In this document: piece after piece, positions 1-32,000 of the stretch
How positions within the stretch are numbered: position 1 is the stretch's first letter
Layout: every line of letters starts with the position of its first letter
Assembly: GCF_001457595.1 (NCBI RefSeq)
Contig: NZ_LN831039.1
Location: 990,001 to 1,022,000 of the forward strand
Source: Mycolicibacterium smegmatis
GTDB taxonomy: Bacteria > Actinomycetota > Actinomycetes > Mycobacteriales > Mycobacteriaceae
Reading direction: 5' to 3'
DNA length: 32,000 nucleotides
Made by a program: the position numbers and the translations under genes
Notes under the pieces: model-generated
What the model was told of the DNA's origin: nothing
Seen by the model: only the letters and a program-made list of their open reading frames with translations
Database searches by the model: none

Positions 1-306
1 CCTTATCGCTGAGCTGTGATGGATGACACGATCGTCAATAAGTGAGAGCGAGCTAACAGCATTCACGGGGAAATGTTCAAGCGATTGCAACGAAATTGAT
101 CATGATCCGACGGGCGCGTCCGCGACGGATTGCCGCGACGGAATATGATTTGAACTGCGATAACCAAGATCTGCGACGCCGCTGACGGGCCTTTCTTGCG
201 TCGAGGAATCTTTCGAAGCGCAACAAAAGTGGCAGCGGTCTCCCACGAGTGGCGGCGGCAGGTTAGAACACGTTCTATGGGCGCGGTCAACGCCGTCGCG
301 CGACAC

Positions 307-336
307 GGACGCCCACTCCTGTCGGAGCGGGCGTCC
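307..336 (-). terminator. Stem-loop about 100 nt downstream of the Mo-subunit gene; possible factor-independent terminator without a U-tract
   Basis: ggacgcccactcc-tgtc-ggagcgggcgtcc gives a 13-bp stem and 4-nt loop. The single A/C mismatch on the + strand becomes a G.U pair in the minus-strand RNA, so it folds best in the orientation of the operon ending at 439. No U-run follows. Confidence 0.35.
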
Positions 337-438
337 GATAGCTGATGTCAACCCGCCGAGGAGCGGCGTCCAATGCGCCCCGCGGGAAACGTGTACCGAC
401 TGTCGAAAAACAGCAAATGGTCTGCGTGGAGTGCGCGA

Positions 439-2604
439 TCACATCAACTTGTCGAGGGTGATCGGCAGATCGGTCATCCGGCGTCCGGTGGCGTTGAAGA
501 CGGCGTTGGCGACCGCCGCGGGTATCCCGACCACCACCAACTCGCCGATCCCCTTCACGCCGATCGGGTCGGCGATCAGATCCTCGCCCGGCAGGAACTC
601 CGCGTCGAGGTCGGGCACGTCGGCGTTGACCGGCACCAGGTAGTCGGACATGTTGGCGTTGACGATCCGTCCGTCGCGGTGATCGAGGTGAGTCGCCTCG
701 AGCAGCGCCGCCCCGATGCCCATCACCATGCCGCCGATGGCCTGGCTGTGCGCCAGCATCGGGTTCACGATGCGCCCGGCGTCGTAGCTCGCGAACATCC
801 GTCGCACGCGCACCGTGCCCAGTGCCTCGTCGACCGCGACCTCTGCGAAGACCGCGCCGAAAGAATGCATCGAGAACCTGTCGTGCGGGCCGTCCGGCGT
901 CCACTCCAGCTCGGCGGACAGTTCGTCGAGGCGGCGACGGCGCAGCAGCTCCTCGTACCGCTCGCCGCGGGCGGGTTCGCCGCGCGCGGCCATGCGGCCG
1001 TCGGCCACCTCGACGTCCGCGGGCGCCAGCCCGTGCAACGGCGACCCGGGATCGGTGACGGCCATGCGCACGAACCGGTCGCGCAGCATCATCCCTACGT
1101 TGTGGATCGACGAGCCCGCACTGGCCATCAGCCGGGATCCGGTCTGGGCCGGAGCCACCGGTAAGGCGCTGTCACCCAACTGGAACCGCACGCGATGCAG
1201 CGCGACACCGAGCGCGTCGGCGCCGACCTGGCTCATCGCGGTATAGGTACCGGGACCGATATCGCTCGCGCCGCACAGGATCTCGACGGTGCCGTCGTTA
1301 CGAACCCGTGCCGATGCGGCACACGGACTGACGAGCGTGACGAAGCTGGCCGCCGACACGCCCAACCCGATGAGCTGTCGGCCCTCCCGCACCGAGCGGG
1401 GCACGGGATTGCGTCGCGACCACCCGAACGCCGCTGCTCCTGATCGCAGGCACTCGGTGAGCCGACGGCTGGAGAACGGTAGATTGTCCGTCTGATCGCG
1501 TGTGGGTTCGTTGCGTACTCGCAGTTCGATCGGGTCCATCGCGAGCCGGTGCGCGAGGTCGTCCATCGCAGACTCCAGCGCGAAGTTGCCCGAAAGGTGC
1601 CCCGGGCCGCGCATCTGATTGCCGGGGTGGACGTCGAGTTCGACAGTGCGCAACGCCGAACGCATGTTGGGCGCCTGATACATGTAACTCGCCGCGCCGG
1701 TCACGTTGTCGACGTACGGGCTGTACCGGGACACCTCCACAGCGCCTTCGTGCACGATGGCGGTGATGCGGCCCGAGCGGTCGGCACCGATCGCGAGCCG
1801 CTGCCGGTTGCGTGGCCGGTATCCCGTGACGGCGTACAGATGCCTCCGGGTCAGCATCAGTTTGACCGGCCTCCGGACGTGGCGCGCCACATGTGCCGCG
1901 ATGGCCTGATGCGGCCACACCTGGCCGGCGTTGCCGAAGGCACCGCCGACGAACGGCGATATGACACGGACGTTCTCCGCCGGCACGCCCAGCGCGTCGG
2001 CGTACTGCTGGCGGGCCCCGCTGACGGATTGCACCTTGTCCCACACCGTCAGACGATCGCCCTCCCACCGTGCCACGACCGCGTTGATCTCCATCGGATT
2101 GTGGTTGTTGCGTTCCATCGAACAGCGCAGGTCGGTCACCACGGCCGACCCGCGCAGTGCCGCGTCGGCGTCGCCGCGCGAGTAATCCCGTGTGGGAGTC
2201 GGGTTTTGGTCGGAGGCGTCTGGAGCGTCCATGTCGGTCAGCTGCGGTTGTGTCGAGTAGCGGACCGCCACAAGGGATGCGGCGTGGGTCGCTGCCTCGA
2301 GCGTGGTCGCGACCACGACGGCCACCGCCTGCCCGAACGCGCAGACCTGCTGCGGATCGTATTTCAATGTCAGACCGTCGAAGTCGGTGATGACATCGAC
2401 CACCTCAGGTGCCCGCCTCGCCGCGTCGGTGTGGACGGCGTCCACCGCGCCACGAGCCACGGTGGCGCCGACCAGCACGGCGAACAGCGCGTCGGGAACC
2501 TCGGCGTCGGCGGCGTAGCGTGCCTGCCCGGTCACCTTGAGGCGTCCGTCGACACGGGGCACCGCACGTCCGGCAAGTGCCGGTGTGGCCTGCGGGGCGG
2601 TCAT
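439..2604 (-). CDS. Molybdopterin-binding large subunit of a xanthine-dehydrogenase-family aldehyde oxidoreductase (PaoC/YagR- or CoxL-like)
   Basis: 721-aa ORF. Its ATG overlaps the stop of the upstream FAD subunit (ATGA at 2601-2604). XDH-family-like GGxFG motif (SPFVGGAFGN). Third gene in the FeS-FAD-Moco order typical of PaoABC/YagTSR. Confidence 0.9.
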   Translation of the reverse strand: MTAPQATPALAGRAVPRVDGRLKVTGQARYAADAEVPDALFAVLVGATVARGAVDAVHTDAARRAPEVVDVITDFDGLTLKYDPQQVCAFGQAVAVVVATTLEAATHAASLVAVRYSTQPQLTDMDAPDASDQNPTPTRDYSRGDADAALRGSAVVTDLRCSMERNNHNPMEINAVVARWEGDRLTVWDKVQSVSGARQQYADALGVPAENVRVISPFVGGAFGNAGQVWPHQAIAAHVARHVRRPVKLMLTRRHLYAVTGYRPRNRQRLAIGADRSGRITAIVHEGAVEVSRYSPYVDNVTGAASYMYQAPNMRSALRTVELDVHPGNQMRGPGHLSGNFALESAMDDLAHRLAMDPIELRVRNEPTRDQTDNLPFSSRRLTECLRSGAAAFGWSRRNPVPRSVREGRQLIGLGVSAASFVTLVSPCAASARVRNDGTVEILCGASDIGPGTYTAMSQVGADALGVALHRVRFQLGDSALPVAPAQTGSRLMASAGSSIHNVGMMLRDRFVRMAVTDPGSPLHGLAPADVEVADGRMAARGEPARGERYEELLRRRRLDELSAELEWTPDGPHDRFSMHSFGAVFAEVAVDEALGTVRVRRMFASYDAGRIVNPMLAHSQAIGGMVMGIGAALLEATHLDHRDGRIVNANMSDYLVPVNADVPDLDAEFLPGEDLIADPIGVKGIGELVVVGIPAAVANAVFNATGRRMTDLPITLDKLM

Positions 2605-3575
2605 TGCACACCCGCGATGGTCTCGAGCTCACGGGCGACGGTGCGCTTGAGCAGTTCCACCTTGAATCCGTTCTCCGACAACGGCCGTGCGCCTTCAGCG
2701 GACAGGTCGGCCGCGGCGCGGATGGCGTCCGCGGTTGCCGGCCTGCCGGCCAGCGCGCGCTCCACCGCGGGCAGGCGCCACGGCACCGTGCCCACGCCGC
2801 CAGCCGCCACGCGGGCCGACCGGATCGTCGAGCCCTGTATGTCGAGCGCCACCGCGGCCGAACAGATCGCGAACTCGTACGACGTACGGTCGCGCACCTT
2901 GAGATATCCGGACCGGCGTGCCGGTGTCGCGGGAACCTCGACAGCGGTGATCAACTGACCCGGCCTCATGTTGTGCTCCTGCTCGGGCGTAGTCCCGGGC
3001 ACACGGTAGAAATCCGCGAGGCGAACAATGTTCTCTCCGTCGGTGTCCCGCAGCACCACCCGTGCGTCGAGTGCGGTCAGCGCGACCGCGAGATCGGACG
3101 GGTGGGTGGCCACGCACTGGTCACTGGTGCCCAGGATGGCGTGCGTGCGGTTGCGCCCGCCGATCGCCGGACAACCGCTTCCCGGTTCGCGGCGGTTGCA
3201 CGCGGACGTGACATCGCGAAAGTACAGGCAGCGTGGCCGTTGCATCAGATTGCCTCCGATGGAGGCCATGTTCCGCAGCTGAGCGGACGCGCTGAGGTTC
3301 AACGCCTCTGCGATGACGGGATATTCGGTGCGGACGACGGGATGCGCGGCCAGTTCGGACATCCGCACGAGTGCCCCGATGCGTAACCCGTCGCGGGTCA
3401 CGTCGATCGCGCGGTACGGCAGCGCGTTGATGTCGACGAGGGATTCCGGTCGCTCGACGGTTTCCCGCATCAGGTCGACAAGGGTGGTGCCGCCCGCGAC
3501 GTAGCGGCCGCCCGATCCGGCGGCGTTGAGGGCCGATCGTTCGTCGGCGGCCTTGGTGAAGGTGAACGGATGCAC
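2601..3575 (-). CDS. FAD-binding (CoxM/PaoB/YagS-like) subunit of the molybdoenzyme
   Basis: 324-aa ORF with a GTG start 3 nt after the FeS-subunit stop. N-terminal PCMH-type FAD-binding pattern (YVAGGTTLVDLM). Size and position fit the medium subunit. Confidence 0.9.
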   Translation of the reverse strand: MHPFTFTKAADERSALNAAGSGGRYVAGGTTLVDLMRETVERPESLVDINALPYRAIDVTRDGLRIGALVRMSELAAHPVVRTEYPVIAEALNLSASAQLRNMASIGGNLMQRPRCLYFRDVTSACNRREPGSGCPAIGGRNRTHAILGTSDQCVATHPSDLAVALTALDARVVLRDTDGENIVRLADFYRVPGTTPEQEHNMRPGQLITAVEVPATPARRSGYLKVRDRTSYEFAICSAAVALDIQGSTIRSARVAAGGVGTVPWRLPAVERALAGRPATADAIRAAADLSAEGARPLSENGFKVELLKRTVARELETIAGVQ

Positions 3576-3578
3576 GGA

Positions 3579-4196
3579 TCATTCCCCCTGACGTGCGACG
3601 GCGGCCACCGCGTCGACGATGTTGACGTAGGCTCCGCAGCGACAGATGTTGCCGCTCATCGATTCTCGGATCTCCTCGGGTGAATTGGCGTGGCCCTCCC
3701 GGATGCACGCGACGCCCGACATGATCTGGCCTGGCGTGCAATAGCCACACTGCAGCGCGTCGCGGTCGATGAACGCCTGCTGCAACGGATGCAGGCGGCC
3801 GTTGTCTTCCAGGCCCTCGATCGTGGTGATCTCGGCCCCGTCGTGCATGACCGCCAGGGTCAGGCACGACACCACACGTTCTCCGTTGAGATGGATGGTG
3901 CAGGCACCGCATGCGCCTTGGTCGCAGCCCTTTTTCGTGCCGGTGAGCCCGACGCGTTCACGCAGCATGTCCAGCAGCGAGGTGCGGTTGTCGACGTCGA
4001 CCACACGTTGCTCGCCGTTGATGCTCATCCGTACTGTGGTCGATTCTGCTTGGGGTTCAACATCTTGGGTGGAACAACTCGCGAGCAGCGGCAGGGTCAT
4101 CGCACCGCCGACCGTGATCGAGGCGCCGATGAACGTGCGTCGTCGGATCTGCCACGCAAGTGCTTCAGCGGTGTCGTGCGTTTCGTGTGTCGTCAC
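3579..4196 (-). CDS. [2Fe-2S]-binding small subunit (PaoA/YagT-like) with Tat signal and lipobox
   Basis: GTG at 4194-4196 preceded by AGGAGGAG. Twin-arginine motif QIRRRTFIG, hydrophobic region, then LLAS-C lipobox. Cys clusters CDQGACGAC...C and CGYCTPG / NICRCG match the two 2Fe-2S sites. The 307-aa track ORF (to 4502) is an upstream in-frame read-through, not the gene. Confidence 0.88.
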   Translation of the reverse strand: MTTHETHDTAEALAWQIRRRTFIGASITVGGAMTLPLLASCSTQDVEPQAESTTVRMSINGEQRVVDVDNRTSLLDMLRERVGLTGTKKGCDQGACGACTIHLNGERVVSCLTLAVMHDGAEITTIEGLEDNGRLHPLQQAFIDRDALQCGYCTPGQIMSGVACIREGHANSPEEIRESMSGNICRCGAYVNIVDAVAAVARQGE

Positions 4197-4373
4197 GTGC
4201 TCTCCTCCTGACGTCGGCGATGTCACGCGGACGACCGCCGATGTGCCAACCCTATGTACGTGACGGCGGGTCTCCCCGAAGCTCATAGGAAACACATATG
4301 AACATGGCAGGTGATGCCGATTCGGGTCACCGTCGGACTCCGATACGGTTGTGATGCAGCGTGATTCGCTGGT

Positions 4374-4688
4374 TCCCCAAATGAAGAGGTTGTCGTGCGC
4401 GATGAACCAGCGGGCGCGTTCCTCACCGGTCAGATCGGCGAGGTGCTCGAAACCGACGAAATACGCCTCACGTGGCGCACCGGGTGAAAACAACATCAGC
4501 AACGATGTCGGGGCGTCGGCCTCGTTGCGGAAGCCATGAATGCGCCCGGGCGGCGCGTAGGGAAAATCGCCCTGATTTCCATCGGCTCTACTACCGCCAG
4601 TCGTAGAGCCAGATTGGTACTTGACCCTGCCGAACGAGTCGGCGGTGACCAGCCTGGCCGCGGGCGGTCGTTCGGGGCGGCGGATAAC
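4374..4688 (-). pseudogene. Cupin-fold gene remnant (C-terminal half only, no usable start codon)
   Basis: My translation of the frame upstream of the FeS gene gives ...DGNQGDFPYAPPGRIHGFRNEADAPTSLLMLFSPGAPREAYFVGFEHLADLTGEERARWFIAHDNLFIWG. GDFPYAPPGRIHGFRN matches cupin motif 2, G-X5-P-X-G-X2-H-X3-N. There is an in-frame TAG at 4689-4691. No ATG/GTG/TTG lies between it and 4502. No motif 1 is visible. Confidence 0.45.
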
Positions 4689-4731
4689 CTAGCAGATATC
4701 AGAACGCTGGCTGGTGACGTCAGGAGGGCGC

Positions 4732-5484
4732 ATGAGGGCACTGCTGTCGCGCGAGGTCGGCGACGCGATCCGCGACTACATCGTCGAACACGGTCTCAAG
4801 CCGGGTGATGCCCTGCCGTCCGAGGGTGAGCTGGCGACGCTGCTCGACGTCGGAAAGACCTCGGTGCGCGAGGCGCTGCGCCGGCTGGAAGCGCACGGCG
4901 TCGTCGAGGTACGGCGGGGGAGGGGCCTGTTCGTCGGCACGTTCAGTTTCGGTCCGCTCATCGAGCACCTGCCGTACGGGCTGCAGGCCGACAACGTCCC
5001 GCTGCGCCAACTCCTGCAGGCGCGCCGTGCCCTGGAGGAGGGCCTGGTGTGCGAGGTCGCCAGGGTGATCACGGCCGAGGACCTCGACCGCCTCGACGCG
5101 CTCGTCGAGCAGATGCGGGCGCACACCGTCGACGGGCGGGTGCCCGCCGAGGTCGATCAGGCGTTTCACCAGGCGCTCTTCGCGCCACTCGGCAATCCGT
5201 TCGTGCTGCAGTTGATCGACGTCTTCTGGAGCATCTTCCGGCGTGCGTCGGACCGCATCGTTCTGGACCTGCGACGCCCCACCGCCGAGGACCATGCCGC
5301 GATCGTCGACGCGCTGCGCTCCGGCGACCGTGCCGCGATGACCGACGCCGTGGCCCGGCACTTCGAGGATCTGCAGCGCAGCCTCGACGCCGAAGTGAAC
5401 AGTCCGCTCGCGGACGAGGTGAACAGTCCGCTCGCGGACGAAGTGAAGAGTCCGCTCGCGGACGGAGCCGACGAACCCTCTTGA
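4732..5484 (+). CDS. GntR-family transcriptional regulator, FadR (FCD) subfamily
   Basis: N-terminal wHTH (GDALPSEGELATLLDVGKTSVREALRRLEAHGVVEVRRGRGLFV) plus an all-helical FCD-like C-terminal domain. The ATG at 4732 follows AGGAGG. An in-frame GTG at 4714 is an alternative start. Confidence 0.88.
   Translation: MRALLSREVGDAIRDYIVEHGLKPGDALPSEGELATLLDVGKTSVREALRRLEAHGVVEVRRGRGLFVGTFSFGPLIEHLPYGLQADNVPLRQLLQARRALEEGLVCEVARVITAEDLDRLDALVEQMRAHTVDGRVPAEVDQAFHQALFAPLGNPFVLQLIDVFWSIFRRASDRIVLDLRRPTAEDHAAIVDALRSGDRAAMTDAVARHFEDLQRSLDAEVNSPLADEVNSPLADEVKSPLADGADEPS
5392..5463. repeat. 3 x 24-bp in-frame tandem repeat at the 3' end of the GntR gene
   Basis: gaagtgaacagtccgctcgcggac / gaggtgaacagtccgctcgcggac / gaagtgaagagtccgctcgcggac. 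These encode EVNSPLAD-EVNSPLAD-EVKSPLAD. Confidence 0.95.
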
Positions 5485-5486
5485 TG

Positions 5487-5498
5487 TGACCTGGGTCA
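5487..5498. promoter_or_regulatory. Candidate GntR-type operator palindrome upstream of the MFS/lyase genes
   Basis: TGACC-TG-GGTCA has perfect 5-bp arms. It sits 3 nt after the GntR stop and 57 nt before the MFS ATG. A TANNNT hexamer (TAGCGT, 5504-5509) follows. Confidence 0.4.
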
Positions 5499-5554
5499 TG
5501 GAGTAGCGTCCGCCTGGACACCACATATCTGATATCCCATAAGTCAGGGGCGCC

Positions 5555-6958
5555 ATGGCCAACTCCAGAGCCGGTGAGGAATCGCTGACCCCCACGCAAT
5601 GGAAACAGTTCTTCGCTGCGTGGCTGGGCTACCTCCTCGATGGCTTCGACTTCCTGCTCATCACGCTCGTCCTCACCGAGGTCGCCGACGAATTCGACCT
5701 CGACCTGGTGACCGCGTCGACCCTGGTCAGCGCGGCCTTCGTGTCCCGCTGGTTCGGGGGCCTGCTGCTCGGCGCGATCGGCGACCGATTCGGCCGGCAA
5801 CCCGCGATGGTCATCAGCATCCTGTGCTTCTCGATCGGCAGCTTCCTGTGCGGTCTGTCGTGGGGGTACTGGTCGTTGTTCGTCTTCCGCGCGATCGTCG
5901 GCCTCGGCATGGCCGGCGAGTACGCCTCCAGCGTGACGTACGCGATGGAGTCCTGGCCCAAGCGATTCCGCAACCGGGCCAGCGGCGCGCTGCTGTCGGC
6001 CTATCCGATCGGTGTGGTGCTGGCCAGTCAGCTGTACGCGGTGGTGGTTCCGCATCTCGGATGGCGGTGGATGTTCTTCATCGGCCTGGTGCCCGCGTTC
6101 GTCGCATGGTGGATGCGGCGCACCCTGCCCGAGGCCCAGGAATGGCAGAGCAGCGTCGGCCGCAGCGGGGCAACCCGCACCACCATGCAGCTGTTGTTCA
6201 GCGGCGGCAGGCGACAACTCAACATCGGCGTCACCGTTGTCGCGGTCGCGGTACTGGTACTCATCTTCAGCCGCACCGTCACCGGCCTGGGTGTCTGGCC
6301 GCTCGCGGTGATCGCCGCGGCCTGCTTCTACGCACTCGCGCGTCAGATCGCCGGGACGCTCACGCCGATGTTCGTCATGCTCGTCGTGACCGTCCTGGCC
6401 GCGTTCCTGTACTCCTGGCCGACACAATCGCTGCTGCCCACCTATCTCAAGACCGAACTGCACTTCGACCCCGCCCAGGTGAGCCGTGTCCTGTTGTGGG
6501 CCGGCCTGGGATACGCTGCGGGATCGGTGATCTCGGGCGTGATCGCCGACCGGTTGGGTACCCGGCGCACCTACGTGCTCGGGCTGGTGATCTCCCTGGC
6601 GTTCGTGGTGCCGGTGTTCGCCCTCGACGGTGCGCACATCGTGTGGCTGTGGGTGCTGATCTTCGGGCTGCAGTTCACCAGCCAGGGCATCTCAGGGCTG
6701 CTGCCGAAGTTCCTGTCCGACCACCTACCGGTCAACGTGCGGGCGAGTTCGCTCGGATTCTGTTACAACATAGGTGCTTTGGGTGGTGCGGTCGCGCCCA
6801 TCGCGGGTGCGTCCATCGCGGAATCGATCGGCCTGGGCAACGCACTGATGGTGCTCACATTGAGCTTCACCACCCTGTTGGCCATCCTCGTCGGCTTCGA
6901 CATACCCCGGCGGTTCGCCCCGAAGGATCTCGAGAAGGAAGAGGGGGTTTCGGTATGA
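5555..6958 (+). CDS. MFS transporter resembling the sialic-acid/H+ symporter NanT
   Basis: 467 aa and multi-TM. The N-terminal third (WKQFFAAWLGYLLDGFDFLLITLVLTEV...SAAFVSRWFGGLLLGAIGDRFGR...GMAGEYASSVTYAMESWPKRFRNRASG) closely resembles E. coli NanT as I remember it. Confidence 0.85.
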   Translation: MANSRAGEESLTPTQWKQFFAAWLGYLLDGFDFLLITLVLTEVADEFDLDLVTASTLVSAAFVSRWFGGLLLGAIGDRFGRQPAMVISILCFSIGSFLCGLSWGYWSLFVFRAIVGLGMAGEYASSVTYAMESWPKRFRNRASGALLSAYPIGVVLASQLYAVVVPHLGWRWMFFIGLVPAFVAWWMRRTLPEAQEWQSSVGRSGATRTTMQLLFSGGRRQLNIGVTVVAVAVLVLIFSRTVTGLGVWPLAVIAAACFYALARQIAGTLTPMFVMLVVTVLAAFLYSWPTQSLLPTYLKTELHFDPAQVSRVLLWAGLGYAAGSVISGVIADRLGTRRTYVLGLVISLAFVVPVFALDGAHIVWLWVLIFGLQFTSQGISGLLPKFLSDHLPVNVRASSLGFCYNIGALGGAVAPIAGASIAESIGLGNALMVLTLSFTTLLAILVGFDIPRRFAPKDLEKEEGVSV

Positions 6959-7887
6959 CCCGAGAATTGACCTCAGATCTGGCGGGCATCATCCCGCCGC
7001 TGACCACACCGCTCACGGCCGACGGCGACGTCGACACCGCGTCGCTGGAACGTCTGTGCGGGTTTTTGCTCGACGCAGGCGTCGACGGACTCTTCGTCTG
7101 TGGGTCCTCGGGTGAGGTGGCGTTGCTGTCGGACGCCCAACGCGCCAAGGCTATCCAGGTCGCCGCCGGTGCGGCGTCGGGTCAGGTGCCGGTGCTCGGG
7201 GGCATCATCGACACCGGCACGGCGCGGGTCGTCGACCACGCTCTCGCGGCCCAGAAAGCCGGTGCCGACGCCGTCGTGGCGACGCCGCCGTTCTACGTCG
7301 CACCGCATGCCGACGAGGTGATCCGGCACTACCGGCTGATCGCCGCTGCGGTCGACGTACCCGTGGTGGCCTACGACATTCCCAGCGCCACCCACTCACC
7401 GCTGACGCGATCCGTCGTCGCGCAGCTCGCGGGCGAGAAAACCGTTGCCGCGCTCAAGGATTCGAGCGGTGACCTGGACGGATTCCGTGCTCACCTGGCG
7501 GCGAACGCCGACACGGGGCTGCGGGTGTTCACCGGGTCGGAGACCATGACCGATGTGGCGCTGAACCTGGGTGCACACGGCGCGGTGCCTGGCCTGGCCA
7601 ACGTCGACCCGCACGGCTACGTCCGGATCCGCCAGGCCGCGCGTGCCGGCGACTGGGCCACCGCGGCGTCCGAACAGGAGCGGCTGCGGCGCATCTTCGC
7701 GATCGTCGACGTCGCGGACCGCAGCCGGATCGGCTTCACCGCGGGTGCGCTCGGCGCGTTCAAGGCCGCCCAGTACTTGCGCGGTGTCATCGACACGCCG
7801 CGGTGCGCCGATCCGCTGCTCCCGCTGGAGAGCAGCGAGATCGACGCCGTGCGAACCATTCTCGAGCGCGAGGGCGTCCTCGGCTAG
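6955..7887 (+). CDS. DHDPS / N-acetylneuraminate-lyase family class I aldolase (substrate unknown)
   Basis: The ATG overlaps the MFS stop (ATGA, 6955-6958). Family motifs are CGSSGE, VAYDIP and the Schiff-base lysine context ALKDSSG. Only the last 310 aa of track ORF 5599..7887 are real. Confidence 0.85.
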   Translation: MTRELTSDLAGIIPPLTTPLTADGDVDTASLERLCGFLLDAGVDGLFVCGSSGEVALLSDAQRAKAIQVAAGAASGQVPVLGGIIDTGTARVVDHALAAQKAGADAVVATPPFYVAPHADEVIRHYRLIAAAVDVPVVAYDIPSATHSPLTRSVVAQLAGEKTVAALKDSSGDLDGFRAHLAANADTGLRVFTGSETMTDVALNLGAHGAVPGLANVDPHGYVRIRQAARAGDWATAASEQERLRRIFAIVDVADRSRIGFTAGALGAFKAAQYLRGVIDTPRCADPLLPLESSEIDAVRTILEREGVLG

Positions 7888-8801
7888 GCCTGCTGCAACT
7901 GCGTGCCGACGGGGAACGTCACGCCCGTGAGTTCCTCGGACACCGCCCACAGCCGGCGCTGCAGATCGGCGTCGTGCGACTGGGCGCTGGACGCCACCAC
8001 CTTGGGGTAGCCCCGCGTCTCGCCGATCCCGTCGGGGCCGAAGTACTGCCCACCGAGGGCGCCCGGGTCGGTCGCGGCGCGCAGTGTCGGCAGCGCCCCG
8101 AGGGCGGCGTCCTGCGCCAGCGGGGTCACGAGGCGCTCCAGGGGACCAGGCAGGTGGCGAGCGAGTTCGGTGTTCGACGCGCCCGGATGAGCGGCCAGGG
8201 CCGTGGTCTGGTGACCGGTGAGGCGGCGCTGCAGCTCATAGGTGAACAGCAGGTTGGCCAACTTCGACTGCCCGTATGCCGCGACCCGGTTGTAGCGGCG
8301 TTCCCACTGCAGATCGTCGAAGTGGATCTTCGCGAGGATGCGGTGGCCCTGGCTGCTGACCGTGACGACGCGCGAGCCCGGCACCGTCAGCATGCGATCG
8401 AGCAGCAGGCCGGTCAGCGCGAAGTGGCCCAGATGGTTGGTGCCGAACTGCAGCTCGAAACCGTCCTCGGTGGTCTGCCGCGGTGGCCACATGACGCCCG
8501 CGTTGTTGATGAGCAGGTCGATCCGGTCGAACTTGCCCTTGAGGTCGTCGGCGGCTGCGCGCACCGAGGCCAGCGACCCCAGGTCGAGCTGCTGCAACTC
8601 CAGGTCTGCGGTGGGCGCGCTGCGCGCGATCCAGTCGACCGCGGCCTTGCCCTTGTCCAGATTGCGCACCGCGAGCACCACATGGGCGCCCTTGGCGGCA
8701 AGCGCCTTTGCGGTTTCGAGGCCGAGGCCGGTGTTGGCGCCCGTGACGATCGCGACGCGGCCTGTTTGATCGGGAATCCTGGCGGTGGTCCATTTGGTCA
8801 T
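7884..8801 (-). CDS. Short-chain dehydrogenase/reductase (retinol-dehydrogenase-like SDR; same position as Rv0439c next to groEL2)
   Basis: TGANTGLGLE (TGxxxGxG), NNAG and YGQSK (YxxxK). GAGGAG lies 6 nt upstream of the ATG. Confidence 0.9.
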   Translation of the reverse strand: MTKWTTARIPDQTGRVAIVTGANTGLGLETAKALAAKGAHVVLAVRNLDKGKAAVDWIARSAPTADLELQQLDLGSLASVRAAADDLKGKFDRIDLLINNAGVMWPPRQTTEDGFELQFGTNHLGHFALTGLLLDRMLTVPGSRVVTVSSQGHRILAKIHFDDLQWERRYNRVAAYGQSKLANLLFTYELQRRLTGHQTTALAAHPGASNTELARHLPGPLERLVTPLAQDAALGALPTLRAATDPGALGGQYFGPDGIGETRGYPKVVASSAQSHDADLQRRLWAVSEELTGVTFPVGTQLQQA

Positions 8802-8882
8802 GGGAGACTCCTCGTGAGCGGTATCCGGAGTGAGCGCCCCGGTTGACCCGACTATACGGAACGTGCGCCCCGTTTTGTCAAC

Positions 8883-8906
8883 GGTGATGTGGTGATGAGG
8901 TGATGT
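8883..8906. repeat. 3 x 8-bp tandem repeat GGTGATG(T/A) spanning the TetR start
   Basis: ggtgatgt ggtgatga ggtgatgt. This creates several GTG/ATG candidates. Only 8900 (GTG), 8903 and 8909 (ATG) are in the TetR frame. Confidence 0.8.
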
Positions 8907-9472
8907 CGATGCGTGCCGATGCGGCCCGCAACCGGGCCCGGGTGCTGGAAGTGGCCTATGAGGCGTTCGCCGAAGACGGGCTGGCGGTCCCGATCGACGA
9001 GATCGCCCGCCGGGCCGGCGTCGGTGCGGGCACGGTCTATCGGCACTTCCCGTCCAAAGAGGATCTGTACCGGGCCGTCGTCGTCGAGCGCATCCGCGAG
9101 GTGGTCGGTCAGGGGAGGGCCCTGCTCGCCGACGGCGATCCGGGGGAGGCGCTGTTCGACTACCTGCGGCTGATGGTGCTGCAGTGCGGTGCCGCCGACC
9201 GCGGGCTCGTCGAAGCGCTCGCCGGTGCCGGGATCGACGTCAAGACCATGGTTCCCGACGCCGAGGACGAATACATGGAGATGCTCGGCGGGCTGCTGCG
9301 GGCCGCGCAGCGGGCGGGCACGGTGCGTGGCGATGTCACCGCCACCGACGTCAAGGCGCTCCTCGTCGGCTGCCAGGCCATGCAGGCCTACGACGCCACC
9401 GCCGCGGAACATCTGACGGGTGTGGTGTTCGACGGCCTTCGCGTCGCGCCGGCTTCAGTACCGTCGCGGTGA
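8900..9472 (+). CDS. TetR-family transcriptional regulator, divergent from the SDR
   Basis: N-terminal HTH IDEIARRAGVGAGTVYRHFPSKEDLY. 190 aa. The start is ambiguous among 8900, 8903 and 8909. Confidence 0.88.
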   Translation: MMSMRADAARNRARVLEVAYEAFAEDGLAVPIDEIARRAGVGAGTVYRHFPSKEDLYRAVVVERIREVVGQGRALLADGDPGEALFDYLRLMVLQCGAADRGLVEALAGAGIDVKTMVPDAEDEYMEMLGGLLRAAQRAGTVRGDVTATDVKALLVGCQAMQAYDATAAEHLTGVVFDGLRVAPASVPSR

Positions 9473-9523
9473 AACGGCGCTGATGCCGAACCCGGCGGCG
9501 CGCGTCGGGGGCACCCCCACAAC

Positions 9524-9550
9524 CTTGCACTCACCATGCCCGAGTGCTAA
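9524..9550. promoter_or_regulatory. CIRCE element 1 (HrcA operator)
   Basis: CTTGCACTC-N9-GAGTGCTAA versus consensus TTAGCACTC-N9-GAGTGCTAA. TTGCAC inside it could serve as a -35. Confidence 0.9.
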
Positions 9551-9558
9551 GAATGCAG

Positions 9559-9585
9559 TTGGCACTCTCGATTCGTGAGTGCTAG
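9559..9585. promoter_or_regulatory. CIRCE element 2 (HrcA operator)
   Basis: TTGGCACTC-N9-GAGTGCTAG, 8 nt downstream of element 1 and about 115 nt upstream of the groEL2 ATG. Confidence 0.9.
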
Positions 9586-11325
<1,740 letters not shown>

Positions 11326-11342
11326 GTCCAGACTCAAGAGAG

Positions 11343-11376
11343 GCCCCGGCGCGCTTGGCGCGCCGGGGCTTTTCTT
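11343..11376 (+). terminator. Intrinsic terminator of groEL2
   Basis: gccccggcgcgc-ttg-gcgcgccggggc is a perfect 12-bp GC stem followed by ttttctttat. Confidence 0.9.
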
Positions 11377-11380
11377 TATC

Positions 11381-11443
11381 CCCAGCGTGGGTTCTATGCA
11401 CAGGTCGAGCCCGAAAACCGTGCGCGAGGCCCACGTTCGTCGG
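11381..11443. repeat. Left copy of an imperfect ~63-bp direct repeat flanking the DUF559 gene
   Basis: The core tgcacaggtcgagcccgaaaaccgtgcgcgaggcccacgttcgtcgg aligns without gaps to 12317-12363 (34/47 identical by hand). The 16 nt upstream also align (10/16). The two copies are offset by exactly 920 bp. Confidence 0.75.
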
Positions 11444-11465
11444 TGGCTCTGGCGAGCGTGCGGGC

Positions 11466-12299
11466 ATGGAACCCTTCATCGGAAGCGCGGCAGTGCGCAG
11501 TGGTGCTCTCACCCGGCGGGGACTGCAGCGCCACTACACAGCGCTCTACCGCGACGTCTACATTCCCCGCGACCTGGAGGTGACAGCCCGCATCCGCGCC
11601 GAGGCGGCATGGTTGGCAACGCGAGCGCCCCTTGCCGGAACCTCGGCGGCCGCCGTGCTCGGCACGCGATGGCTGAGACCTGAGCTTCCTGCCCAGATCA
11701 TCCGGGCCGATCGGCATGCGCCGCCGGGCATCGTCGCGCACTCCTGGACACTCGCACCGGGCGAGACGTGCCTGGTCGCCGGGATGGATGCCACGACCCC
11801 GGCGCGCACCGCGTTCGACCTGGGCCGCCTCCATCGCGCCGGCGACGCGGTGCCGCTGGTGGATGCCCTGCTCAACGCGACCGGGATCAAGCCCGCCGAC
11901 GTGCTCGCGGTGGCTGACGCGCATCCGGGTGCCCGCGGCGTCGCGCGATTGCGCGCGCTGCTCCCGTTGGTGGACGGCGGCGCCGAATCTCCGCAGGAGA
12001 GCAGGTTGCGCCTGGTCCTGGTGCGTGGGGGACTGCCCGTGCCGCAGACCCAGATCGAGTTCCGCGACCTGCGCATCCGCGTCGACATGGGATGGCCCGT
12101 GTGGAAAGTGGCAGTCGAGTACGACGGCGTGCAGCACTGGTCAGACCGTCGGCAGCGGTCGTGGGACATCGATCGGATCGCCCTGCTGGAAGAGGCCGGG
12201 TGGGTGGTGGTGCGTGTCAGCGCCGAGATGCTGTCGCGGCCGCACGTCGTGGTCGAGCGCGTGCGAGCCAAGCTGCGCGCCGCGGGATGCCCGATCTGA
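11466..12299 (+). CDS. Hypothetical protein: AbiEi-like N-terminal region plus DUF559 / Vsr-type endonuclease-like C-terminal domain
   Basis: 277 aa from the ATG at 11466. The N-terminus (GSAAVRSGALTRRGLQRHYTALYRDVYIPRD) is typical of actinobacterial AbiEi_4-like proteins. The C-terminus (ESPQESRLRLVLVRGGLPVPQTQIEF...VDMGWPVWKVAVEYDGVQHW...RIALLEEAGWVVVRV) is typical of DUF559. Confidence 0.8.
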   Translation: MEPFIGSAAVRSGALTRRGLQRHYTALYRDVYIPRDLEVTARIRAEAAWLATRAPLAGTSAAAVLGTRWLRPELPAQIIRADRHAPPGIVAHSWTLAPGETCLVAGMDATTPARTAFDLGRLHRAGDAVPLVDALLNATGIKPADVLAVADAHPGARGVARLRALLPLVDGGAESPQESRLRLVLVRGGLPVPQTQIEFRDLRIRVDMGWPVWKVAVEYDGVQHWSDRRQRSWDIDRIALLEEAGWVVVRVSAEMLSRPHVVVERVRAKLRAAGCPI

Positions 12300-12300
12300 G

Positions 12301-12363
12301 CCGACCGTGGGCCTCGTGCACGGAACTGGGCCGAAAAGCGTGCACAGGCCCCACGTTCGGCGC
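12301..12363. repeat. Right copy of the direct repeat flanking the DUF559 gene
   Basis: ccgaccgtgggcctcgtgcacggaactgggccgaaaagcgtgcacaggccccacgttcggcgc. It contains two GTGCAC palindromes 18 nt apart. It fills the gap between the DUF559 stop (12297-12299) and the convergent PPOX-like stop (12363-12365). Confidence 0.75.
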
Positions 12364-12746
12364 TAGTTCTCGCTCAACACCACACAGTCGTCGATGCTCG
12401 CGGCCGTCGGCCCGGACCCGGTGGACCGCTTGCGGTGCAGAACCGCGCGGGCAGGCACGATCTGCGGCGGGGCGTCGTCGGTGGCGCCGGCACGCGCCTG
12501 ACCGTCGACGATCAGCGAGAACCCACTGGGGCTGCGTGGCGGCCAGATCAGGGTGACGTTGTCGTGCACGGCGAGATTTCTGCGAGTGCGATCTCCGACC
12601 GACCCCACCTCGATGACGCCGTCCACCACCCGAGGATCACACGCCACGGTGTGCGCGTGGTAGTTGTCGTCGACCGTGACGAGGTAGGCGAACGTGTAGT
12701 CCGTCAGCTTGTCGGCCAGCTGCTTGAGATCCACTTTCACGCTCAT
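12363..12746 (-). CDS. Pyridoxamine 5'-phosphate oxidase-fold (split beta-barrel, possibly F420/FMN-dependent) family protein
   Basis: 127 aa from the ATG at 12744-12746 ([34 protein letters not shown]...). Size and N-terminal pattern fit the PPOX-like family. The track ORF is extended to 12833. Confidence 0.65.
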
Positions 12747-12752
12747 GTGGCG

Positions 12753-12758
12753 AGGATA
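12753..12758 (-). promoter_or_regulatory. Candidate -10 hexamer for a leaderless PPOX-like transcript
   Basis: The minus strand reads TATCCT-cgccac-ATG (TANNNT, 6 nt, start codon). No Shine-Dalgarno is present. Confidence 0.3.
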
Positions 12759-12771
12759 GTTTCCGTACCTG

Positions 12772-14514
12772 TCAGGCCGGTGCGGATTGGCGCCCACGGA
12801 CCAACCGGCCCGGACGGGCCGCGGTGGGCACACCGTTCTCGGCGATCACCTCGCCGGACACGACGGTGGCGACGTAGCCGTCGGCGCTCTGGTCCAGGCG
12901 CCGTCCCCCGGCGGGCAGGTCGTAGGTGACGACGGGTTTGTGCAGCAGCAGCGCATCATGGTCGATGACGTTGAGGTCGGCCTTGAACCCGACGGCGATG
13001 CGGCCACGGTCGGCCAGCCCCGCGACCTGTGCGGGCACCGAGGTCAGCTGCCGGATGGCCTGCGGCACCGACATCCGCCCCTCGGCCCGGTCACGCGCCC
13101 AGTACGCCAGCAGGTACGTGGGAAAGCTTGAGTCGCAAATCATTCCGTAGTGCGCACCGCCGTCACCGAGCCCGAGGACCACGTCCTCACGGGTCATCAG
13201 GTCGCCGACGGTGTCCAGCGAGTTGTCGTAGAAGTTGGCCAGCGCGCCGAGCAGGATCGCGTGCCCGTCGTCTTCGAGCAGCAGGTCGTACGCCTCCTCC
13301 AGGGGCGTGACGCCGTGCGCCCTGGCACGGGCCGCGATGCTCTGCGACCGGTCGGGCTCGTAGTTCGCGTCGGGGCCCAGCGGGAAGATCCAGTCCCATG
13401 CCTGCGCCAGGTACACCAGCGGGTTGGCCGGCGCCCCGCCCGGCTTGTCGGCCAGGATCCGTTCGCGCACTGCGGGTTTGCGCATCTGAGCGACGCGTTC
13501 GGGCAGCGGCAGCCCGGCGATCTCCTGGTAGCTGGGGTACAGCACGAACGGATTGGCCGACAGTTCCAGGCCGATCATCAGGCCGATCGGGCGAGGGAAC
13601 ACCTGCGCGGTGACCCGCGGCGCCGCCGAGGACGCCGACGTGTTGGCCTTCTCGACCATCTCCATGGCCTCCCGCCACAGCGGTTCCCCCGCGTTGAGCA
13701 CCAGCAGGCTGAACGTCACCGGCAACCCGGTCTCGCCGGCCGCGTCGAAAACCTGTTGCAGCACAGGCTGATACCCGCCGGCCGGAATGTCGGGCACGAA
13801 CTGGATCAACCCGCCGCCACCGTCGGCGATGCCGCGCGCGATCTCGCGGATCTCCTCATAGGCGGCCTCGAAGCTCGGGATCTGCCTGCCGCCCTCGGTG
13901 CGGTGGGTCGCCAACCGCGACGAGGCGAATCCCAGCGCCCCGGCCTCGATGGCCTCGCGGGCCAGCGCACGCATCCTGGCCAGGTCGTCGGCGGTGGCCG
14001 GTTCACGGTCGGCGCCGCGTTGGCCCATGACGTACACCCGCAGCGGCGAGTGCGGCAGGTACGCGGCCACATCGATGTCGAGACGACGAGCGGCCAGCGC
14101 GTCGAGGTACTCGGGAAAGGTCTCCCAGTGCCAGTTCAGCCCCTCGGTCATGACCACGCCGGGAATGTCCTCCACGCCGGCCATCACGTCGACCAGCACG
14201 TCGTGGTCCTCGGCGCGGCACGGCGCGAACCCCACCCCGCAGTTGCCCATCACCGCGGTGGTGACACCGTGCGACGACGACGGGTTGAGCCGGTCCGACC
14301 AGATCGCCTGCCCGTCGTAATGCGTGTGCAGATCCACGAAGCCGGGCGTCACCAGTAGGCCGGCCGCGTCGATCTCGCGGGCGCCGGTCCCGGCGACCTC
14401 ACCGACCGTCACGATGACGCCGTCACGCACCGCGACGTCGCCGACGACCGGTTCGCCGCCGAGGCCGTCGACGATGGTGCCGCCGCGGATCACGAGATCG
14501 AATGCATGGCTCAT
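12772..14514 (-). CDS. N-acyl-D-amino-acid deacylase (D-aminoacylase) family amidohydrolase
   Basis: [20 protein letters not shown]...[12 protein letters not shown] (HxH metal site)...[17 protein letters not shown]. 580 aa from the ATG at 14512-14514. A GTG at 14544 is an alternative start. Confidence 0.85.
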
Positions 14515-14595
14515 CTGTCCAACGTACGACGCGGCGTGCCGCACATGCCCGGGAATCGGCCATCAGTGTCGCTGCGGCGTGGCAGGATTCGAGCC

Positions 14596-14976
14596 GTGAT
14601 CGATCACTTCGGCATCAACTGCGTCGACTTCGAGAAGTCGAAAACGTTCTACGACAAGGTGCTGGGGGTTCTGGGCTACACCCGTCAGATGGATTTCGAC
14701 GTGGCCATCGGATACGGCGCCGACGGTCACCCCGACTTCTGGATCGCCGACGCCGGCGCGGGCAACGTGGCCGGGCCCAACCGCGAGGTGCACATCGCGT
14801 TCAAGGCCTCCGGTGTCGATGCGGTCCAGGCGTTCTACGACGCCGCGCTGGAGCTGGGCGCCGAGTCGCTGCACGCGCCGCGACGGTGGCCCGAGTACCA
14901 CCCGGGCTACTTCGGTGCGTTCGTGCGCGACCCCGACGGCAACAACGTCGAGGCGGTGTTCCACGGCGCGCAGTGA
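14596..14976 (+). CDS. VOC (glyoxalase/bleomycin-resistance/dioxygenase) family protein
   Basis: VIDHFGINCVDFEKSKTFYDKVLGVLGY...HIAFKA...YFGAFVRDPDGNNVEAV. 126 aa from the GTG at 14596, with AGGA 8 nt upstream. In-frame alternatives are 14545 and 14506. Confidence 0.8.
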   Translation: MIDHFGINCVDFEKSKTFYDKVLGVLGYTRQMDFDVAIGYGADGHPDFWIADAGAGNVAGPNREVHIAFKASGVDAVQAFYDAALELGAESLHAPRRWPEYHPGYFGAFVRDPDGNNVEAVFHGAQ

Positions 14977-14979
14977 CGC

Positions 14980-15483
14980 CTACAGGGGTTCCAGCGCCTC
15001 GATGGTCCACGCGCCGCCGGATTTCCGCAGCCCGACCCGCATGGCGTATCCGGACTGCGATCTGGTCTGGTTGCCCGTGGACGCCACGGTCTGATCGACG
15101 AAGGCCAGCACCGCGGCCGTGTCGTCGGTGAGGCTCTCCACCGCCGTCTGGCGGATGGTGGACGTCTGGGTGACGCCGTTGGTGCGTGCGACCGACAGCT
15201 TGGTGCGCATGTCGTCGCGATAGGTGTCGGCGGCCTTGCCGGACAACACCGATGCCAGGTCGGCGATATCGGTGTCGTCGGTCCTGGGGGTGTAGCTGAG
15301 CAGCTTTTCCAGATTGTCCGAGACGAACCGCGTGACCTCGTCGCGGGCCGCGGCCTGATCGGCCACCAGCACTGGTGCCGGACGGTTCTTCTCCGACATC
15401 TGCCACAGGCCCAGACCGAGCGCAGCCACCGAGCCCACGGCGAGGACCGTCACCATCACCCACCATCCGGTGCCGCGCCGCAT
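14980..15483 (-). CDS. Mce-associated (Mam/Mas)-like single-pass membrane protein
   Basis: 167 aa: short cytoplasmic N-terminus, one TM (WWVMVTVLAVGSVAALGLGLW), then an ectodomain of about 130 aa ending ...MRVGLRKSGGAWTIEALEPL. Its ATG overlaps the kinase stop by 1 nt (TGATG on the minus strand). Confidence 0.7.
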   Translation of the reverse strand: MRRGTGWWVMVTVLAVGSVAALGLGLWQMSEKNRPAPVLVADQAAARDEVTRFVSDNLEKLLSYTPRTDDTDIADLASVLSGKAADTYRDDMRTKLSVARTNGVTQTSTIRQTAVESLTDDTAAVLAFVDQTVASTGNQTRSQSGYAMRVGLRKSGGAWTIEALEPL

Positions 15484-16976
15484 CAGTCCACGAACTCCAC
15501 GCCGGAGACCTTGTAGGCGCCGCCGGTGTCGACGACGGTCACCGTGAGTCGTTGCAGCGCGTCCTCGCGGGGCGCGTGGGTGTTGTTGGTGGTCTTGGTG
15601 GTCAGGCTGACCAGAACCTCCGCCTCACCGGCGTCAGGGTCGAACGACGCGATACCGGCACCGGTCACCTCTGCCTCGGTGTGCTTGCCTTCGTCGGCGG
15701 TGTCCTTCTTCATCTTCGCCGCGCCACGCTGAAGGCCGTCGCGGAACTCGCCGGTCGCGCCGTCGAGGACGCGGTCCACATCGGCGTCGACGGTGTCGGC
15801 GTTCACCATGACCAGAGCGAGCGCAAATGCCTTCCCGGTGTCGACGTAGGGCTGCCACTGCGGGGTGTCGGCGGCCGCAGGCGTGCTGCGTGCGAACTGG
15901 GTGACCGCGAACACCGCGGACGCGAGGAACAGCACCGCCGCCACGACGGGGACGAGAATGGTTGCGACGCCGCGTTTCTGGCGTGGACGTGGCTGAAAGA
16001 CCTGGGGCTGCGGCGGTGCCTGGCGTTGCACCGGGGCGGCGAACTGCGCGGGGGCAGGCGCCGGCTGAGCCGGGGGCGCCACGGGTGGTCGAGGCCGCTC
16101 GGGTGGCCGGGGCGGGGGAGGGGCCTGCGGTGCCGGTGGGCGGTCCGCGTCGGTGAGGGCTGCGGCGAACTCGCCGCACGTCGAGAAGCGCGCGGCGGGG
16201 TCCTTGGCCAGGCCCCTGACCATGACGTCGTCGAGCCGCGCCAGATCGGGACGTGAATTTCCAAGGCGCGGGGGCGGTTCGGACAGGTGCTTGCTGATGA
16301 CGACGGCGGCGTTGGAGTGGTGGAACGGCGAGCGTCCCGCCAGCAGGTGAAAAGCGGTGGCCGCCAAGGCGTATTGATCGGCGCGGCCGTCGAGATCCTG
16401 TCCCAGCAGCTGCTCGGGCGCCGAGTACGCCATGGAGCCGACCGCCATGTTGGTCGCCGTCAGGCCGCTGATGTCGTCGACGCGACGCGCAACTCCGAAG
16501 TCGGCCAGCAGGATCCGCCGACGGGCCGCGGAAGGATCGGTCAGCAGGATGTTGGCGGGTTTGACGTCACGGTGCAGCAGGCCGCGGGCGTGGGCGTAGT
16601 CGAGGGCCTCGGCGATCGCGGTGACGATCTCGATCGCGGTGTCGGGCGGCAGCCCCGCGGGGTGCAGCTCGCGCACCAGCCGTGCGGCGTCGGTGCCGTC
16701 GACGTAGTCCATCGCGATCCACAACTGGCCGTCGGCCTCACCGCGATCGTGCAGGCCGACGATGTGCGGATGCCACAGCCCGGCCGCGATGTCGGCCTCG
16801 CGGTTGAACCGCTGCCGGTACTGCGTGTCGCCGGTCAACGATGTGGGCAGGATCTTCAGCGCGTCCTGCCGCGGCAGGCGGGGGTGCCGGGCCAGATAGA
16901 CCTCGCCCATTCCGCCGGTGCCGAGCAGACGCGCAATCGTGTACCCGGCGAACACGTCACCGGTGTTCAACGGCAT
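15483..16976 (-). CDS. Transmembrane Hanks-type Ser/Thr protein kinase with Pro-rich linker, one TM and a Mam/Mas-like ectodomain
   Basis: 497 aa from the ATG at 16974-16976 ([31 protein letters not shown]). Kinase motifs: GxGxx[23 protein letters not shown] PPxP-rich linker precedes the TM ([22 protein letters not shown]) and a C-terminal domain of about 135 aa. The first 190 aa of the track ORF are spurious. Confidence 0.92.
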
Positions 16977-16983
16977 GGGCGTG

Positions 16984-16989
16984 ATAGTA
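16984..16989 (-). promoter_or_regulatory. Candidate -10 hexamer for a leaderless kinase transcript
   Basis: The minus strand reads TACTAT-cacgccc-ATG (TANNNT, 7 nt, ATG). No SD is present. Confidence 0.35.
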
Positions 16990-17017
16990 ACCGCGCGCCG
17001 CGGACCTTCGCCGCGAG

Positions 17018-17023
17018 TAGCGT
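17018..17023 (+). promoter_or_regulatory. Candidate -10 hexamer for a leaderless DinB-family transcript
   Basis: TAGCGT-cggcatc-ATG (7 nt spacing), with no SD. It lies in the 54-bp divergent region shared with the kinase. Confidence 0.35.
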
Positions 17024-17030
17024 CGGCATC

Positions 17031-17588
17031 ATGACCGCCCGTGAACCCACAACCAAGACCAGCACCGGCTCCGTCAACGAATCCGCGGCAGTGCGAGAGC
17101 TGCTGCGCGACGCGTTCACCCGCTTGATCGAGCACGTCGACGATCTCACCGACGGGCTGACCGAGGAAGTGTCGTCCTACCGGCCGACGCCCGAGGCCAA
17201 CAGCATCGCGTGGTTGCTGTGGCACAGCGCCCGCTGCCAGGACATGCAGTTGTGCGACATCGCAGGCGTCGAACAGGTCTGGACACGGGACGGCTGGATC
17301 GACCGGTTCGATCTGGGCCTGCCGCCCGACGACATCGGCTACGGGCACAGCCCGGAGGAGGTCGCGAAGGTGCAGGCGCCGGCCGAACTGCTGGCCGGCT
17401 ACTACCACGCCGTGCACAAGGTGACGCTGGAGTACATCGCCACCGTCACGCCCGGCGAGATGGACCGGGTGGTCGACACGAACTGGAATCCGCCGGTCAC
17501 CGCGAGCGCGCGGTTGATCAGCATCATCGACGACTGTGCACAGCACCTGGGTCAGGCCGCCTACCTGCGCGGCATCATCCCGCGGTGA
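17031..17588 (+). CDS. DinB-superfamily (DUF664 / mycothiol-transferase-like) protein
   Basis: 185 aa. Features are [14 protein letters not shown], a four-helix-bundle-like length, and C-terminal [17 protein letters not shown]. This is the His-containing pattern typical of DinB_2/DUF664. Confidence 0.75.
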
Positions 17589-18148
17589 CCCGGTGGTGGC
17601 CGCCCGTCGGGCTGGCCGCCATGGTGTTGCTCGGTGGGGCGGTCCGGCACGGGACCACCCCGATCGACGCCTGGTTCGGCCACCTCGGGCGTGAGCTGGG
17701 ACGACCGCTGCGCCGGGCGTTCCTGTATTTCACCGAACCGTGGCTGGTGGCGGGTGTGCTGCTGGCCGTGATCGCGATGGCGCTGTACCGCGGGCAGCGG
17801 TGGTTCGCGCTTGCCGCGGTGATCAGTCCACCGGTGGCCGTGCTGCTCGCGCAGGCGTTCAAGCGCATCTTCGGCCGGTACCGGGGTGATGCGCTGGCGT
17901 ACCCGAGCGGGCACACCGCGTTCCTGGTCGCCACGCTGTGCTTGCTGGTGGTCGCGGCCGGGTTCGCGTTGTGGGCGGTGGCCGCCGCGGCGCTTCTCGG
18001 GCTGCTCGGCATGTTCGGGCAGGCCATCACGCATCACTACTTCACCGACACCGTGGGCGCGGCGTTGCTGGCCACCTCGGTGGTCGGCGTAGCCGTCATC
18101 GTTCTTGACAGGTGTCAACCCCGGTGCGACGTGGGTCACAAACCCTGA
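17585..18148 (+). CDS. PAP2-superfamily membrane phosphatase
   Basis: The GTG overlaps the DinB stop (GTGA, 17585-17588). About 5 TM segments. PAP2 motifs are [12 protein letters not shown] and a His/Asp pair ([11 protein letters not shown]). Only the last 187 aa of track ORF 17210..18148 are real. Confidence 0.75.
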
Positions 18149-18149
18149 T

Positions 18150-18155
18150 TAACAT
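18150..18155 (+). promoter_or_regulatory. Candidate -10 hexamer for a leaderless ALDH transcript
   Basis: TAACAT-agggccc-ATG (7 nt). The gap to the PAP2 stop is only 14 nt and has no good SD. Confidence 0.3.
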
Positions 18156-18162
18156 AGGGCCC

Positions 18163-19692
18163 ATGACAGCGACGCCTGAAGTTGATCTGCCGAACCCGTA
18201 CACGGGTACCGGCACCATTCACAACCCCGCGACCGGCGCCGTCGCCGGCGAGGTGCGTTGGACCGATCCCGCCGATGTGCCGCGCATCGCCGCTGGTCTG
18301 CGCGAAGCGCAGAAGGAATGGGAGGCCCGCGGACCGAAAGGCCGCGCCAAAGTGCTGGCCCGGTACGCCGTGTGGCTGGGCGACCACCGCGACGAGATCG
18401 AGAAGCTGCTGATCGCCGAGACCGGCAAATCGGCGGTGGACGCGGCACAGGAGGTGCCGCTGATCCTGATGATCCTGTCGTACTACATCAAGACCGTCGA
18501 GAGGGCGATGGCGCCGGAGAAGCGCCCCGCGCCGCTGCCGTTCCTGTCGATCAAGAAGATCGAGGTGCACTACCGGCCGCGCGCCGTCGTCGGCATCATC
18601 GCGCCGTGGAACTACCCCGTCGCCAACGCCATGATGGACGCGATCGGCGCCCTGGCCGCGGGCTGCTCGGTGCTGCTCAAGCCGTCCGAGCGCACGCCGC
18701 TGACCGCTGAGGTGCTGCTGCGCGGATGGCTGGACTCGGGCGCGCCCGAGGTGTTCGCGCTCGCGCAGGGCGCCCGCGCGGTGTCCGAGGCCGTGATCGA
18801 CAACTCCGACTACATCCAGTTCACCGGGTCCAGCGCCACCGGTGCCAAGGTGATGGAACGCGCCGCGCGCCGGCTCACGCCGGTGAGCCTCGAGCTCGGC
18901 GGCAAGGACCCGATGATCGTGCTCGAGGACGCCGACATCGAACTGGCCGCCAACGCCGCGGTGTGGGGCGCGATGTTCAACGCCGGCCAGACGTGTGTGT
19001 CCGTCGAGCGGGTCTACGTGCTCGAGTCGGTCTACGACCAGTTCGTCGCCGCGACCGTGCGGGCCGTGGAGAACCTCAAGATGGGCGCCGGCGAGGGCTA
19101 CGACTTCGGCTCGCTGATCGACACAGGCCAGGTCGACATCACCGAACGCCACGTCAACGAGGCGCTTGAGAAGGGGGCCAAGGCGCTCACGGGCGGCAAG
19201 CGTCCCGAGGGCGGCGGCAGCTTCTACCCGCCGACCGTGCTCGTCGACGTCGACCACTCGATGTCGTGCATGAACGAGGAGACGTTCGGTCCGACGCTGC
19301 CGATCATGAAGGTGTCCTCGGTCGAGGAGGCCGTCCGCCTGGCCAACGACAGCCCCTACGGCCTGAGCGCGTCGGTGTTCTCCAAGGACACCGAGCGTGC
19401 GAAGAAGATTGCGCTGCAGCTTGATTGCGGTGCGGTGAACATCAACGACGTCATCTCGAACCTGATGTGCACCACCGCGCCCATGGGCGGCTGGAAGACC
19501 TCGGGCATCGGCGCGCGGTTCGGTGGCGTCGACGGCGTGCGCAAGTTCTGCAAGCAGGAGACCGTGGTAGCACCGCGCACCAGCGTCGGTGCGGGCGGCA
19601 CCTACTACAACAACTCGCACAAGGCGCTGGCCCGGATGAACCGGCTGATGACCAAGCTGGCCCTGGCCCGGCCGCGCCGCACTGCGAAGTAG
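18163..19692 (+). CDS. NAD(P)-dependent aldehyde dehydrogenase (succinate-semialdehyde-DH-like)
   Basis: 509 aa from the ATG at 18163. Motifs are ELGGKDP, catalytic Cys in FNAGQTCVSVERV, and EETFGP. Confidence 0.9.
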   Translation: MTATPEVDLPNPYTGTGTIHNPATGAVAGEVRWTDPADVPRIAAGLREAQKEWEARGPKGRAKVLARYAVWLGDHRDEIEKLLIAETGKSAVDAAQEVPLILMILSYYIKTVERAMAPEKRPAPLPFLSIKKIEVHYRPRAVVGIIAPWNYPVANAMMDAIGALAAGCSVLLKPSERTPLTAEVLLRGWLDSGAPEVFALAQGARAVSEAVIDNSDYIQFTGSSATGAKVMERAARRLTPVSLELGGKDPMIVLEDADIELAANAAVWGAMFNAGQTCVSVERVYVLESVYDQFVAATVRAVENLKMGAGEGYDFGSLIDTGQVDITERHVNEALEKGAKALTGGKRPEGGGSFYPPTVLVDVDHSMSCMNEETFGPTLPIMKVSSVEEAVRLANDSPYGLSASVFSKDTERAKKIALQLDCGAVNINDVISNLMCTTAPMGGWKTSGIGARFGGVDGVRKFCKQETVVAPRTSVGAGGTYYNNSHKALARMNRLMTKLALARPRRTAK

Positions 19693-19701
19693 GTCTCACT
19701 T

Positions 19702-19740
19702 GCGCCGATCGGCGTGTCATTCCGGCACGCTGATCGGCGC
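19702..19740 (+). terminator. Strong stem-loop 10 nt after the ALDH stop (terminator-like, no U-tract)
   Basis: gcgccgatcggcgtg-tcattccgg-cacgctgatcggcgc gives a 15-bp stem (14 Watson-Crick pairs plus 1 G.U) and a 9-nt loop. Each arm also contains the palindrome CGC(C/T)GATCGGCG. Confidence 0.55.
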
Positions 19741-19748
19741 GTCGCGTC

Positions 19749-19754
19749 TAGCGT
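19749..19754 (+). promoter_or_regulatory. Candidate -10 hexamer for a leaderless HD-domain gene
   Basis: TAGCGT-gtacgc-GTG (6 nt), with no SD. Confidence 0.3.
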
Positions 19755-19760
19755 GTACGC

Positions 19761-20360
19761 GTGACGTACAGGCTGCCCGACACCAAAACCGTGCGGGACG
19801 CTGCGGCGCACGTGCGTGCGCTGGTGCACCCGCAGATCTACAACCACAGCATCCGGACCTACCTGCTGGGCGCCGAGGCGGCGCGGCGGGACGGGGAGAC
19901 CGATCTGGACGACGAAATCTTCTGCGTCGCCGCGCTTTTCCACGATTCCGGCACCGCTGACGAATACAACGGGCCTGCCCGCTTCGAGATCGAGGGCGCC
20001 GACGCCGCAGCGGAGTTCCTCTCCGACCGCGGTTTCGACGCCGACGCGGTCGACGCGGTCTGGCCGGCCATCGCCCTGCACACCACGCCGGGCATCCCCG
20101 AGCGGCGCGGGGCCATCCCGCACTACCTGCGCACCGGGGTGATGATCGAGTTCGGGCCGCCCGAGCTCCGGAAGTCCTACGCGGAGGCCGTTGCCGCCGC
20201 GGAGGCAGAGCTTCCGCGGCACCGGCTTGAGCAGACCCTGGAATCCCTCGTCGTACAACAGGCGCTCGCCAATCCGCACAAGGCGCCCAGGCTGTCCTGG
20301 GCGGCCGAACTCGTAGCGCACCACGATCCCGCGCGCGACGGCATCAGCCCAGGATTCTGA
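19761..20360 (+). CDS. HD-domain metal-dependent hydrolase (cyanamide-hydratase-like subgroup)
   Basis: 199 aa. NHSIRTY...VAALFHDSG gives the H...HD signature. The overall pattern resembles the HD/cyanamide hydratase family. Confidence 0.7.
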   Translation: MTYRLPDTKTVRDAAAHVRALVHPQIYNHSIRTYLLGAEAARRDGETDLDDEIFCVAALFHDSGTADEYNGPARFEIEGADAAAEFLSDRGFDADAVDAVWPAIALHTTPGIPERRGAIPHYLRTGVMIEFGPPELRKSYAEAVAAAEAELPRHRLEQTLESLVVQQALANPHKAPRLSWAAELVAHHDPARDGISPGF

Positions 20361-20418
20361 CGCCGTCCGTTCACGTCGTCGTCACCCTCGCGTTCGCCGG
20401 CCTCGTTATTTTCGGCCG

Positions 20419-21273
20419 GTGATGCTGGACTCCACCGGATATGCGGTCCGTGACGACGACGATGACGATCCCGAACTGCTGCTCCCCGGCGGCGAGGTCG
20501 TCGACACCTGGCGCGAGGGCTACCCGTACGACGAGCGGATGCACCGCGCCGACTACGAGGAGCAGAAGCGACTGCTGCAGATCGAACTGCTCAAGTTGCA
20601 GAAGTGGAGCCAGGCCCACGGGCATCGGCACGTGATCGTGTTCGAGGGCCGCGACGCCGCGGGCAAGGGCGGCACCATCAAGCGGTTCATGGAGCACCTC
20701 AACCCGCGTGGGGCGCGCGTCGTCGCCCTGGAGAAGCCCACCGAGCGGGAGCGCACGCAGTGGTACTTCCAGCGCTACGTCGAGCATCTGCCCGCCGCGG
20801 GTGAGATCGTGCTTTTCGACCGCTCCTGGTACAACCGCGCCGGTGTCGAACGCGTGATGGGCTACTGCACACCCAAGCAGCACGCCGAATTCATCCGGCA
20901 GGCTCCGCTGTTCGAGCAGATGCTGGTCAACGACGGCATCAGCCTGACCAAGCTGTGGTTCTCGGTCACGCGGTCCGAACAGCTCACGCGGTTCACCATC
21001 CGCCAGGTCGATCCCGTGCGGCAGTGGAAGCTCTCGCCCACCGACCTGGCCTCCCTGGACAAATGGGACGACTACACGGCCGCGAAAGAGGAGATGTTCG
21101 CCTGGACGGACACCGAGATCGCGCCCTGGACCGTGGTGAAGAGCAACGACAAGAAACGCGCCCGTATCAACGCGATGCGCTACGTGCTCGGTAAGTTCGA
21201 CTACGACAACAAGGACCATGAGGTGGTCGGCCAGGCCGATCCACTGATCGTGGGGCGTGCCCTCTCGGATTGA
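20419..21273 (+). CDS. ppk2: Polyphosphate kinase 2 (single-domain PPK2)
   Basis: VIVFEGRDAAGKGGTIKR (Walker A), FDRSWYNRAGVERV, WKLSPTD, and lid/PPK2 family motifs. 284 aa. GTG at 20419 or ATG at 20422. Confidence 0.92.
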   Translation: MMLDSTGYAVRDDDDDDPELLLPGGEVVDTWREGYPYDERMHRADYEEQKRLLQIELLKLQKWSQAHGHRHVIVFEGRDAAGKGGTIKRFMEHLNPRGARVVALEKPTERERTQWYFQRYVEHLPAAGEIVLFDRSWYNRAGVERVMGYCTPKQHAEFIRQAPLFEQMLVNDGISLTKLWFSVTRSEQLTRFTIRQVDPVRQWKLSPTDLASLDKWDDYTAAKEEMFAWTDTEIAPWTVVKSNDKKRARINAMRYVLGKFDYDNKDHEVVGQADPLIVGRALSD

Positions 21274-21325
21274 GCTCGGACTGAGCCGAGTATGAGTTCG
21301 AGCGCCGCCCGAAGAGGAGGACGGC

Positions 21326-22171
21326 GTGCGCTTTTTGATGACGCTGTTCCTGTGGCTGTTGACGACGGTGCTGCTCGCCGCGGCGGTACCCAGCGCGTGG
21401 GCGCAGAAGAACGTCATCGATGTGGCCGGTTATTCGGCGTTCGCCGAAGCCGCCGCCAAGGACCCGCAGCTGCAGCAGGCTGTCGCCGGTGAGCTTGCCA
21501 CGCAGGTGAGCACGCTCGTGCGCGACAACGGCGGTGAGGTGAACGCCGACATGGTGCGTGGTACCGCCAACGCCTACACCGCGGGGGAGGACTTCCCCGG
21601 CCAGTTCGCCCGTGCCAACGAGATCGCCCACACGTGGCTGTTCACCGACCGCATCCGGCGCGACGAGGGTGGCAGCTGGGTCATCGACCTGGCACCCATG
21701 CTGGCCGACTCGTCCTTTGAGGACACCCTGTCGAACTTCAATGTCGCAGTGCCCCAGACGCTCACGGTGCCGATCGCCTCAGAGCCGCCGTCCGGCCTGG
21801 AGCCCGGTCGGTTGCGGCCGCTGGCCACGTGGGGTCCGTGGGTGAGTGTCGGGACGACCGTCCTGGCCGGAGTGTTCGCTCTGCTGACCCTCGCTGTCGC
21901 GCGCTCGCGCGGTAAAGCCCTTGCGGCGTTGGGGATTTCCGCTCTGCTGGTCGGTGCGGCCGGCTGGGCCGGGCTGGAGGTGGCGCGCCGCTACCTCAAC
22001 GACGCGCTCAACCACACCAGCGGCGACATCCGCCAGATCGCCGACGCCATGGTCGGCCACGGCGTCGACAGCCTGCGCCAATGGCTCAACCTGACTTTGG
22101 CTGCCGGTGGCGGTCTCGTGGTGCTCGGGGTGGTTGTCGCGATGCTCGGCGGGCTGCGTCGTTCACGCTGA
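21326..22171 (+). CDS. Conserved-looking membrane protein of unknown function
   Basis: GAGGAGG lies 5 nt upstream of the GTG. There is an N-terminal signal/anchor (LLAAAVPSAWA-Q), a soluble region of about 150 aa, then three C-terminal TM helices. Confidence 0.7.
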   Translation: MRFLMTLFLWLLTTVLLAAAVPSAWAQKNVIDVAGYSAFAEAAAKDPQLQQAVAGELATQVSTLVRDNGGEVNADMVRGTANAYTAGEDFPGQFARANEIAHTWLFTDRIRRDEGGSWVIDLAPMLADSSFEDTLSNFNVAVPQTLTVPIASEPPSGLEPGRLRPLATWGPWVSVGTTVLAGVFALLTLAVARSRGKALAALGISALLVGAAGWAGLEVARRYLNDALNHTSGDIRQIADAMVGHGVDSLRQWLNLTLAAGGGLVVLGVVVAMLGGLRRSR

Positions 22172-22189
22172 GGGTTTGACTGTTCCGGA

Positions 22190-22513
22190 CTATTTCGACT
22201 TACCGATGAGGTCCCACGCCGAGTAGACCCGTGATCTGATCTTCAGGTAGTCGGTGCGCAAGAACGCATACAGCGCCGTGACGACGAGGATCGCCAAGTA
22301 CGCGGCGACCACGGTGCCCCACCCCCTGTGTAGCGCAGCGAGTGAGACGAGCAGGCCTCCGACTGCTGCCGTCGCCCAATACAGGCGGCGCTCGAGCCGG
22401 GCGTCTTTGGCCACGAACAAGGCGACGACCCCGACGATGAGCACCACGGCGCCGGCGACGAGATAGATCGCTGCCAATCCACCCTCCTGGTTGCCGTTCG
22501 GTGTGCCTGCCAT
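22190..22513 (-). CDS. Small three-TM membrane protein of unknown function
   Basis: 107 aa from the ATG at 22511-22513 (MAGTPNGNQEGGLAAIYLVAGAVVLIVGVVALFV...). A TTG at 22534 is an alternative start. Codon usage is compatible with coding. Confidence 0.55.
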   Translation of the reverse strand: MAGTPNGNQEGGLAAIYLVAGAVVLIVGVVALFVAKDARLERRLYWATAAVGGLLVSLAALHRGWGTVVAAYLAILVVTALYAFLRTDYLKIRSRVYSAWDLIGKSK

Positions 22514-22655
22514 TGAACTTGCCGCGCGCCGCAAGTGCTCATGGTTGCCACGAACACGTCGTCATCCACGGGCGACTCCAGCGCAGATCAGAGGGTGAAT
22601 CCGAGCACCCAGTTGACGAAGCAAGGTGACTTGGACCATAGTGTCTAGGACAGAA

Positions 22656-22664
22656 GGTCTGACC
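22656..22664. promoter_or_regulatory. Candidate FadR/GntR-type operator upstream of the SAF-domain dehydrogenase
   Basis: GGTC-T-GACC is a perfect inverted repeat within aaGGTCTGACCat. A related TGGACCA lies at 22632-22638. Both sit in the 171-bp lower-GC divergent region. Confidence 0.3.
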
Positions 22665-22705
22665 ATCTACCCGCACTAAGTCTGAAGTCGTCGAAGGAAA
22701 TCCGC

Positions 22706-24070
22706 ATGAACCTCTACTCACTCCTGCAGCAACGAACCGAAGCGTCGGGTCCGGTACGCGTAGGTGTGATCGGTGCCGGCAAGTTCGCGTCGATGTTTCT
22801 CACCCAGGCGGTGAATTCGCCGAGCCTGCATGTGGTGGGCGTCGCCGATATCAACGTCTCCAAGGCCAAGGCCGCCTTGCACCGCACAGGGTGGCCGGCC
22901 GATCGGTACGCGGCGGGTTCGCTCGACGAGGCGCTACGCACCGGCGCCACGGCGGTCACCGACAACGCCGACGCACTGCTGGCCCACCCGGGCATCGAGG
23001 TGATCCTGGAGATCACCGGCAACCCGTTGGTCGGTACCTACCACGCGGTGACCGCGATCGACAACGGCAAGCACGTGGTGATGGTCAACGTCGAGGCCGA
23101 CTGCATGGTGGGCCCGATCCTGCAGCGCCGGGCCGCGGCCGCCGGCGTGATCTACGCGATGGCCTACGGAGATCAGCCGGCCCTGATCTGCGAGCTCGTC
23201 GACTGGTGCCGAACCGTCGGCTTCGACGTCGTCGCGGCAGGCAAGGGCACCAAGTACCTTCCGGAATACAACTACTCCACACCCGAAACCGTCTGGAATT
23301 ACTACGGATTCACCGACGAGCAGCTCGCCTCGGGTGACTACAACCCGCAGATGTTCAACTCGTTCCTCGACGGCACCAAATCCGCGATCGAGATGGCCGC
23401 CGTGGCCAACGCGACCGGGCTGCTGCCCCAGGAGCAGGGCCTGCTCTTCCCGCCGGCCAGCAAGGACGACCTGCCGACCGTGCTGCGCGAGAACCGCTTC
23501 CCCGGGGGCAGTCTGATGCGTCGGGGCACCGTCGAGATCGCGTCGAGCATGTACCGCGACGGCCAAGAAGTTCCGGACAACCTGCGCTGGGGCGTCTACG
23601 TCACGTTCGAGGCCGTCACCGACTACGCCGTGCAGTGCTTCGCCGAGTACGGGGTGCACACCGACGAGACCGGCCGCTACGGCTCGCTGTACCGCCCGTA
23701 TCACATGATCGGTCTGGAGCTGGCGGTCAGCATCGCCTCGGCCGTGTTGCGCAACGAGGCCACGGGCTCGCCCACCGGGTTCCGCGGCGACGTCATGACG
23801 ACCGCCAAACGCGACCTCAAGGCCGGCGAAAAGCTCGACGGCGAAGGCGGATTCACGGTCTTCGGCAAGCTCGCCCCGGCCGAGATCTCCCTCGACCGCA
23901 ACGCCTTGCCCCTCGGCCTCGCCCACGGCGCGACGCTCGTGCGTGACATCGCCAAGGACGAGACCATCTCGTGGGACGACGTGCGCGTCGACGAGTCGCA
24001 GTTCGCCGTCAAGATCCGCAGACAGCTCGAATCGGAATTCCGGTCCGAACACATCGCCGCCACCGCCTAG
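22706..24070 (+). CDS. NAD(P)-binding oxidoreductase with C-terminal SAF domain (COG4091-type, annotated elsewhere as homoserine-dehydrogenase-like)
   Basis: GAAGGAAA SD. Rossmann motif VGVIGAGKFASMF. The C-terminal beta-clip-like segment GDVMTTAKRDLKAGEKLDGEGGFTVFGKL is typical of SAF domains. 454 aa. Confidence 0.8.
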   Translation: MNLYSLLQQRTEASGPVRVGVIGAGKFASMFLTQAVNSPSLHVVGVADINVSKAKAALHRTGWPADRYAAGSLDEALRTGATAVTDNADALLAHPGIEVILEITGNPLVGTYHAVTAIDNGKHVVMVNVEADCMVGPILQRRAAAAGVIYAMAYGDQPALICELVDWCRTVGFDVVAAGKGTKYLPEYNYSTPETVWNYYGFTDEQLASGDYNPQMFNSFLDGTKSAIEMAAVANATGLLPQEQGLLFPPASKDDLPTVLRENRFPGGSLMRRGTVEIASSMYRDGQEVPDNLRWGVYVTFEAVTDYAVQCFAEYGVHTDETGRYGSLYRPYHMIGLELAVSIASAVLRNEATGSPTGFRGDVMTTAKRDLKAGEKLDGEGGFTVFGKLAPAEISLDRNALPLGLAHGATLVRDIAKDETISWDDVRVDESQFAVKIRRQLESEFRSEHIAATA

Positions 24071-24112
24071 CGACCAGTTGGTCAGACCGTCGAACCTTGG
24101 AACCTACGATGA

Positions 24113-24913
24113 GTGAATGCATCCGCCGCGCCGCCACCCGCGGCGCGGGACACAAGGAGACGACGCACCGTGACAGCAGCCGACCGCTGGGAGCCCGTTC
24201 AGCGCCTGCGCACCTACGAACAGGTGATGGCCCAGATCGAACAGCGCATCGCCGCCGGTCAGCTCCAACCGGGAGACCATCTGCCCAGCGAGCGGGAGCT
24301 GGCCGCGCTACTCGGTGTGTCACGCCCCTCGCTGCGGGAGTCGCTGCGCGTCCTGGAAGCGCTCGGGGTGGTCGAAATCCGCCGCGGCGGCGGGTCCGAG
24401 GGCGGCGCGGCCCTGCGGTCGGTCCCGGGCACCGGGCTGGTCAGCCTGCTCAAACTCCAGCTGGCACTGTCGCACTTCAGTTGGAACGACGTGCTGGAGA
24501 CCAGGCTGGCGCTCGAGCTGTGGTCGGCGAGAGAAGCCGCCTATCGATCCACTGACGACGACCACCGAGAACTCGGCGCTATTCTCGACCAGATGGACGA
24601 TCCCTCGATCGAGACCGGTGACTTCAATTGCCTGGACGCCGAGTTCCACGTGCGGATCTCCCAATCCACCGGCAATGCCTTGACCGCATACTTCATGGGG
24701 TCGCTGCGCACTGCCATCCACCATCAAATGGTCGAGATGTACGCCGCGCTCGCCGACTGGCGCGAGACGGCCAAGACGGTCAGACGCGAGCACCGCGAAA
24801 TCCTGCAAGCCCTCGTCGACCGCGACGGGCCGCTCGCGGCACAGCGCATGCAGGCACACATCTGCGACTTCTACGACCTGAAGATCAGCGGCAGCGAGCT
24901 GGCCGGCGAATAA
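24113..24913 (+). CDS. GntR-family regulator, FadR (FCD) subfamily
   Basis: wHTH GDHLPSERELAALLGVSRPSLRESLRVLEALGVVEIRRG plus a helical FCD-like C-terminal domain. GTG at 24113. An in-frame GTG at 24170 with AAGGAG 10 nt upstream is an alternative start. Confidence 0.85.
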   Translation: MNASAAPPPAARDTRRRRTVTAADRWEPVQRLRTYEQVMAQIEQRIAAGQLQPGDHLPSERELAALLGVSRPSLRESLRVLEALGVVEIRRGGGSEGGAALRSVPGTGLVSLLKLQLALSHFSWNDVLETRLALELWSAREAAYRSTDDDHRELGAILDQMDDPSIETGDFNCLDAEFHVRISQSTGNALTAYFMGSLRTAIHHQMVEMYAALADWRETAKTVRREHREILQALVDRDGPLAAQRMQAHICDFYDLKISGSELAGE

Positions 24914-24985
24914 CGTTCGAAGATCCAGCTCCTGCATTGACATCGAGGCCTTGCCTCACATCTCAATGGAGAGAGACGGATCCTG

Positions 24986-26356
24986 ATGGACACCCCCACC
25001 ATCCCGGCACCAGCGGAGCGTGCTCGGCACGGCTCCCCCGACAAACTGCGGACCGCCATCGGCAGTGCGGTCGGCACCACGATCGAGAACTACGACTTCC
25101 TGGCCTACGGGACCGCCGCGGCCCTGTACTTCAATGACGCGTTCTTCCACGCCGACGATCCCTTGATCGGTGTGCTCATCGGCTTCGCCACGTTCGGCGT
25201 CGGATTCGCCATGCGACCCCTCGGCGGCCTGCTCGGCGGGTATCTGGGCGACCGCATCGGCCGCAAGCCGGTGCTGATCGGCGCGTTGCTGGTCATGGGT
25301 TTTGCCACCGTGATGATCGGCCTGCTACCGACCTATCAGCAGGTCGGCATACTGGCGCCGATCCTGCTGACAGCCATCCGCGTCATCCAGGGCCTCGCGT
25401 TCGGCGCGGAGTGGGGTGGCGCGATCCTGATGACATATGAGCACGCGCCGTGGAAAAAGCGCGGCCGCTACGCCGCGATCCCACAAGCCGGTGTGCCCCT
25501 TGGCGTCTTGCTGGCCAACGTGGTCTTCCTGCTCTCCAGCCATCTCGACAGCGAGCTCGCATGGCGGTTGCCGTTCCTGCTGAGCTCCGTGCTGATCGTG
25601 GCGGGCATGATCATCCGGCTCAAGGTTTCGGAATCACCGGAATTCGTCGACACCAAGGAAGCCGGCAACGTGGTCAGCAACCCGCTGAAGGAAGTGATCC
25701 GCCGCGACTGGCGCAACATTCTGCGCATCATCGCACTGCGCCTGGCCGAATCCGGCGGCTTCTACGTGATCGTCACCTACATGCTGTCCTACCTCACCAG
25801 CGGCGACGAGCCGATCACCACGAAAGCCGTCGCACTCACCGGTCTCATCGCGGCCACCGCGACCGGCACGGTCACCACCATCCTGTTCGGCATGCTGACC
25901 GACAAAGTGGGCCGAAAGCCGGTCTACTACGCAGGCACCGCGTTGCTGATCCTGTTCGCATTTCCGATGTTCTGGCTGGTCAACACCGGCTCGACGGTCC
26001 TGATCGTGCTCGTCTACATCATCGGGTTGGCGGTCATCCACGACGCCCTCGCCGCCACCCAGGGCACCTGGTTCGCCGAATTGTTCAAGACCAACACCCG
26101 CTCGTCGGGCGCCTCCATCGGCTACCAGTTCTCGGCGGCCATCTCCGGGTTCATCCCGCTGATCGCCGCAGCGGTCGCCGCCCAGCTGGGGTGGGCCGGG
26201 GTCGCGCTGGTGTACCTGGGCTGCGGTGTCCTCGGCCTCGTCGGCACGATCCTGACGCGCGAGACCTGGGGCGCCACGCAGCGCGCGGCCGTCGACTCGG
26301 TCATCAATTCTGCCGAAACACCCGGCACCGCAACGAAAGCGAAGGTTTCGCCGTGA
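24986..26356 (+). CDS. MFS transporter of the metabolite:H+ symporter type (KgtP/ShiA/ProP-like carboxylate transporters)
   Basis: 456 aa and about 12 TM. Family signatures: GTTIENYDFLAYGTAAALYF, GGYLGDRIGRKPVL, QGLAFGAEWGGA. Confidence 0.85.
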   Translation: MDTPTIPAPAERARHGSPDKLRTAIGSAVGTTIENYDFLAYGTAAALYFNDAFFHADDPLIGVLIGFATFGVGFAMRPLGGLLGGYLGDRIGRKPVLIGALLVMGFATVMIGLLPTYQQVGILAPILLTAIRVIQGLAFGAEWGGAILMTYEHAPWKKRGRYAAIPQAGVPLGVLLANVVFLLSSHLDSELAWRLPFLLSSVLIVAGMIIRLKVSESPEFVDTKEAGNVVSNPLKEVIRRDWRNILRIIALRLAESGGFYVIVTYMLSYLTSGDEPITTKAVALTGLIAATATGTVTTILFGMLTDKVGRKPVYYAGTALLILFAFPMFWLVNTGSTVLIVLVYIIGLAVIHDALAATQGTWFAELFKTNTRSSGASIGYQFSAAISGFIPLIAAAVAAQLGWAGVALVYLGCGVLGLVGTILTRETWGATQRAAVDSVINSAETPGTATKAKVSP

Positions 26357-27630
26357 AGACAATCGTTCTGGATGACGATCCCACCGGTACGCAGTCGGCC
26401 AGCGGTGTTCGCGTACTGCTGGAGTGCAGCGCGGACGCGATCGAGGAGACGCTGCGCGACGCCGAGAGCGTCTATGTGCAGACCAACAGCCGCGCACTCG
26501 CCGAGGCGGACGCGGTAGACCTCGTCCGCCGGATACGGGCAGACGGCGAAGAAGCCGCCCGACGCCTCGGCGTGGCCGTGCGGTTCGTGCTGCGCGGCGA
26601 CTCGACGCTGCGTGGCCACGTCTTCGCCGAGACCGAGGTGTTTCTCGACGACGACGCCGTCATGGTGTTCGTGCCCGCGTTCCCCGACGGTGGCCGCACC
26701 ACCCGCGACGGCGTGCACTACGTCAACGTCGGCGGCCACGACCTGCCCGCGCACGAAAGCGAATACGCCGCCGATCCGGTGTTCGGCTTCAGCACCGGTG
26801 TTCTCGTCGACTATGTCGCCGAGAAGTCAGGCCGCACAGCCGTTTCCGTTTCGCTGGCAACGGTGCGCGGTGGTGATCTGGCGACGGTGCTGAGCACCGC
26901 ACAGCCGGGCGCCGTGGTGTTGCCCGATGCCGTGGACAACGCCGACATCAGCTTGATCGCCGAGGCCATCTCCACCGCCGACGCCGCAGGCCGCAAGATC
27001 GTGGTACGCACCGCGGCTCCGGTCGCCGCCGAACTCGCCGGAGTCACGAGCCCCGGACTGCTCGGCGCACCGCTGCTCGACCGGCCGCGGCCGACGCTGT
27101 TGGTGTGCGGATCGCACACCGCAGGCGCCACCGCACAACTGGCCCCGGTGATCGACCGGTGGGGTGCACCCGTCGTCGTCGACACCGCGGGTGCCCTCGA
27201 CGATCCCGACACAGAGGGCCGCCGCGCGGCCGACCGGGTGCGCGCCCAGCTGGACGCGCGGTCCTTCGCCGTGCTGATGAGCGAACGCGACCGGTCGTCG
27301 GACCACAACACGCTGAGCCATGGCGAGCGGATCATGACGGCGCTGACCACCGCGGTGCGCGCAGCGGTGCCGCACCTGTCGGTCGTGGTGGCCAAAGGCG
27401 GCATCACGTCGGCCGAGGTCGCCCGCGCCGGGATCGGCGCCACCTCCGCCCTCGTGCTCGGCCAGATCCGTCCCGGTGTGTCTGTCTGGCAACTCGAAGA
27501 CCGCAACGGCCGCGACATTCTCTACGTGGTCGTACCCGGCAACGTGGGCGACCACGACACCCTGGTCGAGATCCTCGACGCGCTGCGCATCGGCGCCGCG
27601 GCACCGGTTGGAAGCCGACAAATTTCATGA
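26353..27630 (+). CDS. Four-carbon acid-sugar kinase family protein (DUF1537; OtnK/DtnK/DenK family)
   Basis: The GTG overlaps the MFS stop (GTGA). N-terminal IVLDDDPTGTQS motif, RGDSTLRGH, and C-terminal nucleotide-binding-like VAKGGITS...VVPGNVG. 425 aa. Only the last part of track ORF 25450..27630 is real. Confidence 0.82.
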   Translation: MKTIVLDDDPTGTQSASGVRVLLECSADAIEETLRDAESVYVQTNSRALAEADAVDLVRRIRADGEEAARRLGVAVRFVLRGDSTLRGHVFAETEVFLDDDAVMVFVPAFPDGGRTTRDGVHYVNVGGHDLPAHESEYAADPVFGFSTGVLVDYVAEKSGRTAVSVSLATVRGGDLATVLSTAQPGAVVLPDAVDNADISLIAEAISTADAAGRKIVVRTAAPVAAELAGVTSPGLLGAPLLDRPRPTLLVCGSHTAGATAQLAPVIDRWGAPVVVDTAGALDDPDTEGRRAADRVRAQLDARSFAVLMSERDRSSDHNTLSHGERIMTALTTAVRAAVPHLSVVVAKGGITSAEVARAGIGATSALVLGQIRPGVSVWQLEDRNGRDILYVVVPGNVGDHDTLVEILDALRIGAAAPVGSRQIS

Positions 27631-28439
27631 AAGCCGCACTGACCGCGGCCCGCGCGACACGAAACCCGCTGCCTGCCTTCACCTGCTACACGCTGGAGAC
27701 CGCCGTCGGCGTACTGGAAGCCGCCGAGACCGTGAGCAGGCCGGTGATCCTGTTGGTCTCCGATGCCGCGATGCGCGATGCCGCAGGTGCGCGGCTGGTG
27801 ACGGCGCTGGTCGCCGTCGCGCAGCAGGCGCGGGTGCCCGCCTGGGTTCAGCTCGACCACTGCGCCGACCTCGAGCGCATCCGTCATGCGCTCGACCTCG
27901 GCGCGGGTGCTGTCATGGCCGACGGTTCCCACCTGGACGACGCGGCCAATGCCCGGTTCGTGGAGCGTGCGGTTGCGCTCGCCGAACCGTTCGACGCAGC
28001 CGTCGAGGCCGAGCTGGGCCGCGTCGAGGGTGACGAGGACATCGACCTGGCTGTGGAGGCGGGCGCCCTGACCGATCCCGACGCGGCGCGCCGATTCGTA
28101 GCGAGCACCGGCGTGGACTGCCTGGCCGTCGCGGTCGGCAATGTGCACGGCTCCTATCGTCAACGCCCGCGGCTTGATTGGCCGCGGCTGGCCCGCATCG
28201 TCGAGGAGCTGCCGGTGGCCGTGTCGCTGCACGGCACCTCCGGCCTCCCGGCCGAGGACCGTCGCCGGGCGCAGCAGCTCGGCGTGGTGAAGTTCAACGT
28301 CAACACCGAGTTGCGGCGCGGCCACATGGCGGTTCTGCGGGACCGGATCGCCCACGATCCGGCCAGTACCGACGTGCTGGCACTCACCGCCGCCCTGCGC
28401 CGTCGGGCAGCCGAGGTCGCCGAAGAGCTCATCACCTGA
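27627..28439 (+). CDS. Class II (metal-dependent) ketose-bisphosphate aldolase family protein (FBA_II fold; GatY/KbaY/IolJ-like size)
   Basis: The ATG overlaps the kinase stop (ATGA). Motifs: PAFTCYTLE, VQLDHC, VMADGSHL, AELGRVEG, VGNVHGSY, VSLHGTSG, KFNVNTEL. These are the expected His metal ligands and catalytic Asp context. 270 aa. Confidence 0.85.
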   Translation: MKAALTAARATRNPLPAFTCYTLETAVGVLEAAETVSRPVILLVSDAAMRDAAGARLVTALVAVAQQARVPAWVQLDHCADLERIRHALDLGAGAVMADGSHLDDAANARFVERAVALAEPFDAAVEAELGRVEGDEDIDLAVEAGALTDPDAARRFVASTGVDCLAVAVGNVHGSYRQRPRLDWPRLARIVEELPVAVSLHGTSGLPAEDRRRAQQLGVVKFNVNTELRRGHMAVLRDRIAHDPASTDVLALTAALRRRAAEVAEELIT

Positions 28440-28526
28440 CTGCCTCGTCGCCCACCGGCAGCGCAGATTCGACGACTCTGCAGGCGGCGTGCGAAGTGAC
28501 GAAGAGAGCGGCCAGGTCACGCCGAG

Positions 28527-30542
28527 TCAGTCGAGGTTTCCTCCGGTGAGCATGCGCCACAGGAATTCGTAGGTCAGCGCACCCTTGAACGCGGCCTGCT
28601 TGTTGTCGGCCGCACCGCCGTGCCCACCCTCGATGTTCTCGTAGTAGTACACGCGGTGGCCCGCTGCCTCCAGCGCGGCCGTCATCTTCCTGGCGTGCCC
28701 GGGATGCACGCGATCGTCGCGCGTGGACGTGGTGATCAGGATCGGTGGATACTTCGCGTCGGCCGAAATATTCTGGTACGGAGAGTATTTCGAGATGAAC
28801 TCCCAGTCCGCCGGATCGTCGGGGTTGCCGTACTCGGCGACCCACGAGGCGCCCGCCAGCAACAGATGGAACCGCTTCATGTCGAGCAGGGGCACGCTGC
28901 ACACCAAGGCGCCGAACAACTCCGGGTACTGCGTGAGCATGACGCCCATGAGCAGACCACCGTTGCTGCCACCGGATGCGCCGAGCTGATCGACGGTGGT
29001 GATGCCACGGCGCACGAGGTCGGCCGCGATGGCCGCGAAGTCCTCGTACACCAGATGCCGGTTCTCGCGCATGGCCTGGGTGTGCCACTGCGGCCCGTAC
29101 TCGCCGCCGCCGCGAATGTTGGCCTGTACGAACGTTCCACCGCGCGACAGCCACGCACGGCCGATGCCGCCGCCGTACCCGGGTGTCTGCGCACTCTGGA
29201 ATCCGCCGTAGCCGTAGAGGTACGTCGGCGCGGGTTCGGAACGGCGTCCCACCACGAAATACGGCACCTGCGTACCGTCATTGGACGTCGCGAAGAACTG
29301 TTCGACCTCGATGCCGTCGGCGTCGAAGAACGCTGGCGCAGATTTCAGTTGCACCAGCGGGCCACCCGCCGTGCCGTACAGCAGGCGCGACGGGCTGGTG
29401 AATCCGCTTGAGTCGTAGAAGACCTCGTCGCCGAGGTGGTCGGCATCGACGACGACGGTCGACGCCACCGGCGGGATGTCGGGCGCGTCGTGACGTTCCC
29501 AGGTGCCAGGCGTGACGATCTCGATGTGGCTGACGACGTCGCGCAGCGTCACCAGGATCAGCTTGTCCTTGGTCCAGCTGAAACTCGAAAGGCAACTGTG
29601 CGCGTCGGATTCGTAGACGATCGTGAGATCACGTGCACCCGAGAGGAATTCGTCGAACTTGGTGGCCAAGAGCGATCCCGCCGGGTAGGTGACCTCACCC
29701 ACCTGCCATTCGGTGCGCAGCGCGATCAGCATCCACTCCTGGTGCAGCGACAGCGTCGAGTCGGTGGGGACGTCGATCAGCACTAGTTCGCCGTCGCGCA
29801 CCTCGTAGCGGACGCGGTTGTAGAAGTCGGTGTAGCGGCCCAGGCGCGTGTGCTCGTAGCCCGGCGTGCGGTCGACACCGGCGATGACGCGGATGTCCGT
29901 CGGCTCGGCCTCGTACACGGTCTCGGCGTTCTCCAGCGGTTCGCCGCGGCGCCAGCGCTTGGCGATCCGCGGATAACCCGACTCGGTCATCGAGCCGGGG
30001 CCGAAATCGGTGCACACCAGCAGGGTGTTCTGGTCCTCCCACGACGCCGAGGACTTCGCCTCGTCCAGGTAGAACCCGTCGGTGACGAATTGTCGTGTCC
30101 GCATGTCGAATTCGCGGGTCACCACGGCGTCGGCGCCGCCGCGGGACAGGCTGATCAGCGCCAGGGTGTACTCGGGTTCGATCACTTCCGCACCGGACCA
30201 CACCCAGTTTTCGCCGTCTTCGCGCGCCAGCTCGTCGACGTCGATGATGACGTCCCAGTCGGGTTCGTCGGTGCGGTAGCTCTCCAGCGTCGTACGCCGC
30301 CACACGCCCTTGGGGTTGGCCTCGTCGCGCCAGAAGTTGTAGAGGTACTCGCCGCGGCGCCGCACGTACGGGATGCGCGCGTCGGTGTCGAGGATTTCCA
30401 GCAACTCGCCGCGGATTGCCTCGAAACGTTCACCGCTCAGTGCTTCGAGCGTCGGTTCGTTGTGGGCGCGCACCCACTCCAGCGCGTCGTCGCCGGTGAT
30501 GTCTTCGAGCCAGAGGTAGGGGTCGTCGTCAGCCACCCACAC
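28527..30542 (-). CDS. Prolyl oligopeptidase (S9A) family serine peptidase (Rv0457c-like)
   Basis: 671 aa with a GTG start: N-terminal beta-propeller-length region plus a C-terminal alpha/beta hydrolase domain. Nucleophile motif GGSNGGLL. Asp/His in [15 protein letters not shown]. Confidence 0.9.
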
Positions 30543-30605
30543 ATTGTGGCCTGCGCGCGTAATGTGAGCTGCGTAACACCGCTTCGGAGGTACAGAGGAG
30601 TCGAG

Positions 30606-32000
30606 ATGACGGTCTTTTCCCGTCCGGGTGCGGCAGACGCCCGGATGTCATTTGAGTCCCGCTACGACAACTTCATCGGTGGTGACTGGGTGGCGCCCGT
30701 CGACGGGCGATATTTCGAGAATCCGACGCCGGTGACCGGTCAGGTGTTCTGCGAGGTGGCCCGCTCCAGCGAGGCCGACGTCGACAAGGCCCTGGATGCG
30801 GCGCACGCCGCGGCGCCCGCGTGGGGCAAGACCGCCCCGGCCGAACGCGCGCTGATCCTCAACCGCATCGCCGACCGCATGGAACAGAAACTGGAGGCGC
30901 TCGCGCTGGCCGAGGCGTGGGACAACGGCAAGCCGATCCGCGAGACACTCAACGCCGACATCCCGCTGGCCATCGACCACTTCCGGTATTTCGCATCCGC
31001 GATCCGCGCACAGGAGGGCTCGCTCAGCGAGGTCGACGAGGACACCGTCGCGTATCACTTCCACGAGCCGTTGGGCGTGGTCGGGCAGATCATCCCGTGG
31101 AACTTCCCGATTCTGATGGCGGTGTGGAAGCTGGCCCCGGCCCTGGCTGCGGGCAACGCCGTGGTGCTCAAACCGGCCGAGCAGACCCCGGCGTCGGTGC
31201 TCTACCTGATGTCGCTGATCGCGGATCTGTTGCCCGCGGGTGTGGTGAACGTCGTCAACGGGTTCGGTGTGGAGGCCGGCAAGCCGCTGGCGTCGAGCAA
31301 CCGCATCGCCAAGATCGCGTTCACCGGTGAGACCACCACGGGCCGGCTGATCATGCAGTACGCGTCGCAGAACCTGATCCCGGTGACCCTGGAACTCGGC
31401 GGCAAGAGCCCCAACATCTTCTTCTCGGATGTCATGGCCGCCAACGACGACTTCCAGGACAAGGCGCTGGAAGGGTTCACGATGTTCGCCCTCAACCAGG
31501 GCGAGGTGTGCACGTGCCCGTCGCGGTCGCTGATCCAGTCCGACATCTACGACGAGTTCCTGGAACTCGCGGCCATCCGCACCAAGGCCGTGCGCCAGGG
31601 CGATCCGCTGGACACCGAGACCATGATCGGCTCTCAGGCGTCCAACGACCAGTTCGAGAAGATCCTGTCCTACATCGAGATCGGCAAGAGCGAGGGCGCC
31701 CGCATCGTGACCGGCGGTGAGCGCGCCGATCTGGGCGGCGACCTGTCGGGTGGTTACTACATCCAGCCGACGATCTTCACCGGCCACAACAAGATGCGCA
31801 TCTTCCAGGAGGAGATCTTCGGCCCGGTCGTGGCGGTCACGTCGTTCAGCGACTACGACGACGCGATCTCGATCGCCAATGACACGCTGTACGGTCTCGG
31901 CGCCGGAGTGTGGAGCCGCGACGGGAACACCGCGTATCGTGCCGGGCGCGACATCAAGGCCGGCCGAGTGTGGACCAACTGCTACCACCAATATCCGGCG
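30606..32000 (+). CDS. Aldehyde dehydrogenase (Rv0458-like), 3'-truncated by the window edge
   Basis: Not in the ORF track because it has no stop in the window. My translation from the ATG at 30606 (GAGGAG 5 nt upstream) reads [31 protein letters not shown]...[23 protein letters not shown]...[11 protein letters not shown]...[11 protein letters not shown] (catalytic Cys)...EEIFGPV. It stays open for 465 codons to position 32000. Confidence 0.92.

Follow-up and report, generated by a model that had tools for sequence, protein, structure and literature searches.

A predicted acid-sugar catabolic operon combining a DXR-II-like dehydrogenase with a DUF1537 kinase and a class II aldolase-fold enzyme

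Several described routes of acid-sugar catabolism employ a DUF1537 kinase accompanied by different partner enzymes. The four-step tetronate pathway, reportedly described by Zhang et al. in 2016, runs through LtnD, OtnI, OtnK and OtnC (ygbJKLM in E. coli), and Zhang et al. are also said to have placed DtnK/DenK together with PdxA2 in D-threonate and D-erythronate catabolism in that year. Likewise, ApnO, OiaK and OiaC/OiaT/OiaX are reported to serve D-apionate catabolism in work of Carter et al. from 2018. A three-step pathway for L-threonate and D-erythronate leads to DHAP through LtnD/DenD, the kinase 2-OtnK and 2-OtnC, an enzyme with an F_bP_aldolase domain (Guo, Shen, Zhang and Huang, 2024, BBRC 695:149440, as relayed in PMC12540250 and PMC12994016).

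The locus considered here lies in a window of 32,000 nucleotides from a genome of the Mycolicibacterium smegmatis/goodii type. As far as the relayed accounts describe the three-step pathway, the locus resembles it in having a DUF1537 kinase followed by an enzyme of the F_bP_aldolase fold, no OtnI, an acid transporter and a GntR/FCD regulator within the cluster, and DHAP as the expected product. It differs in its dehydrogenase, which is of the DXR-II-like Rossmann and SAF type instead of a beta-hydroxyacid dehydrogenase (NAD_binding_2/11), and in its kinase, which forms its own clade at about 32% identity to an Arthrobacter proxy; moreover, the module mostly occurs without the aldolase-fold gene. 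The same accounts overturn the view in the first-pass annotation of this DNA that characterised DUF1537 kinases are never partnered with the FBA_II fold, which 2-OtnK and 2-OtnC contradict; since the published pathway runs without OtnI, the absent isomerase needs no special explanation. With the four-step pathway the locus shares the kinase superfamily and the expected order of oxidation, phosphorylation and decarboxylation to DHAP. However, as had been claimed, a tblastn search of the window with the E. coli proteins gave no homologue of LtnD, OtnI or OtnC, the kinase has only 20.5% identity to OtnK of E. coli, and the predicted decarboxylase has the F_bP_aldolase fold whereas OtnC has the class II aldolase/adducin fold.

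The five genes (Table 1) have coding-type GC3 values of 0.82-0.88, and a strand switch flanks them at each end. The same-strand arrangement and the five family assignments proposed at first pass all held when families were assigned by Pfam and NCBIfam models, the check suggested there; both proposed overlaps were read directly, GTGA (26353-26356) joining the MFS stop to the kinase start and ATGA (27627-27630) the kinase stop to the aldolase-fold start. The block is a true operon and its arrangement is no accident: synteny extends to M. smegmatis, and 20 further actinobacterial genomes carry the first four genes in collinear order.

Table 1. Features of the operon, with positions counted in the window
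Feature	Position	Strand	Remarks
Candidate promoter	22613..22642	+	TTGACG, 18 nt, CATAGT; consensus match only
Operator-like palindrome AGGTCTGACCA	22655..22665	+	1 base off the 11-mer core
DXR-II-like dehydrogenase, 454 aa	22706..24070	+	Rossmann + DRL catalytic + SAF; MSMEG_0894 orthologue
Second operator-like site TGGTCAGACCG	24079..24089	+	1 mismatch to TGGTCWGACCA
FadR-subfamily GntR regulator	24170..24913	+	GntR HTH + FCD; MSMEG_0895 orthologue
MFS transporter, metabolite:H+ symporter type, 456 aa	24986..26356	+	MFS_1 1.7e-29
DUF1537 acid-sugar kinase, 425 aa	26353..27630	+	SBD_N + NBD_C; GTG start
Class II FBA-fold enzyme, 270 aa	27627..28439	+	F_bP_aldolase 2.3e-70; ATG start

The recurrence of this neighbourhood, another check suggested at first pass, concerns chiefly its first four genes. 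Dehydrogenase, GntR, MFS and kinase genes are collinear in 20 of the 28 assessable actinobacterial loci, mostly in Microbacteriaceae from plants or soil, whereas an aldolase gene follows the kinase in only three of these 20 loci and none is nearby in the other 17. The association of kinase and aldolase-fold enzyme is modular, and as most loci do without the aldolase-fold gene, it may not be essential for the core chemistry. The loss of CO2 from a beta-keto acid phosphate can occur without an enzyme, which would account for its dispensability in those 17 loci. The MFS protein, which presumably imports the acid sugar, shows 69-79% identity to its collinear counterparts in 19 related loci; it stays below the cut-offs of TIGR00883 (metabolite/H+ symporter; 349 bits against 443) and of the shikimate-transporter model (310 against 538).

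The regulator matches GntR (1.7e-21) and FCD (5.7e-21), and its nearest named models, NanR, LldR and PdhR, are each below cut-off. Its mechanical reading frame begins at 24113; the most likely start is the GTG at 24170, giving 247 aa, since an AAGGAG lies 10 nt upstream and both the gene call in M. smegmatis and the length published for MSMEG_0895 (247 aa, FadR subfamily) agree with it. The candidate promoter, within the 171-nt gap that precedes the dehydrogenase gene, is the sole sigma-70-like match in 22100-28700, and related loci carry a TTGACA box at the equivalent position, fused to the operator. In each of 17 related loci the 13-mer ATGGTCWGACCAT is present in one or two copies, all of them 30-130 nt ahead of the dehydrogenase start; elsewhere in these loci (21 kb each) it was not found. 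The window has three near-matches to its 11-mer palindrome core, where 0.41 would be expected. The FadR-type regulator probably binds the one that precedes the dehydrogenase gene; the second operator-like site, identified in the window, falls between the dehydrogenase stop and the regulator start.

DXR-II, an alternative isoprenoid enzyme, was reportedly described as DXR-II/DRL of Brucella abortus by Sangari in 2010. Judged by its sequence, the dehydrogenase belongs with the DLO-type relatives of DXR-II, an orphan family without known function; the first pass had missed this affiliation. It is a full-length homologue of the Brucella enzyme (PDB 3UPY; E 1e-55, residues 7-429), with DRL_cat (PF21135) at E 1.5e-55; it is 99% identical to an M. 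goodii protein, and the public names are all generic. The three-domain architecture of DRL (PDB 3UPL, 3UPY) is kept, as are the invariant acidic and lysine residues of the catalytic domain (E141, D143, D225, K228 and E232), whereas two DXR-II-specific residues are substituted (T229S, H250L) and A-D-I-N, with an invariant Asp, stands in place of the NADPH-binding S-A-R-R. This replacement fits an NAD+-linked oxidative role, and the enzyme is predicted to be NAD+-dependent. In contrast to DRL, which belongs to isoprenoid synthesis, it is encoded in a catabolic operon that also contains transporter and kinase genes. Of the residues that anchor fosmidomycin in DXR-II, K191, K193 and T229 (PMC3847144), both lysines are retained across the clade, the second shifted by one residue. 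The DLO1/DLO2 sequences include an M. smegmatis homologue, and those DLO representatives that were tried failed to complement a dxr mutant (Carretero-Paulet 2013, PMC3847144). Orthologues in proteobacteria (50-57% identity) are found in sugar or acid-sugar clusters, some of which have no kinase. In a Glycomyces locus with a kinase of the same clade (65% identity), the place of the DLO dehydrogenase is taken by an OtnI-like isomerase (41% identical to E. coli YgbM) together with a 2-hydroxyacid dehydrogenase, and this swap suggests that the DLO enzyme stands in for the pair.

The kinase is 94% identical to that of M. smegmatis and 60-71% identical to its counterparts across Actinomycetota. Its best matches in NCBIfam and PDB are DtnK-type rather than OtnK-type, both being very weak (83 bits against a cut-off of 450 for the DtnK model, 44 against 350 for OtnK). 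It is 31.8% identical to an LtnD-linked Arthrobacter kinase, which comes from a proxy cluster of another strain and is not the characterised enzyme of Arthrobacter sp. ZBG10, and 25% identical to a PdxA-linked kinase, with which phmmer gave no match. In the trees, the aldolase-linked DUF1537 kinases form a single superclade, with the PdxA-linked kinase and E. coli OtnK outside and the window kinase as a separate clade inside. This single superclade implies that the aldolase-fold enzyme probably acts on the product of the kinase, and thus that the dehydrogenase would act first; the separate clade and the low identity to the proxy imply that the substrate of the window kinase may differ.

The aldolase-fold enzyme is below the cut-off of every FBA/GatY/KbaY/TBP-aldolase equivalog (e.g. 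196 against 423). It retains the LDH, DGS, EAELG, GNVHG, LHGTSG and NVNTE motifs. The catalytic Asp, the residues that ligate Zn, and the site and loop for the DHAP phosphate are also kept, and the earlier general scheme, in which a dehydrogenase and a kinase act together with metal-dependent C-C cleavage to DHAP, stands. AFN is changed to AFTCY and the Arg of DPR to Leu, and the Asn and Arg which serve the aldehyde-phosphate side in bona fide FBAs are thereby missing. The AFTCY signature occurs in 107 of the 120 top homologues and is shared with the Arthrobacter LtnD-linked homologue (43% identity), whose plasmid cluster (a GntR gene, then DUF1537, LtnD-like, GntP and F_bP_aldolase genes) has the published gene content. 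The genes of all sampled members of the subfamily lie directly downstream of a DUF1537 gene and often overlap it by 4 nt. The nearest relative, from Prauserella, is 70% identical, and the adjacent kinase there only 43% identical to the window kinase. The enzyme is predicted to be a 2-OtnC-like oxo-tetronate-4-phosphate decarboxylase and not a ketose-bisphosphate aldolase.

The reading we favour, with about an even chance of being right, is that the operon serves the regulated catabolism of a small acid sugar to DHAP, a C4 tetronate such as L-threonate or D-erythronate being the likeliest substrate. The acid would enter through the MFS transporter, and the secondary hydroxyl beside its carboxyl end would be oxidised with NAD+ to an oxo-tetronate; the dehydrogenase would then do the job of LtnD/DenD, or that of LtnD and OtnI together if a 3-oxo acid is made directly. 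The kinase would phosphorylate the terminal hydroxymethyl, and the FBA-fold enzyme, with the product held on its Zn as a DHAP enediolate, would expel the carboxyl as CO2, giving DHAP for glycolysis. The regulator, seated on the palindrome at the dehydrogenase promoter, would repress as long as its FCD domain is free of the acid or a derivative of it. Alongside the gene families, gene order, conserved operator, conserved active sites and modular kinase-aldolase association observed here, we infer the substrate, the oxidised position, the order of oxidation and phosphorylation, and decarboxylation over aldol cleavage. The operon may overlap with the locus of a D-ribonate pathway in M. smegmatis, involving DUF1537, which Luo and Huang reportedly described in 2018.

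It is possible, though unlikely, that the kinase comes first and phosphorylates the imported tetronate, as DtnK/DenK do. The dehydrogenase would then oxidise a 4-phospho-tetronate of DXP-like shape, in a role like that of PdxB (2-oxidation) or PdxA2 (3-oxidation and decarboxylation), and the aldolase-fold enzyme would only finish or speed the conversion to DHAP and CO2. DXR-II, the sole characterised family member, takes a phosphorylated substrate, and its anchors are conserved as K, K and S; however, these anion-binding lysines might equally bind a carboxylate. The 17 loci without a decarboxylase recall the two-enzyme DtnK and PdxA2 route, which likewise has a DUF1537 kinase and an NAD-dependent dehydrogenase as its core and no separate decarboxylase, and the DtnK-type top matches, weak as they are, point the same way. 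The window nevertheless has no PdxA-family gene, and its kinase falls outside the PdxA-linked branch and clusters with aldolase-linked kinases, including the LtnD-linked one of Arthrobacter. The Glycomyces locus is also compatible with this order, its 2-hydroxyacid dehydrogenase and PdxB presumably being of one Pfam family, but the proteobacterial clusters without a kinase are at odds with it.

The aldolase fold would equally allow the cleavage of a longer keto-acid phosphate. More doubtful, as a reading of the whole operon, is that the substrate is a C5/C6 aldonate. Oxidation would then take place at its penultimate carbon, to 4-oxo-pentonate or 5-oxo-hexonate, and after phosphorylation of the terminal hydroxymethyl an aldol cleavage would yield DHAP and glyoxylate or tartronate semialdehyde, as with IolC/IolJ or YdjH/YdjI. 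In those systems too, a hydroxymethyl beside a ketone is phosphorylated and a class II FBA-fold enzyme yields DHAP; their kinases, however, are PfkB-type and not DUF1537, their aldolases perform true aldol cleavage, and the aldolase gene is not dispensable. The complete class II catalytic set speaks for such cleavage, as does the acid-sugar aldolase YdjI, which sequence comparison places among the structural relatives (6OFU, E 4e-36), and a carboxylate-bearing aldehyde product is also consistent with the lost distal phosphate-binding residues. Yet aldol cleavage is not spontaneous and 17 of 20 core loci have no aldolase nearby; the only activity which the accounts of the 2024 pathway give for this fold paired with DUF1537 is decarboxylation, and the association with an OtnI-like gene suggests 2-oxo/3-oxo chemistry. 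Aldehyde dehydrogenase genes do lie in the window (18112-19692 and from 30606), but unrelated or convergent genes separate them from the operon and they are not conserved with the module.

We regard as improbable a branched substrate such as D-apionate, on which the dehydrogenase, as a non-homologous ApnO analogue, would couple oxidation to an alpha-ketol rearrangement (DXR chemistry reversed), the kinase and aldolase-fold enzyme acting like OiaK and a decarboxylase to give L-erythrulose 1-phosphate. M. smegmatis reportedly metabolises this compound, according to work of Huang et al. from 2015. Coupled redox and skeletal rearrangement is the only known chemistry of the family, the D-apionate pathway likewise sends the product of an oxidising enzyme with rearrangement chemistry to a DUF1537 kinase and a decarboxylating step, and the module hosts are mostly plant- or soil-associated. 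This reading is nonetheless pure inference: ApnO is no DRL relative (PDB 5T57, P5CR/F420-oxidoreductase-like; PMC8518648), and neither an apiose dehydrogenase nor a lactonase gene is found with the module at the window locus or in any of the 20 loci. In Gaiellaceae a related kinase and aldolase-fold pair does adjoin an apionate lactonase gene, but that kinase is only 38% identical to the window kinase. Finally, that the genes are neighbours without a common pathway, the dehydrogenase for example having an unrelated role, deserves hardly any credence: the differing nearest relatives of the aldolase-fold and dehydrogenase genes do indicate late joining, but four-gene collinearity in 20 genomes, stop/start overlaps, a conserved operator heading the block and strand switches at both ends speak against it.

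The first-pass view that this pathway is undescribed survives in part. By the relayed accounts of the 2024 pathway, the pair of DUF1537 kinase and F_bP_aldolase-fold enzyme is already known; new are the DLO-type dehydrogenase, which would occupy the place of LtnD, and its conserved four-gene unit of dehydrogenase, GntR, MFS and kinase with the palindrome upstream, to which the aldolase is an occasional add-on.

From the observed protein families, gene order, regulatory signal, active-site features and modularity of the five-gene operon, we infer a substrate, a regiochemistry, an order of steps and a decarboxylation, as follows. The MFS transporter would bring in a small acid sugar, with a tetronate as the likeliest candidate, and the dehydrogenase, apparently of the DLO type (relatives of the Brucella alternative isoprenoid enzyme DRL/DXR-II), would oxidise it with NAD+ to an oxo-tetronate. 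The kinase would phosphorylate the latter at C4, the FBA-fold enzyme would release CO2 and DHAP, and the GntR regulator would control the operon from a conserved palindrome. The mechanism as a whole is given an even chance of being right.

The families assigned to the five same-strand genes in the first-pass annotation are borne out by Pfam and NCBIfam profile models, with a match for every protein, and all five genes have a codon bias of the coding type (GC3 0.82-0.88 vs GC2 0.45-0.51). Direct reading likewise places the overlaps where they had been described, GTGA between the MFS and kinase genes (26353-26356) and ATGA between the kinase and aldolase-fold genes (27627-27630). The regulator probably starts at GTG 24170, behind AAGGAG, which gives 247 aa as in the M. 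smegmatis gene call. The coding strand changes on both sides of the operon, at a small divergent ORF upstream and at a convergent gene for an S9 peptidase downstream. A Mycolicibacterium goodii protein matches the dehydrogenase at 99% identity, M. smegmatis proteins match the kinase at 94% and the aldolase-fold protein at 100%, and the whole neighbourhood is syntenic with a M. smegmatis contig. The nearby polyphosphate kinase 2 (PPK2) gene we take to be MSMEG_0891. With the tags of the regulator, MSMEG_0895 (PMC2018728), and the dehydrogenase, MSMEG_0894 (PMC5931751), this identifies the operon as MSMEG_0894-0898. Public databases name all of its genes in generic or mistaken terms ('FlgA', 'dihydrodipicolinate reductase', 'homoserine dehydrogenase-like', 'GatY'), and a literature search on MSMEG_0893-0898, COG4091 and PF21135 found no functional study.

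Positions of features in the window and in the comparison loci (L numbers, loci from other genomes, each in its own coordinates)
Sequence	Position	Strand	Feature
Window	439-2604	-	Molybdenum hydroxylase, MoCoBD large subunit
Window	2601-3575	-	Molybdenum hydroxylase, FAD_binding_5 subunit
Window	3579-4502	-	Molybdenum hydroxylase, 2Fe-2S subunit
Window	4714-5484		Second GntR/FCD regulator, divergent
Window	5555-6958		MFS transporter
Window	7884-8801	-	SDR
Window	8900-9472		TetR regulator
Window	9595-11325		Cpn60/GroEL-family paralogue, 576 aa
Window	16287-17588		433-aa protein
Window	18112-19692		Aldehyde dehydrogenase
Window	19761-20360		HD-domain protein
Window	20419-21273		Polyphosphate kinase 2
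Window	22706-28439	+	Five-gene operon
Window	22655-22665		Candidate operator AGGTCTGACCA, after promoter-like TTGACG-18-CATAGT
Window	22706-24070	+	Dehydrogenase: Rossmann domain, DRL_cat (PF21135, 1.5e-55), SAF
Window	23969-23979		TCGTGGGACGA, operator predicted in 2007
Window	24079-24089		Second near-copy of the palindrome, 5' of the regulator gene
Window	24113-24913 (ORF)	+	GntR regulator: GntR, FCD (Pfam)
Window	24986-26356	+	MFS, metabolite:H+ symporter type, score under family cut-off
Window	26353-27630	+	DUF1537 kinase: SBD_N, NBD_C
Window	27627-28439	+	Aldolase-fold gene: F_bP_aldolase (PF01116), 2.3e-70
Window	from ~30606		Second aldehyde dehydrogenase, running past the window end
L029	5156-6187		Long class II FBA gene
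L031	5031-6164		Long class II FBA gene
L034	5157-6290		Long class II FBA gene
L032 (MAG)	6304-7672		Dehydrogenase match in overlapping pieces
L035	9262-12150		Racemase-kinase locus
L042	6283-9108		Racemase-kinase locus
L044	6283-8254		Racemase-kinase locus
L051	3835-6840		Racemase-kinase locus
L036 (Prauserella)	5169-8816		Iso_dh - glyoxalase/VOC - kinase - FBA-fold
L037 (Streptomyces)	1815-8837		Iso_dh - glyoxalase/VOC - kinase - FBA-fold
L038/L039 (Gaiellaceae MAG)	4726-8843		Kinase + FBA-fold pair, apionate lactonase gene

The genes for aldehyde dehydrogenase, HD-domain protein and PPK2 upstream of the operon, and the second aldehyde dehydrogenase gene beyond it, stand in the order found in M. 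smegmatis; in other genera they are not kept with the operon's first four genes. Further upstream, the three-subunit molybdenum hydroxylase, followed by the second GntR/FCD regulator and an MFS transporter, may form another acid-utilisation unit. The Cpn60/GroEL paralogue is longer than typical GroEL, and the 433-aa protein matches mycothiol S-transferase/DinB only over residues 273-431, its N-terminal ~270 residues having no Pfam match.

The kinase has the DUF1537 architecture (SBD_N, PF07005, 3e-46; NBD_C, PF17042, 1.6e-21), and its N-terminus, VKTIVLDDDPTGTQ, carries the DDxTG motif. It fails the models of the named kinases, scoring 43.7 vs a cut-off of 350 for OtnK (NF043035) and 83.4 vs 450 for DtnK (NF047819), and belongs to a compact clade of actinobacterial kinases (60-71% identity). 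When kinases whose gene neighbours are known are placed in a tree, the aldolase-linked ones all fall in one superclade; it holds, besides the window kinase, those linked to Iso_dh in Prauserella and Streptomyces (43-45% identity to the window kinase), to an apionate lactonase in Gaiellaceae (38%), to a racemase in Rhodococcus (34%) and to LtnD in Arthrobacter (31.8%). A PdxA-linked kinase (25%) and E. coli OtnK (20.5%) lie outside. That kinases of this superclade are inherited together with the aldolase-fold gene is an argument for the kinase product being the substrate of the aldolase-fold enzyme.

The aldolase-fold gene lies directly 3' of the DUF1537 kinase gene, a pairing seen also in 10 other sampled contexts. 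Its product keeps the catalytic Asp-His (QLDH), the other two Zn histidines (GNVHG, LHGTSG), EAELG and the DHAP-holding NVNTE loop. The AFN motif has become AFTCY and the Arg of DPR has become Leu; all kinase-linked homologues share the change to A-F-T-C-Y and the loss of this Arg, including the LtnD-linked one of Arthrobacter (43% identity), and the signature A[FI]T[CAS]Y occurs in 107 of the 120 closest homologues. The two altered positions presumably correspond to Asn35 and Arg331 of E. coli FbaA, which bind the aldehyde-side phosphate. A glycolytic, GatY or KbaY aldolase is ruled out by this loss of distal-site residues and by the NCBIfam cut-offs, every one of which is missed (best scores 196 vs 423 for PRK12857, 190.7 vs 443.6 for TIGR01858, 186.3 vs 215.6 for TIGR00167). 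The kept Zn/DHAP half-site, the lost distal site and the signature shared among homologues mark the AFTCY-type proteins, as judged from sequence, as a distinct subfamily, in which a Zn-bound DHAP enediolate should still form, though from a substrate that lacks a second phosphate group. Formally, a 3-oxo-tetronate 4-phosphate that loses CO2 breaks the same bond as in a retro-aldol reaction, and the protein is most likely a putative decarboxylase of the 2-OtnC type, converting an oxo-tetronate 4-phosphate to DHAP and CO2.

The first-pass annotation had held that the characterised DUF1537 kinases lack an FBA_II-fold partner, which is outdated. [quoted passage not shown] (2024), as cited in PMC12540250 and PMC12994016, LtnD forms 2-oxo-tetronate, the DUF1537 kinase 2-OtnK phosphorylates it and 2-OtnC, with an F_bP_aldolase domain, yields DHAP without OtnI (PMC12540250). 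The plasmid cluster of another Arthrobacter strain, standing in for the characterised enzymes of Arthrobacter sp. ZBG10, reads GntR, DUF1537 - NAD_binding_2/11 dehydrogenase - GntP - F_bP_aldolase; its kinase matches the window kinase at 111 bits (phmmer) and belongs to the same superclade as a separate clade. A DUF1537 kinase with an FBA-fold partner occurs in both the pathway and the window; LtnD is absent from the neighbours of the window kinase, and a DLO-type dehydrogenase stands in LtnD's place. In M. smegmatis, D-ribonate catabolism involving a DUF1537 kinase was reportedly described by Luo and Huang in 2018. According to PMC12994016, this route is similar to the four-step pathway, with dehydrogenase, isomerase and kinase, and its clusters have no decarboxylase; their gene content is unlike that of the operon, although some overlap may exist. 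A pathway of this type is already known, as is the pairing of kinase and FBA-fold enzyme. New relative to the literature found are the DLO-type dehydrogenase in such a role, the separate clade formed by the kinase, the four-gene module conserved together with its candidate operator, and the M. smegmatis operon's mosaic origin.

A DXR-II is expected to convert DXP to MEP, and so to complement a dxr mutant, and is typical of genomes without DXR-I; mycobacteria possess the canonical Dxr. The dehydrogenase is homologous over its full length to B. abortus DRL (3UPY, E 1.1e-55, residues 7-429; NAD-binding, catalytic and SAF-type domains), and no other solved structure matches it; 580 representatives of the superfamily (50% identity clusters) were found at E below 1e-30. 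Thr229 and His250 are kept in DXR-II and divergent in DLO, and have been used to separate the two (PMC3847144). Both are changed in the dehydrogenase clade (T229S, H250L/N); the window protein has Ser229, in agreement with the DLO2 description, and Leu250. The NADPH-type S54-A55-R56-R57 after beta-2 has become A-D-I-N, with the Asp invariant in 34/34 clade members, which predicts an NAD+-dependent, oxidative enzyme. The catalytic acidic and Lys residues of DRL are kept, as are both lysines that anchor the phosphonate of fosmidomycin. On the diagnostic residues, the cofactor motif and the gene context, a true DXR-II was rejected. The M. smegmatis protein YP_885297.1, by inference the MSMEG_0894 orthologue, is listed among the DLO sequences (Table 1 of PMC3847144), and the DLO representatives tried gave no complementation of a dxr mutant (PMC3847144). 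The SDR-type L-threonate 3-dehydrogenase Ltn3D (PMC12994016) belongs to another family and ApnO (5T57) is P5CR/F420-oxidoreductase-like, so both were rejected as counterparts. Proteobacterial orthologues of the dehydrogenase (50-57% identity) sit in sugar or acid-sugar clusters, for example with a PfkB kinase, with an FGGY kinase, a class II adducin-type aldolase and a TRAP transporter, or with a lactonase and an IlvD-type dehydratase without a kinase; an LtnD-like dehydrogenase adjoins in several of them.

The kinase, searched against species-representative genomes, gave 35 loci, 28 of them with enough upstream sequence. Recurrence of the operon's context, raised as a check in the first-pass annotation, was found in part: the dehydrogenase recurs with the regulator, transporter and kinase, collinearly, in 20 of the 28 (identities to the window proteins 76-85% for the dehydrogenase, 64-75% for GntR, 69-79% for MFS and 61-70% for the kinase), but the aldolase-fold gene follows in only three of these 20 (L005, L012 and L014). 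A TGGT-N-ACCA-type palindrome of 13 nt, ATGGTCWGACCAT, is found in 17 loci at 30-130 nt 5' of the dehydrogenase start, in many cases joined to a TTGACA box, and at no other place in those loci. The shared order and the palindrome imply that dehydrogenase, regulator, transporter and kinase are the conserved and presumably jointly regulated unit. No conserved extra enzyme was found 5' of the dehydrogenase, where the neighbours differ from genome to genome. The regulator, with an N-terminal GntR winged helix and a C-terminal FCD domain, is classed as FadR-like, and its operator was predicted in 2007 as TCGTGGGACGA (PMC2018728). That sequence falls within the dehydrogenase coding region and differs from the palindrome conserved 5' of the gene. 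The true site is probably not the one predicted in 2007.

The aldolase-fold gene seems to have joined the operon separately. Its closest relative outside Mycolicibacterium (Prauserella, 70%) lies behind a kinase that shares only 43% identity with the window kinase, in an operon that also encodes an Iso_dh-family dehydrogenase and a glyoxalase-fold protein, and the aldolase-fold genes behind window-type kinases elsewhere are only 47-49% identical. Dehydrogenase conservation between Mycolicibacterium and Microbacteriaceae is unusually high, above that of the kinase, and M. smegmatis and M. goodii were the only mycobacteria in which the cluster was seen; from this pattern it seems that the four-gene module moved by horizontal transfer and that the aldolase-fold gene was acquired separately. 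An aldolase-like gene 5 kb downstream in L001 was rejected as the missing partner (canonical AIN-type motif, only 30-33% identity). The long FBA genes (343-377 aa) that lie divergently beside the dehydrogenase gene in Schumannella and Naasia (L029, L031, L034) are probably housekeeping glycolytic aldolases, the L029 copy having been checked with Pfam. In L032, the split, lower-identity dehydrogenase match probably reflects assembly indels and not a real pseudogene.

Other contexts show what the kinases may be combined with. Within the same kinase clade, Glycomyces has a 2-hydroxyacid dehydrogenase, an OtnI-like isomerase (41% to E. coli YgbM) and a solute-binding protein, and Amycolatopsis, Pedococcus and Modestobacter have an Asp/Glu-racemase-family gene, with or without an aldolase-fold gene. 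An Asp/Glu/hydantoin-racemase-family gene lies directly 5' of the kinase in four actinobacterial genera, and the FBA-fold gene follows in three of the four. On a Rhodococcus plasmid the racemase-kinase-aldolase set stands beside a DUF1537-PdxA pair, the known D-threonate/D-erythronate route, which ties the cassette to tetronate metabolism. The AFTCY-type pair of the Gaiellaceae MAG adjoins a gene for an apionate lactonase (PF25837-25839) and is close to genes for SDR and ApbA-type reductases, which suggests that it serves D-apionate catabolism there. The Iso_dh unit of Prauserella and Streptomyces, accompanied by a GntR/FCD regulator and a carboxylate transporter, is another variant, possibly for a dicarboxylic hydroxy acid. 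The pair of DUF1537 kinase and FBA-fold decarboxylase is a mobile cassette of two genes, joined to no fewer than five different oxidoreductase solutions upstream.

If the dehydrogenase gave the 3-oxo acid directly, it would replace the Glycomyces pair of 2-hydroxyacid dehydrogenase and OtnI, and since a beta-keto acid phosphate could decarboxylate unaided, most genomes could manage without the aldolase-fold gene. On a tentative and rather unlikely reading along the lines of DXR-type chemistry, the dehydrogenase would be the first DLO enzyme with an assignable role, an NAD+-dependent one that couples oxidation to a ketol shift, possibly on a phosphorylated acid, and takes a tetronate to its 3-oxo form. 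Dehydrogenase and kinase would then be a complete two-enzyme route to DHAP, with the FBA-fold decarboxylase as an optional accelerator. That the kinase acts first, so that the dehydrogenase works on a 4-phospho-tetronate, whose shape comes close to that of DXP, is unlikely; the retained phosphonate-anchoring residues and the two-enzyme core speak for this order, but the kinase phylogeny and the orthologue contexts without any kinase weaken it. True aldol cleavage of a C5/C6 keto-acid is distinctly improbable, as the module can do without the aldolase. A DXR-type rearrangement of a branched acid, for instance apionate, has the family chemistry and the Gaiellaceae context as its sole hints and is very improbable, and that the genes are coincidental neighbours is scarcely credible.

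The DLO1 and DLO2 relatives of DXR-II have been without a function since their definition in 2010-2013, and the putative tetronate operon (MSMEG_0894-0898) in a model organism offers a concrete, cheap test of one, the candidate substrates being a handful of tetronates accessible commercially or enzymatically. Annotations such as 'tagatose/fructose-bisphosphate aldolase', 'FlgA', 'homoserine dehydrogenase' and 'dihydrodipicolinate reductase', which these genes carry at present, can be corrected. Among the main products of ascorbate breakdown is L-threonate, and hence the pathway bears on the use of plant-derived carbon by soil and plant-associated Actinomycetota. The DXR-type reading, if true, would add a third non-homologous solution beside LtnD + OtnI and PdxA2, and would explain the purpose of the widespread DLO relatives of an isoprenoid enzyme.

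What the first reader, a model, noticed from the sequence alone, without database searches (positions are those of the whole stretch)
27627..28439. FBA_II-fold aldolase sits where tetronate pathways use OtnC or PdxA2
The protein keeps the class II aldolase metal and catalytic motifs (LDH, GNVHG, LHGTSG, DGSH, NVNTEL). It is short (270 aa) and has no GatZ/KbaZ-type partner nearby. Its start codon overlaps the DUF1537 kinase stop. Class II FBA chemistry (Zn-stabilised enediolate of DHAP) could do two things. It could cleave a phosphorylated keto-acid sugar, as IolJ does with 6-phospho-5-dehydro-2-deoxygluconate. Or it could decarboxylate a beta-keto acid such as 3-oxo-tetronate 4-phosphate. The second option would be a non-orthologous replacement of OtnC.
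Basis: inference. Interest (0 to 1): 0.6.

Follow-up and report, generated by a model that had tools for sequence, protein, structure and literature searches.

The report
Sugar-acid decarboxylase in an aldolase fold
This Mycolicibacterium gene looks like a sugar-splitting aldolase, but it belongs to a group, described in 2024, that removes CO2 from four-carbon sugar acids; the new part is the unstudied oxidoreductase that heads its gene cluster.

Summary
Observation confirmed: 27627-28439 encodes an intact 270-aa class II aldolase-fold protein (PF01116) whose start overlaps the stop of a DUF1537 kinase.
The protein lies in a 100/96 clade of kinase-linked aldolases. AU tests reject grouping it with KbaY/GatY, IolJ or actinobacterial tagatose-type enzymes. 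It keeps the Zn and DHAP-phosphate residues but lacks the arginine that binds the second phosphate (0/31 kinase-linked proteins have it, 20/24 others). The 'GatY' database label of its M. smegmatis near-copy is therefore probably wrong.
Most likely (0.6) it turns an oxo-tetronate 4-phosphate into DHAP + CO2. The substrate is untested, and I could not obtain the characterised 2-OtnC sequence.
What is new: the dehydrogenase slot holds an uncharacterised DXR-II-like oxidoreductase (DLO2). DLO2 and this kinase lie together in 21 Microbacteriaceae genomes without such an aldolase, so this operon looks mosaic. The scan noted similar kinase-aldolase pairs in other genomes.

The parts
22706..24070 (+). 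DXR-II-like oxidoreductase of the uncharacterised DLO2 family (Rossmann + DRL_cat + SAF); predicted first, oxidising step
   Evidence: PF21135 at 188 bits. Only PDB relative is Brucella DXR-II, 3upy/3upl, E 1e-55. Single copy in the genome. A M. smegmatis MC2 155 protein is listed under DLO2 in PMC3847144. DXR-II K191 is kept (K180); K193 is T182 and T229 is S226, in 120/120 close homologs.
24113..24913 (+). GntR/FadR-type (FCD) regulator; the true start may be a later GTG
   Evidence: PF00392+PF07729; 69-75% identical to the regulator of the Microbacteriaceae modules.
24986..26356 (+). MFS transporter related to metabolite:H+ symporters; probable acid importer
   Evidence: TIGR00883 at 349 bits, below its cut-off; stop overlaps the kinase start.
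26353..27630 (+). DUF1537 acid-sugar kinase of the LTD / 2-OtnK-like subfamily (DDDPTG, DSTLRG, KGGIT, PGNVG), not OtnK or DtnK; the only PF07005 gene of the genome
   Evidence: Pfam. DtnK 83/450 bits and OtnK 44/350 bits, both far below cut-off. Tree, motifs, single copy.
27627..28439 (+). The finding: class II FBA-fold enzyme of the DUF1537-linked (2-OtnC-like) clade; probable oxo-tetronate 4-phosphate decarboxylase

Best explanation
The gene is the last step of an acid-sugar catabolic operon and works like 2-OtnC. Inferred route: the MFS imports a four-carbon sugar acid (a tetronate). DLO2 oxidises it to an oxo-acid. The kinase phosphorylates the terminal OH. This Zn enzyme (H78, H174, H202, with D77 and E137) binds the product in its DHAP site, moves the carbonyl through the enediolate if needed, and releases CO2 instead of an aldehyde, giving DHAP. 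Shown: fold, residues, clade and gene context. Inferred: substrate, the role of DLO2 and the mechanism.
For: (1) Literature: a PF01116 decarboxylase (2-OtnC) and a DUF1537 kinase (2-OtnK) form a published three-step L-threonate route to DHAP, fused in plant LTD (PMC12540250; PMC12994016). (2) The query lies in a 39-row clade (100/96) with aldolases from kinase+LtnD-like clusters, including an Arthrobacter plasmid (L043) and Nocardiopsis (L004). With eukaryotic LTD-type fusions these form one side of the tree at 84/77, 85 and 97. (3) AU rejects grouping with KbaY/GatY (p 2e-4), IolJ (1e-5) and actinobacterial tagatose-type enzymes (2e-4). (4) Zn ligands and DHAP-phosphate residues are kept. The R331 equivalent, which binds the C6-phosphate of FBP (PMC10339327), is L251; it is absent in 31/31 kinase-linked proteins and present in 20/24 others. 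Y21 and N226 occur in 31/31 versus 0/24. (5) The kinase has the motifs of the LTD subfamily. (6) The genome has a separate FbaA and a separate tagatose-type aldolase that keep DPR.
Against: No activity data. The characterised 2-OtnC sequence and the Guo 2024 paper were not obtainable, so clade membership rests on gene architecture. The operon has no LtnD-type dehydrogenase, and DLO2 is uncharacterised. The query is only 39-50% identical to aldolases of kinase+LtnD clusters and 35-41% to LTD-type domains. IolJ and YdjI also lack the arginine, so its loss does not separate decarboxylation from aldol cleavage. 21 genomes hold the same DLO2-kinase module without this gene.
Confidence: 0.6

Rival explanations
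1. Retro-aldolase for a longer oxo-acid monophosphate. DLO2 oxidises a C5/C6 acid next to the terminal carbon, the kinase phosphorylates it, and the enzyme cleaves it to DHAP plus glyoxylate or tartronate semialdehyde (IolJ/YdjI-like chemistry).
For: The full aldolase machinery is kept, including E137. IolJ and YdjI also lack R331. Proteobacterial DLO2 genes lie beside TRAP transporters and an unnamed NAD(P)-dependent oxidoreductase that matches the LtnD/GarR family. Related kinases accept longer acids (PMC12994016).
Against: The protein is not in the IolJ or YdjI lineage. It shares Y21/N172/N226/R230 with the LTD domain. The operon has no enzyme for an aldehyde-acid product.
Confidence: 0.2
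2. Decarboxylase for a branched oxo-acid phosphate such as 3-oxo-isoapionate 4-phosphate, giving erythrulose 1-phosphate. DLO2 would then be an ApnO-like oxido-isomerase.
For: DLO2 is kin to the reductoisomerase DXR-II. Apionate-lactonase-family genes lie beside several kinase-aldolase pairs. Decarboxylation of 3-oxo-isoapionate 4P is the known way to remove the branch (PMC13753588).
Against: No lactonase-family gene was found in this genome with the query used. The operon has no erythrulose-phosphate isomerase. DLO proteins that were tested failed to replace DXR.
Confidence: 0.1
3. An accessory gene: appended to a DLO2-kinase module that works without it, because decarboxylation is spontaneous or done by another enzyme.
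For: DLO2-GntR-(MFS)-kinase occurs in 21 genomes with no match to the query at E<=1e-42. LtnD-like+kinase clusters without an aldolase exist too. The identity pattern suggests a later addition.
Against: The gene is intact, overlaps the kinase stop, and is kept in M. smegmatis and a close relative. This reading is compatible with the best explanation: same activity, not essential.
Confidence: 0.06
4. An ordinary tagatose- or fructose-1,6-bisphosphate aldolase, as the 'GatY' label of its near-copy says.
For: Best NCBIfam scores are to FBP/TBP aldolase models; UniRef name of cluster member ABK73511.1.
Against: Scores of 196 or less against cut-offs of 383-444. No R331 or DPR motif. AU rejection. 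No hexitol or PfkB genes in the operon; a separate tagatose-type gene exists at G000 1552560.
Confidence: 0.04

Closest known systems
2-OtnC, 2-oxo-tetronate 4-phosphate decarboxylase of Arthrobacter sp. ZBG10 (Guo et al. 2024, as described in PMC12540250 and PMC12994016)
   Same: PF01116 fold; partner of a DUF1537 kinase of the same subfamily type; last step of an acid-sugar cluster.
   Different: No LtnD (PF03446-PF14833) gene in the operon; a DLO2 oxidoreductase stands in its place. Direct identity to 2-OtnC could not be measured.
Plant LTD (AT1G18270), C-terminal F_bP_aldolase domain
   Same: Shares Y21, N172, N226, R230 and the lack of DPR; 35-37% identity to two plant homologs; same side of the tree.
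   Different: LTD is a fusion with LtnD-like and kinase domains. Joint support is moderate (84/77 in the careful tree). The activity of this domain is itself unproven.
E. coli KbaY/GatY (tagatose-bisphosphate aldolase) and class IIB FBP aldolases
   Same: Fold (TM about 0.9), Zn ligands, DHAP-phosphate site; 33-37% identity.
   Different: No R331/DPR; N35 is T19; D288/A232 is N226; grouping rejected by AU; no KbaZ/GatZ partner.
IolJ (Bacillus cereus iol cluster) and E. coli YdjI
   Same: Class II FBA-fold enzymes placed after a kinase, acting on acid monophosphates; they also lack R331.
   Different: Different lineages (32-33% identity; IolJ rejected by AU). Their kinases are PfkB type, not DUF1537.
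3-OtnC (E. coli YgbL) and PdxA2
   Same: Same slot in DUF1537 pathways, product DHAP.
   Different: Unrelated folds (Aldolase_II PF00596; PdxA).

Membership tests
Class II FBA superfamily (PF01116) | TIM barrel with the three-His Zn site, catalytic Asp and DHAP-phosphate residues | tested here: met
   237.7 bits; D77, H78, H174, H202, G175, G203, S205, N224, T227; model TM 0.9
Bisphosphate aldolases (FbaA, KbaY/GatY) | R331-equivalent arginine (DPR) for the distal phosphate | tested here: not met
   L251; no DPR motif (role of R331 from PMC10339327)
Bisphosphate aldolases (FbaA, KbaY/GatY) | Passes an NCBIfam cut-off or groups with KbaY/GatY | tested here: not met
   All 20 models below cut-off; p-AU 2e-4
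IolJ | Groups with IolJ; lies in an iol cluster with IolC | tested here: not met
   p-AU 1e-5; no iol genes in the operon; one IolJ reference only
2-OtnC | PF01116 protein encoded beside a PF07005-PF17042 kinase | tested here: met
2-OtnC | Groups with aldolases from kinase+LtnD clusters and with the plant LTD domain | tested here: met
   100/96 for the bacterial clade; 84/77 to 97 with LTD-type fusions
2-OtnC | LtnD-type (PF03446-PF14833) dehydrogenase in the cluster | tested here: not met
   DLO2 instead; LtnD-like genes lie elsewhere in the genome at 26-35% identity
2-OtnC | High identity to the characterised Arthrobacter ZBG10 enzyme | not testable with these tools
   Paper and accession not held
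2-OtnC | Converts 2-oxo-tetronate 4-phosphate to DHAP + CO2 | not testable with these tools
   Needs an assay
3-OtnC | Aldolase_II (PF00596) fold | tested here: not met
   Only PF01116 matches
DXR-II (for the upstream gene) | K191, K193, T229 substrate anchor | tested here: not met
   K180, T182, S226

The most novel reading that the evidence does not exclude
The operon is an undescribed acid-sugar pathway. DLO2, a family with no known function, acts as a metal-dependent oxidase or oxido-isomerase on a non-phosphorylated (possibly branched or longer) sugar acid. The aldolase-fold enzyme then decarboxylates or cleaves a substrate other than oxo-tetronate 4-phosphate. This would give the first function for the sister family of DXR-II.
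Probability: 0.25. Interest if true: 0.6.

Novelty: new variant of a known kind. Interest (0 to 1): 0.35.

Why it matters
The aldolase alone is a further member of a kind described in 2024. It is worth a re-annotation, since the near-identical M. smegmatis protein is labelled GatY. A simple signature (Y21, N226, no DPR) separates the kinase-linked clade from the bisphosphate aldolases sampled here. The more useful lead is DLO2: it sits where tetronate dehydrogenases sit, in a small operon of a tractable laboratory bacterium. That makes the function of an orphan family directly testable.

Tried and rejected
Guo 2024 and Zhang 2016 could not be read; the account of 2-OtnC is second-hand from two papers. 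Searches for literature on COG4091/DLO function or on this locus returned nothing that looked relevant by title; those hits were not opened. Searches for other PF01116 decarboxylase papers added nothing. No solved structure of the kinase-linked clade was recognised among the hits. Docking was not possible.
An 'FBA' beside 10 Microbacteriaceae DLO2 modules first looked like a counterpart. It is the housekeeping class IIA FbaA (DPR kept, 21-24% to the query); the module is inserted between fbaA and glpX.
Tree tests of mosaicism were not decisive (p-AU 0.22, 0.31, 0.034), so that claim rests on identities.
The promoter-like site at 22613-22642 is 1 found against 0.4 expected; terminators are at chance level. 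Neither is used.
My notebook line 'S49->V44' was a numbering slip: S45 is kept and aligns with FbaA S61.
Long-branch rows (Deinococcus kinase-linked aldolase, P0152, P0141) are placed unsurely; the Deinococcus protein falls outside the clade.

Full report
Observation. The ORF at 27627-28439 encodes 270 aa and matches only PF01116 (237.7 bits). Its ATG overlaps the stop of the upstream PF07005+PF17042 kinase, whose own start overlaps the MFS stop. Five genes run on one strand: DRL_cat/SAF oxidoreductase, GntR-FCD regulator, MFS, kinase, aldolase. The 90% clusters of these proteins carry the names Mycolicibacterium smegmatis and M. goodii; one near-copy of the aldolase is named 'Tagatose-1,6-bisphosphate aldolase GatY'. 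None of 36 other genomes of the genus that were searched had a match above about 40% identity. The model is a complete class II aldolase barrel (pLDDT 90.7, TM about 0.9 to KbaY and Thermus FBA). The length is ordinary for class IIB.

What is already known. [quoted passage not shown] 2024). [quoted passage not shown] PMC12994016 confirms the route. So an FBA-fold replacement of OtnC is published. I could not read the primary paper or obtain its sequences. A search among longer proteins returned many kinase-aldolase and dehydrogenase-kinase-aldolase fusions.

Phylogeny. In a 79-row tree the query's nearest rows are Prauserella, Streptomyces and Tamaricihabitans proteins (62-69% identity, 99/99). 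These lie within a 39-row clade (100/96) whose members, where the context was read, nearly all lie beside a DUF1537 kinase. The clade includes kinase+LtnD-like clusters from an Arthrobacter plasmid and from Nocardiopsis. Eukaryotic LTD-type fusions are the next group, with moderate support (84/77; SH-aLRT 85 and 97 in smaller trees). AU tests reject joining the query with KbaY/GatY (p 0.0002), IolJ (0.00001) or actinobacterial tagatose-type aldolases (0.0002). All 20 NCBIfam aldolase models score below cut-off.

Active site. The Zn ligands H78/H174/H202, catalytic D77, loop E137, S45 and the DHAP-phosphate residues G175, G203, S205, N224 and T227 align with those of FbaA and KbaY. The roles of these residues are from my own knowledge. 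The arginine that binds the C6-phosphate of FBP (R331; PMC10339327) is replaced by L251. The D[PS][RK] motif is absent in 31/31 kinase-linked or kinase-fused proteins and present in 20/24 others. Y21 and N226 occur in 31/31 versus 0/24, and R230 in 30/31 versus 1/24. These rows are related, so the counts describe a clade and are not a statistical test. The DHAP half of the site is intact and the second-phosphate site is gone, which points to a monophosphate substrate with a DHAP half (inference). 3-Oxo-tetronate 4-phosphate is DHAP carrying a carboxyl where FBP carries glyceraldehyde phosphate, so loss of CO2 is the same bond cleavage; the 2-oxo isomer can reach it through the same enediolate (inference). 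IolJ and YdjI also lack the arginine, so cleavage of a longer acid is not excluded. The genome has its own FbaA and its own tagatose-type aldolase in a hexitol-type cluster, both with DPR.

The kinase. It scores far below the DtnK and OtnK cut-offs. It shares the DDDPTG / DSTLRG / KGGIT / PGNVG motifs with plant LTD and with LtnD-linked kinases, and groups with them. It is the only PF07005 gene in the genome. In related loci the neighbouring oxidoreductase varies: LtnD-like, Iso_dh family, PF01370 family, aldo-keto reductase, SDR, PdxA, or DLO2. This suggests an exchangeable first step (inference).

What differs here. There is no LtnD. The first gene's only solved relative is Brucella DXR-II. 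PMC3847144 lists a M. smegmatis protein in the uncharacterised DLO2 family, and the DLO1/2 members tested there did not replace DXR. The genome has one such gene. Of the DXR-II substrate anchors K191/K193/T229, only the first is kept, in 120/120 close homologs; this fits a different, perhaps unphosphorylated substrate (inference). In 351 genomes of one family (Microbacteriaceae, judged from named homologs and contig lengths), 27 have a DLO2 at 76% identity or more. In 21 of them it lies within 5 kb of a kinase 60-70% identical to ours. None of the 21 has a match to the aldolase at E<=1e-42 (distant members could be missed), and none of the 19 modules drawn has one adjacent. The first four genes are 66-86% identical to that module. 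The aldolase is 62-69% identical to Prauserella-type proteins whose kinases are only 43% identical to ours, whereas among those loci kinase and aldolase diverge equally (68-69% and 64-67%). The operon thus looks mosaic, though the tree tests were not decisive. The aldolase may have been added, or lost in the other lineage.

Verdict. Best explanation (0.6): a 2-OtnC-like decarboxylase that yields DHAP from an oxo-tetronate 4-phosphate. Rivals: retro-aldol cleavage of a longer oxo-acid phosphate (0.2), decarboxylation of a branched acid after a DLO2 oxido-isomerase, by analogy with ApnO (PMC13753588) (0.1), accessory gene (0.06), bisphosphate aldolase (0.04). The aldolase is a new member of a known kind. 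The operon is a new variant because of DLO2, which is the part worth testing. Earlier notes of this scan saw the same cluster and similar kinase-aldolase pairs in other genomes; they are unchecked and were not used as support. Interest 0.35.

Noticed in passing
L087-L089, L091-L093, L096-L099: In 10 Microbacteriaceae genomes the DLO2-GntR-MFS-kinase module is inserted between housekeeping fbaA (divergent) and glpX. Probably one inherited insertion; whether FbaA handles the kinase product is open.
   Followed up: partly
L001/L017, L002, L003, L018, L112: Recurring cluster: DASS or MFS transporter, Iso_dh-family dehydrogenase below every NCBIfam cut-off (L017 tested), VOC/glyoxalase protein, DUF1537 kinase, with the aldolase in all but L112. 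Candidate new sugar-acid dehydrogenase and isomerase.
   Followed up: partly
L067:4988-8791, L068:5008-8670, L100-L108: LtnD/GarR-like gene plus kinase of this subfamily with no decarboxylase gene nearby (Priestia, Ligilactobacillus, Microbacteriaceae); the third step is unexplained.
   Followed up: no
L105:3877-8459: A kinase 62% identical to the window's kinase sits with PdxA, an MFS and an amidohydrolase, so the subfamily may also take plain tetronates.
   Followed up: no
L019-L022: Apionate-lactonase-family genes lie beside or near kinase-aldolase pairs in Gaiellales-like and other soil contigs.
   Followed up: no
L070, L072-L075: DLO2 genes of Alphaproteobacteria and a haloarchaeon lie with TRAP or ABC transporters; several also have an ABM-type small protein and an LtnD/GarR-family dehydrogenase. 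A sugar-acid context without a DUF1537 gene.
   Followed up: partly
L028, L042, L066, L119: An Asp/Glu racemase-family gene directly precedes the kinase in several kinase-aldolase clusters; possible epimerase or isomerase.
   Followed up: no
G000:C1:1552560-1553390 (L039): Second class IIB aldolase with DPR, in a cluster with a Zn dehydrogenase, ABC transporter, FGGY-like kinase, DeoR and PfkB-like kinase (read from the ORFs, not scanned); the likely true tagatose-bisphosphate aldolase.
   Followed up: partly
window 21326-22171 (+): 281-aa predicted membrane protein with no Pfam match, between ppk2 and the operon.
   Followed up: no
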